Assembly: GCA_902790595.1 (NCBI GenBank)
Contig: CADASL010000009.1
Coordinates: forward strand, 25,229-89,228
Direction of reading: 5' to 3'
Length of the DNA stretch: 64,000 nucleotides
Source of the DNA: an uncultured Bacteroidales bacterium
Lineage (GTDB): Bacteria; Bacteroidota; Bacteroidia; Bacteroidales; SZUA-534
The translations under genes and the position numbers were made by a program. Every line of letters starts with the position of its first letter. Within the stretch, counting starts at the first letter, position 1. Below the pieces are notes generated by a model. That model saw only the letters and a program-made list of their open reading frames with translations, did no database searches and was not told where the DNA came from. This document shows positions 1 to 64,000 of the stretch, one piece after another.

Positions 1-1557
1 GGCGGCGCTTGGGCCATTATGGGCAGCTACAACCTTTATCAGAAACAGCACTGCTGCCACAACAAAACTCTGCTCTGCGACATTCTGAAGGGCGAATGGA
101 AGTTCGATGGCGTGGTCATCTCCGACTGGGGCGGCTGCCACAGCACCGACGAAGCCGTGCACAACGGTCTCGACCTTGAATTCGGCACCTGGACCGGCGG
201 AACAACCTGGGGACGCAGCAACTCATACGAGAGTTATTTCCTTGCCCGCCCATATCTTGAAGGCATCAAGAGCGGAAAATACACCACTGCCGAACTCGAT
301 GACAAAGCTCGCCGTGTTTTAAGACTGATTTTCCGCACAACAATGTCGGGACAGGCGAAATGGGGTTCACTCTGCTCTGACGAGCATTACGCCGCCGCAC
401 GCCAGATTGCCGGCGAAGGCATTGTCCTGCTCAAGAACGACCGCGCCATTCTGCCGATTGACGCAAGCAAGAAACCGAAAATTCTTGTTGTGGGCGAGAA
501 TGCCATTAAGATGATGACCATCGGCGGCGGCTCAACATCGCTCAAGGTTCAGCGCGAACTGTCACCGCTTGACGGATTGAAAAACCGCTTTGGCGCTGAT
601 AACGTGACGTATGCACGCGGCTACGTTGGCGACACTGTAACTTCGTTCGACGGCATTGAGACTGGCCAGAAACTTGCCGACCACCGCTCGGCGCAGGAAC
701 TGACCGACGAAGCCGTACAGATGGCAAAAAATGTTGATTTTGTGATATTTGTGGGCGGAATGAACAAGAGTGGCGGACAAGACTGCGAAGGCACCGACCG
801 CAAATCGCTCGAATTGCCTTATAATCAGAACAATGTGGTGAGCGAGATTTTGAAGGTGAATCAGAATCTGATTTTTGTGAACATCGCGGGCTCGCCTGTC
901 ACAATGCCGTGGCTTGGTCAGGTTCCTGCCGTTTTGCAGGCGTGGTACATCGGCTCTGAAGCCGGCAATGCCATTGCCGACGTGCTTGCAGGCGATGTGA
1001 ATCCTTCGGGCCGACTGCCGTTCTCATTCCCCGCCAAACTCGAAGATGTGGGTGCTCACGCTGTTGGCGAATACGTGAACAAGCCGAGTTTCAAGGTTGT
1101 CGATGTTGAGTACAAAGAAGACATTCTGGTTGGCTACCGCTGGCTCGACACCAAGAAAATCAAACCGTTGTTCGCTTTCGGCTATGGCTTGTCGTACACC
1201 ACTTTCAGCTACGGGAAACCGTCGATTAACAAAACCACAATGACCGCCGACGGCAGCGTAACTGTTAAAGTTGACGTCACTAATACCGGCAAACGCGCTG
1301 GCGCTGAAGTAGTTCAACTCTACATTGCCGACCTGAAATCGAGCCTGCCGCGTCCCGCCAAGGAACTGAAGGGATTCAAGAAAGTGCAACTCAATCCGGG
1401 CGAGACCAAGACTGTAGAGTTCACCATCGACAGCAGCGCTCTCTCGTTCTACAACGACGCTAAAAAGCAATGGGAAGCTGAGCCGGGCGCCTTCGAAGCC
1501 ATCATTGGCGCATCGGCAACCGACATTAAAGGGAAGGTGAAGTTTGAGCTGAAGTAG
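1..1557 (+). CDS. Glycoside hydrolase family 3 beta-glucosidase, C-terminal part (5' end upstream of window)
   Basis: The frame is open from nt 1 (track ORF 19..1557). It has the GH3 nucleophile context 'GVVISDWGG', a GH3 C-terminal domain and a fibronectin-III-like tail ('GYGLSYTTF', 'VQLYI...LKGFKKV'). A hairpin terminator follows. Confidence 0.85.
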   Translation, partial: GGAWAIMGSYNLYQKQHCCHNKTLLCDILKGEWKFDGVVISDWGGCHSTDEAVHNGLDLEFGTWTGGTTWGRSNSYESYFLARPYLEGIKSGKYTTAELDDKARRVLRLIFRTTMSGQAKWGSLCSDEHYAAARQIAGEGIVLLKNDRAILPIDASKKPKILVVGENAIKMMTIGGGSTSLKVQRELSPLDGLKNRFGADNVTYARGYVGDTVTSFDGIETGQKLADHRSAQELTDEAVQMAKNVDFVIFVGGMNKSGGQDCEGTDRKSLELPYNQNNVVSEILKVNQNLIFVNIAGSPVTMPWLGQVPAVLQAWYIGSEAGNAIADVLAGDVNPSGRLPFSFPAKLEDVGAHAVGEYVNKPSFKVVDVEYKEDILVGYRWLDTKKIKPLFAFGYGLSYTTFSYGKPSINKTTMTADGSVTVKVDVTNTGKRAGAEVVQLYIADLKSSLPRPAKELKGFKKVQLNPGETKTVEFTIDSSALSFYNDAKKQWEAEPGAFEAIIGASATDIKGKVKFELK

Positions 1558-1580
1558 CAGATTGATAACAAAATAGAAAA

Positions 1581-1614
1581 GCGGAACCGTTGTTGAGGCG
1601 GTTCCGTTTTTTTT
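1581..1614 (+). terminator. Intrinsic terminator after the GH3 gene
   Basis: Stem cggaacc (1582-1588) pairs with ggttccg (1600-1606), followed by a T8 run (1607-1614). Confidence 0.7.
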
Positions 1615-1676
1615 CGTTTATGAGGCATATTGGAAAATATCGACCAACAGCTTTTCAACGTTTAAGCAAAATCACT

Positions 1677-1684
1677 ATCTTCAC
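1677..1684 (+). promoter_or_regulatory. Candidate Bacteroidetes -7 box (TATCTTCA, near TAnnTTTG)
   Basis: It sits in 'aatcactatcttca', 40 nt upstream of ATG 1724. Nearly the same word 'aatcactatcttcg' recurs at 16759-16772 upstream of batD. Confidence 0.4.
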
Positions 1685-1723
1685 ATCGTTTGCAAATTAA
1701 TGTTTAACTAAAATTATTTTAAA

Positions 1724-1999
1724 ATGTCACCTACTGAAATCATCACACTCATTGTAGTCGGCGCGTTGGCCGGCTGGTTGGGCAGCCTGCTTTTCAAAGG
1801 AAAAGGTATGGGGCTGGTGGTAAACTTCATTGTCGGCATTGTCGGCTGTTTCTTTGGCGGCTGGCTGTTCGATGTATGCGACCTTAGCCTTAAACTGTTC
1901 AAGGGCGATTGGAAATGGCTGAACAACGTAATTATTGGCGCAATCGGCGCATTCATCATTCTTGTTGTTATCAACTTGGTTTTCAAGAAGAAAAAATAG
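1724..1999 (+). CDS. GlsB/YeaQ/YmgE family (transglycosylase-associated) small membrane protein
   Basis: 91 aa with Gly-rich TM helices 'IVVGALAGWLGSLLF', 'IVGIVGCFFGGWLF' and 'IIGAIGAFIILVV', typical of this family. Confidence 0.8.
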   Translation: MSPTEIITLIVVGALAGWLGSLLFKGKGMGLVVNFIVGIVGCFFGGWLFDVCDLSLKLFKGDWKWLNNVIIGAIGAFIILVVINLVFKKKK

Positions 2000-2016
2000 C
2001 AGGAACCAGATTCTGA

Positions 2017-2047
2017 AAAGGCCGGACTATCAGTTTGGCCTTTTTTT
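2017..2047 (+). terminator. Intrinsic terminator
   Basis: aaaggcc (2017-2023) pairs with ggccttt (2037-2043), with a T-run to 2047. Confidence 0.55.
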
Positions 2048-2188
2048 GACTTCGGACTTCAGACTTCGGACTTCGGACAACAGACAACGGACTTCAGACA
2101 ACGGACAACGACAACGAAACAAAGTCGTAATTCCTAATTCGTAATTCATAATTAAATAATACCCAACACCCAACACCTAATACCTACA
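2048..2188 (+). repeat. Three consecutive 7-nt-period degenerate tandem arrays
   Basis: Nine in-phase heptamers GAC(TT/AA)C(G/A) occupy 2048-2110, followed by a decayed copy 'acaacga' to 2117. CGTAATT-type heptamers (about 2124-2160) and ACCCAAC-type heptamers (2161-2188) follow. Confidence 0.9.
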
Positions 2189-2191
2189 TCA

Positions 2192-2866
2192 ATGACGATT
2201 ACCGACCAGCTGTTTGCCCTTCAAGATGTTGCCTTTGGCGATTTTCAGGCCAAGCTGATGCCGAACATCAGCCGCAATAATATAATTGGTGTGCGCACTC
2301 CGGCTCTGCGGGCGTTGGCACGAAAGATTGCCAAGACCGATGCCGCGCAAGAGTTCATCGGGCAACTGCCGCACCGGTATTTCGAAGAGAACAACCTGCA
2401 CGCGTTCATAGTGGCGCAAACATCTGATTTTGACGAAGCTATGCGCCAGACAGAGCTTTTTCTGCCTCACATCGACAATTGGGCCACCTGCGACCAGTTC
2501 ACGCCCGCGGCATTCAAAAAACACCCCGACGAGTTGTTGAAAGCCGTTAGACGATGGATTGAAAGCTCGCACACCTATACGGTTCGTTTTGCTATTAAAA
2601 TGCTGATGACCTTCTATTTAGACGACCTTTTCTGCAACGAATATCCACAAATGGTGGCCGCGGTCAAATCTGATGAGTATTACGTTAAAATGATGATTGC
2701 GTGGTATTTCGCCACAGCGTTGTCAAAACAATACGATGCCATTGTTGGTTACCTTACCGAACACCGGCTCGACGCCTGGTGTCACAACAAAACCATACAG
2801 AAAGCCGTTGAGAGCTACCGCATCAGTGATGAGCGAAAGGCGGAGCTCAAAAAAATGAAGATTTAG
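2192..2866 (+). CDS. DNA alkylation repair protein (AlkC/AlkD-like HEAT-repeat family)
   Basis: 224 aa. N-terminal 'FGDFQAKLMPNI...IIGVRTPALRALAR' and C-terminal 'MIAWYFA...' match the DNA alkylation repair enzyme family pattern. Confidence 0.75.
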   Translation: MTITDQLFALQDVAFGDFQAKLMPNISRNNIIGVRTPALRALARKIAKTDAAQEFIGQLPHRYFEENNLHAFIVAQTSDFDEAMRQTELFLPHIDNWATCDQFTPAAFKKHPDELLKAVRRWIESSHTYTVRFAIKMLMTFYLDDLFCNEYPQMVAAVKSDEYYVKMMIAWYFATALSKQYDAIVGYLTEHRLDAWCHNKTIQKAVESYRISDERKAELKKMKI

Positions 2867-2889
2867 GTGGGCGCACGTAAATGCTTGCA

Positions 2890-2916
2890 AGTGAAAAATA
2901 TACGCGATTTTTCACT
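2890..2916. terminator. Bidirectional hairpin between convergent genes
   Basis: A perfect 10-bp stem agtgaaaaat (2890-2899) / atttttcact (2907-2916) with a 7-nt loop. Confidence 0.5.
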
Positions 2917-2958
2917 GCACTTGTTATTAAATTAGCTTACTGGTACTTCTGCATTAAA

Positions 2959-3054
2959 TTAGCAGATAAATGATTCCCAAAGTACAATTCCGATAACTTC
3001 AGCAATGGTAATAGCCACCACAACTTTCCAAAATTCCCTGCGATTTTCTCCCAT
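2959..3054 (-). CDS. Possible 31-aa single-TM mini-protein (MGENRREFWKVVVAITIAEVIGIVLWESFIC)
   Basis: This is the inner ATG of track ORF 2959..3255. A consensus -7 box TAGTTTTG lies on the minus strand (plus coordinates 3096-3103) 42 nt upstream, and the 2890-2916 hairpin lies downstream. It is in an AT-rich gap. I recognise no homology. Confidence 0.25.
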   Translation of the reverse strand: MGENRREFWKVVVAITIAEVIGIVLWESFIC

Positions 3055-3295
3055 TTCTAAAATACTGTTAATGATTAGTTTATATTCCCCCAATACAAAA
3101 CTAATTGTATACTGCAATATACGTTTTTTTGATGATTCCTGCAATAAAAAACGATGATTAAATCGCTTTTTTTTCAGGAAAAGTTGAGCCCTTGGTTGTT
3201 TGTTACTTAATTGGTGCGATGGTTGTTCCGAATGTTCTTGTCTGTTGGAGCACAATTTTGCGTGTCAGTTAGGGAAGGAGGAGACGAAAGGCCGC

Positions 3296-4336
3296 TTATT
3301 TCCCCGAAAAATCGATTCCTGCCGAACGGCGCTGCCAGCGCTCTTTGGCGAATTTCTGCATATCAATCTGAGTGTCAGACTCGTCGGTGATTTCCATACC
3401 AAGCAGAGTCTCAACCACATCTTCCATTGTGGCAATGCCTTCCATACCGCCGTACTCGTCAATCACAAGGGCAAACTGTTGCTTGCGTGTAATCAGAATA
3501 TTGTAGAAATTGAAAATCGACGTGTTCTCGTAGCAGTTGATTATCGGGCGGCGTAAGTTTTTGAGTTTCACGTTCTTTTTTCCGTCGGCCAGATAGAGCA
3601 GAATGTCCGATTTCAGAACAAATCCGGTGATGTCGTCAATTGAATCCTTATAGACCGGAATTCGCGAGTATCGCAGATTCTCTTTGTTGCTGAAAAACCG
3701 CTCGAGTGTGGTGTTCTCGTTGGCGGCCACCACCACGGTGCGCGGCGTCATCACGCTCTTCACTTTTATCGACTTGAGTTTCACCAGGTTGTTGATGATT
3801 TTTCCTTCGCTCGACTCAAAAACACCTTCGCGCTCGCCGATGTTGGCCAGTGCCGCAATCTCTTCGCGGCTCACTGTTTGTCCGCGCCGGCGCGAGAACA
3901 GCTTGGTGAGCGATTCCGACACAATCACAATCGGGTAGATGATATATATCAGACACTGAATGATATACGCTATCGGAACGCACAATTCGCGCCAGTAGTT
4001 GGAGCCGATTGACTTTGGAATTATCTCCGAAAAGACCAGAATGAGCACCGTGAGTACGGCCGATGCCACGCCGAAATATTCGTTTCCAAACACGGCAACA
4101 GCCTGAGCCCCGACGCCAGCCGCGCCAAACGTGTTGGCAATGGTGTTGAGCGACAAAATTGCGGCTAGTGGCCGGTCGATGTTGCGTTTGAGTCGCACAA
4201 GAATGCGCCCGCCTCTGCTTTTGTGCGCAATCGACTCGGCGTAAGATATTGACGTTGAGAGAATTGTTGATTCTGATACCGAGCATAGAAACGATATCAG
4301 AATGGCTGAAAGAAAATAGATAAGTAGCAGAATCAT
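3296..4336 (-). CDS. CNNM/DUF21 transmembrane domain + CBS-pair protein (hemolysin/CorC-like family)
   Basis: 346 aa. The N-terminal 4-TM DUF21 region ('LAAILSLNTIANTFGAAG', 'SEIIPKSIG') is followed by a tandem CBS region ('VMTPRT...', 'SRIPVY...', 'ALVIDEYGGMEGIATMEDVVE'). Confidence 0.85.
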   Translation of the reverse strand: MILLLIYFLSAILISFLCSVSESTILSTSISYAESIAHKSRGGRILVRLKRNIDRPLAAILSLNTIANTFGAAGVGAQAVAVFGNEYFGVASAVLTVLILVFSEIIPKSIGSNYWRELCVPIAYIIQCLIYIIYPIVIVSESLTKLFSRRRGQTVSREEIAALANIGEREGVFESSEGKIINNLVKLKSIKVKSVMTPRTVVVAANENTTLERFFSNKENLRYSRIPVYKDSIDDITGFVLKSDILLYLADGKKNVKLKNLRRPIINCYENTSIFNFYNILITRKQQFALVIDEYGGMEGIATMEDVVETLLGMEITDESDTQIDMQKFAKERWQRRSAGIDFSGK

Positions 4337-4351
4337 CAGAGAAACAGATAA

Positions 4352-4750
4352 TTACAGCTTTTGAGTAGGCAGTTTCTTAAATTCAAAAGGAACCTTCACA
4401 ATTTGTTGATAATCATTGCCCAAATCCTGCATATCCTCGTCGGAATAGTACCATACGATGGTAACATTCACACCTTTATCGAACAGAGTTTCAAGTTGTT
4501 GCATAATTTGAAGCAGATATTTCGACGTACTGGTGTTGAAATATTCGAGTTCCATATGAAATTCGGTACTCTCGGCCGGATTATGAAGGTAATTGTCTAT
4601 CCACTTGATAATTGGCTCGTAAAAACGAATCGAATTTTCGAGAATTGAACGCCCCGCAATCCTAAACTGGCCAGTTTTGGCGTTGAAAATGACTGTAGGG
4701 CGGCTGGTGTTGCCGTCAATCTGGAGAACGGTAGCTGATATTGTATCCAT
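4352..4750 (-). CDS. DUF1987 (SiaC-like) domain protein
   Basis: Start taken at the inner ATG (MDTISATV...). 'FRIAGRSILENSIRFYEPIIKWIDNY' and 'MELEYFNTSTSKYLLQIM' are characteristic of DUF1987. It ends 15 nt upstream of the CNNM gene, so the two are probably co-transcribed. Confidence 0.7.
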   Translation of the reverse strand: MDTISATVLQIDGNTSRPTVIFNAKTGQFRIAGRSILENSIRFYEPIIKWIDNYLHNPAESTEFHMELEYFNTSTSKYLLQIMQQLETLFDKGVNVTIVWYYSDEDMQDLGNDYQQIVKVPFEFKKLPTQKL

Positions 4751-4909
4751 ACAACAAATTTTGAGCAAAAGTATTTAAATATTGTAACAATACAAACGTT
4801 TGCATAATTATGATTACGGAAAAATTATCGAATTGTTTCAAAGGATTTGTGTGTCAGGCAAAATTTTCAAAAAAAATACTGCCTAAATACAATTATCCGT
4901 CAAGTTGCA

Positions 4910-4917
4910 TATATTTG
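4910..4917 (+). promoter_or_regulatory. -7 box TATATTTG (TAnnTTTG consensus)
   Basis: An exact consensus match 30 nt upstream of ATG 4947. Confidence 0.5.
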
Positions 4918-4946
4918 GCTACAATTTTTAGTAAAAATATAAACAA

Positions 4947-5591
4947 ATGAAACACAATATTTTATTTGCTGCATTTGCAGTAACAATGCTTACTGCGTGT
5001 GGTGGCAACGAGCAAATCCGCGTGGCTTGTGTAGGCGACAGCATCACCGAAGGCCACGGCATCAAAATCCAAAGCCGCGATGACTATCCTGTGGTGCTGA
5101 ACCGCATTTTGGGCGACGGCTACAGCGTGCAGAACTGCGGAAAAAGCGGCACTACGGTGCAAAAAGATGCCGATTATCCGTACTGGATTTGCAAGGAATT
5201 CTCGAACGCCGTGGCGCTCAACGCCGACATTGTGGTCATCAAACTTGGCACCAACGATACCAAACCGCAGAACTGGAATGCCGAGCGTTTCAAAACTGAT
5301 TACCAGTTGCTTATCGACACACTGAAAACGAACGGGCGCAATCCGCAGATTTTTGTCTGCACACCCGCACCCGCCTTCAGTCACGGCTGGGGCATCAACG
5401 ACTCGGTGATTGTGGCGGGCGTGATTCCGGCCGTGACCGAAATTGCCAAAGCAAACAATCTGACAATCATTGATTTGCACAAGGCTTTCGCCGACAAGCA
5501 GGAATACTTCAAGGTTGACGGCATCCATCCCGACGAAGCCGGTGCGGCGTTTATGGCCGAAATAATCGCGAAAGCAATAAAAAAAGACTAA
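4947..5591 (+). CDS. SGNH/GDSL hydrolase lipoprotein (acetylesterase-like)
   Basis: Lipobox 'MLTAC'. SGNH blocks 'VACVGDSITEG', 'GKSGTT', 'KLGTND' and 'DGIHPD'. Confidence 0.85.
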   Translation: MKHNILFAAFAVTMLTACGGNEQIRVACVGDSITEGHGIKIQSRDDYPVVLNRILGDGYSVQNCGKSGTTVQKDADYPYWICKEFSNAVALNADIVVIKLGTNDTKPQNWNAERFKTDYQLLIDTLKTNGRNPQIFVCTPAPAFSHGWGINDSVIVAGVIPAVTEIAKANNLTIIDLHKAFADKQEYFKVDGIHPDEAGAAFMAEIIAKAIKKD

Positions 5592-5608
5592 CTTAAAATA
5601 ATAACACG

Positions 5609-6565
5609 ATGAAAACCACTATTTTATCAGCAATGGCAGCCATCTGCCTGACAGCCGCTACACAAACGGCAAACGCGCAGTTCCCCGGACAACCCGCACC
5701 GAAGGAACCGCAAAAAATCATCGACCTTTGGAATGGCAAAATTCCGGGCGCGAAAAATGTTGACGCAAGCAAACTCGACGAAGTAAGTACCAAATCTTTC
5801 TTTGCGAGAGATATTAAGGTGCCGTCGATAGCCTACTATCCTGCCGACGAGAACCCGACAGGCACAGCAGTTGTTGTCTGCCCCGGCGGCAGCTATGCAG
5901 GTCTGTCGTACGCTTTTGAAGGCGTCAACCAAGCAGCCTGGCTCAACTCTATCGGCATTTCGGCCTTTGTTTTGCGCTATCGTATGCCAAAAGATGAGTT
6001 TATGGAAAAACGCTGCGACGGTCCGCTGCAGGACGCTCAGCAGGCTATTCGCTACGTACGCAGCCACGCCGCTGAGTACGGTATCAACCCTGACCACATC
6101 GGCATTGTGGGCTTCTCGGCCGGCGGACATCTGGCTTCAACGGCATCGACTCACTTCAACGACGAAGTGTACAAACCGGCTGAAAATGTGAGCGCAAGAC
6201 CCGATTTTGCAGTGCTCGTCTACCCTGTCATCACAATGGAACCGAGCTACAGCGAAAAAGGCACGCGCGAGTCTCTTATCGGCCCCGACGCTGACCAAGC
6301 TTTAATTGACCGCTTCTCGAGCGAGAAACAAGTTACCAAAGAAACACCGACGACATTCCTGGCTCACGCTATGAACGACAAACTGGTGCCTTACACAAAC
6401 AGCGTCAATTACGCCAACGCTTTGCGCGAAAAGGGTGTTGAGTGCGAGCTGCACCTTTATGCCCGCGGCGACCACGGTCTTGGCGCAAGAAATCCGATTG
6501 AAACTCAAGCCTTCTGGCACGACGCCTGCGAGAAATGGCTGCGTATGAACGGATGGGTGAAGTAA
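5609..6565 (+). CDS. Secreted alpha/beta hydrolase (esterase/lipase fold)
   Basis: Signal peptide. Oxyanion-type 'VVCPGGSYAG', nucleophile elbow 'GFSAGGHLA', and a C-terminal 'GDHG' His block. Confidence 0.8.
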   Translation: MKTTILSAMAAICLTAATQTANAQFPGQPAPKEPQKIIDLWNGKIPGAKNVDASKLDEVSTKSFFARDIKVPSIAYYPADENPTGTAVVVCPGGSYAGLSYAFEGVNQAAWLNSIGISAFVLRYRMPKDEFMEKRCDGPLQDAQQAIRYVRSHAAEYGINPDHIGIVGFSAGGHLASTASTHFNDEVYKPAENVSARPDFAVLVYPVITMEPSYSEKGTRESLIGPDADQALIDRFSSEKQVTKETPTTFLAHAMNDKLVPYTNSVNYANALREKGVECELHLYARGDHGLGARNPIETQAFWHDACEKWLRMNGWVK

Positions 6566-6600
6566 TTTAGGATTTAGAAGTTTGGATTTAGAAAGTTGGA
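6566..6600 (+). repeat. 7-nt-period array (tttagga|tttagaa|gtttgga|tttagaa|agttgga)
   Basis: It starts at the first base after the stop codon. The phase was read directly from the sequence. Confidence 0.85.
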
Positions 6601-6606
6601 GGACAA

Positions 6607-6632
6607 TGTAGGGACGTGGCGTTCCGCGTCCG
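6607..6632 (+). repeat. TGTAGGGACG-type stem-loop (family copy 1)
   Basis: In tgtagggacgtggcgttccgcgtccg, the stem ggacgtgg (6612-6619) pairs with ccgcgtcc (6624-6631). There is one T-G pair and the loop is cgtt. Confidence 0.7.
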
Positions 6633-6661
6633 TCAGTTAGTTTTAGAATTATACAGAAGAG

Positions 6662-6692
6662 GCCGGAAGATTATTGATTTTCCGGCTTTTTT
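6662..6692 (+). terminator. Intrinsic terminator
   Basis: gccggaa (6662-6668) pairs with ttccggc (6680-6686), followed by T6. Confidence 0.7.
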
Positions 6693-6819
6693 GTTTTCAG
6701 ATGGCGGCGATGCGCTTGGAGCAATATCGCTTTACGGGCTCATAACTAATGACTATCGCGGTTCAAAAAATCCCCATTTTTGATGATTCTCATAATAAAT
6801 TGGTATCACATATTTAAAA

Positions 6820-6827
6820 TACATTTG
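6820..6827 (+). promoter_or_regulatory. -7 box TACATTTG
   Basis: An exact TAnnTTTG match 21 nt upstream of the feoAB ATG at 6848. Confidence 0.5.
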
Positions 6828-6847
6828 CGCCCGAAATTGAGAAAGGT

Positions 6848-9340
6848 ATGGAAGAGCAGGTTTATAACAAAAAACGCCTGTCGGAACTGACCGACAGCAA
6901 TCCGGCAATCATCACCAAAGTGCTCGGACACGGCGCTTTCCGCAAACGAATCACCGAAATGGGATTTGTGTCGGGCACCAGCATCAGGCTGATAAAATAT
7001 GCGCCGCTGAAGGACCCGATTGAATATGAGTTGCTTGGCTACCACGTTTCGCTGCGGCGAAGCGAGGCCGAGCTGATTGAAGTGGTTACCGACCCGAACG
7101 CGGCAACCAACCAAGGCGATAATTTTGATAAGGATGCCCTCATCTCGGAGCCGTTCCGCAAGCGCGCAACGCAGATGAGCCACACCATCAACATCGCCCT
7201 TGTGGGAAACCCCAACTGCGGCAAGACATCGCTCTTCAACCACGCCACTGGCCGCCACGAGAAGGTTGGCAACTACAGCGGCGTGACCGTTGACACCAAA
7301 ATGGCCAGCGTCACGCACAAAGGCTACACCATCAACATCACCGACCTACCCGGAACTTACTCAATATCAGAATATACGCCGGAGGAACTATATGTCCGCA
7401 AGCACATTTTTGAGGAGAACCCCGACATCATTCTGAACGTCATCGACGCATCGAACCTTGAGCGCAACCTTTACCTCACCACGCAACTTATCGCGATGAA
7501 TATCAGGATGGTAGTGGCATTGAATATGTTCGATGAACTGGAGCGTAAGGGCGACCGCCTCGACTACGATATGCTTGGCAAGATGCTCGGCATTCCGTTT
7601 GTGCCAACCAACGGCCGCGATGGCGCTGGTCTTAACACCTTGTTCGACAGAATTATAGAGGTGTTTGAGGAACGCGATGCCGATGCCCGCCAGATTCAGG
7701 TTAACTATGGCAGCAATGTTGAGAAAGCTATCGGCGTGGTGAAATCGGAAATTGAACAGCATCAGCTACTTAACGAGAAATATTGTCCTCGTTTTGCGGC
7801 CATCAAACTGATTGAAGGCGACAAGATTTTCATCAAGAACATTGCCGCTCACCCCGACGCCAACCATATTATTGAGTGGGCCGACAAGGAGCGCGCCGAA
7901 CTTGAGCGCGAGTATGGCAATCAGGCCGAAACGGTGCTTGCCGATGCTCGTTACGGCTTCATCCGCGGCGCATTGAAAGAGACCTTCCTGCCATCGCAGC
8001 AACCCGACAACGGCAAAGGCTACAAGGTGGATAAAATTCTGACACATAAATGGTTGGGCATTCCCGCATTCATCTTTTTTATGTGGCTGATGTTCCAAGC
8101 TACATTCACCCTTGGCCAGTATCCGATGGACTGGATTGAGGCTGGTGTTGATTGGCTTGGCGAGTTTATGGCCGGGCTCATACCTGAGGGCACTCTTCAC
8201 GATTTGATTATCGACGGCATCATCAGTGGTGTTGGCGGAGTCATCGTTTTTCTGCCTAACATATTGATTTTGTTTCTGTTCATATCCATTATGGAAGATA
8301 CCGGCTATATGGCTCGGGCGGCGTTCATTATGGATGTGGCGATGCATAAAATCGGGCTTCACGGCAAGTCGTTCATTCCTTTGCTGATGGGTTTTGGTTG
8401 CAATGTGCCTGCCATTATGGCCACTCGCACGCTCGAGAACAAGAAAGACCGTCTGCTCACAATGCTCATTGTGCCGCTGATGTCGTGCAGCGCGCGGCTT
8501 CCGGTATTCATTCTTCTCATTTCGGCATTTTTCAGCACGCATCAGGCGCTCATTCTGCTGTCGATATATATTATTGGTATCGCCCTTGCGGTGATAGCCG
8601 CGATGGTGTTCAAACGGCTGTTTTTCAGCCATAGCGAGGCTCCGTTTGTGATGGAGCTGCCGCCCTACCGCATCCCGACTTTGCGTAACACGCTGATTCA
8701 TATGTGGGATAAGAGCTGGCAATATCTGCACAAGATGGGAACGGTGATTCTGCTTGCGTCAATTATCATATGGGCGCTCGGGCACTTCCCGCAGAAAGTG
8801 CACTATTCAACGCCTTATGATGTGGTTATTGCCCAAGTTGAACAAGACACCACTCTGACCGACAGTCAGAAAGCCGTCAGCATCAGTCAGTTGGAAAGTG
8901 AGCGCGAAGCCGAGCATCTTGAGAAATCGTACATCGGGCGCCTTGGGCACTTCATCGAGCCAGTCATCCGTCCGCTGGGCTTCGACTGGAAAATTGGCGT
9001 GTGCATAATGACCGGACTTGCAGCTAAAGAGGTGGTTGTGAGCACAATGGGCGTGCTTTATCAAGCCGGTGACACCGATGATGACACCGCCGCCCTTCAA
9101 ACCAAACTGCAACAGCAAACCTACAAGAGCGGTCCGCACAAGGGCGAGAAAGTGTTCAGCCCGCTGGTGGCTTTCGGTATGATGATTTTCGTTCTCATCT
9201 ATATGCCGTGCATTGCGGCCATAACCGCCATCAAAAAGGAGGGCGGCCGCAAGTGGGCCATACTCACGGGCTGCTACACAACTGCGCTTGCCTGGCTTAT
9301 GGCGTTTGCCGTGTTCCAAATCGGAAGTTTGTTTATTTAG
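6848..9340 (+). CDS. feoB: Ferrous iron transporter FeoB with N-terminal FeoA domain (FeoAB fusion)
   Basis: 830 aa. It has a FeoA SH3-like N-terminus, the G-domain motifs 'GNPNCGKTSLFN' and 'DLPG', and the polytopic FeoB gate regions. Confidence 0.95.
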   Translation: MEEQVYNKKRLSELTDSNPAIITKVLGHGAFRKRITEMGFVSGTSIRLIKYAPLKDPIEYELLGYHVSLRRSEAELIEVVTDPNAATNQGDNFDKDALISEPFRKRATQMSHTINIALVGNPNCGKTSLFNHATGRHEKVGNYSGVTVDTKMASVTHKGYTINITDLPGTYSISEYTPEELYVRKHIFEENPDIILNVIDASNLERNLYLTTQLIAMNIRMVVALNMFDELERKGDRLDYDMLGKMLGIPFVPTNGRDGAGLNTLFDRIIEVFEERDADARQIQVNYGSNVEKAIGVVKSEIEQHQLLNEKYCPRFAAIKLIEGDKIFIKNIAAHPDANHIIEWADKERAELEREYGNQAETVLADARYGFIRGALKETFLPSQQPDNGKGYKVDKILTHKWLGIPAFIFFMWLMFQATFTLGQYPMDWIEAGVDWLGEFMAGLIPEGTLHDLIIDGIISGVGGVIVFLPNILILFLFISIMEDTGYMARAAFIMDVAMHKIGLHGKSFIPLLMGFGCNVPAIMATRTLENKKDRLLTMLIVPLMSCSARLPVFILLISAFFSTHQALILLSIYIIGIALAVIAAMVFKRLFFSHSEAPFVMELPPYRIPTLRNTLIHMWDKSWQYLHKMGTVILLASIIIWALGHFPQKVHYSTPYDVVIAQVEQDTTLTDSQKAVSISQLESEREAEHLEKSYIGRLGHFIEPVIRPLGFDWKIGVCIMTGLAAKEVVVSTMGVLYQAGDTDDDTAALQTKLQQQTYKSGPHKGEKVFSPLVAFGMMIFVLIYMPCIAAITAIKKEGGRKWAILTGCYTTALAWLMAFAVFQIGSLFI

Positions 9341-9492
9341 GATTTAGAATGTAGGAATTAGGATTTGAACGCTTATTTTTTGACTACAAACATCGGACAA
9401 GAATTGAGTAATGATTAATGTGTAAAGTGTAATGATTCGTAACCCGTAATTCATAATTCAAAATCCTAACTTCTAACTTCTAACTCCTAAAT
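9335..9492 (+). repeat. Heptamer tract whose two ends are 32-nt imperfect inverted repeats
   Basis: Left arm 9335-9366 is atttaggatttagaatgtaggaattaggattt. The reverse complement of 9461-9492 is atttaggagttagaagttagaagttaggattt. About 27/32 positions match. Between the arms lie GTAAnnn and CTAAC-type heptamers. Confidence 0.85.
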
Positions 9493-9496
9493 ATCA

Positions 9497-9655
9497 ATGG
9501 TTCAGGAAATAATAACTTGGTTGATTGTTGCCGCGGCAGTCGTTTGGATTGTGAAACGCATCTATGACCGCACACGCGGCGGAGGCTGCGATTGCGGCTG
9601 CGGTTGTGGAAGTGGGAGTGAAGGTTGCAATTGCGGTTGCGACGGATGTCGGTAA
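9497..9655 (+). CDS. FeoB-associated Cys-rich membrane protein (52 aa, below ORF-track cutoff)
   Basis: My translation is MVQEIITWLIVAAAVVWIVKRIYDRTRGGGCDCGCGCGSGSEGCNCGCDGCR*. It has one TM helix and a (C-x)n tail, lies directly downstream of feoB, and is followed by a terminator. Confidence 0.8.
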   Translation: MVQEIITWLIVAAAVVWIVKRIYDRTRGGGCDCGCGCGSGSEGCNCGCDGCR

Positions 9656-9700
9656 GAGACACAGTTTCTGAGAGTTGGTGGATTCGACTCGACATTCAAA

Positions 9701-9739
9701 GGCCGGAAATCATTTCGATATGGTTCCGGCCTTTTTTTT
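9701..9739 (+). terminator. Intrinsic terminator ending the feo unit
   Basis: ggccggaa (9701-9708) pairs with ttccggcc (9724-9731), followed by T8. Confidence 0.8.
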
Positions 9740-9765
9740 GTTTGCAAAGCCGCATCCGCCCAAAA

Positions 9766-9802
9766 CGTTAACAAAACGTTAAACCCCGTTAATTTTTGTT
9801 AA
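9766..9802 (+). promoter_or_regulatory. Four helically phased (C/T)GTTAA repeats upstream of the bat operon
   Basis: cgttaa occurs at 9766, 9777 and 9787, and tgttaa at 9797 (spacing 11, 10, 10 nt). The array lies 90-126 nt upstream of ATG 9892. Confidence 0.4.
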
Positions 9803-9891
9803 TAGGTGTCAGCCCTATCAAATGTTTTATCAAATTTGCGCCGTTGAGTTGAAAAAATAATAAGAAACCGAAAACATATAAAACAATAATT

Positions 9892-10887
9892 ATGAGCGAA
9901 ATTGTTGATATCAAAGAACTTAATGACCGCATACAACGCGAAAGTTCGTTTGTCGACCTAATCACTATGGAGATGAACAAGGTGATTGTGGGTCAAAAGC
10001 ATTTGACTGAATGTCTGCTGATTGGCTTGCTGTCCGATGGGCACATTCTTCTTGAGGGCCTTCCAGGATTGGCCAAGACATTGGCAATTAACACGTTGGC
10101 GCAGACAATCAATGCTGGGTTCAGCCGAATCCAGTTCACACCCGATTTGCTGCCTGCCGACGTCATTGGAACAATGATTTACAGCCCCAAAACCGAGGAG
10201 TTCAGCGTCAAGAAGGGCCCGATTTTCACCAACTTCGTGCTGGCCGATGAGATTAACCGTGCCCCCGCAAAGGTTCAGAGCGCACTGCTCGAGGCGATGC
10301 AGGAGAAGCAGGTCACCATTGGCGACACCACTTTCCAACTCGAAAAGCCGTTCCTGGTGATGGCCACACAAAACCCCATTGAGCAAGAGGGAACCTATCC
10401 GCTGCCCGAGGCGCAGATGGACCGTTTTATGCTCAAGGTGATTATCGGCTACCCGAAGAAGGAAGAAGAGCAACTCATTGTGCGTCAGAACATTCAGCGC
10501 ACCTTCCCGAAGGCCAACAAGATTCTCTCGACCGACGAGATTGTCAAGGCGCGCGAAGTTGTGAAAGACGTCTATATGGACGAGAAAATCGAACGTTATA
10601 TTGTTGATATTGTGTTCGCTACACGTTACCCCGACGAGTACAAACTCGAATATCTGAAAGAGATGATTGGCTTTGGCGGTTCGCCGCGTGCCAGCATTAG
10701 TCTGTCGAAAGCCGCAAAAGCCTACGCGTTCATTAAACGCCGCGGCTACGTGGTGCCCGAGGATGTGCGCGCCGTCTGCCACGATGTTCTGCGCCACCGT
10801 ATCGGTTTGACGTATCAGGCTGAAGCCGAAAACATTACAACCGAAGACATTATCAACGAGATATTGAATAAGGTGGAAGTACCTTAA
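9892..10887 (+). CDS. MoxR-family AAA+ ATPase (first gene of the Bat/aerotolerance cluster)
   Basis: 331 aa. Walker A-like 'GLPGLAKT', Walker B 'LADEINRA', and 'MATQNPIEQEGTYPLPEAQMDRF'. Confidence 0.9.
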   Translation: MSEIVDIKELNDRIQRESSFVDLITMEMNKVIVGQKHLTECLLIGLLSDGHILLEGLPGLAKTLAINTLAQTINAGFSRIQFTPDLLPADVIGTMIYSPKTEEFSVKKGPIFTNFVLADEINRAPAKVQSALLEAMQEKQVTIGDTTFQLEKPFLVMATQNPIEQEGTYPLPEAQMDRFMLKVIIGYPKKEEEQLIVRQNIQRTFPKANKILSTDEIVKAREVVKDVYMDEKIERYIVDIVFATRYPDEYKLEYLKEMIGFGGSPRASISLSKAAKAYAFIKRRGYVVPEDVRAVCHDVLRHRIGLTYQAEAENITTEDIINEILNKVEVP

Positions 10888-10999
10888 TTAGGTGTTAGGC
10901 ATTAGAAATTTTAAATTACGAATTATGAATTACGAGTTACGAAATCGGAATTGAACAATTGGAATTCGTAATTCGGCATTCGGAATTAAAGATTAAAAC
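10888..10999 (+). repeat. 16 consecutive in-phase heptamers (consensus TTAnGAA)
   Basis: ttaggtg|ttaggca|ttagaaa|ttttaaa|ttacgaa|ttatgaa|ttacgag|ttacgaa|atcggaa|ttgaaca|attggaa|ttcgtaa|ttcggca|ttcggaa|ttaaaga|ttaaaac. The array begins at the base after the moxR stop. Confidence 0.9.
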
Positions 11000-11028
11000 C
11001 CAATACCACTCTGAAAATCAATCAATAA

Positions 11029-11904
11029 TTGGTTATGGAGACTTCGGAATTATTAAAAAAGGTACGGCACATTGAGATTAAGACACGCGGGCTGTCGAAC
11101 CAGATTTTTGCGGGCGAGTATCACAGCGCCTTCAAAGGTAAAGGTATGACATTCAGCGAGGTGCGCGAGTACAACTACGGCGATGCCATTCGCGACATTG
11201 ACTGGAACGTGACGGCGCGGCTCAACCACCCGTTTGTCAAGGTTTTTGAGGAGGAGCGCGAACTGACCGTGATGCTGCTGATTGATGTCAGCGGCTCGAA
11301 AAACTTCGGTACGCGCAGCCAGTACAAACTCGACCTGATGACCGAAATCGCCGCCGTGCTCTCGTTTTCGGCCATTAAGAACAACGATAAGATTGGCGTA
11401 ATAATGTTCAGCGACAAGGTGGAGAAGTTCATTCCGCCGCAGAAAGGCCGCAAGCACATTCTGCGCATTATCCAGGAACTGCTCAACTTTGAGCCGCAGA
11501 GCCGCCAGACCAATGTGGCAGCGGCTTTGGAGTACCTGACCAGCGCCATTAAGAAACGCTGCATTGCGTTTGTCATTTCCGACTTTATCGATGAGCGTTT
11601 CAACGACGCGCTCACCATTGCCAACCGCAAGCACGACCTTGTGGCTCTGCGCATTTACGACCAACGCGAGACCGAAATGCCGTCGATTGGACTTGTGCAG
11701 ATGACCGATGCCGAAACGGGCGCCACGCAATGGGTTGACACGTCGAGCCGCGCCGTGCGCGAGGCCTACAGCCATTGGTGGACGTCGCTCTCGCTCAACG
11801 TCGAGTCGGCGTTCAAGCGTAGCGGAGTTGATTTCGCAACCATTGCCACTGGCGACGACTACGTGAAGCCGCTTATCGGACTGTTCAAGCACCGAAGCGT
11901 GTGA
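11029..11904 (+). CDS. DUF58 domain protein (MoxR partner, VWA-like)
   Basis: 291 aa. 'SAFKGKGMTFSEVREYNYGDAIRDIDWNVTAR' is the DUF58 signature. Confidence 0.85.
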   Translation: MVMETSELLKKVRHIEIKTRGLSNQIFAGEYHSAFKGKGMTFSEVREYNYGDAIRDIDWNVTARLNHPFVKVFEEERELTVMLLIDVSGSKNFGTRSQYKLDLMTEIAAVLSFSAIKNNDKIGVIMFSDKVEKFIPPQKGRKHILRIIQELLNFEPQSRQTNVAAALEYLTSAIKKRCIAFVISDFIDERFNDALTIANRKHDLVALRIYDQRETEMPSIGLVQMTDAETGATQWVDTSSRAVREAYSHWWTSLSLNVESAFKRSGVDFATIATGDDYVKPLIGLFKHRSV

Positions 11905-11993
11905 GATTTAGGAGTTAGGAATTAGAATTTAGGAGTTAGTCAATGTATAGAATATGGTGTTGGGTGTTGGTAAGGATGCGATTTATCGCGTCC
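11905..11993 (+). repeat. Heptamer tract (nnnTTAG x5 etc.) ending in a GGATGCGA/TCGCGTCC stem-loop (family copy 2)
   Basis: gatttag|gagttag|gaattag|aatttag|gagttag|... The stem is 11974-11981 / 11986-11993 with loop ttta. Confidence 0.8.
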
Positions 11994-12172
11994 GCCCCCG
12001 ATAACAATCGAAACACCTGTTAAACAATTAAAAATTAACAATTAAAAATGAAGGCAGATGAACATAGTTCGGATTGAATCTGATAAAATCGGTTAGAGAT
12101 ATAAATCAGTGTTAATCAGTGTATTCTGTGTTATCTGTGCGAGAATCAAAAATCGAAAATCACAATTCAAAA

Positions 12173-13174
12173 ATGTCTAAATATCTGACAATATTGGTAA
12201 TGGCGATGATGCTGGCGCTGGGTGAAGCCCACGCGCAAGTGAGTGTTTCGGCCAAAATCGACACGTCGATGATGCTCATTGGCGACCAGACCAATTTCCG
12301 CATTGAGGCTTCGTTTCCAGACGGTTACAAGGTGATGCTGCCTGTTATGGCCGACACCGTGTCGCGCGGACTCGAGATTGTTGAGGCTGGAACGGTCGAT
12401 TCTGTGCTGGCCGACGGTATTGTCCGCATAAGCCAAAAATATGTGGTCACCAACTTCGACAGCGGCTGGTACGCAGTGCGCCAACTGCCGTTCGCTATTC
12501 TCGACCCAAGCGGCAACACCGACACAATCTATTCAGAACAAGTGTATTACGGCGTGATGACAATGCCGCTCGACACGGCAAACGCCAACGCAATCTGCCC
12601 GCCGAAACCGATGGCGGAGGCGCCGTTCAAAATCAGCGAACTGGTGCCATATGTGAAATGGGCGATGCTTGCGCTGCTTGTGGCGGCCATTGTGGCGCTT
12701 TTAGTCTATGTGCTTGTCAAGCGCAAACGCAACGAGCCGATTTTCGCCAAACCCAAACCGCAGGAGCCTGCGCACGTTATCGCTCTGCGCCAATTGGACG
12801 AACTCAAGGAGCAAAAACTCTGGCAGCGCGGGCTGGTGAAGGAGTTCTACTCGTCGCTCACCGACATTGTGCGCGTCTATCTGAACGGCCGATTCGGCGT
12901 GCAGGCGATGGAGAGCACCACGGCCGAGATTATGCAGATGACGAAGAACGTGCCCGAAATCGACAAAGACCTGCGCAGCAACTTGCAAGACCTGCTCGAG
13001 CGGGCCGATTTTGTGAAATTCGCGAAAGCGCAGGCCGAGGCCAACGAGAACGAGGCAAGTTTCGCCTTTGTTGAGCATTTCGTGCTGACAACCAAGCCTG
13101 TAGAGCAACTTCGCGACGATGAAGACGCGCCCGAAGGCGAGGCCAAAGTCGAACAAAACGAAAAAACGGAGTAG
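12173..13174 (+). CDS. Bat-cluster membrane protein (signal peptide, one TM, acidic tail); third ORF of the cluster
   Basis: Start taken at the inner ATG (MSKYLTILVMAMMLALGEAHAQ). The TM is 'WAMLALLVAAIVALLVYVLV'. Its position between DUF58 and batA matches the described Bacteroides bat cluster. I do not recognise the family name. Confidence 0.6.
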   Translation: MSKYLTILVMAMMLALGEAHAQVSVSAKIDTSMMLIGDQTNFRIEASFPDGYKVMLPVMADTVSRGLEIVEAGTVDSVLADGIVRISQKYVVTNFDSGWYAVRQLPFAILDPSGNTDTIYSEQVYYGVMTMPLDTANANAICPPKPMAEAPFKISELVPYVKWAMLALLVAAIVALLVYVLVKRKRNEPIFAKPKPQEPAHVIALRQLDELKEQKLWQRGLVKEFYSSLTDIVRVYLNGRFGVQAMESTTAEIMQMTKNVPEIDKDLRSNLQDLLERADFVKFAKAQAEANENEASFAFVEHFVLTTKPVEQLRDDEDAPEGEAKVEQNEKTE

Positions 13175-13177
13175 ACT

Positions 13178-14173
13178 ATGGAAAATATAACATTCAACAA
13201 TCCTAACCTGCTGTATCTGTTGCTTTTACTGATACCGATGGTGGGTTGGTACGTGTGGAAGCACCGCGATATGGACACGTCGGTGCGCCTGTCGACGCTC
13301 GACGGATTCGCCAAAGCGCCGCGTACCTATAAATGGTATCTGCGCCACGTGCCCTTCGCCCTGCGCACGCTTGCAATGGCCGTGCTGGTGGTGGCTCTGG
13401 CACGTCCGCAGTCAACCGACCGCTGGAGCAACACAACCACCGAGGGAATCGACATTGTGGTGGCGCTCGACATTTCGGGCAGTATGCTTGCCGAGGATTT
13501 CAAGCCCAACCGCCTTGAAGCCGCAAAAAGCGACGCCATAAAATTCATATCGGGCCGCCCCAACGACCGTATCGGTCTTGTGGTGTTCGCTGGCGAGAGT
13601 TTCACGCAGTGCCCGCTCACAACCGACCACGCCGTGCTTATCAATCTGATTAACGACGTGAAAAGCGGAATGATTGAAGACGGAACGGCCATTGGCGTGG
13701 GGCTGGCCAACGCAGTGAGCCGCCTGAAGGAATCAACGGCCAAAAGCAAGGTTGTGATTCTGATGACTGACGGTGTGAACAACCGAGGCGAGATTCCGCC
13801 GCTCACCGCCGCCGACATTGCGCAGGCAATGGGCGTCCGCGTTTACACCGTGGGCATTGGCACGCAAGGTCAGGCGCCATATCCGTTCACCGACGCCTTC
13901 GGCAACAAGCACTATCAGAATGTCGATGTTGAGATTGACGAGGAGGTGCTTTCGCAGATAGCCAACCAGACCGATGGCCGCTACTTCCGCGCCACCAGCA
14001 ACCGCCGTCTGCAGGAAGTTTACGAACAGATTGACCAACTCGAGAAATCGAAAATCGAGACCAAAGAATACAGCAAGAAGAACGAGGAGTATCTGCCGCT
14101 GCTGCTTGCAGGACTGACGCTGCTCGCCCTTGAACTGCTGATGCGCAACACCGTGATGCGGGGAGTGAGTTGA
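13178..14173 (+). CDS. batA: VWA-domain membrane protein BatA
   Basis: 331 aa. N-terminal TMs and the VWA MIDAS motif 'VALDISGSM'. The position is as expected in the cluster. Confidence 0.85.
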   Translation: MENITFNNPNLLYLLLLLIPMVGWYVWKHRDMDTSVRLSTLDGFAKAPRTYKWYLRHVPFALRTLAMAVLVVALARPQSTDRWSNTTTEGIDIVVALDISGSMLAEDFKPNRLEAAKSDAIKFISGRPNDRIGLVVFAGESFTQCPLTTDHAVLINLINDVKSGMIEDGTAIGVGLANAVSRLKESTAKSKVVILMTDGVNNRGEIPPLTAADIAQAMGVRVYTVGIGTQGQAPYPFTDAFGNKHYQNVDVEIDEEVLSQIANQTDGRYFRATSNRRLQEVYEQIDQLEKSKIETKEYSKKNEEYLPLLLAGLTLLALELLMRNTVMRGVS

Positions 14174-14325
14174 GGAAATGTAAAATTGAAAATGAAAAAT
14201 TAAAAATGATAGGTTGTTGAGATAGTTGAGAAGGTTTAGAAAGTTGAGTAAGTTTATGCTAAACAGCGAAGCGCTCAACATTCTCAACCGCGAAGCACTA
14301 AACTTAAAACTTCAGAACATAAGCA
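14174..14325 (+). repeat. Short-period tract (7- and 9-nt units) containing copy 1 (14280-14318) of a 39-bp direct repeat
   Basis: gaaaatg|aaaaatt|aaaaatg, then ttgagatag|ttgagaagg|tttagaaag|ttgagtaag. 'attctcaaccgcgaagcactaaacttaaaacttcagaac' recurs at 14715-14753. Confidence 0.85.
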
Positions 14326-14703
14326 ATGAAACTATTTGTTTTATATATAGCAATGATATTACTATTATCGAGTTGTGAAAACAACAATAATATTTTGGGT
14401 GTATATGAAGCCCGTTACAAAGAAAAAGGAACGTTACATTATGTTGAATTATTCCCTGATAATACATTTTGCCACGTATATGAAAAAAATGGTAATAGAA
14501 AAGAACATAGAAGCACTTTTCACTTTTATAAAATTAAAAATCATTATTCTATTGATTTTGACGAATGGAAAGATTTTGATGAAAGAACAATCGAATATAA
14601 GAAAAGATACCATTCTTCGGTTAGAAAGAATGATTTGCTAATTAATAAAGGTCAAATATTTTTTGATATGGATTTATATGAATTAAATTTTCAAAAAAAA
14701 TAG
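14326..14703 (+). CDS. Hypothetical AT-rich lipoprotein inserted between batA and batB
   Basis: 125 aa with lipobox 'LLLSSC'. G+C is 14/60 and 12/60 in two lines I counted, against 33/60 in batA. I recognise no family. Confidence 0.55.
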   Translation: MKLFVLYIAMILLLSSCENNNNILGVYEARYKEKGTLHYVELFPDNTFCHVYEKNGNRKEHRSTFHFYKIKNHYSIDFDEWKDFDERTIEYKKRYHSSVRKNDLLINKGQIFFDMDLYELNFQKK

Positions 14704-14714
14704 AAAATGCCATT

Positions 14715-14753
14715 ATTCTCAACCGCGAAGCACTAAACTTAAAACTTCAGAAC
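14715..14753 (+). repeat. Copy 2 of the 39-bp direct repeat flanking the inserted ORF
   Basis: Identical to 14280-14318. Confidence 0.9.
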
Positions 14754-14767
14754 TTAAAACTTTAAAA

Positions 14768-15817
14768 ATGTTCCAATTTGCTAATCCACAATATCTTTTG
14801 TTTCTGCTGCTGGTGCCAGCCCTGCTGCTGATTTTCATTGCAGGGCGGATGATGCGCCGCCGCGCGTTGCAGGCTTTTGGCGACAGCGACCTTGTCAATG
14901 GCCTGATGCCCGACACTTCGGCTTCGAGGCCGTGGGTGAAGATGGTGCTGGCGCTGTTGGCGCTCTCGCTGGTGGTGATTGCCGCCGCAGGACCGCAGTT
15001 CGGCACAAAGTTGCGCGAGGTGAAACGCACTGGAATTGAGTTGGTTGTGGCACTCGACGTGTCGAACAGTATGCTCGCCGAGGACATTACGCCCAACCGC
15101 CTTGAGAACGCCAAACGCGCCATTTCCAAGATGATTGACGGCCTGAAGGACGACAAACTGGCTCTCATTGTCTTTGCGGGCGACGCCTTTGTGCAACTGC
15201 CGATGACGAGCGACTACACCGCCGCCAAAATGTTCCTTTCGTCAATCAATCCGTCGCTGGTGACAAACCAGGGAACGGCCTTGGAGAAGGCTATAAATCT
15301 GGGAGTCAAGTCGTTCACGCCAGGCGACGACAAGAATAAGGCAATCGTCATTATCACCGACGGCGAGGACCACGACGGCGACCCAATCGCGGCAGCCACC
15401 AAAGCCAACGAGGCGGGAGTAACCATTCATATGGTGGGTATGGGACTGCCGCAAGGCGCACCAATCCCTACCGTCAACCGCAACGGCCAACGCGACTATC
15501 GCACTGATGCTCAAGGAAATGTAGTCATTTCGAAACTCGAGGAGACGACGCTGAAGCAGGTGGCAGCCGCGGGCGGCGGAAAATACATTCGCGCCAACAA
15601 CACCAAAAGCGGCCTGAGCGCGCTCTTCAGCGAACTGAACAATATGGAGAAGGTGGAGATGGAAGCGAAAATCTATTCGGAATATGAGGAACAGTACCAG
15701 TATTTTCTAGGCTTCGGACTGCTGATTCTGCTGGTTGAGGTGTTCATTCTCAATCGCCGCAACCGCCGCCTGAACGCTATCAATTTCTTCAAAAATTCAA
15801 AACTGACGCTTAAATAG
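14768..15817 (+). CDS. batB: VWA-domain membrane protein BatB
   Basis: 349 aa with the MIDAS motif 'VALDVSNSM' and a C-terminal TM. Confidence 0.85.
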   Translation: MFQFANPQYLLFLLLVPALLLIFIAGRMMRRRALQAFGDSDLVNGLMPDTSASRPWVKMVLALLALSLVVIAAAGPQFGTKLREVKRTGIELVVALDVSNSMLAEDITPNRLENAKRAISKMIDGLKDDKLALIVFAGDAFVQLPMTSDYTAAKMFLSSINPSLVTNQGTALEKAINLGVKSFTPGDDKNKAIVIITDGEDHDGDPIAAATKANEAGVTIHMVGMGLPQGAPIPTVNRNGQRDYRTDAQGNVVISKLEETTLKQVAAAGGGKYIRANNTKSGLSALFSELNNMEKVEMEAKIYSEYEEQYQYFLGFGLLILLVEVFILNRRNRRLNAINFFKNSKLTLK

Positions 15818-15824
15818 TAAAGAT

Positions 15825-16622
15825 ATGAAAATCAAAGGTTTGTTTGTTGCAATTCTGCTTTTGGCAATCGCGCTTCCGCAGATGGCTGGGGCGCAGACCG
15901 AACGGAAATATATCCGTCAGGGAAACCGCCAGTTCAACAGCGCCTTCGCCGACTCGACAAAGGTTGATTCGACACGTTTTGCCGCCGCCGAAGCAAGTTA
16001 CCGCAAGGCTTTGGAGCAGGACCCGAACAGTTGGGACGCGTCGTTCAACCTTGCCAACGCAATGGCGAGCCAGGGCCGTATGGAGGAGGCCGCTCGGCAG
16101 TATCAGGCGCTTGGCGCGAAAACCGACGTTGACAAAACCAAACGCGCCGCCGCTTATCACAATCTGGGAAACTGCCTGCTGCAGTCAGAGAATCTGCAAG
16201 GCGCTATCGATGCCTACAAAAACGCTCTGCGCAACAATCCTAACGACCTTGAAACCAAATACAATCTGGCTTGGGCGCAGGACAAGATGAAGCAACAGCA
16301 GAACGAAAATCAGCAGAATCAGAACCAGAACAAGCAAGACCAGGACCAGCAGAACCAAAAACAAAATCAGGACCAGCAGCAAGACCAGCAGCAGAATCAG
16401 GACCAGCAACAAAAAGACAAGCAGGACCAGCAGAATCAGGATAATCAGCAACAGCAGCCGCAGCAAGCGCAGCAACAGCCTGAGCAGAACGACGAGCAGA
16501 TGTCGAGGGAGGACGCAATGAGAATTCTGGAGGCTCTGGAAAACGACGAAAAAGACGTGCAGGAAAAGGTTCAAAAGCAGAAAGCGCAACCGCAACGCCG
16601 CAGAACGCAGAAGGACTGGTAG
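15825..16622 (+). CDS. batC: TPR protein BatC with a long Q/N/D-rich tail
   Basis: 265 aa with a signal peptide and TPR repeats ('YHNLGNCLLQSENLQGAIDAYKNALRNNPND'). A low-complexity QQNQ region is encoded at about 16290-16500. Confidence 0.8.
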   Translation: MKIKGLFVAILLLAIALPQMAGAQTERKYIRQGNRQFNSAFADSTKVDSTRFAAAEASYRKALEQDPNSWDASFNLANAMASQGRMEEAARQYQALGAKTDVDKTKRAAAYHNLGNCLLQSENLQGAIDAYKNALRNNPNDLETKYNLAWAQDKMKQQQNENQQNQNQNKQDQDQQNQKQNQDQQQDQQQNQDQQQKDKQDQQNQDNQQQQPQQAQQQPEQNDEQMSREDAMRILEALENDEKDVQEKVQKQKAQPQRRRTQKDW

Positions 16623-16758
16623 AGGTTGGGTTATAAGTTGAAAGTTAATAAGTTATAAGTTCAAAAGGCGTAAGAAGTTGAATTTAAAAGCAATATGTAG
16701 GGATGTCATATTACGGCGTCCGATTAACCGATTAACCGATTAACCGAATAGCCAACTA
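16623..16758 (+). repeat. Heptamer tract + TGTAGGGATG stem-loop (family copy 3, 16696-16722) + 3x 9-nt 'gattaaccg' (16722-16748)
   Basis: gttataa|gttgaaa|gttaata..., then tgtagggatgtcatattacggcgtccg, then gattaaccg x3. All read directly. Confidence 0.8.
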
Positions 16759-16764
16759 AATCAC

Positions 16765-16772
16765 TATCTTCG
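16765..16772 (+). promoter_or_regulatory. Candidate internal -7 box TATCTTCG
   Basis: 35 nt upstream of the batD ATG, and it shares the 'aatcactatcttc' word with 1671-1683. One mismatch to TAnnTTTG. Confidence 0.35.
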
Positions 16773-16806
16773 CAACTTTGAAAAAAATAAGAAAAACGAT
16801 ATAAAA

Positions 16807-18678
16807 ATGAAACTGACAAATTTACATAAAGCCTTAAAACTGAAACTGATGGCGGCCTTCACGCTGTTGTTTTCGAGTTTCAGCATTTCGGCTTTTGCCG
16901 ACGATGTAAAGTTCACCGCCAGCGCGCCGCAAGCCGTCGAGGTTGGCGAGCAGTTCCGCCTTCAGTTTGTGCTGAACGCCAAAGGTAGCAACTTCTCAGA
17001 ACCGAACATTACTGATTTTCAGGTTCTTTCGGGCCCGAACACGTCGACGAGCAGCAACATTCAGTGGAGTAACGGCTCAATGTCGCAGAGCACAACCTAC
17101 ACCTATACATTTATTTTGATGGCCGACCACGCGGGCAAATTCACCATTCCGTCGGCAACCATAAAATCGGGCGGCAAGACGTACCAATCGAACCCGATTA
17201 CCATTGAGGTTGTGGCAGGTTCGCGGCCCGCAGCAAGCAATGGCGGACAGCAGCAACAAACTGGCAATCAGGGCGGTACGCAGACAACCACCAACCCCGA
17301 TTTGAGCAGCGACGACCTTTTTGTGGCAATCACCGTCGATAAGAAAAAACTCTATCAAGGGCAGTATCTGGTAGCAACAATAAAACTATACATAAATCCC
17401 CGCAAGGATGTGTCTGGTTTTGAAGATGTTAAGTTTCCGCCGTTCACTGGTTTCTGGAGCAGCGACCTTGAAGCGCCGCAGCAAGTATCGCTTCAGCGCG
17501 AGAACGTCAACGGACAGATTTACACCACAGGATTGCTGAAAAAGGTGCTTCTGATGCCACAACGCTCGGGCGAACTCACTATCGACCCGATGGAGATAAC
17601 CATTCTCTCTCGCACCCGCGTGCGCAGCAACAACCCGTTCGACGATTTCTTCGGCGGCTCGTACCGTACCACGCCCTACAAACTCGTCAGCAAGCCTGTG
17701 AAGATAAACGTGGAGCCGCTTCCTGCGGGCAAACCCGCCGATTTTTCGGGCGGCGTGGGCAACTTCACGCTCAACGCGTCGGTCGATAAAACCGAAGTGA
17801 AGGCCAACGAAGCAGTGACACTGAAAGTTAAAGTGTCGGGCACAGGTAATCTGAAGTTTATCAATAACATAAAGATTGATTTCCCGCCCGACATTGATGT
17901 TTACGACCCCAAAACAACGCAGAATATCAAGACCGATGCCAGCGGAATGTCGGGCTCGGTAACGTTCGATTATCTGTTCATTCCGCGCTATGCGGGCAAC
18001 TACCGCATTGCGCCAATCACATTCAGTTATTTCGACACAAAATCAAAGACTTACAAGACGCTGACCACACAAGAGTTCAACATTAGCGTTGAAAAAGGCG
18101 ATGGCGAAGCCGAAGCCAATTCGGGTGTGGTTCAAGCACTTACAAAGGAAGATGTGAAATTCATTGGCAAGGACATTCGCTACATTAAACCCGTTGAGCG
18201 GCTCGACCGCCGTCAGCAGATGATGTTCGGCACGCCGCTGTTCTATGGCTGCTACGCCGTTCCGCTGCTGCTTTTTGTGGCGATAATCCTGTTCCGCTTG
18301 GCGCAGATTAAGCAGAACGCAAATCAAGCTGCCGTCAAGAACCGTAAGGCTAACAAGGTGTCGCGCAAGCGGTTACGCCAGGCTGCCAAGTATATGAAGC
18401 AAGGCCAGGAAGCGCAGTTCTACGACGAGATGCTGAAGGCCATTTGGGGCTATCTGAGCGACAAACTGTCGATTCCTGTGGCCAATCTGTCGAAGGACAA
18501 TGTGGCAGAGATTCTGTCGAGCCATTCGGTTGACAGTCAGTTGGTTGACGAACTTATGGACTTGCTCAACTCGTGCGAGTTCGCGCGTTACGCGCCTGCA
18601 GCCGTTTCGGGCGGAATGGACGAGATTTTCCGCAAAGCCGACAGCACACTGTCAAAACTCGACCAGAAAGTGAAGTAA
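16807..18678 (+). CDS. batD: BatD (oxygen-tolerance protein family)
   Basis: 623 aa with a signal peptide, repeated beta-rich modules, a TM 'LFYGCYAVPLLLFVAIILF' and a cytoplasmic helical tail. The cluster position fits. Confidence 0.8.
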   Translation: MKLTNLHKALKLKLMAAFTLLFSSFSISAFADDVKFTASAPQAVEVGEQFRLQFVLNAKGSNFSEPNITDFQVLSGPNTSTSSNIQWSNGSMSQSTTYTYTFILMADHAGKFTIPSATIKSGGKTYQSNPITIEVVAGSRPAASNGGQQQQTGNQGGTQTTTNPDLSSDDLFVAITVDKKKLYQGQYLVATIKLYINPRKDVSGFEDVKFPPFTGFWSSDLEAPQQVSLQRENVNGQIYTTGLLKKVLLMPQRSGELTIDPMEITILSRTRVRSNNPFDDFFGGSYRTTPYKLVSKPVKINVEPLPAGKPADFSGGVGNFTLNASVDKTEVKANEAVTLKVKVSGTGNLKFINNIKIDFPPDIDVYDPKTTQNIKTDASGMSGSVTFDYLFIPRYAGNYRIAPITFSYFDTKSKTYKTLTTQEFNISVEKGDGEAEANSGVVQALTKEDVKFIGKDIRYIKPVERLDRRQQMMFGTPLFYGCYAVPLLLFVAIILFRLAQIKQNANQAAVKNRKANKVSRKRLRQAAKYMKQGQEAQFYDEMLKAIWGYLSDKLSIPVANLSKDNVAEILSSHSVDSQLVDELMDLLNSCEFARYAPAAVSGGMDEIFRKADSTLSKLDQKVK

Positions 18679-18783
18679 GGAAAGTTTAAAGTTGAAAAGT
18701 TTAAAGTTATAAGTATTTGAATTTTAATAATAATATGAGACAATAAATCAGATGACAGCGTAGGGACGCAAAGAATGCGTCCG
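18679..18783 (+). repeat. Short-period tract + CGTAGGGACGCA stem-loop (family copy 4, 18759-18783)
   Basis: gtttaaa|gttgaaaa|gtttaaa|gttataa. The stem ggacgca (18764-18770) pairs with tgcgtcc (18776-18782), loop aagaa. Confidence 0.8.
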
Positions 18784-18808
18784 CAGACTGATGTCCGTTG
18801 TCTGATGT

Positions 18809-19597
18809 ATGAAGTCTAAAAAATATATGACAATGAAACAGATAGCAAAATCCATTATAATAGCAATTGCGGCAATGATGCCGCTTTGCAGTTCGGCAGC
18901 CGATTTCAAGGCACAACTCGATTCGGCGGCAGTATGCTACCAGGCCACAAAATACGAGCAGGCAATCAGTATCTACGAAAGCATTGTGGCTCAAGGATAT
19001 GAGTCGTCGGAATTGTATTTCAATCTGGGCAATGCCTACTACAAATCGAACAAATTTCCGTACGCCATTGCCAACTACGAGCGCGCACTGAAACTGAACG
19101 CCACCGACGAAGATATTCAGTTCAATCTGCAACTGGCTAACACTCACGTGGTTGACAAGATTGAAGTGCTGCCAGAATTCTTCCTGAAATCGTGGGGGCA
19201 ATCGCTTGTTCGGGCGCTCACGTCGAACCAATGGGCGGTGTTGAGCATTGTCTCGTTTGTGGTTGCGCTGGTGCTTCTGTTGCTTTTCTTCCTGTCGGAC
19301 CGTCCACTTCTGCGCCGCTTCGCCTTCTGGATTGGCTTGTTGCTGGTGGTTGAGGCTGCCTTCTCGTTCAGTTTCTCGTCGAAGCAGAAAAACAATGTTC
19401 TCAACGAGCCCGAAGCCATTGTTGTCACGCCGTCGGTGGTGGTAAAAAGTTCACCCGACGCCGCTGGCACCGAACTCTTTCTGATTCACGAAGGCCTTAA
19501 AATCAAAGTCACCAACCACAACGGCGACTGGTCGGAAATCCGTTTGTCAGACGGCAACAAAGGCTGGGTGAAGAGCGAGGATTTACTGGTGATTTGA
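18809..19597 (+). CDS. batE: BatE (TPR + TM + C-terminal SH3-like domain)
   Basis: 262 aa. TPR 'ELYFNLGNAYYKSNKFPYAIANYERALKLN', two TMs, and a C-terminal 'GDWSEIRLSDGNKGWVKSEDL' SH3b-like region. Confidence 0.8.
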   Translation: MKSKKYMTMKQIAKSIIIAIAAMMPLCSSAADFKAQLDSAAVCYQATKYEQAISIYESIVAQGYESSELYFNLGNAYYKSNKFPYAIANYERALKLNATDEDIQFNLQLANTHVVDKIEVLPEFFLKSWGQSLVRALTSNQWAVLSIVSFVVALVLLLLFFLSDRPLLRRFAFWIGLLLVVEAAFSFSFSSKQKNNVLNEPEAIVVTPSVVVKSSPDAAGTELFLIHEGLKIKVTNHNGDWSEIRLSDGNKGWVKSEDLLVI

Positions 19598-19747
19598 GTC
19601 AGTGAATCGGTAAAACGTTTAAGGTGAACGAGTTTCGCGGGTTTAAAGTTGAGAGCTTCGCGGATGAGAATGTTTAGTTTCTGATAATTCTCAACTCTCT
19701 AAACCTTCTAAACTTTCCAACAAACATTAGCTAACAACGCCCAGTTT
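19598..19747. repeat. Short-period tract at a convergent gene junction carrying both orientations of the same word family
   Basis: 'gtttaaagttgagag' on the left and 'ctcaactctctaaacctt' at 19690-19707. The latter is the reverse complement of 'aaggtttagagagttgag', 17/18 identical to 14231-14248. Confidence 0.75.
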
Positions 19748-21961
19748 TTAGCCTTCTTCAGTCGCTTCCCCGATTCTGATTCCAACCATCAGAATATCGT
19801 CTATCTGGTCGATAATCTCCTGACTCTTAGGTGATTTTGACAGGGCGTAATTGATGTATTCCAACTGTTCTGCAAATGGTAAATAGTGGATTGTGGTCAG
19901 AAGCTCAGTGAGAATTTCGGTTGAATTATCATTCCATTCAGTGTTCAGCTGCGAGGCGATGCCGTCGGTGTAGAGGTAAACCACGTCGCCGGGGCGCAGA
20001 GCCACTTTCGTGTTGGTGAATTCGTCGTTATTGCCATCGGGTGCGCCGATGTGAATGTTGTCCGATTCAATCGCCGTCAGTTTCTGGTGGCGGATGATAA
20101 TCATCGGGCTGTGGGCGCCGGCAAACTGCATTGTGTTGGTGTTTGTGTCGATAATGCACAGGGCAATGTCAATCACGTTGGCGGGTTCCGACTGCCCTTG
20201 TTGCGGAATGGCGCTCTCAATTTTCCGGCGCAGCTTGTCGAGGATTGTCGAGGCCGTAGGACAGTGGTTCTCAGATATTTCGCTTGTTACAATATCGTTT
20301 AGCGATGTGATGCCGAGCATACTTGTGAACGCCCCCGGAACGCCGTGGCGCAGGCAGTCGGCCACGGCCAGCATCTTGTAACGCCCGGTCTGTTTGGCCC
20401 AGTAGAAGTTGCCCGAAACAATGTCGAGAGGTTTCCAAATCACAAGGTTTTCACCGAAAATCGTGTTCATAATCTGGGCCGACGGTATCACCGCGTTCTG
20501 TATCTCCTTGGCGTAGCGTATGCTGTCGGTAATCTGTATGTTGATGCTTGCCAAGATGTTACGCTGGGTTGCCGATTCGTCTTTCTGCGCCAGCAGCAGC
20601 TGGTTGTTGCGTTGGCGGGCGCGCATCTCAAAAAATGCCACAATGGCGAAAACCAACAGTATCAGAATGAAAACGATGGCGGAGATGTTGATGATGCGAA
20701 TCATCTTTTTGTGCTCCTCGAACAGAAGGTCGCGGTTCTTTTTCACTTTCTCCTGGTCGCGCAGCTTTTGCTCAAACTCCTCTTTGACACTCGATTTCGA
20801 TGAGTTCATTGTCGTTTCAAGGAAATATTCCTGATTCTCCGTCATACCTTTTCTCCTCTGGTATGCAAGAGCATTCCGGTAGTCGCCCAAAGCCACGTAA
20901 CACTCAATGTAGCTGTCGTAGTCAATCTCATAATGAATGTCTTTGTTGGCCTGGGCCTTTTTCCGAGTGTCTTCAAGGTGGTTGAGGCAGTCGGTGTAGC
21001 GGCGGTTGAGCAGCAGATGGCGCGCGCGGCTGTTTTCGAGTGTCGAGATGTTGTTTGTGTATCCGAACGCATTCGACAGTGTTACCGCCTCGTGGTAGAT
21101 TTGAACGCAGCTGTCGAGCAGATGTTGGCGTGCGGCCGAGTCGAGCGTGCCTGAATAGTCGAGGCAGATGGGCAGTGCGCTTTGGGTGGTCAGAATCAGC
21201 AGCGCGGTGTCGTTCAGTTCAACGGCCATCCGGTAGGCCTCGTTGTTGTTTTGCATAGCCGACACAATGCTCTGCGGATTGCCAAACTCGTGATACTCAT
21301 CTTGTTCGGTAATAGCCAGATAGTTGTAGTCGGAAACCAGGCCGCGGGTGTTGTTCAGTCTTGAGTCGATTTCAATGGCGGTTTCAAAATATTGCTTTGC
21401 GAACCCGAAAACCTTGTAGTCGCGGTACATCACGCCCAGATTGCGGTAGATGGTCGGGTATTCCGATTCAATACCAAGCTCGGCGAATATCTCTAGCGAT
21501 TTGTGCAGATACTTGTCGGCACGGTAGTAGTCTTTCAGTTGGAGCAGGTCTTCGGCGGTTTTGTTGTAGCTCCGGGCAAGGTTGAGCGAGTCGCCGATTG
21601 AGTCGTAGATGATGAGCGCGCGGTAGTGGCTGGCCAAAGCCTTCTCGTAGTTGCCTCTGCTGTTGTAGCTCCACCCGAGGAACTTGTTGGCGCGTGCGCA
21701 CGATATGGCGTCATCTAGTTTTGTGGCCAAAGCCAGCATCTGCTCGGCGTAATCGTGGATGGAATCGACGTTTGTGTGGTTTTTGCAAATCTCAAACAGA
21801 ATCTCAAGCTTCTGCTTCTCGTCGGTCACATTCTTGATAACAATAACAAGACTGTCGGCGAGTGGCTGGTTGTCTGTCTGCTGGGCAATAATGCGGCGCG
21901 GTGTCAGCGCGGCCGTCAGCACCAGAATCACAATTGTTATATGTAGTATCAGCCTTTTCAT
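19748..21961 (-). CDS. TPR sensor - TM - SpoIIE/PP2C-type protein phosphatase
   Basis: 737 aa with a signal/TM, about 350 aa of TPR-like repeats, the TM 'IINISAIVFILILLVFAIVAFF', a coiled coil, and a PPM/SpoIIE domain ('DIVSGNFYW...ADCLRHGVPGAF', 'LYTDGIASQ', 'DDILMVGIRI'). Confidence 0.8.
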   Translation of the reverse strand: MKRLILHITIVILVLTAALTPRRIIAQQTDNQPLADSLVIVIKNVTDEKQKLEILFEICKNHTNVDSIHDYAEQMLALATKLDDAISCARANKFLGWSYNSRGNYEKALASHYRALIIYDSIGDSLNLARSYNKTAEDLLQLKDYYRADKYLHKSLEIFAELGIESEYPTIYRNLGVMYRDYKVFGFAKQYFETAIEIDSRLNNTRGLVSDYNYLAITEQDEYHEFGNPQSIVSAMQNNNEAYRMAVELNDTALLILTTQSALPICLDYSGTLDSAARQHLLDSCVQIYHEAVTLSNAFGYTNNISTLENSRARHLLLNRRYTDCLNHLEDTRKKAQANKDIHYEIDYDSYIECYVALGDYRNALAYQRRKGMTENQEYFLETTMNSSKSSVKEEFEQKLRDQEKVKKNRDLLFEEHKKMIRIINISAIVFILILLVFAIVAFFEMRARQRNNQLLLAQKDESATQRNILASINIQITDSIRYAKEIQNAVIPSAQIMNTIFGENLVIWKPLDIVSGNFYWAKQTGRYKMLAVADCLRHGVPGAFTSMLGITSLNDIVTSEISENHCPTASTILDKLRRKIESAIPQQGQSEPANVIDIALCIIDTNTNTMQFAGAHSPMIIIRHQKLTAIESDNIHIGAPDGNNDEFTNTKVALRPGDVVYLYTDGIASQLNTEWNDNSTEILTELLTTIHYLPFAEQLEYINYALSKSPKSQEIIDQIDDILMVGIRIGEATEEG

Positions 21962-21964
21962 TCG

Positions 21965-24190
21965 TTAGAATCTGATTCCCAATAAAATAATATCGTCGGT
22001 TTGCGGTATCGACCGTTGCTGGGCCGGAGCGCGCCAGTTGTCAATGGCAGCCTCAATCTGCCTGTGTATCTCGTCGAGCGGCTTGCCTGCGTTTTCGGCC
22101 AGAAGCTTTTGCAGCCGCCGCCCCGCGTATTTCGACTGGTCGCCCTTCTCGTTGTAGCCGAACTGGTCGGTAATGCCGTCGGAGTAGATGAAAATGGTGT
22201 CGCCCGGCTCAATGTCGATGCGCACAGTGTTGAACGGGCGCGGATTTTGCGATAGGAAGCTAATCGGCATCCTGTCGCCTTTGTATTCGGTAACCGTGCC
22301 GTTGCGCACAAGCATTATCGGGCGGAACGCACCGGCAAACTGCAAAGTGGGCGAGTCCTCGTCGATGATGCACAGCGCCATATCCATTCCGTCGAGCGAC
22401 ATCGCGTCGGCGTCCGACTGCCGCAGCGATTCCACAACCTTCTCGCGCATAATGTCGAGCACGTTGCCGGCGCTCATCTGTCCGTTTTTGAACTCGGGCG
22501 TGAGGGTGATGTCCGACAGAATCGAAATACCGAGCATACTCATAAATCCGCCCGGAACGCCGTGGCCCGTGCAGTCGGCAATGGTCACCAGCTTTCGCCG
22601 TCCGCACTGCGTGGCCCAATAAAAATCGCCCGAAACCAAGTCGAGCGGCCGCCACAGAATGAGCGTTTCGCCGAACATCTCGTTCATTTGCTCGGCTGTC
22701 GGCAGCATCGATGTTTGCAGGCTGTGCGCGAAATTGATGCTCGACGAAATCTGGTCGTTGACAATCTCCAGCTGGTCGCGCTGCGATTCAAGCTCCTCGT
22801 TGCGCTCCATCAGCTTCCGGCCCAGCCGTTTCTTGCGTTTCAGGCTTCCGCGGATGACAACCACCAGAATCGTAATCAGCACCAGCACCAGCACCGTCGA
22901 GGCGGTTATCACCACAAGCCTTATCTCTTGCTCGCGGTGCTTGATGTATTCGTGCTCGGTGTCAATCTCGTTTTGCAGCAGAATTTTGTCCTGCTCGTTT
23001 TTAAGGCTCAGCCTTGCCGACAGCACTGCGTACTCGCGGTTCAGCTGCCGTTTCTCCAGACTCTTGGTCCATTCCGCCCATTCAAACGAGTGACGGTAGT
23101 CGCCCACATATTCATAGTATTTGACCATCAGAAATCCGTACTTGAGGTAGTACGCGCGGTTTGGCTCTTTGTCGACGGCCTGCCGTGTCGATTTGAAACG
23201 CTTGCGGGCCGTGTCGAAATCTCTCGATTCAATAGCCATCTTGCACTCACCCAGCAGGTAATCGATTTTGCTAACGTCGTTTTTCGTTTTTCTCACGGCG
23301 GTCAAGCCGATGTTGTGGAACACCAGACTGCTGTCCAGATATTTCTGCTTGAGGTCGCCCCTCGAGTTTTGCGCGTATCTCAAATATATGCACATCAGGT
23401 TTTTGCAGGCGTCGGCAATGATTGTCGTATTACCTGCCGATTTAAACTCTTTGTAAGCCCGCAGGTTTTTTGCCTTGGCTTGGTGTATAAGGCTGTCAAC
23501 GCGGGTGTCGATGAATTTCCGGTAGTCGGCCAGTCCCAGGTACATATAGTCGATGGCAACATCCGTGGCATTGTTGTTGGTGCGGATGTTCATCCGGGTG
23601 TCGATGTCGAGCGCGCCGTTCAGGTACTCCGCCGCCTGATTGTAGAGGTGGTGGGTGATGCACATCAGCCCCAAAGTCTTGCAAACCTTGCTGATACCGT
23701 CTTCATCGTTCATCTCGTAGAAGATGTTGAGCGCTTTATGGTCATACTCGTTGGCCTCGTTGTAGCGGTTCAGCATTACCAGCGAGTTGGCAATGTCGTG
23801 GTAGCAGTTGGCGGCGCCTCTGCGGTCGCCAATCGAGTCGCAGATTTGCAGCGCCGTTTGGTAAGTGGTTATGGCCTTGCCGAAATTTGAGCGGCAGAAG
23901 TAGCTCCAGGCAATCGCGTTGTACGCCCTCACAATATTACGCGTGTTCTTGGCCACCATAGCAATGCTCAGTTTGTCGCACGCGTTGTCCATCGATGTGT
24001 CGGCATTATTGTGCTCGGCGTAAACCAAATTGCGGAAATCGGGCTTTACGTATTGCGACGCGTTCGGCATCAACTGCATTGGCGGCGGTCCTTCAATTGC
24101 CGCGCAAGGCATTGGTAATGAGCTGGCAACAACAATCGCCACCAGCGCAAATGTTATTATCGATGTTGTTCTCCCTCGTTTCATTCGCAT
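21965..24190 (-). CDS. TPR sensor - TM - SpoIIE/PP2C-type protein phosphatase (tandem paralog)
   Basis: 741 aa with the same architecture ('DLVSGDFYW...ADCTGHGVPGGF', 'IYSDGITDQ', 'DDIILLGIRF'). A 3-nt gap separates it from the downstream paralog. Confidence 0.8.
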   Translation of the reverse strand: MRMKRGRTTSIITFALVAIVVASSLPMPCAAIEGPPPMQLMPNASQYVKPDFRNLVYAEHNNADTSMDNACDKLSIAMVAKNTRNIVRAYNAIAWSYFCRSNFGKAITTYQTALQICDSIGDRRGAANCYHDIANSLVMLNRYNEANEYDHKALNIFYEMNDEDGISKVCKTLGLMCITHHLYNQAAEYLNGALDIDTRMNIRTNNNATDVAIDYMYLGLADYRKFIDTRVDSLIHQAKAKNLRAYKEFKSAGNTTIIADACKNLMCIYLRYAQNSRGDLKQKYLDSSLVFHNIGLTAVRKTKNDVSKIDYLLGECKMAIESRDFDTARKRFKSTRQAVDKEPNRAYYLKYGFLMVKYYEYVGDYRHSFEWAEWTKSLEKRQLNREYAVLSARLSLKNEQDKILLQNEIDTEHEYIKHREQEIRLVVITASTVLVLVLITILVVVIRGSLKRKKRLGRKLMERNEELESQRDQLEIVNDQISSSINFAHSLQTSMLPTAEQMNEMFGETLILWRPLDLVSGDFYWATQCGRRKLVTIADCTGHGVPGGFMSMLGISILSDITLTPEFKNGQMSAGNVLDIMREKVVESLRQSDADAMSLDGMDMALCIIDEDSPTLQFAGAFRPIMLVRNGTVTEYKGDRMPISFLSQNPRPFNTVRIDIEPGDTIFIYSDGITDQFGYNEKGDQSKYAGRRLQKLLAENAGKPLDEIHRQIEAAIDNWRAPAQQRSIPQTDDIILLGIRF

Positions 24191-24430
24191 TGGTCAAAGC
24201 CAATTATAAAGATGATGCATTTTCTTGTCAGAATCAACAAAAAAATAGCAATCGGGGGCAGTTTTTTCAACATTTTCTGCCCCGAATGTTCACAATTAAG
24301 TGCAATTGTCGTGCCAATCGGTTGAATTTATGCGCGCCTTATCAATTTAGCGGAGTAGAGAAGGAGAGAGGTTGTCTTCAATCCTTCATCCCGATAGCTA
24401 TCGGGACTTCAATCCTTCAGTAAATGAAAA

Positions 24431-24808
24431 AAGATAGCAGGCCTGTAAGCCAAGTTCTGTCCTTGCCGGAGCAAGGTCCTGTCATTTATCTCGAATTGCG
24501 GTTGCCCGCAACCACTATCGGCCTACCCCTCGCAACCTTTGTCGCCAAAAACAAGACGAGCAGCCTTGCCCGCCGAAGCGGCTTGCGATATACGTGGCCT
24601 TTCAACCCGACAGGGGCACAACTGCCACGGTCGCCCGCGGCATTGGTGGTCTCTTACACCGCCTTCTCACCCTTACCGCTTGCGCGGCGGTTATTTTCTT
24701 CTACCCTTATGCACCCTCACGGACGCCTTTCTTTCGGAAGGTCGGCGCTCTGTGTTGCCCAGACTTTCCTCACTGCTTGCGCAGCGCGACAGGACGGCCT
24801 GCTATCCG
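24431..24808 (-). ncRNA. rnpB: RNase P RNA (bacterial type A)
   Basis: On the minus strand the universally conserved 'GAGGAAAGTCtGGGC' is the complement of 24757-24771. 'ACAGAACttGGCTTAC' is the complement of about 24445-24460. P1 pairs gatagcaggcc (5') with ggcctgctatc (3'). The region is GC-rich, structured and about 378 nt. Overlapping track ORFs are spurious. Confidence 0.9.
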
Positions 24809-24912
24809 CCGCAAATGTAGCGATTTTACAATCGTTTTGACAGCGCAATCTTTCAGGCAAATTGCAAAGCGCACCTAAAATGTTGTACCTTCGCGCCAAA
24901 ATGTATTGAATT

Positions 24913-25536
24913 ATGAAAATTGCCGGACTTGTAAAGCAGAGTTTTATCGACTATCCCGACCGAATGGCGTGTGTGATTTTCACGCAGGGCTGCAATTTCC
25001 GCTGCGGCTACTGCCACAACCCGTCGTTGGTGCTGCCGCACTTGTTCGGGCAGAACAAACTGATTGACGAACAGGAAGTTCTGCAGTATCTCGAAGACCG
25101 AAAAGATTGGCTCGAAGGCGTTGTTGTTACTGGCGGCGAGCCCACCATTCACGGCGATTTGCCCGATTTTATCAAGCGTGTCAAGCAAATGGGCTACTGC
25201 GTCAAACTCGACTCAAACGGCACCAATCCCGATATGCTCGAGCAACTGCTTGCGGCTAAACTGTTGGATTTCATTGCAATGGACATCAAGTCGAATCCCG
25301 ACGCCGAGAGTTACGCCAAAGTTATCGGCAAAGACGCAACCGACTTAATGCCAAATATTTGGCGCTCAATCAAACTGATACAGAATTCGGGCATCGGCTA
25401 TCAGTTCCGCACCACGCTCATTCCGCACGTCCACCCCGTGGGCATTGCCGACGACATCATCAACTTCCTTGAGTACGACAACAACTACATTACGCAGCAG
25501 TACCGCGACGGCGACACGGTGGCGAAGAATCTTTAG
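24913..25536 (+). CDS. Radical-SAM activating enzyme (anaerobic ribonucleotide reductase activase NrdG-like)
   Basis: 207 aa. 'GLVKQSFIDYPDRMACVIFTQGCNFRCGYCHNP' contains the CxxxCxxC cluster. Confidence 0.75.
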   Translation: MKIAGLVKQSFIDYPDRMACVIFTQGCNFRCGYCHNPSLVLPHLFGQNKLIDEQEVLQYLEDRKDWLEGVVVTGGEPTIHGDLPDFIKRVKQMGYCVKLDSNGTNPDMLEQLLAAKLLDFIAMDIKSNPDAESYAKVIGKDATDLMPNIWRSIKLIQNSGIGYQFRTTLIPHVHPVGIADDIINFLEYDNNYITQQYRDGDTVAKNL

Positions 25537-25639
25537 GTTACACGCTCTGTCAGTTGTCTGTAGTCCGATGACTGATGTCAAAAAAAGTGTACTTTTGCGC
25601 AATTTGAAAATTTGTTAAACTTTATAAATATTTGAAACA

Positions 25640-27031
25640 GTGGGAAAGACACTATTTGACAAGATTTGGGACTCGCACGTCGTTCAGGTTATCCCCGACG
25701 GGCCAACCCAACTCTACATCGACCGTCTGTATGCTCACGAGGTGACTTCACCCCAAGCATTCGACACTTTGCGCGACAAGGGAATCAAGGTTTTCCGCCC
25801 CGAGCAGGTCGTGGCTATGCCCGACCACAACACGCCGTCGGACCAACAGGAGGTCATCAACGACCCGATTGGCCGCAAGCAGGTGGAGACGCTCGCCCGC
25901 AACTGCGCTGAATTCGGCATCCGCCACTTTGCAATGGGCACCAAGGACAACGGTATCATCCACGTGGTGGGCCCGGAGAAAGGCCTGTCGCTACCGGGAA
26001 TGACCATCGTCTGCGGCGATTCGCACACATCGACTCACGGCGCAGTGGGCGCTCTGGCAATGGGCATCGGCACAAGCGAGGTGGCCGAGGTGCTGGCAAG
26101 TCAGTGCATCCTTCAGAGCAAACCCAAAACAATGCGCATCAATATTGAGGGCGAATTGCAGAAAGGCGTGGTAGCCAAGGATATAGCGCTTTACATTATG
26201 GCCAAAATGACCACTTCGGGCGCCACGGGCTACGCTGTTGAATACGCCGGCTCAACCATTCGCAACCTGTCAATGGAAGGCCGCCTGACGCTCTCGAACC
26301 TGTCGATTGAAATGGGTTCGCGTGCCGGTATCATCGCGCCCGACGAGACAACCTTCGCCTACCTGAAGGGCCGTGAGTATGCGCCCAAAGGTGCAGAGTG
26401 GGACAAGGCCGTTGCTTTCTGGCGCACGCTGAAGAGCGACGCCGACGCTGTCTTCGACAAGGAGATTACCTACCGTGCCGAGGACATCAAGCCGCGCATC
26501 ACCTACGGAACAAATCCCGGCGCCGGAATCGCCATCGACGAGACCGTGCCCGTACTCGACGGAATGAGCGAGGCCGAAAAGGCTCAACTGACTGTGCAAC
26601 TGAACTATATGCAGTTCAAACCTGGACAGAAACTCGAAGGTACGCCTGTGGATTACTGCTTCCTGGGCGCCTGCACCAACGGTCGCATCGAGGATTTCCG
26701 CGCCTTTGCATCGGTTGTGAAGGGCAGGAAGAAATCGCCGAACGTTGTGGCGTGGTTGGTTCCGGGCTCGTGGCTTGTGCGTCAGCAGATTATCGACGAG
26801 GGCATCGACAAGGTTCTTGAAGAAGCCGGATTCGAGTTGCGCCTGCCGTCGTGCTCGTCGTGCCTGGCAATGAATCCCGACAAGGTGCCTGCCGGCAAGT
26901 TGGCCATCTCGACATCGAACCGCAACTTTGTCGGCCGTCAGGGCCCCGGCGCCCGCACCGTGCTGGCATCGCCGCTCGTTGTCGCCGCAAGCGCCATCAC
27001 TGGCGTTATCACCGACCCGAGAAAACTTTGA
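25640..27031 (+). CDS. leuC: 3-isopropylmalate dehydratase large subunit
   Basis: 463 aa with a GTG start. Aconitase-family motifs '[14 protein letters not shown]', '[12 protein letters not shown]' and '[11 protein letters not shown]'. Confidence 0.95.
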
Positions 27032-27043
27032 TTTAGTGTTTAA

Positions 27044-27130
27044 GAACGCAGATAACACAGATTGAACAGATTTTAGGGATTATATCTTTTTATAAAACAG
27101 AACGTTGACGATTCAGATTGAACTGATTTT
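27044..27130 (+). repeat. Two direct copies (27044-27074, 27100-27130) of a ~31-nt element abutting the GxxExxY start codon
   Basis: gaacgcagataacacagattgaacagatttt and gaacgttgacgattcagattgaactgatttt match at 24/31. Confidence 0.8.
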
Positions 27131-27532
27131 ATGGATTTGACGTTTCAAACGGAGGAATATATTCATAAAGAACTGACTGAGAAGATTATAAAACGATTTT
27201 ATAGCGTTTATAATGAACTCGGATACGGTTTCCTGGAGAATGTTTATCAGAATGCGCTTTACTACGACTTGACCGATAATGGATTCAAATGTGAGGTGCA
27301 AAAAGATATAAAAGTATTCTTCCGAGGACGTTGTGTGGGCAATTACAGAGCCGATATGGTAGTGAATGACCTTGTATTGCTTGAGTTGAAGGCTTCAGAG
27401 GAGTTGAACAGTGCTCACGCAACACAATTGCAAAATTACTTGAAAGCCACAGAATATGAAGTTGGGCTTTTGCTTAATTTTGGCAAGAAACCTGAAGTCC
27501 GTCGGAAGGTCTTTGAAAACGACTACAAATAA
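27131..27532 (+). CDS. GxxExxY family protein (PD-(D/E)xK-like)
   Basis: 133 aa with the motif 'GYGFLENVY' (G-x-x-E-x-x-Y) and a 'D...LELK' nuclease-like core. Confidence 0.85.
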   Translation: MDLTFQTEEYIHKELTEKIIKRFYSVYNELGYGFLENVYQNALYYDLTDNGFKCEVQKDIKVFFRGRCVGNYRADMVVNDLVLLELKASEELNSAHATQLQNYLKATEYEVGLLLNFGKKPEVRRKVFENDYK

Positions 27533-27539
27533 ATCTGTG

Positions 27540-27570
27540 TAAATCAGTTAAATCTGCGTCATCAGCGTTC
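27540..27570 (-). repeat. Inverted copy of the 31-nt element, 8 nt after the GxxExxY stop
   Basis: The reverse complement 'gaacgctgatgacgcagatttaactgattta' matches 27100-27130 at 25/31. Confidence 0.8.
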
Positions 27571-27585
27571 AAAAAATATTGTACT

Positions 27586-28212
27586 ATGGCAAAACAGAAA
27601 TTTAATGTAATAAAATCGACGTGTATTCCGGTTGCGATTGACAACTGCAATACCGACCTGATTATTCCGGCGCGCTACCTGGCGAGCACCACTCGCGACC
27701 CGAAATTCTTCGGCGACGCCTTTATGCACGACCTGCGCTACGACGCTGACGGTAAGCCGGTTGCCGGATTTGTTATGAACCAACCCGAATTTTCGGAGGC
27801 ACCGCACGAAGGCTGCCACGAGATTATCGTGGGCGGACAGAACTGGGGCTCGGGCTCGAGCCGTGAACACGCCGCCTGGGCCATCGCCGGCTACGGCATC
27901 CGCGTGGTCATCTCGTCGAGTTTCGCCGACATCCACCGCAACAACCTGCTAAACTGCTTTGTGCTGCCGGTGGTGGTGAGCCGCGAGTTCCAACAGGAGT
28001 TGTTCGACTCTATCGCCAAAAATCCGCAAACCATTGTTACTGTTGACGTTCCGAATCAGACTGTGACCAACGAGGCCACCGGTCACTCGGAGAAGTTCGA
28101 AATCAACAGCTACAAGAAGCACTGCCTTGTCAATGCGCTCGACGACATCGACTATCTGTTGAGCGTTCAGGACAAGACCGAAGCGTTTGAGAAGACGGCG
28201 AAGAAGTGGTAA
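27586..28212 (+). CDS. leuD: 3-isopropylmalate dehydratase small subunit
   Basis: 208 aa. 'NTDLIIPARYL' and 'GQNWGSGSSREHAAWAIAGYGIRVVISSSFADIHRNN'. Confidence 0.9.
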   Translation: MAKQKFNVIKSTCIPVAIDNCNTDLIIPARYLASTTRDPKFFGDAFMHDLRYDADGKPVAGFVMNQPEFSEAPHEGCHEIIVGGQNWGSGSSREHAAWAIAGYGIRVVISSSFADIHRNNLLNCFVLPVVVSREFQQELFDSIAKNPQTIVTVDVPNQTVTNEATGHSEKFEINSYKKHCLVNALDDIDYLLSVQDKTEAFEKTAKKW

Positions 28213-28297
28213 TCCATTGCCGCATAGGGTAATAGAGTTGTTTTACCACCGAAGACACATAAAGTGCGGAAGTGATTCCGCATCAGTGATTTCAGCA

Positions 28298-28331
28298 CAG
28301 CAACCGGACTTGTTCGGTTGCTGTTTTTTTT
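28298..28331 (+). terminator. Intrinsic terminator after leuD
   Basis: cagcaaccg (28298-28306) pairs with cggttgctg (28315-28323), followed by T8. Confidence 0.8.
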
Positions 28332-28400
28332 GCGTTTCCGTGTCATCCGTGCTTTCCGTGGTAATCAAATTTCGCACTTGCTAAATTTCCAATACATTCC

Positions 28401-28408
28401 TAAATTTG
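28401..28408 (+). promoter_or_regulatory. -7 box TAAATTTG
   Basis: An exact TAnnTTTG match 47 nt upstream of ATG 28455. Confidence 0.5.
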
Positions 28409-28454
28409 CGGTTTGATTTAAAAATTTGCAAATTCATTGTTTTACTGATAAATA

Positions 28455-29963
28455 ATGAGGATAGAAATACTTGATACTACATTGCGCGACGGCGAGCAAA
28501 TGTCGGGTGTGGCTTTCTCGGCCGACGAGAAGTTGAGCCTTTCAAAACTGTTGCTCGAGGATTTGAAGGTCGATAGGCTTGAAGTGGCTTCGGCACGCGT
28601 GTCGGAGGGTGAGTTTGAGGCTGTTCGCAAGGTTTGCGACTGGGCCCGTCAGCGCGGATTCATCGACAGGATAGAGGTTCTGGGTTTCGTGGACGGCGAG
28701 ACATCGATTGATTGGATACAACGTGCTGGCTGTAAGGTGATTAACCTGCTGGCAAAGGGCTCGCTCAAGCACTGCGAGGGGCAGTTGCGCAAGACGCCCG
28801 AACAGCACTTGGCTGATATCCGCAACTCGATAGAGAAGGCTCACGAGCGCGGCTTGAACGTGAACATCTACCTTGAGGATTGGTCGGGAGGAATGCGCAC
28901 ATCGCCCGACTATGTCTTTGCAATGGTCGACGCGCTGAAAGATAGTGGAATACAGCGTTTTATGCTGCCCGACACGCTCGGAATCCTGAATCCTGACGAC
29001 ACTTATAACTACCTGTCGGCAATGCGCAACCGCTATCCCGATTTGAATTTCGACTTCCATCCGCATAACGACTACGACCTGGCCACGGCCAACGTCTATG
29101 CGGCCATCAAGGCGGGTATAGCATCGTTCCACGCCACCATCAACGGCTTGGGAGAACGTGCTGGAAATGTCACAATATCAAGCATTATTGCCATTGTGAA
29201 AGACCATTTCAACTACGAGGTGAACGCTGACGAGAGCAAACTCTACCGCGTAAGCCGTATGGTTGAGATGTTCTCGGGAATCCGCATACCAACAAACAAA
29301 CCAATTATTGGTGAGAATGTGTTTACGCAAACTGCTGGTATTCACGCTGATGGCGATAACAAAAACAATCTTTACTGCAACGCTCTGGTGCCTGAACGCT
29401 TTGGCCGCCATCGTACCTATGCGCTCGGCAAAACATCGGGTAAAGCCAACATTAAGAAGAACTTGGAGGAGATGGGCATCGAACTCGACGACGACGCAAT
29501 GCGCAAAGTGACGCAACGCATCATCGAACTTGGCGACAAGAAGGAGACCGTGACGCCCGAAGATTTGCCGTTCATAATCAGCGATGTGCTTCGCAGTCAG
29601 TCGATTAAGGACAAGATTGACGTTGTGAACTTCAATTTCAGCACAGCCAAAGGACTGAAATCGATTGTGTCGGTTATGGTGAAAATTGACGGGCAGTTCT
29701 ACAAGGAGGCTGCTTCGGGCGATGGCCAGTACGATGCATTTATGAGTTGTATCAAGAAGATTTACAGTAATTTGAATAAGCCTCTGCCGAAGTTGGTAGA
29801 TTACAATGTGACCATTCCGCCTGGCGGCCGCACCGACGCTTTGGTGCAGACCACCATCACTTGGCAGATGGACAAGGAGTTCCGCACCCGTGGCCTTGAC
29901 CCCGACCAAACTATGGCCGCCATCAAAGCAACCATTAAGATGCTGAATATCATTGAGGAATAG
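28455..29963 (+). CDS. LeuA/CimA family synthase (2-isopropylmalate / (R)-citramalate synthase) with C-terminal LeuA-dimer regulatory domain
   Basis: 502 aa. 'ILDTTLRDGEQ', 'HPHNDYDLATAN' and a C-terminal allosteric domain. I cannot tell leuA from cimA by eye. Confidence 0.85.
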   Translation: MRIEILDTTLRDGEQMSGVAFSADEKLSLSKLLLEDLKVDRLEVASARVSEGEFEAVRKVCDWARQRGFIDRIEVLGFVDGETSIDWIQRAGCKVINLLAKGSLKHCEGQLRKTPEQHLADIRNSIEKAHERGLNVNIYLEDWSGGMRTSPDYVFAMVDALKDSGIQRFMLPDTLGILNPDDTYNYLSAMRNRYPDLNFDFHPHNDYDLATANVYAAIKAGIASFHATINGLGERAGNVTISSIIAIVKDHFNYEVNADESKLYRVSRMVEMFSGIRIPTNKPIIGENVFTQTAGIHADGDNKNNLYCNALVPERFGRHRTYALGKTSGKANIKKNLEEMGIELDDDAMRKVTQRIIELGDKKETVTPEDLPFIISDVLRSQSIKDKIDVVNFNFSTAKGLKSIVSVMVKIDGQFYKEAASGDGQYDAFMSCIKKIYSNLNKPLPKLVDYNVTIPPGGRTDALVQTTITWQMDKEFRTRGLDPDQTMAAIKATIKMLNIIEE

Positions 29964-30031
29964 GGGGCTGGGTAATTACGAATTGTGAATTACGAATTAC
30001 GATTTATAACTAATTCTAAAATTATAACGCT

Positions 30032-30949
30032 ATGAGAAACAAGATTTTAATTGCTGCTTTTTTGCTGATGTCGAGTGTTTCGGCGTGGGCGGAAGATTTT
30101 GATTTTTCAGCCGTATGTGGCACAGGACAGACTTTGTATTACATAATTACAAGTGAGTCAGAACCGTACACGGTGAAAGTGATATGTCCTAAGGAGGATG
30201 AAAGTGAATTTTACGTTGGGTACTCAAAACCTGAAGGTGACCTAGTTATTCCTTCAGAAGTTGAAAACAATGGTATAAAGTATAGTGTTAAAGGTATAGG
30301 TGAAAAAGCGTTTTGCGCTTGCGGTGGACTCACGTCGGTCAATTTTCCAGAATCAATTACCAACATAGCCGACTATGCGTTCTATGGTTGCTATGGATTG
30401 AAATCGGTAACTATTCCTAATTCAGTTGCTAGCATTGGCGGCTGGGCGTTCACCAATTGCAATGGGCTTACGTCAATTGCCATACCCAACTCGGTTACAA
30501 GTATCGGCGACCTTGCATTTGGCGGTTGTGATGGCTTGGTTTCTATTACGATTCCCAAAACGGTCGAAAAAATGGGAATTTTAGTTTTTGAAAAATGCAC
30601 CGCAACCATATATTGTGAGGCAGAAAGCAAGCCAAAGGATTGGGGAAATGATTGGTTAGGCTACGAAGAATACAAAGGCAAGATTGTTTGGGGTTACAAA
30701 CCAACCCCCGTCACTGAATTTACCGCCAACTCAGTGAACGTTTACGCACACGGAAACACCATTGAGGTTGAGAACGCAACAGATGAAATCAGTGTTTACG
30801 ATGCAATGGGACGCCTTGTGTGTAGAGACGTTGCGCGCAACGTCTCTACGGTTGCCGAATCGGGCGTCCGTGCAGAAATCCGCGTGAACAATCCAGGCTT
30901 TTACATTGTGAAGGTTGGCGATGTGGCGAAACGCGTGGTAGTTAGATAA
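30032..30949 (+). CDS. BspA-type leucine-rich-repeat surface protein with T9SS C-terminal sorting domain
   Basis: 305 aa with a signal peptide. Repeated 'L(K/T)S(V/I)xIPNSVxSIGxxAFxxCxGL' units, and a CTD-like tail 'ISVYDAMGRLV...GFYIVKVGDVAKRVVV'. Confidence 0.8.
   Translation: MRNKILIAAFLLMSSVSAWAEDFDFSAVCGTGQTLYYIITSESEPYTVKVICPKEDESEFYVGYSKPEGDLVIPSEVENNGIKYSVKGIGEKAFCACGGLTSVNFPESITNIADYAFYGCYGLKSVTIPNSVASIGGWAFTNCNGLTSIAIPNSVTSIGDLAFGGCDGLVSITIPKTVEKMGILVFEKCTATIYCEAESKPKDWGNDWLGYEEYKGKIVWGYKPTPVTEFTANSVNVYAHGNTIEVENATDEISVYDAMGRLVCRDVARNVSTVAESGVRAEIRVNNPGFYIVKVGDVAKRVVVR
30822..30849. repeat. Perfect 28-nt palindrome GTAGAGACGTTGCG|CGCAACGTCTCTAC inside the T9SS tail coding region
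   Basis: Read directly. A near-twin lies in the intergenic region at 60110-60137. Confidence 0.9.
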
Positions 30950-30963
30950 TTAGAAAAAATTAC

Positions 30964-30971
30964 TATCTTTT
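30964..30971 (+). promoter_or_regulatory. Candidate -7 box TATCTTTT
   Basis: 27 nt upstream of ATG 30998, with one mismatch to TAnnTTTG. Confidence 0.35.
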
Positions 30972-30997
30972 CACCCGAAAACGAAAAACTGTTTGTT

Positions 30998-31294
30998 ATG
31001 GATACGCAAGCAATGAGCAAAAAAATAGCCGAATATTTTAAGTCGCAGCCTGTTATTAAGGCGTGGCTTTTCGGTTCGTTCGCGCGTGGTGAGGAAACCC
31101 CTGTGAGCGATGTCGATATTCTTGTCGTTCTCGACCACACCAAACCTGTGGGGTTAAAGTTTTTCGGAATGTGGAACGATTTGGAGGAATTGCTCGACCG
31201 TAAGGTGGACCTTGTAACAGAAAACTCGTTGGCTGATTTTGCTCGCGAAAGTGTTGAACACGACAAAAAACTGATTTATGAGAGAGCCGCTTAA
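30998..31294 (+). CDS. Nucleotidyltransferase (MNT/MntA-type) antitoxin
   Basis: 98 aa with the minimal NTase motif 'LFGSFARGEETPVSDVDILV'. It overlaps the downstream HEPN gene by 17 nt. Confidence 0.85.
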   Translation: MDTQAMSKKIAEYFKSQPVIKAWLFGSFARGEETPVSDVDILVVLDHTKPVGLKFFGMWNDLEELLDRKVDLVTENSLADFARESVEHDKKLIYERAA

Positions 31295-31778
31295 AGATAA
31301 AACGAGGTTGGAGCATATCGTTAACGCTATAGACATAGTTCTGGAGCGTACTGGTGCAATAACTCGCGAAAAATTGACAACCGACAAAGTTCAATTCGGT
31401 GGAATTGTCTACTACACATTGGTTATTGGTGAAGCGGCTTACAATCTTAGCAAGGCTTTCAAAGAAAAATACAAAGAGACCGATTGGCAGGAAATTGCCA
31501 AAATGCGACACAATTTGGTGCACGGATACTATCAAGTTGACCCCGATATTTTATGGGCTGTCGTAAATAACGACCTTCCACCGCTTCGAGAGCAAGTTAC
31601 CCGCTATTTGAAGGAAACCAATTGGGACGAGTGGGAGAAAAACGTTAAGGTGGTTACCGAATCGGCCGTTCACAAAAGTCTTATTCAAACCGCCCAACGA
31701 ATGAAATCCAAAGGTTATTCTGCAAAAGAAATCTCGTCAATAACAGGCCTTTCCGCTGACGAAATTGAGTCGGCGTAA
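31278..31778 (+). CDS. DUF86/HepT-type HEPN toxin with ~50-aa C-terminal extension
   Basis: 166 aa with the R-x4-H-x-Y motif 'RHNLVHGY'. The extra tail ends 'KGYSAKEISSITGLSADEIESA' (HTH-like). Confidence 0.8.
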   Translation: MREPLKDKTRLEHIVNAIDIVLERTGAITREKLTTDKVQFGGIVYYTLVIGEAAYNLSKAFKEKYKETDWQEIAKMRHNLVHGYYQVDPDILWAVVNNDLPPLREQVTRYLKETNWDEWEKNVKVVTESAVHKSLIQTAQRMKSKGYSAKEISSITGLSADEIESA

Positions 31779-31794
31779 AATCTATCTTTTAGCA

Positions 31795-32514
31795 ATGCAA
31801 AAATCGTCAATCGATAGTATCCGTCAGAATTTCAATGAAATGGTAGGTCGGTTCACGAACTTGGAGACAGGACAGGCCACGGCCATTGATTCGCCGTTGT
31901 GTATGGCGCTTGTGGCGCAGATTGCGCGTGCAATGTGTCCTGATGCACAATCGATTATGGATTTGGGATGCGGCGGTGGCAATTACGCCGTTAAGATGTG
32001 CGAGGTTTTCCCGTCGGCCAATTACACGCTTATCGACTTGAGCGAGAATATGATACGTGAGGCCGAACGGCGCGTTTCGGTAGCAACAAAAGGCGCTGTC
32101 AAGGCTATTTGTGCCGACTACAAAACCATCGATTTCGGCTATCAAAAGTACGACATTATAACCGCAGGAACCACGCTTCACCACTTGCGCACGGAGCAGG
32201 AGTGGGAGTCGGTGTTCGGACGGCTTTACGATTCGCTGAAACGTGGCGGGCTATTCTTTGTAAACGACATTGTGGTTGGCGAAACGCCTGAAATCGACGC
32301 ACTTATGCTCGAAGGCTGGAAAAGCGTTCTGCGTCAGAATGTTCCCGGCGAGGTGGATTTTTTCTTGAAGAAATACGAAACCGAAGACACCCCGCAAACG
32401 CTTAACTATCAACTTGATTTGATGCGTGAGGTTGGATTCTCGCAAACATCGGTGTTGCATAAACACTTTAACTTTGCCACCTATGTGGGCATCAAATCTA
32501 CGTGCCATACGTAA
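31795..32514 (+). CDS. Class I SAM-dependent methyltransferase
   Basis: Start taken at the inner ATG (MQKSS...). SAM motif I 'IMDLGCGGGNYAV', and 'LIDLSENM'. Confidence 0.75.
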   Translation: MQKSSIDSIRQNFNEMVGRFTNLETGQATAIDSPLCMALVAQIARAMCPDAQSIMDLGCGGGNYAVKMCEVFPSANYTLIDLSENMIREAERRVSVATKGAVKAICADYKTIDFGYQKYDIITAGTTLHHLRTEQEWESVFGRLYDSLKRGGLFFVNDIVVGETPEIDALMLEGWKSVLRQNVPGEVDFFLKKYETEDTPQTLNYQLDLMREVGFSQTSVLHKHFNFATYVGIKSTCHT

Positions 32515-32572
32515 CCAGATTATTTTTCTTGAAAAAATCCGCCAGCGAGCGAACACCATTACAAATTCCTAT

Positions 32573-32580
32573 TACTTTTG
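32573..32580 (+). promoter_or_regulatory. -7 box TACTTTTG for the aromatic-operon leader
   Basis: An exact TAnnTTTG match 22 nt upstream of the leader ATG at 32602. Confidence 0.5.
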
Positions 32581-32601
32581 CGCCGTTAAAAACAGAAAAC
32601 A

Positions 32602-32658
32602 ATGTTGAACACTGCATCTTACTTCGCTTATTATTTCTTTTACTACTTCAGTAATTGA
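32602..32658 (+). CDS. Tyr/Phe-rich leader peptide (18 aa) of the aromatic amino-acid operon
   Basis: atg ttg aac act gca tct tac ttc gct tat tat ttc ttt tac tac ttc agt aat tga translates to MLNTASYFAYYFFYYFSN*. Nine of 18 residues are Tyr or Phe. The stop abuts the antiterminator arm. Confidence 0.65.
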   Translation: MLNTASYFAYYFFYYFSN

Positions 32659-32693
32659 GGCGGGGTAATGTTCGTGTAATTGATTATGAATAC

Positions 32694-32723
32694 AGGCCCC
32701 GCGTTTTGCGGGGCTTTTTTTTT
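32694..32723 (+). terminator. Attenuator terminator upstream of pheA
   Basis: ccccgc (32697-32702) pairs with gcgggg (32708-32713), with extensions g96-c714, g95-t715 and a94-t716, followed by T9. The identical 'gcgggg' at 32660-32665 can pair with 32697-32702 instead, acting as an antiterminator. Confidence 0.7.
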
Positions 32724-32727
32724 GAAA

Positions 32728-33549
32728 ATGAATATGAAAATCGCAATTCAAGGAGTGAACGGAGCCTTTCACGAAATAGCCGCAAGGCAGTATTTCGGTG
32801 CCGATATTGAGACGGTCAACTGTGACCAATTCCGCGATTTGTTCCGCGCCGTTGAGGACTGCACGGCCGATTACGGCATCGTGGCCATCGAGAACACCAT
32901 TGCGGGCAGCATTCTGGAGAACTACCTGCTGCTCAAGCGCTCGAAACTCAAGGTGATTGGCGAACTCAACCTTCACATCACGCAAAACCTTATGGCTCTG
33001 CCTGGTACGCGGATTGAGGACATCACGGAGGTTTACTCGCACCCAATCGCTATTCAGCAAAGCAAGGATTTTTTCGATAACTATCCGAATATCAAAATGA
33101 TAAACTGGTCGGATACGGCATCGGCGGCGCAGAAGGTGGCCGAAGAGAAACTTACGCACACGGCGGCCATTGCAAGTGAGTATGCTGCCGAACTCTATGG
33201 TCTTCAGATACTTGCAGCGCAGATTCAGACTCACAAGAAGAACTACACGCGCTTTCTGGCCATCAGCCGAACAGCGGTCGATTCGCCTGAAAACGACAAG
33301 GCGTCAATCTGCTTCGAACTGACGCATCAGCCTGGCTCGCTGGTTGACGTGCTTGCGGTGTTCAAGAACAACGACATCAACCTGACGAAAATTCAGTCGC
33401 TGCCGATTCTGGGCAGTCCGTTCCAATACGCGTTCTATGTTGACTTGCAGTGGAGCGACCGCAGCAATTTCGACCGCGCCACGAGCCGTGTGCTAAATCT
33501 TGTGTCGAACTTGTCAGTTCTGGGTGAGTACAAGGGTGCTAAAATGTAG
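32728..33549 (+). CDS. pheA: Prephenate dehydratase (with ACT domain)
   Basis: Start taken after the terminator (MNMKIAIQG...). 'AIENTIAGSI', 'TRFL' and the ACT region 'SICFELTHQPGSLVDVLAVF'. Confidence 0.9.
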   Translation: MNMKIAIQGVNGAFHEIAARQYFGADIETVNCDQFRDLFRAVEDCTADYGIVAIENTIAGSILENYLLLKRSKLKVIGELNLHITQNLMALPGTRIEDITEVYSHPIAIQQSKDFFDNYPNIKMINWSDTASAAQKVAEEKLTHTAAIASEYAAELYGLQILAAQIQTHKKNYTRFLAISRTAVDSPENDKASICFELTHQPGSLVDVLAVFKNNDINLTKIQSLPILGSPFQYAFYVDLQWSDRSNFDRATSRVLNLVSNLSVLGEYKGAKM

Positions 33550-33572
33550 TGGAATAATAAGTTACTTGGAAT

Positions 33573-34046
33573 ATGATTAGAGAAATGCAGGCGGACGATT
33601 GGTCGAGGGTTGCAGAGATATACAATCAAGGAATTGAAAGCGGCATATCGACCTTCAACACAAAATGTCCTGATTATGAAAGTTGGGACGCTGGACACAC
33701 AAAAAACTGCCGTTTCGTGTATGAGGAAGGCGGCAAGGTTGTTGGTTGGATAGCCGTCAGCCCCACATCTTCGCGCTGCGTTTATAAGGGCTGTGTTGAG
33801 GCAAGCGTTTATGTCGACGCTGATTATCAGCAGAAAGGAATAGGCGAAAAACTTATGCGCAAACTCATTGAGGAGGCGCCGAAGGCAGGATACTGGAGCA
33901 TTTATTCGGTCATTATTTCGCTTAATGTGGCAAGCATCGCACTTCATAAAAAATGCGGTTTCCGCGAAATTGGTTATCGCGAAAGAGTTGCGATTGACCG
34001 TTTCGGCAAGTGGCAGAATACAACTTTAATGGAACTTCGTTTTTAA
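33573..34046 (+). CDS. GNAT N-acetyltransferase, phosphinothricin/MSO-acetyltransferase-like
   Basis: 157 aa. 'VGWIAVSP...RCVYKGCVEASVYVDADYQQKGIGEKLM' and 'FGKWQNTTLMEL', typical of PAT-type GNATs. Confidence 0.8.
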   Translation: MIREMQADDWSRVAEIYNQGIESGISTFNTKCPDYESWDAGHTKNCRFVYEEGGKVVGWIAVSPTSSRCVYKGCVEASVYVDADYQQKGIGEKLMRKLIEEAPKAGYWSIYSVIISLNVASIALHKKCGFREIGYRERVAIDRFGKWQNTTLMELRF

Positions 34047-34137
34047 TTTTGAAGATAAAAATCAGTTGAATCTCATTTTAATCAAAAATCGAAAATCAGA
34101 AATCAAAAATAAATAAAAATCAATAAATCAAATAATT
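34047..34137 (+). repeat. Short-period A-rich tract (AATCnnn heptamers)
   Basis: aatcaaa|aatcgaa|aatcaga|aatcaaa|aataaat|aaaaatc|aataaat... Confidence 0.8.
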
Positions 34138-34980
34138 ATGGTAGTAACAATCATTGGTTTGGGTTTGATTGGCGGTTCAACCGCAATCGACATTCGTCAG
34201 CAGAAGTTTGCTGATTCAATCATCGGTGTTGACAGCAACCCGACAAACGCCGCTGGAGCGGAGCACATCGGGCTTGTTGACGAGATTTGTGAGTTGGAGG
34301 ACGGTGTGAAGCGCGCCGACCTGATTCTGGTGGCCGTGCCCGTGAACGCGGCGCTGAAGGTGCTTCCGAAGGTTCTCGACCTTGTGAACGACAATCAGGT
34401 GGTGGCCGATATGTGTTCGGTCAAAGGCAAGTTGTGCGATTGGGTGAAGTATCATCCTAAACGTCAGCGTTATGTGGCTTCGCACCCAATGGCGGGAACG
34501 GAGTATTCGGGCCCGTGGGCGGCCAAGGCGGGAATGTTCGCTGGCAAGGTGGCCATTCTGTGCGACACCGAGGACAGCGACATCAAGGCTGTGAATCTGG
34601 TGCGCCGAATGTACGAGGCAATGTATATGCGCATCATCTTTATGAACAGCGCCAACCACGACGTGCACACGGCTTACGTGTCGGCCATCTCGCACATCAG
34701 TTCGTTTGCGCTGGCGCTCACCGTTTTGGACAAGGAGAAGAACGAAAAGCATATTTTCGACCTTGCGTCGGGCGGTTTCGACTCGACGGTGCGTCTGGCA
34801 AAGAGTTCGGCGGCTATGTGGCAGCCTATCTTTGAGCAGAACAAGGACAACGTGCTCATTGTGCTCGACACCTATATTAAATATCTTCAGGAGTTTAAGA
34901 AGAATCTGGAGGACGACAATAACGAGGCCGTCTACAATATGATTGACGAGGCCAACAGGATTCGCAGAGTGCTGAAATAG
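34138..34980 (+). CDS. tyrA: Prephenate dehydrogenase
   Basis: 280 aa with the Rossmann motif 'VVTIIGLGLIGGS', plus 'SVKG' and 'SHPMAGTE'. Confidence 0.85.
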   Translation: MVVTIIGLGLIGGSTAIDIRQQKFADSIIGVDSNPTNAAGAEHIGLVDEICELEDGVKRADLILVAVPVNAALKVLPKVLDLVNDNQVVADMCSVKGKLCDWVKYHPKRQRYVASHPMAGTEYSGPWAAKAGMFAGKVAILCDTEDSDIKAVNLVRRMYEAMYMRIIFMNSANHDVHTAYVSAISHISSFALALTVLDKEKNEKHIFDLASGGFDSTVRLAKSSAAMWQPIFEQNKDNVLIVLDTYIKYLQEFKKNLEDDNNEAVYNMIDEANRIRRVLK

Positions 34981-35100
34981 AGAGTAAAGTTGAGAGAGTA
35001 AAGAGTAAAGGTATGAAGTCATAAGTAAAAGAGTCATAAATATTTAATCGACATTAAACATTACTCATTACTCATTACACTTTATCCTTTACTCAAAAAT
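34981..35100 (+). repeat. Short-period tract with both orientations of 'gagtaaagg'-type words
   Basis: gagtaaa|gagtaaa|ggtatga... on the left, and cattact|cattact|cattaca|ctttatc|ctttact on the right. 'cctttactc' is the reverse complement of 'gagtaaagg'. Confidence 0.75.
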
Positions 35101-35126
35101 ATTAACGATTAAATAACAATAAGATA

Positions 35127-36212
35127 ATGAACACAACAGAAACCCCGTTTGAATCGTGGGGAATTATAAAGAACACAAAGCGTCCTGTGGTGATTGCAGG
35201 ACCTTGCAGCGCCGAGACTGAAGAGCAAGTGCTGACAACCGCCCGCGGCCTGAAAGAGCAGGGCATTGAGATTTTCCGTGCGGGAATCTGGAAACCGCGC
35301 ACCCGTCCGAATTCGTTCGAAGGTGTTGGCTCTGAAGGACTTACCTGGTTGAAACGCGTGAAGGCCGAGACTGGTCTGCTCACTTCGACCGAAGTTGCCA
35401 ATTTCAAGCACGTTTACGAGGCGTTGCGCGCTGGAGTTGATATTCTCTGGATTGGCGCCCGCACGTCGGCCAACCCGTTTGCAATGCAGGAGATTGCCGA
35501 CGCTCTGCAAGGCGTTGACGTTCCTGTACTTATCAAGAATCCCGTGAACCCCGACGTTGAGTTGTGGGTGGGCGCCGTTGAGCGCATTATGGGCGCTGGA
35601 ATCAAGCGCGTGGGCGTCATTCACCGCGGTTTCTCGTCGTTTGAGAAGACGCGTTTCCGCAACGTTCCGCAGTGGCAAATGGCCATTGAGTTCCGCCGCC
35701 GTATGCCTGGCTTGCCAATGATTTGCGACCCGTCGCACATTTCGGGCTGCACCGAACTGCTTCAGGAAGTGTCGCAGAAAGCGCTCGACCTGAACTACGA
35801 CGGCCTGATTATCGAGAGCCACTGCAACCCGAAGGAGGCCTGGAGCGACGCCAAGCAGCAACTGACACCCGAAGATTTGGGTAAATTGCTGAAATCGTTG
35901 GTTTTGCGTAACGTTGAACTCGACCAAGCGCAGAAGGAGACTTTGGACGACCTTCGTCTGAAAATCGACAAGTTCGACGAGGATTTGCTCAAGACTTTGG
36001 GCGAGCGTATGAAGGTTGCCGAAGCCATTGGTCAATACAAGAAAGAACACAATATCACCATTTTACAGCCGTCGCGCTGGGACGAAATCATTAGCCGCAT
36101 TGTTGAGAAGGGCGCCAAGCACAACTTGAGCGAGGAGTTCATTTCCACCGTTTTCAAGGCCATTCACCAAGAGTCAATCAACAAGCAGACGGTGATTATG
36201 AATAATAACTGA
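35127..36212 (+). CDS. Bifunctional DAHP synthase (type I-beta) / chorismate mutase
   Basis: 361 aa. KDSA/DAHPS-like 'VIAGPCSAE...IFRAGIWKPRT' and 'CDPSH', plus a C-terminal AroQ chorismate-mutase helix bundle ('LDDLRLKIDKFDEDLLKTLGERMKVAEAIGQYK'). Confidence 0.9.
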   Translation: MNTTETPFESWGIIKNTKRPVVIAGPCSAETEEQVLTTARGLKEQGIEIFRAGIWKPRTRPNSFEGVGSEGLTWLKRVKAETGLLTSTEVANFKHVYEALRAGVDILWIGARTSANPFAMQEIADALQGVDVPVLIKNPVNPDVELWVGAVERIMGAGIKRVGVIHRGFSSFEKTRFRNVPQWQMAIEFRRRMPGLPMICDPSHISGCTELLQEVSQKALDLNYDGLIIESHCNPKEAWSDAKQQLTPEDLGKLLKSLVLRNVELDQAQKETLDDLRLKIDKFDEDLLKTLGERMKVAEAIGQYKKEHNITILQPSRWDEIISRIVEKGAKHNLSEEFISTVFKAIHQESINKQTVIMNNN

Positions 36213-36352
36213 TTGATTGAAGGATTGAATAATTGAATAATTGAGTAAAGTATAAAGAGTAATGTGTAAGGATTAGAGACTCAATGAGTTGAGACGATTC
36301 GCTATTGAGAAAACTAAACCTTCTAAACTCTAACCTTCTAAACTTTTAAACA
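36213..36352 (+). repeat. Short-period tract (8- then 7-nt units) ending in reverse-orientation 'aaccttctaaac' words
   Basis: attgaagg|attgaata|attgaata|attgagta, then aagtata|aagagta|atgtgta, then 'ctaaaccttctaaactctaaccttctaaac'. Confidence 0.8.
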
Positions 36353-37372
36353 TTGAAAACAACAACAATCCACGGAGCGCAAGGTGATTCGCAAATACTT
36401 GTGGGCGAGAGTTTTAAGAACTTCCGCAAGTATCTGCCCACGCAGCAGGTTGTGGTGATTACCGACCCCAACGTGAACGCCATTTACGGCAAGTATTTTG
36501 CTGATTTTCCGATAATTGAGATTGGCTTGGGCGAGAAATCGAAGACGCTCGACACGGTTTCGGCGGCGATAGGGCGGATGCTTGAGTTGAAAATCGACCG
36601 CAACGGCTTTGTGCTGGCGGTCGGAGGCGGCATTGTGACTGATGTTGCGGGCTTTGTGGCTTCCATTTACCAACGCGGAATCGGGTTCGGCTTTGTGTCG
36701 GGCACGCTGCTCTCGCAGGTCGATGCAAGCGTGGGCGGAAAGAACGGTGTTAACTATCTGGGATTCAAGAATATGGTTGGCACGTTCAATCAGCCGAAAT
36801 TCGTCATTTGCGACCCGCAGATGCTCACCACTCTGCCCGTCGACCAACTCGACAGCGGCTTTGCCGAAATTGTGAAGCACACGCTCATTGCCGACCGTCA
36901 AATGTTTGAGTATCTGGAAGAAAACGCCGAAAAGGCTTTGAATCTCGATATGGATGTGATTGAGACGCTGGTCGATAATTCGGTCAACATTAAGTCGGGC
37001 GTTGTGAACCGCGACGAGAAGGAGAGTGGCGAGCGTCGCAAACTCAATCTTGGCCACACCTACGGCCACGCCGCCGAAAAGGTGCTTCAGGTGAGCCACG
37101 GATTTGCCGTCAGCCTTGGATTGGTGGTGGCTGCGCGGCTCTCGGTCAAGCGCGGGCTGCTCATTCAGGCCGATGCCGACCGCATTGTGGCGCTGCTCAA
37201 GCGGCTCAACCTGCCAACCGTCATAACTGGCGATAAACAAGCCATTTACAGCGCTTTGGAACTCGACAAGAAGCGCGAAGGCTCGCAAATCAACTTTGTG
37301 CTGATGCGCGGCATTGGCGATGTGGTGATTGAGAAAATTGATATTAACGAACTGAAACAGATAGAGTTATGA
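36353..37372 (+). CDS. aroB: 3-dehydroquinate synthase
   Basis: 339 aa with an apparent TTG start. 'GGGIVTDVAGFVA', 'VGGKNGVN' and 'LNLGHTYGHA'. Confidence 0.88.
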   Translation: MKTTTIHGAQGDSQILVGESFKNFRKYLPTQQVVVITDPNVNAIYGKYFADFPIIEIGLGEKSKTLDTVSAAIGRMLELKIDRNGFVLAVGGGIVTDVAGFVASIYQRGIGFGFVSGTLLSQVDASVGGKNGVNYLGFKNMVGTFNQPKFVICDPQMLTTLPVDQLDSGFAEIVKHTLIADRQMFEYLEENAEKALNLDMDVIETLVDNSVNIKSGVVNRDEKESGERRKLNLGHTYGHAAEKVLQVSHGFAVSLGLVVAARLSVKRGLLIQADADRIVALLKRLNLPTVITGDKQAIYSALELDKKREGSQINFVLMRGIGDVVIEKIDINELKQIEL

Positions 37373-38016
37373 CAGCATTTTGCCGCTCGGTGGCGATAAA
37401 AGGCTACGATGCCGTTAGCCGCCTGGTTCAGGGGGCCGAGATGGTCGAAATCCGCCTTGAGGAATCGGGACTGACAATCGATGAGACTCGCCAACTGTTT
37501 GGCACTCACCCGAATATGCTTGCCACGTGCCGCCCCGTCGGACTGTCGCAAGCCGAGCAGACAGCCTATTTGCAGGCCGCTATTGAGGGTGGCGCCGCTT
37601 GGGTTGATGTTGAGGTTGAGGCCGACGACGACTATCGCCGCAACATTATCGACATTGCCCGCAGGCACAACTGCAAGGTGATTGTGTCGTATCACAATTA
37701 CGATGAGACACCGCAATTTCTTGAACTTCAGCAGATTGCCGACCTTGCGCACTCAATGGGCGCCGATGTGGTGAAGTTGGCTTGTATGTGCCATAGCAAA
37801 ACCGATGTTATGAATCTGTTGAATCTGTATAATGCCGATTATCAGATGCTTGCAATCGGAATGGGGCGTGTGGGCGCATTGACTCGCATTGCCGCCATCA
37901 CAATGGACGCACCATTCACTTTTGTCGCCACAGCCGACGGCGGAGCAACCGCACCTGGCCAAATCGACGAAGGTATTATGCTCAAAATGAAACAATTGCT
38001 TACCGAAACAAAATGA
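37369..38016 (+). CDS. aroD: Type I 3-dehydroquinate dehydratase
   Basis: 215 aa. 'VIVSYHNY' (catalytic His context), 'VVKLA' (Schiff-base Lys context), 'MGRVGALTRI' and 'APGQ'. It has ATGA overlap with aroB. Confidence 0.8.
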   Translation: MTAFCRSVAIKGYDAVSRLVQGAEMVEIRLEESGLTIDETRQLFGTHPNMLATCRPVGLSQAEQTAYLQAAIEGGAAWVDVEVEADDDYRRNIIDIARRHNCKVIVSYHNYDETPQFLELQQIADLAHSMGADVVKLACMCHSKTDVMNLLNLYNADYQMLAIGMGRVGALTRIAAITMDAPFTFVATADGGATAPGQIDEGIMLKMKQLLTETK

Positions 38017-39266
38017 ATTTAACTATAAAGCCATCGAAAGTTGCTGGAAGCGTGACGGCGCCGCCATCGAAAAGTTATATGCAGCGTGCCATCGCGCTTG
38101 CCGTTTTGTCGCATAAACCGACCATAATCAGCAACTTGTCGGATTGCAACGATTGCCGTGCGGCGATTGGTGTTGCCAAAAGTCTTGGCTGCGAGGTTGA
38201 CCTTTCCGATGCCGAACTGAAGATTTTCCCGCCTGTCAACGGATTGAGTGGCAGTCATTTGCATTGCGGCGAGTCGGGTTTGGCACTTCGTATGTTCACG
38301 CCCGTTGCATCGTTGCTCGGTAGCGAGGTGGTGCTGACAGGCGAGGGGTCGCTGCAGCAGCGGCCTGTTGGTTTTATGGAGGACACTCTGCGTCAGTTAG
38401 GCGTTGATATTCAGTCGGATAAAGGGTTGCTACCAATCAAGGTCAAAGGTCCGATGAAAGGCGGAAAAGCCACGGTTGACGGTTCGGTAAGTTCGCAGTT
38501 CCTGACGGGATTGTTGCTTGCGTTGCCAACGCTTAAAACCGATTCGGTGCTGACAGTCAGCAATTTGACGAGCCGCCCATACATTGATATGACGCTTCAG
38601 ATTATGCGTGATTTTGGTGTTTCGGTTGAAAATGCTAATTATGAGCAGTTCAGCATAAAAGGCGGGCAGGAGTACGTCAACGCCAATTACCGTGTTGAGG
38701 GCGATTGGAGTGGGGCGGCGGCGTTCATTGTTGCTGCAGCCATTGCAGGAACGCTGAAAATCAACGGTTTGAATCCGCAATCGGCTCAAGCCGACCGCGC
38801 CATTATTGACGTGTTGCGGCTCACAGGCACAAAATTTGCTTTTGATGCTGATAATTGCCTGATTGTCAATAAAAACGACAATCTGCAACCATTCAATTTC
38901 GATGCCACAAACTGCCCCGATTTGTTCCCCGTTCTGGCGGCTTTGGCGGCCAATTGCAAAGGCACGTCGGCCATTGCGGGCGTTCACCGTCTCACCCACA
39001 AGGAGAGCAACCGCGCCGAGGCAATCAGGCGCGAACTTGGCAAACTCGGCGTCAGCGTTGAGTTTGAAGGCGATAAGATGATTGTGACTGGCGGCCCGAT
39101 TAGTGGTGGCGAGGCTTCGGCCTGCAACGACCACCGAATGGCTATGTCGCTGGCACTCTGCGCTTTGACGGCTTCGTCGGCTGTGACAATCGAAGGCACG
39201 GAGTGCGTCGGCAAGTCGTATCCTGGCTTTTTCGATGATTTTGAAATAGTTACAAAAAATGTATAG
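38013..39266 (+). CDS. aroA: 3-phosphoshikimate 1-carboxyvinyltransferase (EPSP synthase)
   Basis: 417 aa. 'PPSKSYMQRA', 'SVSSQFLTGLLLALP' and 'HKESNRA'. Confidence 0.9.
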   Translation: MNLTIKPSKVAGSVTAPPSKSYMQRAIALAVLSHKPTIISNLSDCNDCRAAIGVAKSLGCEVDLSDAELKIFPPVNGLSGSHLHCGESGLALRMFTPVASLLGSEVVLTGEGSLQQRPVGFMEDTLRQLGVDIQSDKGLLPIKVKGPMKGGKATVDGSVSSQFLTGLLLALPTLKTDSVLTVSNLTSRPYIDMTLQIMRDFGVSVENANYEQFSIKGGQEYVNANYRVEGDWSGAAAFIVAAAIAGTLKINGLNPQSAQADRAIIDVLRLTGTKFAFDADNCLIVNKNDNLQPFNFDATNCPDLFPVLAALAANCKGTSAIAGVHRLTHKESNRAEAIRRELGKLGVSVEFEGDKMIVTGGPISGGEASACNDHRMAMSLALCALTASSAVTIEGTECVGKSYPGFFDDFEIVTKNV

Positions 39267-39966
39267 TCTCGATTACAAAGTTACAGTCTCGATGTGCGAC
39301 GCCGACGGTCGTTTAAAACTGTTTTCGGCTTTGCAGATGATGCAGGATTGTTCAGAACTTTGGAAAACATCGGAACCTGTTTACGACCAATACTTTACCG
39401 AAAACGGAATGGCTCAACTTCTGGCATCGCGGCAGGTCGAAGTTGTGCGAGTACCGCAATACAAAGAGAATCTGAAAGTTACCACATCGGTTTTCGACAT
39501 TAATCCGATGTTCGGTTTCCGCAATACGTTCATCTACGATGCCAACGGACTGCCTTGCTATAAGAGTTGGAGCACGGGTGCGTTTGTAAAACTCGACACT
39601 GGCAAACTGAACAAAATCAGCGACGAATTGGTCGCAAATTTCAATCGAGAGCCTAAACTTGAGATGAATTATGCCGACCGTAGAATTATTGTGCCGAAGA
39701 TAAATCCAGCAAGCACAGTTAGTTATGTGGTGCAGCGCAACGACATCGACTATAACCGCCATATGAACAACGCCAACTATATTCGTTTGGCACTCGAGGC
39801 CCTGCCTGATGATTTTGAGGTCCGCAATATGCGCGTTGAGTTTAAAAAACCTGCCAAACTGTCCGACGAACTGATTTTGGAAGTTGTTAATCAGTCCGAT
39901 GACACTATATTTGTTGTGGAGAAATTGGCGGAGCAGATAAGCACAATCATCGAATTGAAAAAATAA
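39259..39966 (+). CDS. Acyl-ACP thioesterase family (hotdog) protein
   Basis: 235 aa with an 8-nt overlap with aroA. The N-terminus 'VSMCDADGRLKLFSALQMMQDCSE' and the second hotdog half 'VQRNDIDYNRHMNNANYI' fit the family. Confidence 0.75.
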   Translation: MYSLDYKVTVSMCDADGRLKLFSALQMMQDCSELWKTSEPVYDQYFTENGMAQLLASRQVEVVRVPQYKENLKVTTSVFDINPMFGFRNTFIYDANGLPCYKSWSTGAFVKLDTGKLNKISDELVANFNREPKLEMNYADRRIIVPKINPASTVSYVVQRNDIDYNRHMNNANYIRLALEALPDDFEVRNMRVEFKKPAKLSDELILEVVNQSDDTIFVVEKLAEQISTIIELKK

Positions 39967-39976
39967 AATATTGATT

Positions 39977-40948
39977 ATGAACACATTTGGTAGAATCTTC
40001 AGAGTGAGCATTTTTGGTGAGTCGCACGGAGCGCAGGTGGGCGTTGTGATTGACGGCTGCCCTGCAGGTATCGCACTGACTGACAGCGATTTCACTGCCG
40101 ACTTGCAACGTCGCAAAAGTGGCGCGAAAGGCACCACGCCGCGCATCGAGGCCGACGAGCAGGAGATTGTTTCGGGCGTGTTCGACGGCCACACCACTGG
40201 CACCCCGATAACCATTTTGTTCAAAAACGCCAACACTCATTCGTCTGACTATTCGAACCTTGTGGCGCAGCCCCGTCCTGGTCACGCCGACTTCACTGGC
40301 CGCTGCAAATACAACGGTTTCAACGATTACCGTGGCGGCGGGCATTTCTCGGCGCGCAACACGGTGGGCATTGTGGCCGCGGGCGTTGTGGCCAAAAAGG
40401 TGCTCGACGGCGTCAGCATTCGCTCAACGCTTGTCGAAGTTGGCGGTCAAGCCGATATTGAAGCCGCTGTGGCCAAGGCTATGGCGCAGAACGATTCGGT
40501 TGGCGGGCTTGTCGATTGCCGCGTGACGGGGCTTCCCGTCGGGTGGGGCGAGCCATTCTGGGATTCGGTCGAGTCGCTAATCAGCCACGCGGTGTTTGCC
40601 ATTCCTGCCGTCAAGGGCATTGAGTTCGGAAGCGGATTCGCGGCGGCGCAAATGTTTGGCTCACAGCATAACGATGCCATAATCGATGAGCGCGGTACCA
40701 CCGCCACCAACAACGCAGGCGGCATAAACGGCGGAATCACCAACGGCAACGAAATCTATTTCCGCCTTGCGGTGAAGCCCACAGCAAGCATTGCCCGTGA
40801 GCAGCAGACCTACAATTTTGAGACTCACAAGGTTGAACCACTGATAGTTAAAGGCCGCCACGACGCTTGTATCGCCTTGCGCGTCCCGCCCATTGTCGAA
40901 GCAATGACCGCCATTGTGCTGGCCGATTTGAAGTTGCGGGCCAAATAA
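39977..40948 (+). CDS. aroC: Chorismate synthase
   Basis: ATG at 39977 (MNTFGRIFRVSIFGESHG...). 'RPGHADF', 'GGGHFSAR' and 'KGRHDAC'. Confidence 0.9.
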   Translation: MNTFGRIFRVSIFGESHGAQVGVVIDGCPAGIALTDSDFTADLQRRKSGAKGTTPRIEADEQEIVSGVFDGHTTGTPITILFKNANTHSSDYSNLVAQPRPGHADFTGRCKYNGFNDYRGGGHFSARNTVGIVAAGVVAKKVLDGVSIRSTLVEVGGQADIEAAVAKAMAQNDSVGGLVDCRVTGLPVGWGEPFWDSVESLISHAVFAIPAVKGIEFGSGFAAAQMFGSQHNDAIIDERGTTATNNAGGINGGITNGNEIYFRLAVKPTASIAREQQTYNFETHKVEPLIVKGRHDACIALRVPPIVEAMTAIVLADLKLRAK

Positions 40949-41049
40949 ATCAGCATCGGGCTGCGTTCTGAGCATCGTTAACAGTTTATCGTCAATAGTA
41001 ATTGTTATCGTTGTCTTCATCGTCAAATAAAAACGCTACTTTTGGCGCT

Positions 41050-41616
41050 ATGAATCGAATAGCAAAATTGTTTTTTGGGGTAGTGGCATTGGCTGTCGCG
41101 TTTGCGGCGTGCAACAACGAGCCGCCCGAGTGCGCTTCCGACCCTTTCTCGCCGCTGCGGTGCCAGCTGACGCAGCTGTCGGGCAAGAAAATTGACACGG
41201 TTATCATCGCAAAAGTCAGCATCGATAGCGTTATCACCGTCGATAGTTTCCTTTGCAGGAAAAAACAATTGCCAAACGTGGTGTCGGTGCCGCTCGAATT
41301 CAACGGCGACACCACTTTCGTGCAGTTCACCATCATCGGCAAGACGAAGACCGTGTTGGATGTCTACAGCACCATCCTCTGCGTGACATCGACCCCCGAG
41401 TTGAACATTGTTAATCTCGATTGCGGCCCGGTTTACAATTATCGCGATTTGGATTTCAGTTTCAAGTCCGTGTCCGGGATTGATTTTGAGCTGGGTCTTA
41501 ATGATTCGGTAGTGTCGGTTGATACCATAAATTACAGAATGTCAATCGATTCGCTGCAAATTTTCACTTACGACGTTGACCAGGACTATGAAGTGCACGC
41601 CAAGATATTTTTTTAG
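41050..41616 (+). CDS. Hypothetical lipoprotein
   Basis: Inner ATG (MNRIAKLFFGVVALAVAFAACNNE) with a lipobox. It overlaps the next gene by 29 nt. I do not confidently recognise the family. Confidence 0.55.
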   Translation: MNRIAKLFFGVVALAVAFAACNNEPPECASDPFSPLRCQLTQLSGKKIDTVIIAKVSIDSVITVDSFLCRKKQLPNVVSVPLEFNGDTTFVQFTIIGKTKTVLDVYSTILCVTSTPELNIVNLDCGPVYNYRDLDFSFKSVSGIDFELGLNDSVVSVDTINYRMSIDSLQIFTYDVDQDYEVHAKIFF

Positions 41617-42292
41617 CCTTCTGGCCGTATGCGCATCGGCGGCAAGCCTGGCCCAGGAGCCGGTTTACGAGGCAATGCCGCGCCGTCAGGTGTTTGTGCG
41701 TGTGGGTTACGATTTGTCGCGGCTGGCCTTGCCACACGTGCGCAACAACGGCTCGCGCGGGTTCGAGTTGTCGGTTGACGGCGAGCTGGCCTACAATTTC
41801 TTCCCGACAGTCGAGGTTGGACAGCAATCGCTCAAGCGAAGTTCCGACAGTCTGCGGTACTCAATGTCTGGCGATTATTTCCGTGTGGGACTCGACTATA
41901 ATGTCATCAAATACAAGCATCGGCTCGACCGCGATATTTTCTTTCTGGGTGTGCGCTTGGGCGCGACACGATTCTCGCACGAGGCGCCTTTGGCTGTGGT
42001 GAGCGGAGTTTTGGGCACCGATGAGTGCAGCATCCCGAAGGCAAACTTGAAAGCCACGTGGGGTGAGGCCGTGGTGGGACTGAAAGGCGAGCTGTTTAGG
42101 AATTTTTATATGGGCGTCACGGTGCGCGCGAAAATGATGTTCTCGCACACTTCTTATAATACTATGACGCCGTACATTATCCCCGGATTTGGAAAGGGAT
42201 TCTACCGTTTCAACGCCGGACTGAGTTATTCAATCCTCTATGCCATTCCAATTCGTGGAGCAGGCTCTGACGGATTCCCGTCTGCCGAATAG
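41588..42292 (+). CDS. Putative outer-membrane beta-barrel protein
   Basis: Inner ATG (MKCTPRYFFSLLAVCASAASLAQE) with a signal peptide. It shows an alternating amphipathic strand pattern and an aromatic-rich C-terminus. Confidence 0.5.
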   Translation: MKCTPRYFFSLLAVCASAASLAQEPVYEAMPRRQVFVRVGYDLSRLALPHVRNNGSRGFELSVDGELAYNFFPTVEVGQQSLKRSSDSLRYSMSGDYFRVGLDYNVIKYKHRLDRDIFFLGVRLGATRFSHEAPLAVVSGVLGTDECSIPKANLKATWGEAVVGLKGELFRNFYMGVTVRAKMMFSHTSYNTMTPYIIPGFGKGFYRFNAGLSYSILYAIPIRGAGSDGFPSAE

Positions 42293-42346
42293 TTTCGGTT
42301 GCGCTTCCGTTTGCCGGATTTTAAATCAACATTGGTTTTATGACAC

Positions 42347-42385
42347 AAAAAAAGCCGTTCCCGAAGGAGCGGCTTTGTGTTTTTT
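42347..42385. terminator. Bidirectional intrinsic terminator between convergent genes
   Basis: aagccgttcc (42352-42361) pairs with ggagcggctt (42366-42375), flanked by an A-run and a T-run. Confidence 0.75.
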
Positions 42386-42397
42386 ATGCGTTAAATG

Positions 42398-42961
42398 TTA
42401 GAATTTAAGCGAAATACCTGCGTTGAAGTAGGTGAGGTGAGTTCCTGCTATCAATTCTGCTGTAAGCGCGAAATTATCAGACAAGAAGAAACGGCATCCA
42501 GCTACGCCTGCACCGCCGAAATCTACACTTTTGTCGTCATCGAGTTCAACTTTTTTCCCATCATCTTTCCACTGATATTTCCAAGAGTGGAAAACAGGAC
42601 CAGTCATCGCACCTGCGTGAACCTCAAATTTGTCGGTGATGTTCAAACCGTAAGTTGCACGAGCCATTACTGCGATATTAGTGTATTTAATATCATATCC
42701 GACCCAACCCAAATCATCTTTGCTATGGTTGAATTCACCAAATCCGCCAACAGTGAAATGTCCTTTCCACCAAGAATTCACAAGAACATAATCACCTGAT
42801 ACGCTAGCGCCAATACCACCTGAATATTCAGAAAGGAAACCTCCTTGAATGTTCAAAGTGAAATCGCCCTCGTGGTTCGGAGCCTCAATGGCCGAGGCAT
42901 TTTGTGCTCCAAAGCACAACATTGCAGCCGCAGCTGCTACTAATAAACCTTTTACTTTCAT
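42398..42961 (-). CDS. Small outer-membrane beta-barrel protein (OmpW/OmpA-barrel-like)
   Basis: 187 aa with a signal peptide ending 'ASA', Gly/aromatic-rich strands and a terminal 'ISLKF'. Confidence 0.7.
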   Translation of the reverse strand: MKVKGLLVAAAAAMLCFGAQNASAIEAPNHEGDFTLNIQGGFLSEYSGGIGASVSGDYVLVNSWWKGHFTVGGFGEFNHSKDDLGWVGYDIKYTNIAVMARATYGLNITDKFEVHAGAMTGPVFHSWKYQWKDDGKKVELDDDKSVDFGGAGVAGCRFFLSDNFALTAELIAGTHLTYFNAGISLKF

Positions 42962-43155
42962 AATTTTAATTAATTTAATGAAACATTCTTTTGCTTGCGG
43001 CTTTTACCGTTTGCAAATACAAATGTAAGATTATTTATTGATTGTGTTCACGCAATCTTATCATCTTGTGCCGTGAACGGGAACCCCGGATTTTCAGCGG
43101 ATAAAATGAACGACGTAAATTATTGATAATTAAAGATGTTAATTGTTGATGCCAA

Positions 43156-44625
43156 CTACTTGAACGTTATCTTCTGCAAATCGTGTTTTTCAACCTTCTT
43201 TTCCAAATCTCTGACATTCAGTCGAATGGGTTCGGTAATGAATTCGGGAACGTTGAATGAATAGAACATCTCGTCGAAGTCTGCTGGCGAACGAAGCGGC
43301 AGACGGAAAGCCTTTGTTGCATTGCCGCAGGTGTCGATGTGCGCAATAAACGGCTGCGTGAACAACCCGTTCTCGCGGCGGCTCGAAACCACCATCCAGC
43401 GTCCGCTCGACGACCAGCTGTGATAACTGTCAACATCGCCACTGTTCAGGTTGTCGATGCGGTGGGTTGTGCCATCTGAAAGATTGAGCAGCCAAACATC
43501 CGACTCGGGATGCCAGATAGAGAATTGTCCGTAATCGGAAAGTGTGTAAGCCACAAAACTGCCATCGGGCGACGGTCGTGGAAACGAAACGCTTTTGCCT
43601 ATGGATGAAGCGTTTACAAGTGTGTCTGGTTGATGGCCAAACGTACCCGATTCGCTATCGAAGGCAATGCGGCAAAGGTTGTAACGCACGCTTTGTGGCG
43701 CGGTGTCCATATCAACAGCCCTTGCACTGCAGAAATAGAGCCATTTGCCGTCGGGCGAAAAATAGGGGAACGTCTCAAAATTATCCTTCGACATCAAATT
43801 CGGCGAACTCGAGAGCGTATTTGTTTTAGTATCAAGCACAACCACATCCGACCAGCGGTCGATGACTTCGATGCGTTTGGGATTGGCAGAGTGGAAAATC
43901 TGTCGGGTTTCGTTCACCGAATAGGCAATATGGCGGCCGTTGGGGTGCCACGACGGATAAACGCAGTTGCCGCGCGTGCTGTCGGTTCGGGTGTTATAAA
44001 CTTGCAACCGATTGTCTGTCAGAATCATTGTGCAACCGTGCGTACCGCGGACGTGCAGGCTCATTTTGTCGGTTTTCCATTGGCAAAACGAGTGGCAGTT
44101 GACGCAGTTGTTCTGCAGCAGATTGTTCTCAACAATCGCGCGTTGGTCGAAGTTTGAGAGATTGCGCTCATAGATGCCCATACTCGAAAACGTTTCGTAA
44201 CTTGGCGCTATCAGTCTGTAAACCAATCCGTAATCAATACTGTCGGGACTGACAAAAATCTCAAAAGGTTTGTATTGCGTCCATCGTCCGTTTTCTTTTA
44301 TCGCAACCTTGTAAATGATTGATTTACCGATGTTTTCAGCAAGCAGACAATGCCATTCGGCGATGCTGAAACTTGTGGCTTGCACCGATTGTGAGTGAAG
44401 AACCTCATTTCCATCTGACGAACAGACAGTTACATCAATTTTCTCAGCCTTGTTGATGGCCATAATGTTGAGCGGGGCAATGTTTACGGGCACTGTCACC
44501 GACTCATAATCAGGTGTTACGGGCGGCAGGGTATCGGTTGTTGCCGACACGTCAACTCGCTCGGTGCACGCTGTGCAAAGCGTTGACAATAAAATGATTA
44601 TAATATAATTTCTCATCGCCGTCAT
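43156..44625 (-). CDS. Lipoprotein with TolB/PD40-like beta-propeller and a CxxCH motif
   Basis: 489 aa with lipobox 'LCTAC'. 'NNCVNCH' is a heme-c-type CxxCH. Repeated 'SPDG(K/S)...' PD40-like blades are present. Confidence 0.6.
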   Translation of the reverse strand: MTAMRNYIIIILLSTLCTACTERVDVSATTDTLPPVTPDYESVTVPVNIAPLNIMAINKAEKIDVTVCSSDGNEVLHSQSVQATSFSIAEWHCLLAENIGKSIIYKVAIKENGRWTQYKPFEIFVSPDSIDYGLVYRLIAPSYETFSSMGIYERNLSNFDQRAIVENNLLQNNCVNCHSFCQWKTDKMSLHVRGTHGCTMILTDNRLQVYNTRTDSTRGNCVYPSWHPNGRHIAYSVNETRQIFHSANPKRIEVIDRWSDVVVLDTKTNTLSSSPNLMSKDNFETFPYFSPDGKWLYFCSARAVDMDTAPQSVRYNLCRIAFDSESGTFGHQPDTLVNASSIGKSVSFPRPSPDGSFVAYTLSDYGQFSIWHPESDVWLLNLSDGTTHRIDNLNSGDVDSYHSWSSSGRWMVVSSRRENGLFTQPFIAHIDTCGNATKAFRLPLRSPADFDEMFYSFNVPEFITEPIRLNVRDLEKKVEKHDLQKITFK

Positions 44626-46385
44626 TCGTTAAACAGATAAAACCAATAGGTGTCGCCAAAACGCGCCGCCAGACGCGAATCGTGATGGTTGGTGTTGTAA
44701 ATCTTCCCGAACTCGTAGAATTGGTCTAGCATCAGTCGGTCGGCTGTGCCGAAATCCTTCACCGCTTCGGGGTTCGTCATCCGCAAATGGAAAATGGCCG
44801 CTTCGCGGAACGCCCGCGGGTACGTAATGCTATAAAAACGTCCGCCAAATTCCGCATACTGCATAAAGTGCTCTATATCTTTGTTTAATAGATAGAAAGC
44901 CATCAGATATTCGAAGGCCTGCCGATTATTCTGATTTGTCGAAAATTTATCAAGCAGCATTGCATCTTTCTCTTTTTCAGCGTAAAAATAGTCGTTGTCA
45001 TTCTGAAAACTTCTCAGCCGCGTCCATTCAGCATTTTCGTCGGTGCGATTGCTGTCGATGGCACGGCGGCATTTTTGCGCCCATTTTGCGTAAAATGCTG
45101 TATTTTCAAGCATTGCAAGGTATTTGCGAGCCAACGGATAGTTCTTTTTAATGATGTTTGTCTCGGCAAGCCGCTTGACCGCTCTGACGCTTTCCTGATA
45201 ATCGGGATTTGCTTTGGCGGCTTCAAATGCGAACCGCTCAGCAAAATTGATGCCCCCCAAATGGTAATAAATCTCACTCAAGGCCATTGACACATCGCTA
45301 TCTGTCTCAAAATCAGGAATCAGCCCCAATGCACCAATCTGCTTGAAAGAGAACATTTTATCACCAAGACGATTTGTTTTGGCCAAAGCCAGATTAATAT
45401 ACGATGTCGTTATATTATCGGTTTGATACTTATTATCAGCAAGTTCCGTGGCTTTCTTCCAATTCTGCGTCCGAACATTATACTCAATGGCGCAGTTACG
45501 ATTGGTATTGAAATCGACATTGCTAGCAAAAACTGCTATTACTACAAAAACTGCTAATACCCAGGGAATTACAGACGAAACAGAAAAACGGCTAGAAGGA
45601 TTGTCTGACTTTTGCAAAACCTTGCTATTCAACAATTTATTAACTATAGGCAGAAAGGCCAAAAGAGAGCCGATGGCGATAGGCAGCTTTGGGAGAAAAA
45701 TCACATATCGCGAATAATCGGCCCCCAAGAAGGCGCGCGTTGCATTTAGTTGAACACCAAACAGTTGACGGGCAACAAATGGTGACGCCACAACAACTAA
45801 GACCGATAATAAAGAACTGACCAACAGCGATTTATCTTTTTTAGTCATAAAGAAATCGCAAAGCACATATCCAACGACAAACGCCGCAGGAATTCCGCCT
45901 GCAATCCAATATGTGGCAAAAACGATTACCGGAAGCAGTGCTGCAACCAACTTGTCGCTTTTTATCGAGTTGATTGATAATAGAATAAGACATCCAATTG
46001 AAATGCTGACCAATCCGTTGAGCAGCATTTGCCTGTTGAGCAAAATGCAAGCCGACAACAAGGCCACCAGAAATGCTATTTGGCAGCTGTATCTGCCTGA
46101 ATTTGGAAGACGCAGCACGCAAGCAAAAACCCCCGTCGACAGTATCGATATAAAAATCGCACCAATCTGTGGGGCAATGAAAAACTGCGTCAGAAAACGT
46201 CCTGAATACATCGCCAATCCGCCAGGACGGGTAAGCAGACCGAGAAAATATCCCGTTGTGGACTGAAAAAGTTGGTATTGCTCACCATATTGCAGCGTCG
46301 CGCCATAAGCGAAAGCGTAAAAGGCATACACGGCAATTGCCACAGCAATGCAAGGAATCGATTTCGATAATTTACTCATTGACAA
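44622..46385 (-). CDS. Polytopic membrane protein (~9-10 TM) with helical-repeat C-terminal domain
   Basis: 587 aa with ATGA overlap with the downstream PD40 gene. I cannot name the family, and the GT-C-like topology is only an inference. Confidence 0.5.
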   Translation of the reverse strand: MSMSKLSKSIPCIAVAIAVYAFYAFAYGATLQYGEQYQLFQSTTGYFLGLLTRPGGLAMYSGRFLTQFFIAPQIGAIFISILSTGVFACVLRLPNSGRYSCQIAFLVALLSACILLNRQMLLNGLVSISIGCLILLSINSIKSDKLVAALLPVIVFATYWIAGGIPAAFVVGYVLCDFFMTKKDKSLLVSSLLSVLVVVASPFVARQLFGVQLNATRAFLGADYSRYVIFLPKLPIAIGSLLAFLPIVNKLLNSKVLQKSDNPSSRFSVSSVIPWVLAVFVVIAVFASNVDFNTNRNCAIEYNVRTQNWKKATELADNKYQTDNITTSYINLALAKTNRLGDKMFSFKQIGALGLIPDFETDSDVSMALSEIYYHLGGINFAERFAFEAAKANPDYQESVRAVKRLAETNIIKKNYPLARKYLAMLENTAFYAKWAQKCRRAIDSNRTDENAEWTRLRSFQNDNDYFYAEKEKDAMLLDKFSTNQNNRQAFEYLMAFYLLNKDIEHFMQYAEFGGRFYSITYPRAFREAAIFHLRMTNPEAVKDFGTADRLMLDQFYEFGKIYNTNHHDSRLAARFGDTYWFYLFNE

Positions 46386-46473
46386 TCGGTTTAGCTATGC
46401 CCCAAATTCAAATCGCACAGCAAAGCAAGATAGCATTTATTCTGCAATTGGCTTGTAATTTGGCTTTTTACGC

Positions 46474-46514
46474 AAAAAAATTCCAGCAATTCCTAATTTC
46501 AGAATTGCTGGAAT
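46474..46514 (-). terminator. Intrinsic terminator of the symporter gene
   Basis: A perfect 12-bp stem attccagcaatt (46480-46491) / aattgctggaat (46503-46514), with a T7 run on the minus strand (46474-46480). Confidence 0.85.
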
Positions 46515-46546
46515 CATATATAAATCACAGATTGACAGCAGGTTTA

Positions 46547-48145
46547 TTATGCGGCAATCTTCTTTTTCTTCTTCTCCGTCAGCAGGCTAACCACCACAAT
46601 GGTGATGCACGAGAGCGGGAAAGCGAACATAATCGGGTCGATGAACTTCATCATTCCGTCGGTGATGAGCACGTCGGTGCCGAACAGAGCCTTGCAGACG
46701 CCCAGCGCCGTGGCTTCTTTGGCGTGGATGAACAGCAGAAGAAGAATGGTCACCACCACGCCCACAATCATACTCGCGAAAGCGCCTTGCTTTGTCACTC
46801 GTTTCCAATACAATGCGCAGAAATACGACGGCAGGAATGCCGATGCGCAGATGCCCATAAACAACGATGTGCTGATGGCGATGACAGGCGAATCGCTGTG
46901 CTCGCCAAGAACAAAGCAGATGATGTAACTGATTAATATCGAAACCAATACAGCCAAACGAACCATAATTGTCATACGGTCTTTGTGCTCGCGGTTCAGG
47001 CGGCGGCCCGAGTTGATATATGTGCCGTAGATGTCGCCGCCAGCGGCCGCGCCCATCGTGTGGAACTGCGCGCTCAAAGTGGACATACTTGCCGACAGAA
47101 TGCAGAGCATAAAGATGGTGACGAACCACGTAGGCATCACGCGGCCAATGAAATACGGGATTATCTTGTCGGATGCTTCAACCATATCGGCGGCGATTTT
47201 TCCGTCGTTCAGGTAGAAGTAAAGGTTCGATAGCGGGCCAACGTGGTAAATCACGCCCACGGTGATAATCAGGAACACACAGCCGATGGCCACACCCTGA
47301 TTCAGTTTCTTGGTGCTGTTCACCGTCATAAAGCGCACAACCAACTGCGGTTGCGCCAGGCAGCCGATGCCCACGCCCATAATCAGCGATGTGACAAGCG
47401 TGAACCACTGCTGCGACCCGAAGCGCGGCATTGCCGTCCAGCCTTGGTGACCAACGGCGGCCAGTTTTTCGGGAACTTGGTTCGAGATTCCTTCCAACGC
47501 GCGGTTGGCTTCGGCAAAGCCCATTCCCAGAGCCTTGTAAACACCGAACACCAGCACGCCCATACAGATGAACATTATCACGGCCTGCAGGGCATCGGTG
47601 TACATCACGCCCTTCATACCGCCAGCCATCACGTATGATGCCACTATCACAGTGAAAATCAGCAGCGAAAGGTCGAAACTGATGCCGAACACTTCCTGCA
47701 TACAGAACACGCCGCCACGCAGAACGGCAGCGGCATAGAGCGGCATACAAAGGAAGATGACCGATGCGGCGAAAATCCTGATACGCTTTGAGTTATAGTA
47801 GGCGCCAAGGAAGTGCGCGAACGATGTGGCGTGCAGTTTCGCGCCGATGCGACGCGTTGGTCGTCCGAAGATGATGAAGGCGATGACCACGCCCACAAAC
47901 ATATTCAGGAACATCAGCCACTGAATACCCATTCCGAAGGTTGCGGCCACACCGCCGAAACCCACTATGGCTGAAGCAGATATGAACGTGGCGCCATACG
48001 AGAGCGACATCACGATGGGGTTCATCTCGCCGCCGCCAATCAAAAAGTCTTTTGAGTTTTTCGTCTTCTTATAGCCCAAAAATCCCAAAAACGCGATGGC
48101 CAGGAAGTAGACCATCACAATCATATACATCGAAAAATTTTCCAT
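46547..48145 (-). CDS. Sodium:solute symporter family (SSF/SLC5) transporter
   Basis: 532 aa with about 13 TMs. 'GGEMNPIVMSLSYGATFISASAIVGFGG' and 'MAGGMKGVMYTDALQ'. Confidence 0.88.
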   Translation of the reverse strand: MENFSMYMIVMVYFLAIAFLGFLGYKKTKNSKDFLIGGGEMNPIVMSLSYGATFISASAIVGFGGVAATFGMGIQWLMFLNMFVGVVIAFIIFGRPTRRIGAKLHATSFAHFLGAYYNSKRIRIFAASVIFLCMPLYAAAVLRGGVFCMQEVFGISFDLSLLIFTVIVASYVMAGGMKGVMYTDALQAVIMFICMGVLVFGVYKALGMGFAEANRALEGISNQVPEKLAAVGHQGWTAMPRFGSQQWFTLVTSLIMGVGIGCLAQPQLVVRFMTVNSTKKLNQGVAIGCVFLIITVGVIYHVGPLSNLYFYLNDGKIAADMVEASDKIIPYFIGRVMPTWFVTIFMLCILSASMSTLSAQFHTMGAAAGGDIYGTYINSGRRLNREHKDRMTIMVRLAVLVSILISYIICFVLGEHSDSPVIAISTSLFMGICASAFLPSYFCALYWKRVTKQGAFASMIVGVVVTILLLLFIHAKEATALGVCKALFGTDVLITDGMMKFIDPIMFAFPLSCITIVVVSLLTEKKKKKIAA

Positions 48146-48168
48146 CTATAAATTATTGATAGTTAATA

Positions 48169-48291
48169 CTAAAGGTTGTCGGCATCGTCTTCTTTGTTCC
48201 AATACTTTATGCCAAAAATTATCGAGCCTATCACGCATAAAATCGACAGCAGATAGACAATCCAGATACCAGGGTCGGAAATACCAAACAT
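48169..48291 (-). CDS. Symporter small accessory protein (40 aa, below track cutoff)
   Basis: My translation is MFGISDPGIWIVYLLSILCVIGSIIFGIKYWNKEDDADNL*. It has a single TM and ends 23 nt upstream of the SSF start. Confidence 0.65.
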   Translation of the reverse strand: MFGISDPGIWIVYLLSILCVIGSIIFGIKYWNKEDDADNL

Positions 48292-48502
48292 TGTAATGCA
48301 GTTTTAAAATTGATGTTTAAAAAAGTGCATAAAAGTAGATAAATGTAGGATTTTGCTGATTGCTGCGGCTGATTGTACGTAAATCACTTATTGGCTACTT
48401 TTCTTTTGTCTAAATTTCATCGTATTGAACAGTAAACTTATTGGTTTCTTTCTCATATTTCCTTACATTTACCATTCAAACACATTAAAAAAGAAGATAT
48501 CT

Positions 48503-49699
48503 ATGAAAATAACAGCAAACAACCTTAACGGACAGGCAACGCTCACCGTCAGCGGGCGGATGGACACTTCCGCCACAGCCCAGGCCACTGCCGAAATCGA
48601 CAGCCAGTTGGCGGCTTGCGGCAAATTCGACACTCTGACCTGCGATGCCGCCGGGCTCGAATACATATCGAGTTCGGGCTTGCGTATTCTGTTGGGGTTG
48701 GCAAAGCGCTACCCAGACTTCCGTGTGACTGAAGTTTGTCCCGATGTGTACCAAGTGCTTGAAATGACAGGCTTTACAAAGATAATGAACGTTGAAAAGG
48801 CTATGCGGCGTTTCAGCGTCGACGGGTGCCAGATTATTGGTCGCGGCGGCGTTGGCGTGGTCTATCGCATTGATGATGATACAATTATCAAAGTTTTCCG
48901 CGAGGGCACGACTATCGACGAGGTGCAGACCGAAATCACAATGGCCAAAGAGGCGTTTGTGCTGGGAATGCCAACAGCCATTTCGTTCGACATTGTGCGC
49001 GTAGGCAGTCAGTACGGGCTTGTGTATGAGTTGCTTAAGGCCGACACATTGACAGCCTGTTTGAAGAGGGAGCCGCAGCGCATCGACGAGTTTGCAAGGC
49101 TCTATGCCAGCCTGTTCCGCCACTTGCACGACATCAAGGTGCCAAAAGGCGGCAGCATCCCGTCGTGCATCGAACGTGAGGAAGAGGCCGTGCGCATTAT
49201 CAGCCGCTATTTCGACACGCCGTCAACCGACCTTATGATGCGCATTGTTCAGGCAATCCCGCAGGGTGACCGACTTCTGCACTGCGACCTTCAGACCAAA
49301 AACGCAATGTTGCAGAACGGCGAACTGATGCTGATTGATATGGGCGAGGTTGGCTACGGGCATCCGATTATCGATTTGGGACATTCCTATTCGGCAATGG
49401 TGTCGCTCGTGGGCGATTACGAGCAGATTATCGGGCTGCCGCAACAGTTGGCTAACGATATATGGTTGAGGATGATACAATATTATTTCGAAGGTCAGAG
49501 CGCCGATTTTATCAAGCACCGCACCGAGCAGATTGCAGTGGTGGGCTGTCTGCGCAACTTCACGTGGCTCTCGTTGAGCAACTCGTTCCCCGACGAGGTG
49601 ATTCGCCACTGTCAGGAGATATTTGCCGAGCGCGTCACCAAGCGCAAAGACTATATTCTCTCGGTTTGCGACACCTTTAAGGATTGGACGTTGGAATGA
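48503..49699 (+). CDS. STAS (anti-sigma-antagonist) domain fused to an APH/ChoK-type protein-kinase-like domain
   Basis: Inner ATG (MKITANNLNGQATLTVSGRMD...). STAS motif 'LEYISSSGLRILLG'. Kinase-like G-loop 'IGRGGVGVVY', Lys 'IIKVF', Brenner motif 'HCDLQTKN' and 'LIDMGE'. Confidence 0.75.
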   Translation: MKITANNLNGQATLTVSGRMDTSATAQATAEIDSQLAACGKFDTLTCDAAGLEYISSSGLRILLGLAKRYPDFRVTEVCPDVYQVLEMTGFTKIMNVEKAMRRFSVDGCQIIGRGGVGVVYRIDDDTIIKVFREGTTIDEVQTEITMAKEAFVLGMPTAISFDIVRVGSQYGLVYELLKADTLTACLKREPQRIDEFARLYASLFRHLHDIKVPKGGSIPSCIEREEEAVRIISRYFDTPSTDLMMRIVQAIPQGDRLLHCDLQTKNAMLQNGELMLIDMGEVGYGHPIIDLGHSYSAMVSLVGDYEQIIGLPQQLANDIWLRMIQYYFEGQSADFIKHRTEQIAVVGCLRNFTWLSLSNSFPDEVIRHCQEIFAERVTKRKDYILSVCDTFKDWTLE

Positions 49700-49938
49700 A
49701 ATATTTAGGCGAGCCGCTTCGCGGGAAATTGAAAGAAAATTTATAACAAAATTATAAGAAAATGATTTTCAAAATTTTATCGCTAACCAAAACAACCCGA
49801 ATTAATCCGAACATAATGTTTGGATTCCGTTTGGATAAGTTTGGTTAGAAATGAAAATTGTAAAATTTTTTGATTGAATTTTCTACAAATTTCCGCCCGT
49901 CAGGGCGCCTAAAAAACTTGCATAAAGAAACAAACAGA

Positions 49939-52149
49939 ATGAGCACAAGATTCAGAGAATGGCGCAAGTCGCTGAAAACCAAATCGACACTAGCCATAAT
50001 AATCACGGCCGCAGTGCTGATTGAGACCACGTCGGTGGTTCAGTACAAATTTGCCAGCGATGGAATCCGCGAGGAGGTGCAGCAGCGCGCCGAGAGCGAG
50101 TTGAAAGTTCGTAACCTGAAGATTAAGAACGTGATGAGCGCCGTTGAGGTGGCGGTGCAGAATATGGAGTGGATTGTTGAGTTGTGTCTCAGTCAGCCCG
50201 ACTCGATGTACGCTGTGACGCGTAAGATGCTAACTTGCAACGATATAATTGTTGGTAGCGCCGTAGCCTTCGAGCCGAACTATTATCCTAAAAAAGGCCG
50301 CCAATTCTCGCCATACTCTTACAAAACCGAAGACGGCACTATCCGCAGCAAGCAACTCGGCACCGACGATTATGAGTATCACGATATGGAGTGGTACGCC
50401 GTGCCAATGCGCAACAACCGTCCGCACTGGAGCGAGCCTTACTACGACGAGGGCGGAGGCGAGATGATGATGTCGACCTACTCAATGCCCATTCACGACG
50501 CCACGGGCCGCACCGTTGGCATTTTCACCGCCGACGTGTCGCTCGACTGGCTGGGCGAAGTTATCAACGCCAACCGAATCTATCCGTCGTCAGTGAATAT
50601 GATGATTTCGCGCACTGGCCAGATGATGGCCTGCCCCGTTGAGAGCCTTGTGATGCGCACCAACATTATCGACCTGTCGGCAGGAATCAAAGACACTTCG
50701 GTCAAGAGCCTGAACCGCGATATGATGGCGGGCGGAAGCGGCTGTGCCACCGTCACCGACGACAACGGCGACCTGAACTACGTCTATTACGCGCCCGTCG
50801 ATAACGGCACGGGCTGGTCGATGGCTGTCATTTGCCGCGACCGCGAGATATACAATGGTCTTCGCCAAATTGCCTTCAACCTGTTTGTGATGATGATTAT
50901 CGGCCTGATTCTTCTGGGCTTCATAATTGCGCGCACCATTCGCAGCATTAACCGTCTGCAGAAGGTGAGCGCCGAAAAGGAGCGCATTGGCAGCGAGTTG
51001 CACATTGCCAGCGAGATTCAGAAGGGTATGCTGCCGAAGATTTTCCCGCCTTATCCCGACCGCAACGATATTGAGATTTTCGGCCACCTGGTGCCAGCCA
51101 AGGAGGTGGGCGGCGACTTGTTCGACTTCTATATCCGCGACGAGAAACTGTTCTTCTGCATAGGCGATGTGTCGGGCAAGGGCGTTCCAGCGTCGTTGGT
51201 GATGGCCGTCACAAGGGCGCAGTTCCGCACGCTGTCGGCGCACGAGTCGTCGCCCGACCGCATTGTCACGGCGATGAACGACGCAATGTCGGAAATGAAT
51301 GATGCCAATATGTTTGTGACGTTCTTCATTGGCGTGCTCGACCTGCCGACAGGCCGTATGCGCTACTGCAATGCGGGCCACAACTCGCCGCTACTCATAG
51401 GCTCGGGCGTGGGACCGCTCAAATGCGGCTCAAACATTCCTATCGGCGTGATGACAGGTTGGAAGTACACCGCCCAGGAGACGCATATCGACTGCAACAC
51501 AACTATATTCCTGTTTACCGATGGCCTGACCGAAGCCGAAAACGTTGAGCACGAACTATTTGGTGATGACCGAATGATGCAAACCGCACGAGAGGCTCTG
51601 GCCGCAAAAAAACTTCAGCCCGAAGCACTTATCGGTCAGATGATGACTGCCGTTCACGCTTTTGTGGGCACCGCCGACCAAAGCGACGACCTGACAATGC
51701 TTGCCGTGCAATACACCAAGCCGCAGGTTGACGAGAAATTCCAGCGCAGCGTGACGCTTCACAACAATATCGACGAGATTCCGCACTTGGCCGAATTTGT
51801 CGAAGGCGTGTGCGAGGCCGTTGGCTTCGATGCCGCCCTGACAATGCAGATGAACCTTGCCATTGAGGAGGCAGTGGTGAATGTCATTAATTATGCCTAT
51901 CCGCCAGGAACACACGGAGTTATCAATATAAAGGCACAGGCCAACGACGAGCGTTTGAAATTCGTCATTATCGACAGCGGCACCCCCTTCGACCCCACGG
52001 TGAAAGATGATGTTGACATTTCGCTGCCAGCCGAGCAGCGCCCCATCGGCGGACTCGGCATCCACCTTGTGCGCCAACTGATGGACACCATCAACTACGA
52101 ATACACCGACGGCCAAAACGTGCTGTCGCTGAGGAAGAAGTTGAAATAG
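49939..52149 (+). CDS. Cache-like sensor - TM - SpoIIE/PP2C phosphatase - RsbW/SpoIIAB-like HATPase kinase fusion
   Basis: Inner ATG (MSTRFREWRK...). Two TMs flank about 290 aa of periplasmic Cache-like domain. PPM region 'GGDLFDF...IGDVSGKGVPASL...LFTDGLTEA...SDDLTMLAV'. C-terminal 'EEAVVNVINYAY...IIDSGTPFDP...GGLGIHLVRQLMD'. Confidence 0.8.
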   Translation: MSTRFREWRKSLKTKSTLAIIITAAVLIETTSVVQYKFASDGIREEVQQRAESELKVRNLKIKNVMSAVEVAVQNMEWIVELCLSQPDSMYAVTRKMLTCNDIIVGSAVAFEPNYYPKKGRQFSPYSYKTEDGTIRSKQLGTDDYEYHDMEWYAVPMRNNRPHWSEPYYDEGGGEMMMSTYSMPIHDATGRTVGIFTADVSLDWLGEVINANRIYPSSVNMMISRTGQMMACPVESLVMRTNIIDLSAGIKDTSVKSLNRDMMAGGSGCATVTDDNGDLNYVYYAPVDNGTGWSMAVICRDREIYNGLRQIAFNLFVMMIIGLILLGFIIARTIRSINRLQKVSAEKERIGSELHIASEIQKGMLPKIFPPYPDRNDIEIFGHLVPAKEVGGDLFDFYIRDEKLFFCIGDVSGKGVPASLVMAVTRAQFRTLSAHESSPDRIVTAMNDAMSEMNDANMFVTFFIGVLDLPTGRMRYCNAGHNSPLLIGSGVGPLKCGSNIPIGVMTGWKYTAQETHIDCNTTIFLFTDGLTEAENVEHELFGDDRMMQTAREALAAKKLQPEALIGQMMTAVHAFVGTADQSDDLTMLAVQYTKPQVDEKFQRSVTLHNNIDEIPHLAEFVEGVCEAVGFDAALTMQMNLAIEEAVVNVINYAYPPGTHGVINIKAQANDERLKFVIIDSGTPFDPTVKDDVDISLPAEQRPIGGLGIHLVRQLMDTINYEYTDGQNVLSLRKKLK

Positions 52150-52305
52150 TTAGGAGTTAGAATTGAGGATTTAGGAGTATAAAGGGCTATAAAAAACTAA
52201 ACCCACCGACTTGACTTGCGTCAGGGGACGGTGGGATTCAACAATGCAAATGTAGGAAAGATTTTTGATAAGGCAAGACATACAACAATTTTTTTCGATA
52301 AAGAA

Positions 52306-53001
52306 ATGAAATACAAAGATTTTGAGAAAATACTATCGCAAGAACGAATGAGTCGCTACTTAATTGCCTGTGGTGGCGATACGCGCAAGGCGATGACTCT
52401 TTACCGATACAATTTACAACTCTCGCAAGAGGCGTTCACAATAATAAGTTGCTTTGAAGTGGCATTGCGTAATGCTATCGACAACCATTTGGTATCTATA
52501 TTAGGTGCGGAGTGGCTTAAAAATTCTATTATGAACGGAGGTGTATTTACGAATCCAGTACTTCATAAAACTTATGATATTATAAATTACGCCTATATCA
52601 AATTACGCAGTTCAGGAACTTACTCACATTCAAAATTATTGGCAGAAATGGAATTCGGTATATGGAAATATATGTTTTCACCTATACAATATCGAGTTAC
52701 AGGGCAACAACTTTTGCGTATTTTCCCAAATAAGGCTCGTTCAACGCCCGAAACACAATACAATCGCACATACATTTTCAACGAACTTGACAAAATCAAC
52801 ACCCTGCGCAACCGCATAGCGCACCACGAGCCTGTTTGTTTCTCGTTGCAGCAACCCGTAATCGATACGGCTTATATTTTGAACGAATACCAAAAAATCC
52901 AAACACTCTTTATGTGGATGGGTATCGACAATCGCGCCCTGCTCTATGGTCTCGACCATATCCAGCAGGTTTGCGCAAGGATTAGCGAGTTGAAATCTTA
53001 A
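52306..53001 (+). CDS. Abi_2 (AbiD/AbiF-like abortive-infection) family protein
   Basis: Inner ATG (MKYKDFEKILSQERMSRYL...). 'YRYNLQLSQEAF...FEVALRNAI' and 'LRNRIAHHEP'. It is AT-rich (17/60 G+C in a counted line). Confidence 0.7.
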   Translation: MKYKDFEKILSQERMSRYLIACGGDTRKAMTLYRYNLQLSQEAFTIISCFEVALRNAIDNHLVSILGAEWLKNSIMNGGVFTNPVLHKTYDIINYAYIKLRSSGTYSHSKLLAEMEFGIWKYMFSPIQYRVTGQQLLRIFPNKARSTPETQYNRTYIFNELDKINTLRNRIAHHEPVCFSLQQPVIDTAYILNEYQKIQTLFMWMGIDNRALLYGLDHIQQVCARISELKS

Positions 53002-53050
53002 AAACGATTTTGATTTTTTTAAGTAATTTGCCAACATAATTAACACGAAA

Positions 53051-54847
53051 ATGAACAGCATCATCTTTCTCGGATTGAATGGTTACGCCTGGATAACAAT
53101 CGCCACCATAGCGGGCATCTTTGTCATTATGGCGCGAACACGCATACGGGCGGAGGTTGTCTTTCTGGGCGCGCTCACGGTGCTGCTCGTCACGGGCGTG
53201 GTGACGGAGGAGGAAGGAATGGCAGGCTTCGGGTCGGAGCCTGTGGTGGTACACGCGGCGTTTTTCGTCATTATTGCGGCGCTCATCCATACGGGCGTGC
53301 TCTATTGGCTGTCGAAAAACGTGCTTGGAACGCCCAAAACGCGTGTGGGCGCACTGTTGCGGCTGATGATTCCCGCCAGCGTGCTTTCGGCCCTGATGAA
53401 CTCGGTGAACATTGTTGCACTGCTTATCGATGCAGTCAAACTCTGGGCTCACAAACTTGGTGTTGCACCGTCGAAACTGCTTCTGCCGCTGAGTTACGCT
53501 GCCGCGATGGGCGGAATGTGCACCCTGCTCGGCAACTCGTCGAACTTGGTCATTGCGGGCCTTTATCTGAACCAGACAGGGCAGACGATGAACATTTTCG
53601 AGCCGCTCGTTCCAGGTCTGATACTCACAGCCATTGGCACCGCCGTGGTGATTGCGCTTCAACGGCTCATTCCAGAGCGCGAATCGTCGGAGCATACCTT
53701 TGAGACCACCAGCGACTACACCGTGGAACTGCTTGTGCCCACCGACAACCCCGCCGTAGGCTGCTCGGTCGAAGAAGCGGGGCTCTACAACGTCAAGGGC
53801 GGCTCGCTGGTCGAGATTGTGCGGTTCGACAAGGAAGTGATAATGCCCGTGCCCAAGACCGAATGGATTCTGGGCGGCGACCGACTAATCTATGCAGGCC
53901 AAATCAACGAGATTCTTGAACTCAAACGCACTCACGGCCTTGCTGCCGCCGACCACCACGTGTGGAGCATCAACGATATCGACACCAGCCGCAAGATGCG
54001 CACAGCATACATAACCTTCGGCAGCGACCTTATCGGCCAATCGATGACGCAGAGCGATTTTGAGCAGAAGAACGATGTGGTGCTTGTGGCCGTGGCGCGT
54101 CAGGGACAACGTGTCGATGGGCAGCCGCGCGAGATAACACTTCAGGCAGGCGACACGCTTCTGCTTGAGTGCCCCGCAAAAAGCGACGACCAACTCGAGC
54201 GCAACAACCACCGCAGCCTGACATTCTTCGATTCGCATTTCGTGCCCGAAATTGGCTCAAAAACAATCACTTCAGCCGCCATACTGGTGCTGATGTTCAT
54301 ATTCTCGTCGTTCCACGTGATGCCGCTGATGGCCACCACAATGCTGGCTGCTGGCCTGATGATGATTTTCAAGTGCTGTCGGTTCGACAGTGTGGTGAAA
54401 TACATTGAGTGGGACATTCTGCTCATTCTGGGCGCCACAGTGGTCTTCTCAACGGCCATAACCAAAACAGGTATTTCGGGCGCTCTTGCCCAAAACATTA
54501 TCGATGTTTTCGGCACCAACCCCTACGTGATACTGGCCGTGATGTGCCTGATAGCGTCGGTTGTGACCGAATTTGTAGGCGATGTGGCCGCGGCCGCCAT
54601 TTTCTTCCCCGTGATGTTCGGTCAGGCCGAAATGCTGGGCTGCAGCCCGATGCCGTTTGTCGTATCGCTGATGCTCTGCGTCACCTTCAGTTACTCGTCG
54701 CCCATCGGCAGCATTCAGAATATGCTTGTCTTCGGCCCAGGCTCGTTCCGCTTTTCCGATTTCGCAAGGGTGGGCGTGTGGCTTCACTTTGTTCTGCTTG
54801 TCGCGATGCTGGCCATTGTAAATCTTTTGTATCCAATGTATATTTGA
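53051..54847 (+). CDS. SLC13/DASS-type anion permease with two central TrkA-C (RCK_C) domains
   Basis: 598 aa. Transporter halves ('LLGNSSNLVIAG', 'SYSSPIGSIQNMLVFG') flank two RCK_C-like modules ('VGCSVEEAGL...', 'IGQSMTQSDF...'). Confidence 0.85.
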   Translation: MNSIIFLGLNGYAWITIATIAGIFVIMARTRIRAEVVFLGALTVLLVTGVVTEEEGMAGFGSEPVVVHAAFFVIIAALIHTGVLYWLSKNVLGTPKTRVGALLRLMIPASVLSALMNSVNIVALLIDAVKLWAHKLGVAPSKLLLPLSYAAAMGGMCTLLGNSSNLVIAGLYLNQTGQTMNIFEPLVPGLILTAIGTAVVIALQRLIPERESSEHTFETTSDYTVELLVPTDNPAVGCSVEEAGLYNVKGGSLVEIVRFDKEVIMPVPKTEWILGGDRLIYAGQINEILELKRTHGLAAADHHVWSINDIDTSRKMRTAYITFGSDLIGQSMTQSDFEQKNDVVLVAVARQGQRVDGQPREITLQAGDTLLLECPAKSDDQLERNNHRSLTFFDSHFVPEIGSKTITSAAILVLMFIFSSFHVMPLMATTMLAAGLMMIFKCCRFDSVVKYIEWDILLILGATVVFSTAITKTGISGALAQNIIDVFGTNPYVILAVMCLIASVVTEFVGDVAAAAIFFPVMFGQAEMLGCSPMPFVVSLMLCVTFSYSSPIGSIQNMLVFGPGSFRFSDFARVGVWLHFVLLVAMLAIVNLLYPMYI

Positions 54848-54866
54848 CAAATAAAAAATTACTGAA

Positions 54867-55172
54867 ATGAACACATCAATCCAACAGCAAGACGGCACTG
54901 TCACAGCCATTCTCGAAGGACGGCTCGACACCGCCGCCGCACCCGAAACCGAAAAGAAACTTCAGCCGCTCTACGACCTGAACGGACAGAACATTGTGTT
55001 CGACTGCTCGAAACTCGAATACATCTCGTCGAGTGGTCTGCGCATCTTTCTCGGTGTGCTGAAAAACGCCAAACCCAAAGGCAGCCACGTCAGCATCACA
55101 GGTCTCACCCCCGACCTGAAGAACATCTTTGCAATGACGGGGTTCAATCATCTGTTTGATGAAGTGGAATAA
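54867..55172 (+). CDS. STAS-domain anti-sigma-factor antagonist (RsbV/SpoIIAA-like)
   Basis: 101 aa. 'LEGRLDTAAAPE' and a phospho-Ser context 'LEYISSSGLRIFLG' identical to that of 48503..49699. It starts 20 nt after the SLC13 stop. Confidence 0.85.
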   Translation: MNTSIQQQDGTVTAILEGRLDTAAAPETEKKLQPLYDLNGQNIVFDCSKLEYISSSGLRIFLGVLKNAKPKGSHVSITGLTPDLKNIFAMTGFNHLFDEVE

Positions 55173-55221
55173 TATAGGTTTGAGTTTAGAGTTTATGGGA
55201 TGTGTTTAGGCGTAGATTTAA

Positions 55222-58032
55222 TTACCGCCTATCCCCCATCACCCCATTGAAATTCATCGAAAGCAGCAAACCGAAGTAATTGTCGTTCAGCGTCAAACAG
55301 TGGGCATATCGCATACCAGCCGAGATGGGCACCGCAAAGCGATAGATGTGGAAATCGACCGTCAGGTCGTAGCCTGTTGAGCGCATTAATGTGGTTTTTC
55401 CTTCGTTGACGGCTTCGGCGAAATCACAAAAGAGTTTACCTTTTATTCGCTTGATATACAGCGCACTGCCGATACTCAAATCGGGATAGAAAAGCGGTCC
55501 ACAGTACGATATCATTAATGTTTTGAGCCGAGTGTTCGGCACCGCTTTGTAACCACGCGGATAAAGTACCAACGAATTGAATACAAGATTGTTACGGTTG
55601 CTTTCCTGCCAGCCGCCATAAATCGTAATGCCCTGGTTGCGGTACGGTCCTGGCAGATAGAGCCAAGCCTGCGCGGCCGTCTGATGGTTCTCGGGTTGGT
55701 CGATGTAGTGATGGTAGTCGCCGCGAAGAACGATGCCCCAGCGCGATTGCAAATCACGGTGCGCGAGCCGCCTTAACGACTGAAAATAAAGACAATAGCC
55801 CAGCGTGTGGTCTGTGGTGTCAACGGCTTTGCGGCCATACGACAATTCGGTGTTGATATATTGGTAAGACGCCTGCGCTGTCAGTGATGTGGTGAAAACG
55901 CTAGTTTTCAGCGTCATAGGCACTTGTACAAACGCTACGCCACGTTTGCGACGCACATCAAAAGTATAAGTGCCTTTGTTCGTTTCTTGCTGTGTTTTAA
56001 ACTTATAGATGTCGCCACGAGCACCGATTATCGGGAAAAAGCCCTTATAGCGGTATTCAAGAAAATAATCGTCTTTGCTTTCAGCGGTAAGCCATTGATA
56101 ACCAGCTGTTAGGAACGATGTGGAAAGCGCGTCTTGAGACATTATTGTCAGGCCTGGACCGACTTCCGACTCATCAATTCGCACTGAAATTGGCCCCCAA
56201 CTGTGGATGTTGAGCAGATGTGCCAATCGCCTGTAACGCTGCACTTTATACACGCTGTCGTTGCCGAAAACAACTCTTTGCTCTTGTTCGGCGAGCGCTT
56301 GCGTCTGACTGTTTGCAATGGCCGTCGGCATTTCGGTTTTGGCAAGGTTATCTATCTGTTTTTCAGCAATCTGAAAACCATCGGCGGTGTAGTAGCCGAA
56401 CAGCAGACGGTTGTTGTTCACGCTGCCGCCCCAAACACCGAACGGACTCTCGGCCACCAAGCCGAAAGTGCTGTCGGTCAGGCTGTAAGCATACCAGGCG
56501 GTGTTGTCGTTGTGGGTGCCAGTCATATAGAGTTTGTTGCCGCTGAACAGCAGATTCGAGATGTCATCGTTGATTTGTGGCAGCACAGTGTCGATGGTTT
56601 GGTGTTCCAAATCAATCACCGAAACCGACTTGCAATCCTGCTCTATCGCAATGTAAGCCAGCCGTTTATCGTCGTCGGACCAAGCCACGTGCACTGGCAC
56701 GGAATTGCCAGTTTGAAACCGCGCAGCCCGACTGCCGTCAAGGTTGTGAAGTTCGACAGCCCACTGCGATGAATCGGCGTAACTGATTGACGCTATTTGA
56801 GTTGCCGAGTGCGAAAGCGTTGAGCCATAGTAGCGCCCGCGGCGAATCAGAGTGCGTTTGCGGTGGCGGTCAAGGTCGTAAGTCACAATTTGGCTGTGGT
56901 TGGCGTTTTCCCAGCGAGTGTAACGCAATTGATTCCAAACCAGCAAGTTGCCCGATGCAGAAAAATGTTTGATGCTCATCGGGCCAGGACGGGTGATTTT
57001 TCTAATTCGGCCTTTGTCGGTGTCAATCGCCACAAACGACGGAATGTCAGACAGTTGCTCACGCAAGGCCACCACCGTGCCCTGTGCGTTTTTCTGTGGC
57101 ACAAAGTAACTTGTGTAGTCGCGCGGTGTTGGCTTTGTAAGCAGTCGGGCATTGTCGGGGGCGGCGTTTTTTGCACCTGCGACGAGAGGTTCAAGAGCCG
57201 CACGATAGAACTCAACTTCCTTTAAACCAGTTGTTTCGCGTATTCCGCGGCCAAACGGTCGCAGCGCAATCGGGTGGCGCGCCACTCGTGTCATCGCATT
57301 CGGCCAAAGTTGTGCGCCATAATGCTGCCGACCATAACTTATTAGTTGATAGCCAAGATGATAGCGCGTTGGCACATAATCGGCAAACGAGCCGAACATT
57401 GCTTTCTGATAACTGTAAACGCCTTTTTGCGCCACCTGCGCGGCCAGACGGTTGGTGAAATCGCCCGTGCGTCCGCGCCCCGACAGTGAAGCGCCTGTCT
57501 CATACGCCACCGCGTCACCTTCCAGAAACCAGTAAGGCACGTGCAGACCGAGCAGAAGCCCCGTATATTGCTCGCCGAGCAGGATGCTGAAAAATCGCGA
57601 TGCGCCCTGATTCAGCATATCGGTTTGCACCACGTGGCGGAATTCGTGCAGCACAAGTTGTTGATTCCAAACGTGTTGATAATTGTCGGGCGAAGCCGTT
57701 GTGAGCAGATTCATCCGCCGCGGCGCCCAAGCCACTTCGCCATTGGCGTACGCCGCCGACGTGAACAGCACCGCAGGAACGCGCCTTGGCTGCCAGCCGA
57801 GCGTTTTGCCGCCGCCTAGATACACTCGTTCAAGATTGTTGGCGTAGATTTGCCCCAGCGCCGCATTGCTTTGTGGAAAAATCACATCGAAATGCGCTGT
57901 TTTTATGTGAGATAGCCTGCGGAAACGGTCTTGACCGCTATCGTAGAATTGGCCTTGAGCCGACGTCGCGGCAAGCGCAAAAAACAAGAACAGCAACTGC
58001 CTGATTTTTTGATGGCTCATTGCTGTTCTCAT
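55222..58032 (-). CDS. Large secreted protein: HExxH (peptidase-MA-like) N-domain + beta-propeller-like middle + beta-rich C-terminus
   Basis: About 936 aa from the MRTAMSHQK... start, with signal peptide 'LLFLFFALAATSAQG'. 'LVLHEFRHVVQ' contains HExxH. I do not recognise the family. Confidence 0.55.
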   Translation of the reverse strand: MRTAMSHQKIRQLLFLFFALAATSAQGQFYDSGQDRFRRLSHIKTAHFDVIFPQSNAALGQIYANNLERVYLGGGKTLGWQPRRVPAVLFTSAAYANGEVAWAPRRMNLLTTASPDNYQHVWNQQLVLHEFRHVVQTDMLNQGASRFFSILLGEQYTGLLLGLHVPYWFLEGDAVAYETGASLSGRGRTGDFTNRLAAQVAQKGVYSYQKAMFGSFADYVPTRYHLGYQLISYGRQHYGAQLWPNAMTRVARHPIALRPFGRGIRETTGLKEVEFYRAALEPLVAGAKNAAPDNARLLTKPTPRDYTSYFVPQKNAQGTVVALREQLSDIPSFVAIDTDKGRIRKITRPGPMSIKHFSASGNLLVWNQLRYTRWENANHSQIVTYDLDRHRKRTLIRRGRYYGSTLSHSATQIASISYADSSQWAVELHNLDGSRAARFQTGNSVPVHVAWSDDDKRLAYIAIEQDCKSVSVIDLEHQTIDTVLPQINDDISNLLFSGNKLYMTGTHNDNTAWYAYSLTDSTFGLVAESPFGVWGGSVNNNRLLFGYYTADGFQIAEKQIDNLAKTEMPTAIANSQTQALAEQEQRVVFGNDSVYKVQRYRRLAHLLNIHSWGPISVRIDESEVGPGLTIMSQDALSTSFLTAGYQWLTAESKDDYFLEYRYKGFFPIIGARGDIYKFKTQQETNKGTYTFDVRRKRGVAFVQVPMTLKTSVFTTSLTAQASYQYINTELSYGRKAVDTTDHTLGYCLYFQSLRRLAHRDLQSRWGIVLRGDYHHYIDQPENHQTAAQAWLYLPGPYRNQGITIYGGWQESNRNNLVFNSLVLYPRGYKAVPNTRLKTLMISYCGPLFYPDLSIGSALYIKRIKGKLFCDFAEAVNEGKTTLMRSTGYDLTVDFHIYRFAVPISAGMRYAHCLTLNDNYFGLLLSMNFNGVMGDRR

Positions 58033-58074
58033 TTTATTTCGACTTAAATCGCAGAATATCAACCCTGTATCAGA

Positions 58075-58890
58075 TTACAGTTCGTTTATAAGTTCTGTGA
58101 TTATTGTTGTCATTTGCGGTTCAACGCGGCCTGCCACGTCCTGAACTTCGTCGTGCGTGGTCTCGCCGTCGGGCGTTGCGGGCTTGTCGGTGTTGGTGAT
58201 TATCGACAGGCCAAGAACACGAATTCCCATATGGTGAGCCACAATCACTTCGGGCACGGTTGACATTCCTGTGGCGTCGGCGCCCCAGATGCGGAACATC
58301 TTGTACTCGGCGGGCGTCTCAAGCGTCGGGCCAGGGCTGCCGATGTACACGCCTTCCTGCAGTTTGATTCCGTGACGCTCGGCAATTTTGTGCGCGCGCG
58401 AAATCAACTCGCCGTCGTAGGTCTTGCTCATATCGGGGAAGCGCGGGCCCAGTTCGTGATAGTTGTAGCCGCGCAGCGGATTCTCGGGGAAGTTGTTGAT
58501 GTGGTCGCGGATAATCATAATGTCGCCAACCTTGAATGACGGATTGATTCCGCCCGAAGCGTTCGACACTATAAGTATCTCGATACCAAGGAATTTCATC
58601 ACTCGGATGGGGAACGTGAGTTGGTTCATCTCGTAGTTCTCGTAGTAATGAAACCGCCCCTGCATTGCCACCACCTTCTTACCGCCGAGCTCGCCCAGCA
58701 GCAACTGTCCCTTGTGTCCATCGACAGTCGAAATCGGGAAGCCAGGAATGTCCTTGTAAGCGATTGATTTATCGACTTTTATCTTGTCGCCCAAACCGCC
58801 CAGGCCACTGCCCAGCACAATTCCCACCTGCGGCTTGTAGTTAAGCCCCTGCAAGACGAATTCGGCTGTTTTTTTGAAATCTTCAATCAT
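58075..58890 (-). CDS. Purine nucleoside phosphorylase (PNP/UDP family, trimeric type)
   Basis: 271 aa. 'GIVLGSGLGGL', 'MQGRFHYYE', 'SNASGG' and 'GMSTVPEV'. Confidence 0.9.
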   Translation of the reverse strand: MIEDFKKTAEFVLQGLNYKPQVGIVLGSGLGGLGDKIKVDKSIAYKDIPGFPISTVDGHKGQLLLGELGGKKVVAMQGRFHYYENYEMNQLTFPIRVMKFLGIEILIVSNASGGINPSFKVGDIMIIRDHINNFPENPLRGYNYHELGPRFPDMSKTYDGELISRAHKIAERHGIKLQEGVYIGSPGPTLETPAEYKMFRIWGADATGMSTVPEVIVAHHMGIRVLGLSIITNTDKPATPDGETTHDEVQDVAGRVEPQMTTIITELINEL

Positions 58891-58902
58891 CGTTCAACGC
58901 AT

Positions 58903-59175
58903 TTATTTTGCGCCCACAATGTCGCGCAATTTGTTGTAGATGTCGTCGGCAGCGGCAATCGCTTCGTTTTTGATACTATTGAAATATGTCTTGTCCTTTT
59001 TGTCGCCCTTGTTGATTTTGTCAAGGCTCGAATCGAGAATGTCAAGAGCCTTTTCAATCAGCCCCAACACGTCGTCCTTCTTTTCAGGATGAAGAACAAT
59101 GACATTGCTGCAATCAGAAACTATTTCTGAAACTAAATACTTTACGTCGCTTTTTAAATCTCTAATACTTGCCAT
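58903..59175 (-). CDS. Hypothetical 90-aa helical protein
   Basis: A clean ORF 12 nt upstream of the PNP gene. I recognise no motif. Confidence 0.45.
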   Translation of the reverse strand: MASIRDLKSDVKYLVSEIVSDCSNVIVLHPEKKDDVLGLIEKALDILDSSLDKINKGDKKDKTYFNSIKNEAIAAADDIYNKLRDIVGAK

Positions 59176-59276
59176 AATTGTAATTTTTTAAAAACTCACT
59201 AATATATAGTTTTTCGGAATATCCGCGCAAAAGTTTTTTGCCAAGCGGTAATGCGGAATTTGTATTATTAAACGAA

Positions 59277-59284
59277 TAAATTTG
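59277..59284 (+). promoter_or_regulatory. -7 box TAAATTTG
   Basis: An exact TAnnTTTG match that overlaps the TTG 'start' of the track ORF. This argues for the ATG at 59300. Confidence 0.45.
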
Positions 59285-59299
59285 CATAAAACCATAATT

Positions 59300-60091
59300 A
59301 TGGATTGTGAATTGAAAATCAGTATTTTATCCGATAATCTGGCGTCGGGGAATTGCGAGGCCGAGCACGGATTGTCGTTTTTGGTTGAGGCCGAAGGGCG
59401 CTTGCTGTTCGACACCGGCGCGTCGGATTTGTTCCTCAGGAATGCCGAAAAAATGGGCCTCGACCTGGCGGCGGTTGATACTGTTGTGCTCAGTCACGGC
59501 CACTACGACCACGGTAATGGCCTGCAATGGGTGCGCGGCAAGCGGATTGTGATGCATCCGGGGGTATTCGCACAACGCATTTCGGGGCGCTCAGGGCGCG
59601 ATATTTCGATGGCTGTCAATCGTCAAACGCTTGAGGCACAGAACACTATCGTTGCAACACGCGAGCCTTTCCGTCTGACGGATAAGATGACGTTCCTTGG
59701 CGAGATTGCGCGAGTGGTGCCGTTCGAGGCCGAGTGCAGCACGCCGTTCCATTTTGCCGACGGCACGCCCGACCCTGTGGCCGACGATTCGGCGCTTGCG
59801 GTGGAAACCAGCCGGGGACTGTTTGTGGTGTCGGGGTGCGCACATTCCGGCATCTGCAACATTGTGGAGCAGGCCCGCCGGGCGACGGGTGTCGGTAAGG
59901 TTTTCGGGGTGATTGGCGGTTTTCATCTCACCGCCATCGACAGCCGTCTGGAGCAGACCGTCAGCTATTTGAAAAATGTTGGGGCAGAGATTGTTATGCC
60001 ATCGCATTGCACTGGCGATGAGGCCATTGCCGAGTTCCGGCGCCATTTCAAGGGCGAGCTGATGCGAACAGGCGAGGTGTTCGAGTTTTGA
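59300..60091 (+). CDS. MBL-fold metallo-hydrolase
   Basis: 'VLSHGHYDHGNGL' (HxHxDH), plus later His/Asp ligands 'SGCAHSG' and 'PSHCTG'. Confidence 0.8.
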   Translation: MDCELKISILSDNLASGNCEAEHGLSFLVEAEGRLLFDTGASDLFLRNAEKMGLDLAAVDTVVLSHGHYDHGNGLQWVRGKRIVMHPGVFAQRISGRSGRDISMAVNRQTLEAQNTIVATREPFRLTDKMTFLGEIARVVPFEAECSTPFHFADGTPDPVADDSALAVETSRGLFVVSGCAHSGICNIVEQARRATGVGKVFGVIGGFHLTAIDSRLEQTVSYLKNVGAEIVMPSHCTGDEAIAEFRRHFKGELMRTGEVFEF

Positions 60092-60109
60092 GAAGGATTG
60101 AAGGCACTT

Positions 60110-60137
60110 GTAGAGACGTTGCGCTCAACGTCTCTAC
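60110..60137. repeat. GTAGAGACGTT...AACGTCTCTAC hairpin (twin of 30822-30849)
   Basis: In gtagagacgttgcgctcaacgtctctac there is an 11-bp perfect stem and a 6-nt loop. It lies 19 nt after the MBL stop. Confidence 0.85.
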
Positions 60138-60208
60138 TTCACGTTTGATTTCAACCACTTCAAACCCTTCGTTAGTCGAAAAATCCAACCATTTTGCAAA
60201 GTTTTAAG

Positions 60209-60216
60209 TAGCTTTG
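60209..60216 (+). promoter_or_regulatory. -7 box TAGCTTTG
   Basis: An exact TAnnTTTG match only 8 nt upstream of ATG 60224. That would imply a near-leaderless mRNA, so the call is uncertain. Confidence 0.3.
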
Positions 60217-60223
60217 CAACGTG

Positions 60224-63200
60224 ATGCGCAGAATAATACCCATATTACTGTTAAGTGTCTGTTGCTCAAATCTTTTTGCACAGGATAAACACTCTTTGCC
60301 GATGCCTGGAAATGGCAAGGTGGCGACGGGTTTGACCGTCGGCGAGAGTGGCGAGAAGCGCATCCGGATGTCGGCAAACATTGGTGCCATCGGCCTGAGC
60401 GATTCCAAGACCGCTAAAGGCGATTTCTGCGAGTTGCAAATCGATGGCGCCTATATGACTGGTGCTGAGGGCGAACCGCAATTGCCGGCTTTGCGCAAAC
60501 TGGTGCAGATTCCGCGCGGTGCGGAGTTCACGGTGAGCATAACTCACGCTGACACAATGTTTTACTCGTTGGCCGATTACAATGTCAACGCTAAAATAGC
60601 GCCAAGGCAATCGTCGCAGAGCAAGAGCGGCGGCGAGCAGAAATTCAAGTACAAAAAACGCTCGTACCGGCGCAACTATTTCACTGAACAAAAGCTTGTT
60701 ACGGTTACAAATGTGGGCACAATGCGCGGTATCGACATTTGCCAGGTTGCGGTGAATCCGGTGCGCTACAATCCCAAAACAAACACCGTGATGGTGCTCA
60801 ACAACATCGATTTTGAGATTGATTTTGAAGGCGGCGTCGCAAAATCGGCCAAAAACGAGGCCTCGCCTTACTTTGAGGACGTTTATTCGGCTTTGGGCAA
60901 CTACAAAAGCGGCGGGTCAGACCTGACCAAATATCCGGTTAAATATTTGATTGTCACCGATACAGCCTTTGTTGGCGCATTGGCCGAGTTCATCAGTTGG
61001 AAACGGCAGAAAGGTTTTGAGGTGATTGTTGCCACCACCGACACGCTCGGCAGCACCGCCACTGACATAAAAAACTGGGTTGCAGCGCAATACGCATCGG
61101 CTACGGCTGACAGTCCCGCGCCGTCGTTCCTGCTTTTGGCCGCCGACACCGACAAAATTCCGACAGCTAAGAAAGGTGAGTCAACAGGTTATGGCACAGA
61201 CCTTTACTACGCTTGTATGGACGGCGACGACGACATAATTCCTGACCTCTACTACGGACGTTTTTCGGCCCGCACCGCCGCACAAATGAAGGCCATTGCC
61301 GACAAGACCATCATCTACGAGAAATATCAGTTCGACGACCCGAGCTATCTTGCAAAAGCCACACTCATAGCAGGAGAAGACAGCAGATACAATTCTGAAG
61401 TTGGCATTCCTACGGTGAACTACATTACAAAAAACCGTATTAATGCGAAAAATGGGTACAACACTATCAACAAGTTCACCACAAAATACACTAACTGTTA
61501 TGCCGACACAACCGTTTCGGTGGGCCTGATGACCTACACCGCTCACGGCGAAACCACCAGCTGGGTTGACCCCGAGCTGACGCAAAGCCGCGTGCGCGAG
61601 TTCGCCAACGACGGCAAATTCCCGTTTGTGGTGGCCAACTGCTGCCTCTCGGGGCAGATAACCAAGGATGAGTGTCTTGGCGAGACGTGGCTCCGCAAGG
61701 CCAACAGTGGCGCGGTGGCTTACATCGGCTCGTCCCCGAAAACCTACTGGCACGAGGATTTTTACTGGGCTGTGGGCGCGCACCAGTACCAGAGCGGCGT
61801 CAGTCCCGACACGAGCGCAACCACATTGGGAGCCTTCGACGCGCCGTTTATGTCGAAGTTTGTGTGCGGCGACGCGATGCTGTTTGCCGGCAATCTGGCA
61901 GTGACCGAGGCGCACGACAACAACTACAAGAAAAACGTTTCGTCGCAATACTACTGGGAGGGCTACAACTACCTTGGCGACCCGTCGCTGCTGGTTTATT
62001 TCGGCGAAGGCCGCGACAATCACGTCAGCCACGACATTTATATTCCGCTTGGCGCGAATTCGTTGAAAGTGGAGGCGGAGAGTGGCTCTTATATTGCTGT
62101 TACGCAGGGCGATACGCTGCTTGGCGCGGCTCTTGTCCCTGACGGAGAAACAGAAGTGACTTTGAGCCTTAAAAAACTGAGTCATAGTCAGATAACCATT
62201 GTGGTGACAAAGTCGCGGTGCAAACCCTACATTGGCACCATAACGGCCATCACGCCCGACGAGCCTTACATAACGCTCGACAACGTGCTGCCCGATGGCC
62301 CGATGACGGCCGGAAGCACGCGCAATTTGAGTTTCGTGCTGAACAACATCGGCACTCAAACGCTGAATAATCCAACGTTAACTATCAGCAGTTCAAGTCA
62401 ATATGTTACCAAACTGATTAAAAACGATGTCGGCGTCGGTTCTCTCGGTTATCTCCAGAGCGATACTTTGCCCGGCATCTGCACAATTGAGCTGAGCAGC
62501 AACGCGCCCGACCAAGCTGAGGTGGTTGTTGATGTTACGGTTGAAGGTAACGGTCACGTTTTCAGGCGCCAACATAAATTCAGAGTGGCTGCGCCGAAGC
62601 TGAAACTCAATCCTGAGGTCGTTATCAGTGGCGAAAAAAAATTTATGCCGGGCGATAGTGCCGAGATTGTTGTAACGCTCACCAATAACGGCCACGCAAC
62701 TCTTGGGCCGTCGGTTGTGCGGCTGATACCCGACGATGGCCAGCCGATGGTGACGGTTCTTGATGGCGAGCAGATTGTTGACAGTCTAACAGATGGAACA
62801 TCAGTCGATTGCAGGTTTCGTATCGCGGCAAGCGAGTATGCCGATATGATGTCGGAGTTCAGTTTCACCGTTGTGGCAGAGGCGCAAAACGCACCCGTTG
62901 CCGACAGTTGCGACTACGCAATCACCATTGGAAGCCTGTACGACAAGGTTTTAGGCACATCGACATCGCACACCGAGTGGTATCCGTTCAACAATTATTA
63001 TAAGTGCGGCAAGACGCAGATTCTTTACACTGCCGCCGATTTGGGCAATGCGCCTTCGAAAATCTACGAAATGGCGTTGCAGGTGGCTTATACCATTGAC
63101 CCTAAGAAGTTTGAGGGCTACACCAATTTCAAGCTGAAAATGATGCATACGTCGATTTCCAAAGTCTCGGGTTCGGCGTTTACCGATATGAAAGACGCGC

Positions 63201-64000
63201 AAACTGTTATGTCGCGCAATGCGTTGATTATCAACGGCAATGGAGAGCTGAATCTCAGTTTCGACACACCGTTTGTTTACGATGGCAAGAGCAATGTGAT
63301 TGTCGAATTCACGTGGGGCACAAATAAAAACTATGTCGAAAAGGATGAGCGAACTAAGCTATATTGTATGACAACTTCTTCAGAAACAGTTGTTTATGAT
63401 TTTGAGGACGATATGGATGACATTGCCCCATACAAGGCGACAAAATTCCGTCCGAACACCACGTTCCGCTATCAGAAACCAAAGTTTTTGCGTTTCGATG
63501 TGAAAGATTTGCAGGGCGTTTCTCTTTCCGATATTGAAATTTCTGTTGAAAATCAAATGATTAAAACCGATGCCTCTGGCATTGCCGATTTCTGGATATT
63601 CTCGAACACAAGCAGTCGCGAGTATGTGGTTAATCCGGCTGATTATAGTGTTGAAAATGAGCAGATTAAAATTTCTGGCGACACCATTTCAGTTAGCTTG
63701 CAGATGCGAAAGCTGAATGTTTACACGCTGGTTTTGCACGTGGTTGATTCGGCGTCGTGCGAGAATCTGCCGAATGCGCTTGTAACCTTTGGCGGCAAGA
63801 CAGTTATGAGCGATGGCTCGGGAAATGCAACGTTCGTCTATGTGACTAACAATCAGCATTATTACACCGTTGATGCCGATGGCTATTTGGCTGCTATTGG
63901 GCGGATTGACATCGGCTCCGATACCCTGATTTCGATTGGAATGACTAAACGGCCGGTTGTTACGTTCTGTTTTCACAATGGATTGAAACCACAGCCGGGT
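60224..64000 (+). CDS. Peptidase C25 (gingipain-like cysteine protease) multidomain protein, 3' end outside window
   Basis: It is absent from the ORF track because it has no stop in the window. The frame is open for 1259 codons from ATG 60224 to nt 64000. Signal peptide MRRIIPILLLSVCCSNLFA. The catalytic His/Cys contexts 'YTAHGETTSW' and 'VVANCCLSGQ' were checked in frame. Ig-like/adhesin-like modules follow. Confidence 0.85.
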   Translation, partial: MRRIIPILLLSVCCSNLFAQDKHSLPMPGNGKVATGLTVGESGEKRIRMSANIGAIGLSDSKTAKGDFCELQIDGAYMTGAEGEPQLPALRKLVQIPRGAEFTVSITHADTMFYSLADYNVNAKIAPRQSSQSKSGGEQKFKYKKRSYRRNYFTEQKLVTVTNVGTMRGIDICQVAVNPVRYNPKTNTVMVLNNIDFEIDFEGGVAKSAKNEASPYFEDVYSALGNYKSGGSDLTKYPVKYLIVTDTAFVGALAEFISWKRQKGFEVIVATTDTLGSTATDIKNWVAAQYASATADSPAPSFLLLAADTDKIPTAKKGESTGYGTDLYYACMDGDDDIIPDLYYGRFSARTAAQMKAIADKTIIYEKYQFDDPSYLAKATLIAGEDSRYNSEVGIPTVNYITKNRINAKNGYNTINKFTTKYTNCYADTTVSVGLMTYTAHGETTSWVDPELTQSRVREFANDGKFPFVVANCCLSGQITKDECLGETWLRKANSGAVAYIGSSPKTYWHEDFYWAVGAHQYQSGVSPDTSATTLGAFDAPFMSKFVCGDAMLFAGNLAVTEAHDNNYKKNVSSQYYWEGYNYLGDPSLLVYFGEGRDNHVSHDIYIPLGANSLKVEAESGSYIAVTQGDTLLGAALVPDGETEVTLSLKKLSHSQITIVVTKSRCKPYIGTITAITPDEPYITLDNVLPDGPMTAGSTRNLSFVLNNIGTQTLNNPTLTISSSSQYVTKLIKNDVGVGSLGYLQSDTLPGICTIELSSNAPDQAEVVVDVTVEGNGHVFRRQHKFRVAAPKLKLNPEVVISGEKKFMPGDSAEIVVTLTNNGHATLGPSVVRLIPDDGQPMVTVLDGEQIVDSLTDGTSVDCRFRIAASEYADMMSEFSFTVVAEAQNAPVADSCDYAITIGSLYDKVLGTSTSHTEWYPFNNYYKCGKTQILYTAADLGNAPSKIYEMALQVAYTIDPKKFEGYTNFKLKMMHTSISKVSGSAFTDMKDAQTVMSRNALIINGNGELNLSFDTPFVYDGKSNVIVEFTWGTNKNYVEKDERTKLYCMTTSSETVVYDFEDDMDDIAPYKATKFRPNTTFRYQKPKFLRFDVKDLQGVSLSDIEISVENQMIKTDASGIADFWIFSNTSSREYVVNPADYSVENEQIKISGDTISVSLQMRKLNVYTLVLHVVDSASCENLPNALVTFGGKTVMSDGSGNATFVYVTNNQHYYTVDADGYLAAIGRIDIGSDTLISIGMTKRPVVTFCFHNGLKPQPG

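Follow-up and report, generated by a model that had tools for sequence, protein, structure and literature searches.

Why should the spacers between neighbouring genes of a Bacteroidales bacterium be built, again and again, from degenerate words of seven nucleotides? The question is raised by the 64,000-nt stretch of DNA analysed here, referred to below as the window, in which the original prediction had named 19 intervals of short-period repeats. Our analysis confirmed that the spacers between neighbouring genes of this rumen-type genome carry degenerate, fast-changing 7-nt tandem repeats.

A seven-nucleotide period in the spacers

In 43 window spacers (8,473 nt), identity at lag 7 was 0.310, compared to 0.2706 ± 0.0044 in shuffles (z=9.1), with echoes at lag 14 (z=4.4) and lag 21 (z=4.7); the coding DNA of the window showed the usual 3-nt periodicity only, with a lag-7 identity of 0.248 and no peak at that lag. 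The excess lag-7 signal that had been set as a test of the prediction was thus present in the spacers of the window relative to shuffles and absent from its coding DNA. At a TRF score of at least 30, 23 period-7 rows were spread over 13 of 37 window spacers, while 30 dinucleotide-preserving shuffles gave a mean of 0.40 such rows and a maximum of 3; periods 8, 9 and 10 accounted for 3, 4 and 3 rows, respectively. The same preference was seen between the genes of 1.54 Mb of Bacteroidota loci (192 intergenic rows of period 7, 59 of period 8, 51 of period 9 and 9 of period 6), where 192 of all 261 period-7 rows were intergenic. An assembly artefact was ruled out, as arrays recur when the species is assembled independently and are also found in other Bacteroidota sequenced as isolates.

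Sixteen of the 19 named intervals were supported, 14 of them by period-7 TRF rows, including the anchor interval (2048-2116 and 2125-2186). The repeat at 36213-36352 is real but has a period of 8, that at 19598-19747 yielded just one short period-9 row, and those at 27032-27130 and 55173-55221 are weak and fell below the TRF threshold. The 16 in-phase units proposed at 10888-10999 are real (lag-7 identity of 0.56 across the whole spacer), as is the recurrence of heptamer words between distant spacers, with 152 shared 11-mers compared to 21 in shuffles and the TTAGGAG, GGTGTTG, AATTACG, AATCAAA and CTAAACT word families each found in 2-5 window spacers. That the arrays fill the spacers was an overstatement for the long ones: by hand summation of TRF array coordinates, they make up about 16% of the spacer DNA as a whole and about 39% of that in array-bearing spacers.

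Comparison of conspecific loci, with gene identities of 92-97% over aligned blocks, indicates that the arrays are hypervariable simple sequence repeats, with whole units gained and lost by slipped-strand mispairing. The MoxR protein is identical on contigs L001-L006 (NCBI assembly GCA_017526035.1 and five ENA metagenome assemblies), and the nearest genomes are Bacteroidales and Salinivirgaceae MAGs. On the plus strand, to which all arrays described here belong unless they lie between convergent genes, about ten in-phase GACTTCG/GACAACG heptamers at 2048..2117 (TRF rows 2048-2116) directly follow a terminator hairpin (2019-2047); this array contains both G and C, is predicted by folding to be unstructured, and is kept with small changes in strain L005. 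Next to it, at 2124..2188, four copies of CGTAATT precede a G-free leader of four ACCCAAC/ACCTAAT units (TRF 2125-2186, as TAATTCN and ACCCAAC), which ends 3 nt short of the ATG at 2192, has no G in its last 42 nt and shows a +7-nt indel (AACACAT) in L005. The post-stop C-free array of five TTTAGGA/TTTAGAA units at 6565..6600 (TRF; one C in 42 nt) precedes a REP-like hairpin (6608-6631) and a terminator, and is 35 nt longer in L005, corresponding to five units of TTAGGAT. Between feoB and a small FeoB-associated ORF (9335..9492; TRF and register print), in-phase heptads include a C-free arm (9335-9366) that pairs with a G-free arm of 3.6 CTAACTT units (9466-9490); the fold of the whole spacer (9341-9496) is not significant (z=-1.3), though its outer stem runs from array to array.

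In the spacer between moxR and the DUF58 gene (10888..11034), which holds the 16 in-phase heptads, four AATTACG units (10914-10943) pair with four AATTCGN units (10957-10987) in a predicted hairpin (10891-11007) with an MFE of -33 kcal/mol (z=-3.34; none of 200 shuffles as stable). Strains L002 and L004 have an unrelated replacement sequence here which also folds (z=-2.49), and the hairpin is still anchored at the stop codon in spite of this allele replacement within the species. The spacer between the DUF58 gene and a 333-aa gene (11905..12172; TRF) begins with 4.6 TTAGGAG units (11908-11939), two polymorphic GGTGTTG units (11956-11970) and a hairpin (11975-11996), and continues with two copies of AACAATTAAAAATT (12020-12049), units of 9-10 nt (12104-12139) and a G-poor AATCAAA leader (12140-12172); strains differ here by indels of exact units, of +7 and +14 nt (GGTGTTA) and of +20 nt (2 x 10). 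Downstream of batA (14174..14325; TRF), AAAATGA/AAAATTA heptads and GTTGAGAAA 9-mers come first and a complementary G-poor arm second, giving a predicted hairpin at about 14207-14314 (z=-2.3), and the sequence of this spacer is entirely different in the other four strains. The G-poor AAACTTA leader upstream of batB (14704..14767; TRF 14735-14766), predicted to be unstructured, holds a 38-nt direct copy of 14280-14320 and has 31 11-mers in common with the 14174 spacer.

Further along, the spacer at 16623..16806 (TRF) carries a post-stop C-free GTTATAA/GTTGAAA array (16630-61), a REP-like hairpin (16697-16721) and 3.5 units of CCGATTAA (16720-47), with an 8-nt indel of this last unit in strain L004, and that at 18679..18832 (TRF and pattern match; fold z=-3.5) carries four post-stop C-free AAAGTTT units (18681-18708) and another REP-like hairpin (18760-18782). 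This REP-like element, GTAGGGAYG...CGTCC, was seen three times. The AATTACG array after leuA (29964..30031; TRF), with 4.7 units, forms the leader of an LRR gene and has two units in strains L088 and L094 versus four to five in the window. Upstream of tyrA, a G-poor leader of eight AATCAAA units (34047..34137; TRF; one G in the last 42 nt) is predicted to be unstructured (MFE -4 kcal/mol), and in the following spacer, between tyrA and the DAHP-synthase gene (34981..35126; TRF), a C-free AGAGTAA arm pairs with a G-free CATTACT arm in a predicted hairpin at about 34989-35106 (z=-3.6). The spacer upstream of aroB (36204..36352; TRF) has the period-8 arrays AATAATTG (post-stop, C-free) and CTAAACTT (pre-start, G-free), with no C in the 42 nt after the stop codon and no G in the 42 nt before the start codon; its fold is not significant. 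A post-stop C-free TTAGGAG/TTAGAAT array of 4.4 units at 52148..52178 (TRF) has 11-mers in common with the spacers at 11905 and 9341. Two convergent spacers show weaker periodicity: 19598..19747, of 7/9 nt (lag-7 identity 0.36, lag-9 identity 0.38), has no significant fold and a right half without C when read along the minus-strand gene, and the 49-nt spacer at 55173..55221 (lag-7 identity 0.45) is C-free in the plus sense. Lastly, in some cases one strain has a different spacer from another over its entire length, with the exchange bounded exactly by the stop codon and the start codon.

Position, polarity and folding

Array density is 4-9 times higher between co-directional than between divergent genes. 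Co-directional spacers contain 1.03 arrays per kb compared to 0.11 in divergent (p=2e-8) and 0.21 in convergent spacers, in line with the proposed location at stop-to-start junctions, and with the bat operon left out the densities of co-directional and divergent spacers are 0.50 and 0.12 per kb (p=0.0015). As had been described, the arrays start close to the stop codon (from -6 to +10 nt); that they run to the next start holds for several of them, which end 0-6 nt away. The nine array spacers of the window lack the Bacteroidetes -7 promoter motif and the ten spacers with this motif lack arrays, the motif scanned being TAnnTTTG, since a sigma-70 scan is uninformative for Bacteroidota. The ordinary terminators predicted at operon ends exist (at 1575, 28297, 42351 and, on the minus strand, 46515, with that at 9698 recognised by eye). 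The array hairpins themselves do not have the features of intrinsic terminators, being A/U-rich and followed by A-rich leaders, with the real terminators located elsewhere.

The arrays are also polar: they are C-free (A/G/U) beside the upstream stop codon and G-free (A/C/U) beside the downstream start codon. Within 20 nt of a stop codon 38 arrays are C-free and 2 G-free, and within 20 nt of a start codon 12 are G-free and 1 is C-free; metagenome spacers gave the same picture (48 vs 9, p=7e-7), and convergent spacers are mixed, with about three to four cases for and two against. The G-C skew of array spacers is +0.21 after the stop and -0.12 before the start, compared to -0.04 and -0.05 in array-free spacers, and we therefore rejected the idea that this polarity is a general feature of such positions. 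A gene-calling artefact was likewise rejected: just four arrays overlap called 3' ends, and the 12 arrays at called 5' ends (within 40 nt of the called start) are of mixed composition, so that the stop rule is robust and the start rule somewhat weaker. The suggestion that the arrays are frame-independent stop buffers found no support beyond base composition, since 27 of 35 post-stop units hold a stop codon compared to 25.9 expected from letter permutation.

Post-stop and pre-start arrays are often reverse complements of each other, with the whole spacer predicted to fold as one long imperfect hairpin. In spacers with at least two arrays, cognate 5' and 3' ends pair with -17.0 kcal/mol, compared to -8.2 kcal/mol for non-cognate ends (p=5e-4). 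The moxR|DUF58 junction allowed us to follow this beyond the window. Its spacer is at least 45 nt long in 86% of 79 loci (84-86% with the metagenome replication included), while the other bat junctions have median lengths of -1 to 25 nt. In 64 of these spacers from Bacteroidota genomes the mean fold z was -2.73, with 44% below -3, and 12 spacers refolded with 200 shuffles each gave z of -3.4 to -7.7; an independent set of 58 metagenome spacers gave a mean z of -2.91 and a stem span of 0.82. In the 38 of 64 spacers with z<-2, the stem begins a median of 2 nt past the stop codon and ends 9 nt before the start codon (medians of 2-3 and 9-11 nt over both sets), and the stem covers 84% of the spacer versus 57% in control spacers (p=1e-8). 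Terminator-like hairpins account for just 4 of the 64, compared to 21% of control spacers. The spacer sequences themselves are unrelated between genomes while their position is the same: the hairpin architecture of this junction has been shown to recur across Bacteroidota while its sequence turns over.

In the one spacer family that could be aligned, variation was shown to avoid paired columns: among nine homologous sequences, 10 of 40 paired columns vary compared to 23 of 31 unpaired columns (p=4.5e-5). The one-sided changes are mostly from A-U to G-U, and no pair in this alignment changed on both sides; together with two 3-sequence alignments, covariation thus amounts to almost no two-sided changes, and the informative signal is the contrast of paired with unpaired columns. 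The sense strand folds with -21.4 kcal/mol and the antisense strand with -20.7 kcal/mol (p=0.18, with the same z-scores), and this equality, like the polarity, which is invariant under reverse complementation, proves neither an RNA-level nor a DNA-level constraint over the other. Structure is not peculiar to this junction, since other co-directional spacers have a mean z of -2.0. The stems have no regular mismatch every 7 nt, as unpaired positions show no lag-7 autocorrelation and helix run lengths are unremarkable. A known RNA family was rejected on the basis of Rfam 15, in which RNase P was the only gathering-level match in the window, with nothing on the spacers at E<=1 within 1500-20000 and nothing on the moxR|DUF58 spacers of seven other loci. 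The proposal that the arrays serve as unstructured pads applies to the G-free arrays just before start codons and fails for the many arrays that form the two arms of a long hairpin and are hence structured.

Relation to described repeats

Intergenic heptanucleotide repeats entered the literature around 1990, in the form of STRR. To our knowledge, no function has been demonstrated for them. By 2007, heptanucleotides had been reported as the commonest long simple sequence repeats in bacteria (Mrazek, as cited in PMC4692102 and PMC4679880), and no detailed study of such repeats existed according to the 2015 literature (PMC4692102). The present case adds a polarity rule, arm complementarity and one junction, moxR|DUF58, with a phylum-wide architecture, in a phylum that includes genetically tractable species with ribosome-profiling data, such as Flavobacterium johnsoniae (PMC6847099).

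The original prediction had assigned the arrays to no described repeat class, and this has to be corrected: they belong to the heptanucleotide long simple sequence repeats (LSSR) and resemble the STRR of cyanobacteria. Their tandem units are predominantly of 7 nt, exceed chance, are mostly non-coding and are polymorphic between strains by whole units. The LSSR class, as the summaries of Mrazek et al. 2007 present it, has heptamers as the commonest of the 5-11-nt simple sequence repeats and includes the GGGAATC repeats of Xanthomonas and the GGGGATT repeats of Nostoc (PMC4692102; PMC4679880). Like the arrays described here, LSSR are mostly intergenic and differ in length among close relatives, and inverted array pairs and an intra-operon site (pecE-pecF) have been noted among them (PMC4692102; PMC4679880). 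The Xanthomonas and Nostoc repeats are G-rich, with G-quadruplexes proposed, whereas ours are three-letter arrays, C-free or G-free, that pair with each other. Heptamer repeats had already been noted in a few Bacteroidetes (PMC4679880).

The cyanobacterial STRR are 7-bp tandem intergenic units with several families per genome, and can form hairpins within operons, for example between hupS and hupL, with transcript stability or translational coupling put forward as their role (PMC2670836). Several heptamer families at many intergenic sites are likewise found here, as are intra-operon hairpins (spacers 10888, 34981 and 14174). The host differs, STRR belonging to filamentous (heterocystous) cyanobacteria and the window to Bacteroidota, with a Bacteroidota bat operon. 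A further difference from STRR is that our arrays consist of A/T-rich, very degenerate units and switch family every 3-5 copies. We found no description of G-first polarity or stop-to-start geometry for STRR. The REP/BIME and ERIC palindromes are known to affect mRNA stability. They too are imperfect hairpins in transcribed intergenic DNA, often within operons, but form multi-copy families conserved in sequence, whereas here it is period and architecture that recur.

The TAACTGA direct repeats, known from Beggiatoaceae, cyanobacteria and five Bacteroidetes (MacGregor 2015, PMC4679880), are intergenic heptamers that lie a few nt upstream of start codons in a fixed orientation and have a proposed translational role; other heptamers were seen alongside them in Gramella and Aequorivita (PMC4679880). 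This family has one defining unit sequence and no described paired-arm or hairpin architecture, and a search for TAACTGATAACTGA that allowed up to two mismatches showed it to be absent here. In Haemophilus influenzae, the heptanucleotide copy number at hmw1A/hmw2A is reported to grade expression with the involvement of an RNase III-targeted 5'-UTR structure (PMC8262952; PMC12721329). This is again a 7-nt simple sequence repeat outside the coding region, but it is one perfect tract in the promoter/5'-UTR of a surface-protein gene, compared to many degenerate arrays between housekeeping cistrons here.

Possible roles of the hairpins

We tentatively consider, at somewhat below even confidence, that the spacers serve ribosomes working without Shine-Dalgarno sites as an RNA device between cistrons, in which a landing pad that is masked and holds no start codon goes together with translational coupling. 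Arrays persist almost only in the transcribed, untranslated junctions of co-directional genes, and the hairpin would act on a polycistronic mRNA where ribosomes ignore Shine-Dalgarno sites. The G-free arm, which contains no AUG, GUG or UUG, may be a landing pad directly before the true start codon, with little structure of its own apart from its pairing with the C-free arm; the latter would mask it until a ribosome terminating at the upstream stop codon melts the base of the stem. Unmasking would amount to translational coupling by RNA unfolding or ribosome hand-over, and the folded, C-poor-first layout might shield the untranslated stretch of about 100 nt from Rho or nucleases. Slippage would provide the building material, so that arm length, and hence the expression ratio, drifts or is tuned. 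Initiation in Bacteroidetes relies on an unstructured region from -20 to +20, upstream adenines and AUG depletion at -21 to -1 (PMC6847099). The last 10 nt or so before the AUG, and the AUG itself, are usually outside the stem, which means that the masking would be partial.

A precedent for RNA-unfolding coupling exists in genes VII/IX of phage f1 and in the coat/lysis genes of MS2, where the upstream ribosome opens a hairpin at the downstream start (PMC12548453). The geometry here, known from predicted folds, would fit, with the stem base 2 nt after the stop codon and ending about 10 nt before the start codon, but the f1 and MS2 cases have short or negative spacing and a Shine-Dalgarno sequence, compared to about 80-150 nt and no Shine-Dalgarno site here. 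If the hairpins do control translation or mRNA fate, they would explain how cistrons are coordinated across long gaps without Shine-Dalgarno recognition, and would change the annotation and engineering of operon spacers in gut and rumen Bacteroidota. The broader proposal, that Bacteroidota have a phylum-wide class of RNA elements between cistrons, conserved in structure and not in sequence, strikes us as rather unlikely; its stop-to-start hairpins, made of inverted heptad arrays with the C-free arm ahead of the G-free one, would hand ribosomes over some 100 nt by coupling or a shunt-like transfer, with heptad slippage tuning subunit ratios, and if it were true, this class would provide the first demonstrated function for heptanucleotide repeats. 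Several arrays fit the landing-pad model poorly: that at 2048-2117 contains both G and C and is unstructured, those at 14704-67, 29964-30031 and 34047-137 have no partner arm, and the fold at 9341-9496 falls short of significance. A spacer-spanning hairpin would also be expected from the insertion of a palindrome into a short ancestral spacer, which counts against the model, as do the equal folding of the two strands, the lack of two-sided changes in the 9-sequence alignment, the structure seen in other co-directional spacers and the mixed polarity of convergent spacers.

It is possible, though doubtful, that the arrays are a functionless by-product of slippage favouring 7-nt units and of template-switched inverted copies, piling up where they are harmless, i.e. 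at promoter-free and terminator-free junctions within operons. The whole-unit copy-number polymorphism and wholesale turnover among close strains would follow naturally, the heptamer excess in many unrelated phyla has been attributed to polymerase slippage (PMC4679880; PMC4692102), and the lack of arrays in spacers with promoter motifs, the equal folding of sense and antisense strands and the existence of arrays that are neither polar nor paired (2048-2117) agree with it. Such an origin would not account for a moxR|DUF58 junction that is long throughout the phylum while neighbouring junctions are short, for the conservation of paired over unpaired columns or for a strong, array-specific polarity, and slippage alone leaves both the arm complementarity and the G-rich-arm-first order unexplained. 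Even as neutral sequences, the arrays would serve as strain-typing markers and would often be what breaks alignments of metagenome-assembled genomes. Somewhat unlikely in our view is a processing or mRNA-stability element, in which the intercistronic duplex is cut by RNase III or blocks 3' exonucleases, so that the mRNA of moxR and that of the bat genes further downstream would be uncoupled in stability; the analogy would be to REP/ERIC elements and to stem-loops in the intervening sequences of 23S rRNA. In its favour, the stems are of 20-40 bp, intra-operonic and without a U-tract; one moxR|DUF58 hairpin (L152) contains a 23S_rRNA_IVP ORF (PF05635, E=3e-21), and a PDDEXK_3 ORF of the window, between leuC and leuD, is bracketed by an inverted repeat of -33.6 kcal/mol. 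For STRR hairpins, a role in transcript stability was suggested (PMC2670836), and in H. influenzae a heptamer repeat is documented together with an RNase III-targeted 5'-UTR element (PMC12721329). Neither the G-first polarity nor the abutment of the stem base on both the stop and the start codon is explained by RNase III cleavage.

Two further explanations were weighed. That the spacers are small mobile palindromes of the MITE/REP/IVS type, sometimes with a small ORF and with the arrays as terminal inverted repeats, is improbable: the same heptamer words do occur in both orientations across spacers, whole spacers are swapped precisely from stop to start, ORF-bearing versions exist and the REP-like hairpin recurs, but the window and strain loci contain short shared words and one 38-nt duplication instead of near-identical full-length copies, no transposase or target-site duplication was seen in the window, and different genomes have unrelated sequences at the same position. 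We give still less credence to multivalent binding of single-stranded array RNA by a protein with OB folds, each domain covering about 7 nt (such as bS1 or the cold-shock proteins), or by another regulator. A constant period with a variable sequence and the G-free, A-rich leaders directly upstream of start codons would suit such a protein, bS1, Csp and CsrA have been proposed to bind TAACTGA repeats (PMC4679880), and bS1 has been suggested to read -12 to -15 in Bacteroidetes (PMC6847099). The dozens of unrelated unit sequences argue against a sequence-specific binder, many arrays are base-paired and not single-stranded, and the post-stop arrays would be left unexplained.

An inserted 125-aa ORF was considered as a mobile cassette and rejected, as an exact-protein look-up matched the same contig only and its flanks are not complementary. 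The suggestion that the arrays are landing pads for cassettes has anecdotal support, in the form of the small ORFs found in two such hairpins and a strain-variable cassette site downstream of leuA.

Heptad arrays in the spacers and their turnover

Our analysis confirmed that 7-nt tandem arrays are a real and statistically strong feature of the window's spacers. On direct reading of positions 1500-2400, the predicted heptads are visible as GACTTCG/GACAACG units (2048-2117) and as CGTAATT-type, then ACCCAAC-type units reaching the ATG at 2192. In a spacer set taken from a simple gene map and corrected with gene calls and Rfam, lag-7 identity was 0.310 versus 0.2706 ± 0.0044 in shuffles (z=9.1), with echoes at lags 14 and 21; the same autocorrelation gave no lag-7 signal in the coding DNA of the window. 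TRF returned 23 period-7 rows versus 0.40 (maximum 3) in dinucleotide-preserving shuffles of the same spacers, and arrays in 13 of 37 spacers versus 0.4. Fourteen of the 19 intervals named in the original prediction have rows of period 7 (or 14/21) and 36213-36352 has period 8; the sole row at 19598-19747 is short and of period 9, and TRF returned none for 27032-27130 and 55173-55221. Word families do recur between distant spacers (152 11-mers in common versus 21 in shuffles), and ordinary terminators lie at the operon ends where they had been placed. Class A bacterial RNase P RNA occupies the minus strand at 24430-24805 (199.9 bits), which makes the 138-aa ORF opposite it (24424-24840) spurious. 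The longest prephenate dehydratase ORF call (32686-33549) contains a strong hairpin and T-run resembling a terminator (32694-32723), and the real start of the gene is probably further downstream.

Contigs with an unchanged copy of the window's moxR protein come from NCBI assembly GCA_017526035.1 and from five ENA metagenome assemblies. Of these contigs, L006 matches the window at 100% identity, and genes on the others are 92-97% identical. Strain alignments are interrupted exactly at the spacers. Where spacers can be aligned, the differences are whole repeat units: GGTGTTA (+7 or +14), TTAGGAT (+35), CCGATTAA (8), a 10-mer (x2) and AATTACG (2 copies versus 4-5). Elsewhere the entire stop-to-start stretch is swapped for unrelated, again heptad-built sequence. 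The arrays are therefore simple sequence repeats of the hypervariable kind: slippage alters them, and their turnover far outpaces that of the genes on either side. In one conspecific strain, a convergent spacer (L004:1967-2174) carries very long arrays of at least 10 copies each, GAGAGGT (~14 copies, 102 nt) and GTTTAGA (~11 copies, 80 nt), both C-free in the sense of the preceding gene and mutually non-complementary. Within a coding region, CAG/CAA-rich 15-30-nt repeats (16320-16479) encode the Gln/Asn-rich tail of the TPR (batC-like) gene, with an 18-nt in-frame indel in strain L005.

The original prediction assigned the arrays to no described class, but they fit the definition of heptanucleotide long simple sequence repeats. 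Their behaviour is that of cyanobacterial STRR, intra-operon hairpins included, but the host phylum is wrong and they are thus not STRR in the strict sense; for STRR, stability or coupling was suggested as a function and never tested (PMC2670836). They are neither members of the TAACTGA family nor terminators, and Rfam has no family matching the array or moxR|DUF58 spacers. The class itself is known, and here it comes with an architecture open to testing and a structured junction found across the phylum; in the searchable, incomplete literature we found no description of Bacteroidota-wide spacer heptad arrays, of the polarity described below or of the moxR|DUF58 hairpin.

Placement, polarity and pairing of the arrays

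The arrays are not peculiar to the window genome. Across 80 Bacteroidota loci from a moxR scan of species-representative genomes (1.54 Mb), period 7 dominates the intergenic tandem repeats, at 192 rows, to which period 14 adds 71, versus 59, 51, 53 and 9 rows for periods 8, 9, 10 and 6. They occur in isolates of Flavobacterium, Prevotella, Labilibaculum and Saccharicrinis and in metagenome-assembled genomes. The window species is array-rich, with long junctions at 5/7 positions in the bat operon, as against one or two in most genomes. Arrays occur at 1.03/kb in co-directional, 0.21/kb in convergent and 0.11/kb in divergent spacers (p=2e-8); their density reaches 2.22/kb within the bat operon, and with this operon excluded the difference is 0.50 versus 0.12 (p=0.0015). 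Pfam confirmed that these junctions belong to bat, leu and aro/phe/tyr gene strings. The TAnnTTTG -7 promoter motif is absent from all nine array spacers examined in the window, and none of the ten window spacers that bear it has arrays.

Read in the mRNA sense, arrays adjoining a stop lack C and arrays adjoining a start lack G, an order we call G-first. Within 20 nt of stops, 38 arrays are C-free versus 2 G-free, and within 20 nt of starts 12 are G-free versus 1 C-free; gene calls conceal few arrays at 3' ends. G-C skew after stops and before starts is +0.21 and -0.12 in array spacers and almost nil (-0.04 and -0.05) in array-free ones, so that the skew belongs to the arrays and not to the positions. 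A single word family supplies the G-form after stops and the C-form before starts (TTAGGAG/CTCCTAA, GGTGTTG/CAACACC, AATTACG/CGTAATT). The G-first layout is invariant under reverse complementation and is thus by itself silent on which strand matters.

The two arms can pair. In spacer 10888-11034 the AATTACG and AATTCGN arrays form the two arms of a single hairpin (z=-3.34, 0/200 shuffles), similar folds are predicted for 34981-35126 (z=-3.6) and 14174-14325 (z=-2.3), and 9341-9496 has an array-to-array outer stem, yet a whole-spacer z of just -1.3. Other arrays (2048-2188, 14704-67, 29964-30031 and 34047-137) are predicted to be unstructured, with no partner arm. Across a set of 323 co-directional spacers, the terminal 40-nt segments of one spacer pair far better with each other than do ends drawn from different spacers, most of all in two-array spacers, where cognate ends reach -17.0 versus -8.2 kcal/mol for non-cognate ends (p=5e-4), an advantage that persists with array-bearing spacers as sole controls (p=0.0035). 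Of all window spacers, 49700-49938 is the most structured (MFE -67.5 kcal/mol, z=-7.4); it is a non-heptad, ~200-nt imperfect palindrome that precedes a Cache/SpoIIE sensor-phosphatase gene, and may represent either a MITE or a regulatory RNA. Three REP-like hairpins, GTAGGGAYG-loop-CGTCC (6608-6631, 16697-16721, 18760-18782; 0 expected by chance), all lie within array-bearing spacers; a related hairpin, GGATGCGATTTATCGCGTCC, is found at ~11975-11996, and similar copies in strain loci adjoin GGTGTTG arrays.

The moxR|DUF58 junction

The moxR|DUF58 spacer has a median length of 83 nt over 79 loci and reaches at least 45 nt in 86% of them, and the remaining six bat junctions have median lengths of -1 to 25 nt. 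Mean z over 64 of these spacers is -2.73 (below -2 in 59%, below -3 in 44%), and twelve examples refolded with 200 shuffles each gave z of -3.4 to -7.7. Where z falls below -2 (38 spacers), the outermost stem starts a median of 2 nt past the stop (0-6 nt in 36/38) and ends a median of 9 nt short of the start. Stems cover 84% of the spacer versus 57% in 140 other co-directional spacers (p=1e-8), controls that are themselves structured (mean z -2.03); 4/64 are terminator-like, versus 21% of controls. Spacer sequences are unrelated between lineages and some stems are wholly non-heptad; the conserved feature is therefore the stop-to-start hairpin, of which heptad arrays are the commonest means of construction. 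In conspecific strains the replaced allele forms a stem as well, one that begins with the base immediately behind the stop (z=-2.49).

Every feature was repeated in 58 distinct spacers of 45-200 nt among 80 further loci, taken from metagenomes scanned with the moxR of a marine Flavobacteriaceae as seed: mean z was -2.91 (50% below -3), span 0.82, the stem ran from 3 nt past the stop to 10-11 nt ahead of the start, and G-first polarity held in 48 spacers versus 9 (p=7e-7). In the alignable subset, nine spacers of the marine Flavobacteriaceae clade, 10/40 paired columns vary versus 23/31 unpaired ones (p=4.5e-5); no pair is altered on both sides, and most one-sided changes turn A-U into G-U. That variation avoids the stem columns argues for purifying selection on the arms, with which pairing and a repeated protein-binding motif would be equally compatible. 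A Flavo-1 RNA (RF01705, 54.9 bits) at L052:2167-2251 (-), in a Flavobacterium algoritolerans locus, is unconnected with these spacers.

Possible roles of the hairpins and genes within spacers

The analysis shows slippage-driven heptads, their restriction to co-directional junctions, G-first polarity, arm complementarity and stop-to-start geometry, and, at one junction, persistence of the architecture and conservation of the stem; the function of the arrays is inferred. We tentatively favour a cis-acting translational role. Ribosomes of Bacteroidetes dispense with Shine-Dalgarno pairing; what initiation needs is a -20 to +20 region free of structure, together with adenines upstream. Positions -21 to -1 are poor in AUG, and the 30S subunit has been proposed to bind open RNA and then diffuse to the start (PMC6847099). 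A G-free array would be an ideal landing pad for the ribosome, since it inherently lacks AUG, GUG and UUG and its self-pairing is limited to A-U. A ribosome at the stop would have to melt the first ~10 bp of a stem starting 2 nt downstream, freeing the part of the 3' arm closest to the next start; such coupling would be of the described RNA-unfolding type (PMC12548453), stretched across ~100 nt through the looped-out spacer. The complement of a G-free arm is C-free by necessity. Rho prefers C-rich, G-poor RNA, and the G-first order may therefore be protective, the first-made arm being a poor Rho substrate and the C-containing arm being paired once made.

Neutral slippage, tolerated between genes, is a somewhat doubtful alternative: it accounts for the turnover and for the exceptions, but fails on polarity, arm complementarity, the conserved long junction and the conserved stem columns. 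That the hairpins serve as RNase III processing sites or stability elements seems unlikely, despite two loops that hold suggestive genes. One is an enlarged, 306-nt moxR|DUF58 spacer of a marine Flavobacteriaceae contig (L152:2194-2499), where complementary heptad arms (z=-2.9) flank a 66-aa ORF of the 23S-rRNA-intervening-sequence protein family (PF05635, E=3e-21); in a further contig (L171) the spacer measures 267 nt and contains a 68-aa ORF of no assigned family. The other is a PD-(D/E)XK nuclease-family gene (PDDEXK_3, PF13366; 27131-27532) between leuC and leuD, which a 32-nt inverted repeat encloses exactly (27099-27130 and 27540-27571; -33.6 kcal/mol, z=-4.1, 0/300 shuffles), so that this ORF sits in the loop of a hairpin between genes. 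Less likely than either account are mobile palindromes, which we consider improbable, and platforms for OB-fold proteins, for which we see very little likelihood. The frame-independent stop buffers of the original prediction failed on test.

The leuC/leuD nuclease-family gene is found in 7/7 strain contigs examined (L088-L094). A 125-aa ORF with a lipoprotein-like N-terminus and no Pfam match lies between batA and batB (14326-14703) in this strain only, being absent from L001, L002, L004 and L005; 3' of it is a 38-nt direct copy of its own upstream leader. Downstream of leuA, 29964-31794 is a strain-variable cassette hot spot (L088-L094), empty in L089 and L093 and occupied in other strains by LRR_5 genes (297-1148 aa), an MNT/HepT toxin-antitoxin pair or DUF3791/DUF3990, every gene retaining its own leader irrespective of the upstream sequence. 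Next to a 392-aa ORF, ~1.1 kb of 50% G+C without a long ORF (60092-61180) holds only 84- and 141-aa fragments on the minus strand and may be a disrupted gene.

Follow-up and report, generated by a model that had tools for sequence, protein, structure and literature searches.

The bat (Bacteroides aerotolerance) operon encodes a MoxR ATPase, a DUF58 protein, the VWA proteins BatA and BatB, a TPR protein, BatD, and a TPR/SH3 protein. In an uncultured Bacteroidales bacterium, a short lipoprotein gene of low G+C content, designated P0001 here, lies inside this operon between batA and batB and is bracketed by two copies of a direct repeat. The locus raises the questions of where this gene came from, how it was joined to a housekeeping operon, and what it does for its host. 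We analyzed the window (the whole stretch of 64,000 nucleotides, located on contig C9 of the genome G000, whose assembly comprises 3.34 Mb in 13 contigs and is 98.6% complete) and compared it with congener genomes, which were representatives, one per species.

The inserted gene and its target spacer

A Pfam scan gave the gene order MoxR, DUF58, orf, BatA, BatB, TPR (batC), BatD, and TPR/SH3 (batE), which identifies the cluster as a Bat operon and confirms the order given in the original prediction. The features of the operon and of the insert are listed below with their positions in the window; G007 and G014 are congeners that carry and lack the gene, respectively.

9892–10887: MoxR gene (Pfam)
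11029–11904: DUF58 gene (Pfam), followed by an ORF without a Pfam assignment
13178–14173, + strand: batA, 331 aa, with a BatA N-terminal domain and a VWA domain (Pfam PF07584 and PF00092)
14174–14279, + strand: 5' part of the batA–batB spacer, a member of a dispersed intergenic repeat family; its units run from A-rich heptamers through GTTGAG/GTTTAG units to the first complementary CTAAAC..GCGAAGC..CTCAAC unit
14280–14318, + strand: direct repeat copy 1, 39 bp and perfect, extending to 14322 with one mismatch; the part of the target left upstream, identical in G007
14319–14714, + strand: inserted foreign segment of 396 bp, not in G014; G+C approximately 0.24; head and tail homologous to the flanks of toxin-linked homologues
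14326–14703, + strand: P0001, 125-aa lipoprotein gene, putative orphan immunity gene; family of nine with toxin-linked homologues
14715–14753, + strand: direct repeat copy 2, extending to 14757 with one mismatch; contiguous with the native batB leader
14754–14767, + strand: native batB leader, the same in the G014 empty site
14768–15817, + strand: batB, 349 aa, with a BatA N-terminal domain and a VWA domain (Pfam)

The product of P0001 starts with MKLFVLYIAMILLLSSC, a signal peptide and lipobox ending in LLSSC that were read directly from the sequence. The lipobox agrees with the pattern [LVI][ASTVI][GAS]C, and its Cys residue was invariant across the family alignment. The predicted 125-aa lipoprotein ORF between batA and batB was thus confirmed, as was the perfect 39-bp direct repeat around it. 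The 39-mer occurred exactly twice in the window, with a period of 435 bp, and identity continued over four further bases with a single mismatch (ATAA versus TTAA), giving 43 bp in all. In 100 dinucleotide-preserving shuffles of the sequence, no 39-mer match arose, and in the whole 3.34-Mb genome the 39-mer was present at these two positions only. The segment between the repeats is almost the ORF alone, as its 396 bp consist of 7 nt, the ORF, and 11 nt. The G+C content was 0.22–0.27 over positions 14300–14700, versus 0.55–0.63 in batA and batB. This contrast had been noticed from the sequence and stands, but the average of the genome is 48.6%, not 55%.

No terminator-like site was found in positions 13900–15000, and P0001 has the same orientation as the operon; the gene is thus likely to be transcribed together with the bat genes. 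In the annotations of contigs L029–L031 and L073, a spurious ORF of 40–50 aa (window 14226–14378, + strand) was called across the repeat and the start of P0001. The corresponding spacer frame of G014 is in phase into the batB start codon.

The repeat is located in a heptamer-built spacer that belongs to a dispersed family, with approximately 30 copies in G000 at 72–87% identity and many more in the congeners. Because members of this family differ by 13–28%, the perfect 39-mer pair represents a local duplication rather than two independent repeat arrivals. The original prediction had given as a reason to abandon it that the 39-mer might be a common spacer repeat; in 3.34 Mb the 39-mer had two copies only. 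The proposal that the batA–batB spacer had been duplicated around the insert was correct in respect of an insertion with target duplication; it requires correction in that the whole spacer is a member of the dispersed family, and only the 39-mer is unique to the locus.

Across 12 species of the genus, the batA–batB spacer was hypervariable and fell into at least five types unrelated to one another. The spacer types of G006 and G011 were unrelated to that of G000, although batA and batB were 97–99% identical, which indicates that spacers are replaced far faster than genes diverge. The predicted hairpin of the spacer showed unexceptional stability (z = −1.2), and no argument was therefore drawn from spacer structure. 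The motif GCGAAGC was recurrent in the complementary arm of the spacer family. Regarding known elements, heptanucleotide intergenic arrays (STRR-like) and REP/BIME-like dispersed repeats resemble the present case in that the insertion target is one such hypervariable heptamer-built spacer, but the insert and its duplication are outside the repeat family, and comparable inserts elsewhere in G000 sit at the 3' ends of ordinary coding sequences. Coding DNA can enter the hypervariable heptamer spacers of these genomes.

An empty site with a single repeat copy, which the original prediction had suggested looking for in relatives, was found in G014. This genome shares the spacer type of G000, has one copy of the repeat followed by the batB leader known from G000, and lacks P0001. 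In G007, P0001 was present with the same two junctions as in G000. Four metagenome contigs (L029–L032) carried the G007 allele with the same junctions, and a 100-kb rumen scaffold (L073) was identical to the window across the 5,378 bases compared. An assembly artefact was ruled out by the presence of the same structure in G007, in the four contigs of its allele, and in L073. The locus is a true insertion polymorphism with target duplication.

The gene was found in 2 of 15 congeners. Elsewhere in the genus it was not found, except for one 27%-identical relative in G001, and the other congeners with a recovered batA–batB spacer had unrelated spacer types and no P0001. The gene is foreign, as originally proposed. 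In G007 and L029, the downstream repeat copy showed one substitution and one extra 7-nt unit, and thus the repeat is not perfect in every carrier; the single copy of G014 has that unit too. That the repeat is perfect in G000 but imperfect in G007 may be due to subsequent gene conversion or to slippage of units instead of to a recent origin.

The inserted gene's family and its toxin-like partner domain

Homologues of P0001 are rare: the family comprised nine proteins (clusters) among 5.8 billion, at 58–81% identity. Neither Pfam nor NCBIfam contained a family for P0001 or for the C-terminal domain encoded upstream of its homologues, and a PDB profile search with the upstream domain was empty. 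An AlphaFold2 model of P0001 built from 10 sequences had a pLDDT of 65, and Foldseek against the PDB returned nothing at E ≤ 0.001; because of this low-confidence model and the empty search, we drew no structural inference. The family showed many invariant residues and dN/dS values of 0.1–0.45, corresponding to purifying selection, and by these measures P0001 is a real gene. All family copies were low in G+C, with GC3 values of 0.18–0.29.

In L035–L040, L041, and L044, an overlap of 4 nt joins the start of the homologue to the stop of a co-oriented upstream ORF, the last approximately 210 aa of which were conserved at 53–61% identity. The same end motif precedes the homologue in L074. A full HMMER search with this upstream domain retrieved 124 proteins of 80–3534 aa, and in the long proteins (266–3534 aa) the domain was almost always located at the extreme C-terminus. 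Among the 14 long domain carriers scanned, three contained RHS repeats or SpvB plus FG-GAP, and 11 were without a recognizable N-terminal domain or Pfam match. Motifs of the domain included FSPDQT, FFIGGA, TSRxS.MLH, and NYxR (L035:2–838, L041:3–758, and L044:1–738). We consider this domain of approximately 210 aa a candidate new toxin domain, previously unnamed. The original prediction could name no family for the insert; the protein belongs to a tiny family that elsewhere follows this putative polymorphic-toxin C-terminal domain.

Because the homologues overlap the end of a C-terminal domain carried by proteins of 266–3534 aa, some with RHS or SpvB/FG-GAP parts, P0001 looks, from its gene neighborhood, like the immunity partner of a polymorphic toxin. 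Counting against this reading are the lack of a recognizable delivery domain in most long carriers and the absence of support from known immunity or toxin families, solved structures, or a confident model. The upstream domain had no match at E ≤ 1 in G000, whose assembly is nearly complete, and none in the 33 genomes of the taxonomic family in a query run without a positive control genome, so that the copy residing in the bat operon would be an orphan. Orphan homologues were also found in other settings: in a sheep-rumen Bacteroidales MAG, the gene follows serC/serA-like genes and a terminator (L033 and L045), in L034 it follows an hsdR-like gene, and in L042 its neighbor is a Sel1 gene.

Orphan immunity genes are believed to influence which members of gut communities survive toxin-mediated warfare, and those of Bacteroidales are known mainly from recombinase-associated arrays and mobile islands. 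In gut Bacteroidales, they have been described from AID-1 islands and rAID arrays (bioRxiv 10.1101/471110; PMC12247911), the latter consisting of a tyrosine recombinase and co-oriented short low-GC genes with conserved intergenic motifs (PMC12247911). P0001 resembles these genes in that it is short and low in G+C, its homologues partner candidate polymorphic-toxin C-terminal domains, its sequence has diverged from the toxin-linked copies, and G000 is without the toxin. In contrast to them, P0001 is solitary and belongs to no array; a tyrosine recombinase next to it, a conserved intergenic motif, and a mobile element are all absent. It is located within a housekeeping operon and bordered on both sides by a copied part of that operon's own spacer. 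Moreover, its host belongs to a rumen lineage, and its role in protection is putative, being read from the genes. The locus represents a resolved rumen example of a different route, in which the donor type, the empty site, both junctions, the spread, and an allele swap are readable from sequence. From this case, a toxin-like C-terminal domain without an earlier name and the family of its partner are also defined, both open to direct test.

Junctions, entry, and spread of the gene

We then compared the ends of the insert with the flanks of toxin-linked and other homologues. The head of the insert, ATAAGCA (the 7 nt before ATG), corresponds in the alignment to the donor toxin end with the overlapping start, compared with ATAAGTG in L034. 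The tail, comprising the 11 nt after the stop codon, reads AAAATGCC[A/C]TT, and its counterpart in L041 is AGAATGCCCTT. The donor-type flank of L042 continues with TTCTTCTCAA, and TTCTCAA is common to this flank and the first bases of the 39-mer, a microhomology that was read after the fact from relatives of 79–81% identity and not from the true donor. The left junction showed homology of 0–3 nt only. When metagenomes were scanned for the right junction, the one match, located in an unrelated groundwater contig, was due to chance.

No inverted ends of the insert and no second insert copy were found in G000. This genome encodes only two tyrosine recombinases (PF00589), on C1 and C11 and not on the contig of the window; no recombinase is located near the insert, as observed in the original prediction. 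Ku was not found in G000, and classical NHEJ was thus ruled out.

We incline, by somewhat more than an even chance, to the explanation that P0001 is a horizontally acquired, solitary orphan immunity gene that entered the bat spacer by illegitimate recombination and later spread by homologous recombination. The home context of the gene would be directly behind, and overlapping, the C-terminal domain of polymorphic toxins (Rhs-type and other), and the orphan gene would most likely protect its rumen Bacteroidales host against a toxin that the host itself does not make. The gene would have entered the batA–batB spacer nearly as a bare ORF, co-oriented with the operon, by illegitimate recombination involving neither a transposase nor an integrase. 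Little or no homology would have been used at the left junction, and the right junction would have formed through the 7-nt microhomology TTCTCAA between the donor 3' flank and a target point 39 nt upstream. Because this right join would re-enter the target 39 nt upstream of the left join, 39 bp of the target would come to stand on both sides. The whole spacer-plus-gene allele would then have moved from one congeneric species to another through homologous recombination within batA and batB, another allele would have replaced the central part of the gene in one lineage, and the repeats would also permit precise loss of the gene. The event may have been a replicative template switch, end-joining, or homology-facilitated recombination. 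Overall, the mechanism resembles ordinary illegitimate recombination with subsequent homologous spread and not a new cassette system.

Small variable segments flanked by direct repeats and ascribed to illegitimate recombination have been described in E. coli, S. aureus, and S. pyogenes (PMC2884548). Homology-facilitated and double illegitimate recombination in the uptake of foreign DNA (de Vries and Wackernagel 2002; Hulter and Wackernagel 2008; both cited in PMC8116780) and short-patch double illegitimate recombination (bioRxiv 10.1101/2023.11.22.568220) have been described, and transformable bacteria are known to integrate foreign DNA by microhomology (references in PMC8116780; bioRxiv 10.1101/2023.11.22.568220). 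The present locus resembles these processes in its independence of recombinases, its microhomology of 0–7 nt at the junctions, its arbitrary insert length, and the coexistence of occupied and empty alleles in related genomes. It differs from them in showing a clean duplication of 39 bp (28–132 bp at other sites) rather than a deletion or substitution, and in a cargo trimmed almost to the ORF.

Rhs/CDI loci gain new CT/immunity modules by recombination, after which part of the upstream gene is found again on the far side of the insert. G000 likewise has an orphan Rhs-tip cassette with a 53-bp flanking repeat; at the bat locus, however, the upstream gene is batA with its spacer and not a toxin core, and the immunity-like gene alone was inserted. 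Here, one such gene joined a housekeeping operon with no mobile-element machinery involved, and the operon may have provided its expression.

An alternative that we consider unlikely is integration at the repeat itself, in which a circle carrying the gene and one copy of the 39-mer would integrate in Campbell fashion by a site-specific recombinase (integron/rAID) or by homologous recombination. Such an event leaves direct repeats around a promoter-less single ORF, and occupied and empty alleles both exist; moreover, the G001 islet contains approximately 38 nt of native leader repeated before a cargo gene, and Bacteroidales are known to have rAID arrays, in which orphan immunity genes are accompanied by conserved intergenic motifs (PMC12247911). 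However, the other pairs of cassette and 39-mer that the original prediction had suggested searching for did not appear, as the 39-mer was absent from every other context of P0001 homologues looked at. Additionally, the related spacers in the genome are only 72–87% identical, neither of the two tyrosine recombinases is on the window's contig, there is no array at the locus, and the duplicated flanks of other inserts are unrelated sequences of 28–132 bp. Once formed, the structure could spread by integration, but the observed transfer between species has its crossovers in batA and batB rather than in the repeat, and integration of this kind accounts for spread and not for the first event.

Homologous exchange of the locus was visible in the identities between genomes. 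Over the neighboring 20 kb, G000 was 92–98% identical to G014, G006, and G011 and mostly 76–91% identical to G007. The batA gene of G000 was 97–100% identical to those of G006, G011, and G014 versus 80–92% for G007, and its batB gene was 95–99% identical to those of G006 and G011 versus 81–94% for G007. In the spacer and the first 155 nt of the ORF, by contrast, G000 and G007 were 97–99% identical. Because the spacer and the 5' end of the ORF are nearly identical to those of G007 while batA and batB are like those of G006 and G011, it follows that species have exchanged the spacer-plus-cassette allele through homologous recombination, one crossover falling at the extreme end of batA and the other close to the batB start.

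The central 160 nt of the ORF were only 60–66% identical between G000 and G007. This central part of G000 was 81–95% identical to L041/L042, and that of G007 was closest to L074 (78–88%). The shared 5' end and the identical junctions argue for a single original insertion, after which the central part was swapped for another allele in one lineage, leaving a mosaic ORF.

The same comparisons bear on whether the gene is an old resident, ancestral to the genus, whose flanking spacers were homogenized by gene conversion and which relatives lost through the repeats. The single-copy site of G014 is the exact product of a deletion between the repeats and could equally have arisen by such precise deletion; the two carriers, G000 and G007, are not closest to each other across the neighboring 20 kb, and the repeat has diverged in G007. 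We nevertheless regard this history as quite improbable. The gene was found in 2 of 15 congeners, and in the close relatives G006 and G011, whose spacers are unrelated, neither the gene nor the repeat has left a trace. The G+C content of the insert is 24% versus 0.55–0.63 in the flanks, and homologues occur in at least four unrelated contexts, including the toxin-linked one. Furthermore, the identity of 95–99% between G000 and G007 in the spacer and 5' ORF, compared with 80–94% in the flanks, indicates recent exchange and not vertical descent.

We give equally little credence to the view that P0001, rather than conferring immunity, encodes an accessory lipoprotein of the Bat complex or some niche factor unrelated to it, and that its position in the operon is functional. 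The co-orientation of the gene within the operon, its maintenance by purifying selection, and the lack of an immunity family matching P0001 are consistent with this view; however, most bat operons of the genus are without the gene, and homologues are located away from bat genes (after the toxin-like domain, after serA-like genes and hsdR, and next to a Sel1 gene). Finally, a non-autonomous MITE-like transposable element with an unusually long target-site duplication is extremely improbable and was rejected, because the insert, although short and flanked by direct repeats, has no terminal inverted repeats, is present as a single copy in the genome, and has boundaries coinciding with the ends of homology to the gene's native flanks, and because its repeat of 39–43 bp and those of similar inserts (28–132 bp) are not the short duplications of fixed length that a transposase makes, as the original prediction had also argued.

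Similar inserts elsewhere in the genome

To place the bat insert in the context of its genome, G000 was searched for exact direct repeats bracketing low-GC DNA, and three further cases were checked against the congeners.

C1:289687–290898 (L049): 132-bp repeat with one mismatch; 192-aa secreted protein; empty in G011, G010, G006, G003, and G002, occupied in G014
C3:127879–129213 (L047): 53-bp repeat; 390-aa protein; empty in G011 and G002
C10:145566–146566 (L048): 28-bp repeat; 283-aa protein; empty in G014

At all three sites, the duplicated piece was the 3' end of the upstream gene, the cargo was co-oriented with that gene, and the proximal junction was located 0–3 nt past its stop codon. 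The cargo proteins had no Pfam match. The original idea of a cassette capture specific for the heptamer spacer was not supported by these sites, at which 28–132 bp of ordinary 3' coding sequence are duplicated.

These cases suggested to us a stereotyped, recombinase-independent capture of single foreign genes in the genus, in which the cargo would be co-oriented, 28–132 bp of the target would be copied to the far side, and no host gene would be damaged; we consider this generalization doubtful. If it were true as a dedicated process (e.g., template switching at stalled forks or termination sites) rather than reflecting the survivors of random illegitimate events, it would constitute an undescribed route by which accessory genes, including orphan immunity genes, are wired into operons. 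In a crude genome-wide screen, 3–6% of low-GC islets had flanking repeats versus 2–4% of random controls, although the screen missed two of the verified cases owing to the islet borders as drawn. With no general enrichment of flanking repeats, insertion with duplication is a recurrent minority mode and not the rule.

Several further islets were observed in the course of these comparisons. In G014 (C55; L054:1800–2973), a different low-GC cargo of 1.09 kb, encoding two secreted proteins of 162 and 147 aa, was located at the same nucleotide as the C3 insert of G000, with a repeat of approximately 34 bp; either this site is a hot spot for insertions, or cargo is replaced there. The orphan Rhs-tip cassette of G000 (C1:253189–255738; L050) is a low-GC segment of 2.5 kb containing a Rhs-tip-like ORF (DHLGS...YYPFGLRH) and two small lipoprotein-like ORFs. 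Within its perfect 53-bp flanking repeat lies a terminator hairpin, and the repeat continues in diverged form into the 3' end of the neighboring gene. In G001 (C25; L027:500–1580), the 27%-identical relative of P0001 is located in a two-gene low-GC islet, in which approximately 38 nt of the leader of the native downstream gene are repeated directly before the second cargo gene. This repeated leader holds a TAGGTTTG box, which resembles the Bacteroidetes −7 promoter element.

Follow-up and report, generated by a model that had tools for sequence, protein, structure and literature searches.

What does a partner switch control when no sigma factor is encoded with it? The question is raised by four genes in a 64,000-nt stretch of DNA from an uncultured rumen Bacteroidales bacterium (SZUA-534; GCA_902790595.1, contig CADASL010000009.1, positions 25,229 to 89,228), here called the window. 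All four lie on the forward strand, spanning positions 48503 to 55172, and code for a STAS-kinase fusion, a membrane sensor enzyme, a permease, and a free-standing STAS protein (Table 1). Every domain claimed for them in the first-pass annotation passes Pfam thresholds, although its gene list overlooked a fifth, Abi-like gene between them. It had also described the window as lacking a sigma factor or GGDEF protein, and a domain scan agrees: none of the ORFs scanned in the 64 kb encodes Sigma70, GGDEF, or any further output domain of the classical kind. We propose that the four genes form an RsbU/RsbV/RsbW-type phospho-signaling module whose outputs, in place of a sigma factor and hence of transcription, would be an enzyme and a carrier, and judge the chances of this to be about even. 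Neither partner switches without a sigma factor nor bifunctional PP2C-kinase proteins are new, which makes the locus less novel.

Table 1. Features of the locus and of related genes in the window, with window coordinates.
Feature	Position (nt)	Strand	Basis
STAS-kinase fusion, 398 aa	48503-49699	+	Pfam STAS and APH
STAS domain of fusion	48503-48817	+	Aligns to SpoIIAA structures 4hyl and 1th8, SSG motif in register
Candidate phospho-acceptor Ser57	48671-48673	+	
APH/ChoK-like kinase domain	48818-49699	+	Conserved active-site residues
Membrane sensor enzyme, 736 aa	49939-52149	+	Pfam domain calls
TM1, aa 16-34	49984-50040	+	Hydropathy
dCache/PDC sensor domain, aa 91-297	50209-50829	+	Pfam PF22673, PF02743 (MCP-like_PDC_1 E 8e-31, dCache_1 E 3e-16)
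TM2, aa 311-329	50869-50925	+	Hydropathy
PP2C/SpoIIE phosphatase domain, aa 401-592	51139-51714	+	Pfam SpoIIE E 1e-47
RsbW/SpoIIAB-type serine kinase domain, aa 612-733	51772-52137	+	Pfam HATPase_c_2 E 9e-25
Abi_2/AbiD/PD-T4-5-like gene	52306-53001	+	Pfam Abi_2 E 2e-8
SLC13/DASS-superfamily permease, 598 aa	53051-54847	+	Pfam CitMHS E 4e-58, Na_sulph_symp E 6e-14
Two TrkA_C (RCK_C) domains, about aa 212-400	53684-54250	+	Pfam TrkA_C, two stretches, E 2e-13
Free-standing STAS protein, 101 aa	54867-55172	+	Pfam STAS E 7e-16
Candidate phospho-acceptor Ser55	55029-55031	+	
Two TPR-SpoIIE genes	19748-24190	-	Domain search
SiaC/DUF1987 gene	4352-4753	-	Domain search, E 1e-37

The phosphatase, the RsbW-like domain, and the Cache sensor are indeed in a single polypeptide, arranged as TM1, periplasmic dCache, TM2, helical linker, PP2C/SpoIIE, and RsbW-type HATPase_c_2, an architecture common to 119 of the best 120 homologues. 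The dCache sensor is placed outside the cytoplasm because two hydrophobic segments bracket it, as seen in the hydropathy profile and AF2 secondary structure, and pocket-type residues (Y126, Y147, W164, Y168, and D199) are conserved in it. Judged from the sequence, the catalytic motifs of both enzymes are intact. The phosphatase has the metal-binding motifs GGDLFDF, GDVSGKG, TDGLTE, and SDDLT with D393, D410, D528, D583, and D584 invariant, and these motifs align with those of its closest solved relative, Rv1364c (3ke6; E 2e-13). The RsbW domain aligns to Bacillus subtilis RsbW (6m36) with its boxes conserved (N-box, EEAVVNVINYA; G1, DSGTPFD; G2, GGLGIHL) and E643, N648, D679, G681, and G704-G707 invariant. 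The NCBIfam equivalog cut-offs for RsbW and SiaA are not reached, and the AF2 monomer (pTM 0.43) is uninformative on the inter-domain arrangement.

The two STAS domains are 31% identical and share the phospho-Ser context LEYISSSGLRI(L/F)LG, as first noticed in the first-pass annotation; its middle Ser, which aligns with the phospho-Ser of SpoIIAA, is the candidate phospho-acceptor in each (Ser57 in the fusion and Ser55 in the free protein). The free STAS protein scores 66.8 bits against TIGR00377 (cut-off, 53.45), and the N-terminal, SpoIIAA-type STAS domain of the fusion scores 31.8 bits in Pfam (cut-off, 22.6; residues 9 to 99), with YISSSGLR invariant in 17/17 homologues and the start codon of the fusion gene common to 16. 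A disordered linker (aa 96 to 105) leads into the APH/ChoK-fold kinase domain (36.8 bits; cut-off, 23.2; residues 120 to 298), and the AF2 model of the fusion has a pLDDT of 82. By sequence, the kinase active site is intact as well, all residues of the G-loop (aa 113), Lys130, HCDLQTKN (aa 260 to 267), and IDMGE (aa 278 to 282) being invariant in the alignment. The earlier description of this domain as APH/ChoK-type thus stands on Pfam APH, but the best NCBIfam match, TIGR02172 (Fibrobacter paralogous family), falls short of its 228-bit cut-off, at 106 bits. The best Foldseek matches of the fusion are a ChoK-family protein, APH(2''), APH(3'), and MTR kinase (E about 1e-8), at only 12 to 18% identity between the kinase domain and any solved kinase. 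The domain shares its fold and a Brenner-type catalytic motif with APH/choline-kinase-fold small-molecule kinases, from which the window protein differs by its N-terminal STAS domain, and its substrate is probably a small molecule.

STAS-kinase genes were surveyed in 80 species, and a PP2C, RsbW, or SLC13 gene adjoins 40 of the 67 with informative loci (28 dCache-PP2C-RsbW, 7 dCache-PP2C, 1 REC-PP2C, 2 RsbW, and 2 SLC13), a linkage that holds across at least five different gene orders; the other 27 lack a partner-switch neighbor. Eleven species have the STAS-kinase and dCache-PP2C-RsbW pair alone. Relatives also carry the fusions STAS-APH-HATPase_c_2, HATPase_c_2-STAS-APH, and HD_4-STAS-APH, and the gene orders STAS / SpoIIE / STAS-APH-RsbW and SpoIIE-HATPase_c_2 / HD_4-STAS-APH / STAS occur beyond the clade, including in Clostridia MAGs. 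Some of these loci raise the alternative that the APH-like domain is not an output and is instead a protein kinase of its own STAS, in cis or trans, forming a self-contained pair opposed by the PP2C: in five of them (L060, L066, L074, L082, and L085) the STAS-kinase is paired with a dCache-PP2C without RsbW. The intact APH-like active site would permit this, and a Hanks-type kinase of Mycobacterium tuberculosis has been described as phosphorylating an anti-anti-sigma homologue. We consider it quite improbable, however, as the fold is nearest to small-molecule rather than protein kinases, the RsbW added to STAS-APH in triple fusions would be redundant, and STAS-less stand-alone kinase relatives adjoin RelA_SpoT and HD_4 genes.

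The permease is assignable to SLC13/DASS at the family level only, its family profile matching human SLC13A2, SLC13A5, SLC13A1, and VcINDY, with the NCBIfam DASS cut-off not reached; the earlier idea of a carboxylate-sensing switch acting on a carboxylate carrier is not supported. The free STAS gene begins 19 nt past the permease stop codon (given previously as 20 nt). A survey of 80 metagenome loci anchored on SLC13 (63 to 99% identity; 73 informative) finds an RsbW-type gene upstream in 51/73, and in 48/73 the SLC13 gene is immediately flanked by an RsbW-type gene on its upstream side and a STAS gene on its downstream side; 18/73 have no partner-switch neighbor. All 72 of the STAS genes located behind an SLC13 gene encode YISS[SA]GL. 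Three SLC13 homologues checked individually, at six loci, all have the RsbW-type gene directly upstream, with STAS directly downstream wherever the contig reaches, and all three PP2C-RsbW-anchored samples adjoin a STAS-kinase, STAS, or SLC13 gene. In a MatE-HATPase_c_2 fusion, an RsbW-like domain is physically joined to a transporter.

The locus is composed of two conserved modules, a kinase module and a permease module, that share one sensor enzyme; rather than one tight operon, it is the union of these separable modules, split by a defense-gene insertion. The Abi-like gene (PADLOC PD-T4-5, E 4e-13; AbiD, E 1e-6) interrupts the phosphatase-permease spacer as an insertion and does not belong to the switch. 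It is absent from three relatives (L010, L012, and L013), in which the spacer is 45 to 50 nt, and other cargo fills the spacer in five more (L005, L006, L007, L011, and L015). Its position between the phosphatase and permease genes counts against our model, and together with the finding of either module without the other it could suggest that a STAS-kinase/PP2C-RsbW pair and an unrelated SLC13-STAS pair are neighbors by coincidence, with no signaling in common. This is very improbable. With RsbW-type genes upstream in 51/73 SLC13 loci, the PP2C-RsbW gene of the window is also what the SLC13 module would be expected to have upstream, the complete four-gene set recurs at 60 to 71% identity in five loci (L033, L062, L071, L112, and L139), and the spacer of uninserted relatives is short. 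The genes are syntenic in relatives, and the block moves as a unit: among the 10 close relatives with long enough contigs (those of L009 and L016 end too early), 9 keep the four genes between differing flanks.

In the module that we propose, TM2 and the helical linker would relay ligand binding by the dCache domain and shift the balance of phosphatase and kinase, which would set the phosphorylation state of Ser57 and Ser55. The APH/ChoK-like kinase would then be turned on or off by way of its fused STAS domain, whether by the RsbW domain or by phosphorylation as such. The permease is the likely second target because its place in the operon corresponds to that of the sigma factor in rsbV-rsbW-sigB, and it would be gated by the RsbW domain or the free STAS protein via the cytoplasmic TrkA_C domains in its central loop; the fusion and the free STAS protein may be competitors for a single RsbW domain. 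This wiring is largely that of the first-pass annotation (Cache-PP2C-RsbW acting on two STAS proteins, and these on the fused kinase and/or the permease), and computation lends it support through gene order, domain fusions, intact motifs, the shared Ser motif, and topology. There are precedents in PPM phosphatases controlled by N-terminal sensors through coiled-coil linkers, in SypE, a dual kinase/phosphatase paired with SypA, in Rv1364c, and in the STAS domain of SLC26A6, which inhibits SLC13A2. No residues were found that separate partner-switch-linked from unlinked SLC13 proteins, and hence no docking signature.

The same chemistry could run in the opposite direction, with the SLC13/TrkA_C protein a transceptor that senses substrate or a cytoplasmic ligand and holds or releases STAS or RsbW, the outputs being the APH-like kinase and, in relatives, RelA_SpoT/HD_4 enzymes. 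TrkA_C/RCK_C domains are ligand-binding regulatory modules, and the TrkA_C region is by a slight margin the best-conserved part of the permease. Many loci are minimal RsbW/SLC13/STAS sets without PP2C or a sensor domain, behind which a RelA_SpoT gene in translational coupling is often found, and RelA_SpoT, APH, and HD_4 genes lie ahead of PP2C-RsbW / SLC13 in two loci. We note that the minimal trios suit a sensing permease equally well. This direction is nonetheless rather unlikely, as a dCache domain dedicated to sensing is already present in the window protein, the comparison of operon slots points to the permease as target, and the window contains no RelA_SpoT gene. The RelA_SpoT and HD_4 genes and fusions of related loci, which are invisible from the window alone, hint at a nucleotide-messenger link.

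Sigma control has to be weighed as well. The RsbW domain is nearest by family to the anti-sigma B and F factors, our view is limited to 64 kb of the genome, and the RsbW of Chlamydia reportedly targets the primary sigma factor, which is encoded elsewhere; the RsbW domain could thus sequester a distantly encoded sigma factor or transcription regulator, with the permease and kinase being bystanders or co-regulated. However, this is improbable: no sigma gene is present in the window or in any related locus with domain-scanned gene calls or flanking ORFs, the RsbW domain is membrane-tethered, and the conserved kinase fusions argue that the kinase is a partner. Factors of the sigma B or sigma F type, moreover, are not known in Bacteroidota.

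Our preferred module resembles several known systems in part. It has in common with the B. subtilis RsbU/RsbV/RsbW-sigma B and SpoIIE/SpoIIAA/SpoIIAB-sigma F switches a Ser-bearing STAS antagonist, a HATPase_c_2 serine kinase, a PP2C/SpoIIE phosphatase, and the joint encoding of kinase, antagonist, and target. In contrast to these, it has no sigma factor nearby and a permease in that gene's slot, it combines phosphatase and kinase in a single membrane protein that also has a periplasmic dCache domain, and it has an APH-like kinase joined to one of the antagonists. Vibrio fischeri SypE likewise combines an RsbW-like kinase and a PP2C phosphatase in one polypeptide acting on a STAS protein, SypA, with no known sigma factor as output, but it is cytoplasmic and ordered kinase-REC-phosphatase, whereas the window enzyme is dCache-TM-phosphatase-kinase without REC, and the targets differ. 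The PP2C-then-RsbW order is that of M. tuberculosis Rv1364c (PAS-PP2C-RsbW-STAS), which differs in being cytoplasmic, with a PAS sensor, its own fused STAS, and a link to sigma F. Chlamydia trachomatis RsbU/RsbV1/RsbV2/RsbW similarly has a membrane RsbU with a periplasmic sensor, two STAS antagonists, and an operon without a dedicated alternative sigma factor; in Chlamydia, however, the kinase is a protein of its own, the primary sigma factor has been proposed as the target, and neither a permease nor a fused kinase is present. The periplasmic domain of Chlamydia RsbU reportedly binds TCA-cycle intermediates, as the first-pass annotation stated, although these ligands are not transferable to the window dCache.

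Phospho-switches on non-sigma targets (an enzyme or a secretion system), as proposed here, include Pseudomonas SiaABCD and HsbR/HsbA, Bordetella BtrUVW, and Rhodobacter RbaVW, with diguanylate cyclases, type III secretion, and gene transfer agent production as outputs, but none has an APH-like kinase or SLC13 carrier. STAS domains regulate transporters by direct contact in SLC26/SulP proteins (C-terminal STAS), in SLC26A6-STAS acting on SLC13A2 (NaDC-1), where the regulated mammalian carrier is an SLC13 member like that of the window, and in MlaB-MlaF. These are not known to be switched by RsbW/PP2C, and the STAS protein of the window differs in being free-standing, with a carrier that has TrkA_C domains. 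Elsewhere in the window, and on the opposite strand, are two TPR-SpoIIE genes and a SiaC/DUF1987 gene, a wider context that was remarked upon previously and that holds on domain search.

The locus comprises five open reading frames on one strand (see the table), and every domain call exceeds its Pfam cut-off. The first-pass annotation had described a partner-switching locus here; its domains and its four genes all stand, but it left out the Abi_2-type gene. The two STAS domains, one fused to an APH-type kinase and the other free, have 31% identity and both carry LEYISSSGLRI(L/F)LG, a DS(S/T)G-like antagonist motif whose middle serine aligns with the phospho-serine of SpoIIAA. Its YISSSGLR core is invariant in 17/17 homologues of the STAS-kinase fusion, and YISS[SA]GL is present in 72/72 STAS genes directly 3' of an SLC13 gene. 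In the window, the permease stop codon and the start of the free STAS gene are 19 nt apart.

Features of the window and the matches on which they are called
Feature	Position	Strand	Size	Matches and remarks
CNNM/CBS membrane-protein gene	3296-4336	-
SiaC-family phosphoprotein gene	4352-4753	-		E 1e-37; ends 15 nt before the CNNM/CBS gene
TPR-SpoIIE gene	19748-21961	-	~740 aa	TPR repeats, C-terminal SpoIIE phosphatase domain
TPR-SpoIIE gene	21965-24190	-	~740 aa	Tandem paralogue of the preceding gene
Open reading frame	24424-24840	+	138 aa	Spurious; RNase P RNA there
RNase P RNA	24430-24805	-		Bacterial class A, 200 bits
PD-(D/E)XK nuclease-family gene	27131-27532	+		Small; between two aconitase-family (leuC/leuD-like) genes
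HepT-like ribonuclease gene	31278-31778	+		Toxin-type; upstream of a methyltransferase gene
STAS-kinase fusion	48503-49699	+	398 aa	STAS residues 9-99, APH-type kinase residues 120-298
Sensor enzyme (dCache-PP2C-RsbW)	49939-52149	+	736 aa	MCP-like PDC E 8e-31, dCache E 3e-16, SpoIIE-type PP2C E 1e-47, HATPase_c_2 E 9e-25
Enzyme-permease spacer	52150-53050			Insertion hotspot
Abi_2 protein gene	52306-53001	+		Pfam; PADLOC: PD-T4-5 4e-13, AbiD 1e-6
SLC13/TrkA_C permease	53051-54847	+	598 aa	CitMHS/Na_sulph_symp; two TrkA_C domains in central loop
Stand-alone STAS protein	54867-55172	+	101 aa	STAS E 7e-16
Gingipain-like C25 peptidase	60224-64000	+		Signal peptide; propeptide, C25, Ig-like, CARDB domains; runs off right end
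Open reading frame	61181-62359	-	392 aa	Not a gene; shadow of the C25 peptidase gene

The sensor enzyme carries both a PP2C phosphatase and an RsbW-like kinase within one polypeptide, in the order dCache-TM-PP2C-RsbW, and 119 of its 120 best homologues have the same four-domain architecture. Hydrophobic segments (aa 16-34 and 311-329) flank the dCache domain, which is thus predicted to be extracytoplasmic, with both catalytic domains in the cytoplasm. For the PP2C metal-binding motifs GGDLFDF, GDVSGKG, TDGLTE, and SDDLT there is a matching alignment to Rv1364c, and 24 homologues show no variation in them; the metal-binding aspartates D393, D410, D528, D583, and D584 are invariant in the enzyme alignment (A3). 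The N, G1, and G2 boxes of the RsbW domain align with those of B. subtilis RsbW (6m36) and are also invariant in this alignment, as in HATPase_c_2 kinases; the domain misses the NCBIfam RsbW equivalog cut-off (55 bits versus 145). In an AF2 model the domains are well folded and the linker (aa 333-374) is of low confidence, with a pTM of 0.43 at which domain packing is unreadable. A signal from dCache would reach the PP2C domain via TM2 and the helical linker that follows, a route put forward in general terms for PPM phosphatases that carry an N-terminal sensor. Amino-acid-binding dCache domains have an Arg two positions before a conserved WY; by eye this position is a Met here, and on this weak inference we do not adopt an amino-acid sensor role. 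We note that in many SLC13 loci (L086, L090, L096, L124, L127, L131, L148, and L161-L163) the gene immediately 5' of dCache-HAMP-PP2C-RsbW codes for an NMT1/THI5-like periplasmic binding protein, a possible co-sensor.

The kinase domain of the fusion scores 36.8 bits against the APH cut-off of 23.2 and has the HxDxxxxN...D signature and ATP-binding Lys: the glycine loop, Lys130, HxDLQTKN, and IDMGE are retained in all 17 aligned homologues, in which the APH-like domain is better conserved than the STAS part. A fold comparison was needed because a sequence search of the PDB matched the STAS part alone and gave no significant relative of the kinase domain. Foldseek with the AF2 model (pLDDT 82 for the STAS-kinase) returned ChoK-family, APH, and MTR kinase structures with a probability of 1.0; the closest folds are choline/ethanolamine-kinase-family, aminoglycoside, and methylthioribose kinases, at 12-18% identity. 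The TIGR02172 cut-off is missed (106.2 bits versus 228.2). The STAS-kinase family is large, with 2053 matches in a word-indexed search and 589 clusters at 50% identity in a representative library (E up to 1e-30), most of them full-length at about 390-400 aa. Distant representatives are fused to HATPase_c_2 (at either end), HD_4, PHP, or an AraC-type HTH, and one fusion cluster derives from Clostridia MAGs. The contexts of three fusion types show one common grammar, namely STAS / SpoIIE / STAS-APH-RsbW; SpoIIE-HATPase_c_2 / unknown / HD_4-STAS-APH / STAS; and RsbW-STAS-APH / STAS. A Clostridia rumen MAG (loci L172 and L173) also codes for a MatE efflux transporter fused to an RsbW-like HATPase_c_2 (11266-13020, minus strand), a few kb away from the STAS / SpoIIE / STAS-APH-RsbW / PHP / DUF218 / Peptidase_M15 cluster.

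Two separable modules make up the window locus, with a single dCache-PP2C-RsbW gene common to both. For the first of these, we surveyed STAS-kinase genes at one locus per GTDB species in 80 species, all rumen or gut Bacteroidales, annotating neighbours with HMMs built from the window's own domains before tallying them. The gene adjoins dCache-PP2C-RsbW in 28 of the 80 loci, dCache-PP2C in 7, REC-PP2C in 1, a lone RsbW in 2, and SLC13 in 2; 27 loci with 2.5 kb or more on either side lack any partner, and a contig end cuts the remaining 13. The orphan genes sit among unrelated housekeeping genes (purL-type FGAR amidotransferase, valyl-tRNA synthetase, GH2, radical SAM), with no hidden partner there. 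Domain calls and synteny in relatives, both checks that the first-pass annotation put forward, support the core of its interpretation. Linkage is conserved across several gene orders: kinase / enzyme / STAS; enzyme / STAS / kinase; enzyme / kinase; kinase / SLC13 / enzyme / STAS; and RsbW / kinase / dCache-PP2C. Three sampled contexts anchored on the enzyme are STAS-kinase / enzyme / STAS; two tandem enzymes followed by STAS; and RelA_SpoT / APH without STAS / HD_4 / enzyme / SLC13. Eleven species have the STAS-kinase and enzyme pair alone, and the fused STAS domain is therefore a plausible substrate of the enzyme, judging from gene content.

The permease of the second module scores 52.3 bits with Na_sulph_symp (cut-off 27), with CitMHS as its best Pfam family, and a profile of its own family matches human SLC13A2, SLC13A5, and SLC13A1 together with VcINDY in the C-terminal half (E 1e-14 to 1e-19); it misses the cut-off of the NCBIfam DASS subfamily TIGR00785 (92.9 bits versus 198.6). 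For each of three SLC13 homologues with 73-74% identity, at six loci (L086-L091), the gene immediately 5' of the permease is of RsbW type, standing alone or as part of a dCache-HAMP-PP2C fusion, and a 100-aa STAS gene comes next on the 3' side wherever the contig reaches; the STAS-kinase gene is absent from all six. A metagenome scan extended this to 80 permease loci (63-99% identity), 73 of them informative on both sides: 48/73 have both the upstream RsbW-type gene and the downstream STAS gene, 7/73 have one of the two, and 18/73 have neither, with the unlinked genes forming about three sub-clades. No residue separates linked from unlinked SLC13 proteins among the surveyed homologues, and the TrkA_C region is slightly more conserved than elsewhere (0.86 versus 0.77-0.82). 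The first-pass suggestion of a carboxylate logic, as ligand or as substrate, is speculation.

The whole four-gene set is present at 60-71% identity in five loci (L033, L062, L071, L112, and L139), and over this locus the window is ~98% identical to the MAG Salinivirgaceae bacterium RGIG6642 from sheep rumen. Apart from L009 and L016, whose contigs are too short, 10 close relatives can be compared: the window flanks are present in L012 alone, and the other nine retain the four-gene block within different flanks. Block identity in close relatives is 87-99% (L005-L015 versus window 44622-58890) and the per-gene values are mosaic, as in L005, in which the STAS-kinase is 90%, the enzyme 98%, and the permease 99% identical. 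Because flanks differ and identities are mosaic, these comparisons suggest recombination or relocation of the block. We note that the enzyme-permease spacer is an insertion hotspot among near-identical rumen relatives. It is 45-50 nt and uninserted in L010, L012, and L013. The window and L008 carry an Abi_2/AbiD/PD-T4-5-like gene there; L011 has Abi together with an 897-aa N6-methylase protein, L007 has a Schlafen/AlbA_2-HATPase_c_4-HTH protein, and L005, L006, and L015 have PDZ-LRR_5 with an XRE-type HTH. Defence-type genes are thus lodged within a signalling operon. A promoter and terminator scan of 48000-55400 gave no usable operon boundaries, the sigma-70 consensus being unsuited to Bacteroidota promoters.

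Partner switching is the textbook control of sigma factors, and to our knowledge no more than a handful of other outputs have been described. Pfam scans of all substantial open reading frames of the window bear out the first-pass claim that it codes for no sigma factor, GGDEF domain, or other classical output, and the sampled related loci have no sigma-factor domain either, such that a co-encoded sigma target is not found. What the analysis shows is the domain architecture with its intact motifs and conserved serine, together with linkage and fusions that recur across relatives. In the proposed mechanism, the balance of kinase and phosphatase activities in the enzyme would determine whether the two STAS proteins are phosphorylated. 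The APH-like kinase fused to STAS would be one output of the switch, and the permease would be another target, reached via its TrkA_C domains, with its gene taking the slot that a sigma-factor gene holds in the rsbV-rsbW-sigB operon. The main alternative reverses the direction, with the permease as sensor rather than target, and is favoured by minimal RsbW / SLC13 / STAS / RelA_SpoT loci that have no sensor domain.

In 11 SLC13 loci a RelA_SpoT-domain gene follows STAS, in many cases overlapping its stop codon, and some of these loci add an HD_4 gene. RelA_SpoT-domain genes of 350-367 aa, often with HD_4, recur beside STAS, SLC13, and STAS-kinase genes (after STAS in L088-L091, L096, L097, L104, L124, L127, L163, and L171; also L042, L063, L135, L178, and protein P0350), and an HD_4-STAS-APH fusion exists among the STAS-kinase relatives. 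The window itself has neither gene of this association. We read this type of locus as a partner switch that is widespread yet unstudied, has an enzyme and a carrier as its partners, and may be linked to alarmone-type enzymes. A bolder joint reading, which we consider unlikely, is that STAS acts as a detachable phospho-handle by which metabolic enzymes and a carrier, not transcription, come under a partner switch; the APH-like kinase, a RelA_SpoT-type synthetase, and an HD_4 hydrolase would make or remove a nucleotide-type messenger, and either this messenger or STAS would gate SLC13 via TrkA_C. If correct, it would amount to a signalling circuit that has not been described before and is widespread among rumen and gut Bacteroidales and among Clostridia.

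Sigma-independent partner switches are established (SypE/SypA, BtrUVW, RbaVW, HmpUVW, and SiaABCD), and bifunctional PP2C-kinase proteins are already known in SypE, Rv1364c, and Campylobacterota examples. Both SypE and the enzyme unite an RsbW-like kinase and a PP2C phosphatase in one polypeptide; however, SypE has a central REC domain in the order kinase-REC-phosphatase, whereas the enzyme has no REC and its phosphatase precedes its kinase, so the SypE arrangement is not found here. The likeness to the Chlamydia Rsb system, with its periplasmic RsbU sensor and two antagonists, is one of architecture alone, and the TCA intermediates reported as ligands there are not transferable. Precedents for STAS-transporter regulation include SLC26, MlaB, and the inhibition of SLC13A2 by SLC26A6-STAS. 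Literature searches returned nothing specific on the STAS-APH fusion, TIGR02172, partner switching in Bacteroidota or Prevotella, or STAS with alarmone synthetases. What would be new is a switch family, very abundant in rumen and gut Bacteroidales and reaching Clostridia, that is set on two novel kinds of partner, an uncharacterised STAS-fused APH/ChoK-fold kinase and an SLC13/TrkA_C anion carrier, with related loci tying it to RelA_SpoT and HD_4 enzymes as well. If confirmed, this would explain the role of thousands of genes that in Prevotella-type bacteria carry no annotation beyond "STAS domain-containing protein", "SpoIIE family phosphatase", or "SLC13 family permease". It would also provide a first handle on Bacteroidota partner switching and a bacterial counterpart of STAS-SLC13 regulation in the mammalian kidney.

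The window is otherwise typical of Bacteroidales, with a Bat aerotolerance operon, leu and aro genes, and DUF6057; the table also lists nuclease, ribonuclease, RNase P RNA, and C25 peptidase features. The two TPR-SpoIIE genes and the SiaC-family gene reported in the first-pass annotation are indeed present in the Pfam scans. Neither of the tandem TPR-SpoIIE genes has a STAS or kinase partner nearby, and their products are candidates for phosphatases that act in trans. The SiaC and CNNM/CBS genes are the window's second case of a switch-type phosphoprotein paired with a membrane protein of transport-like type.
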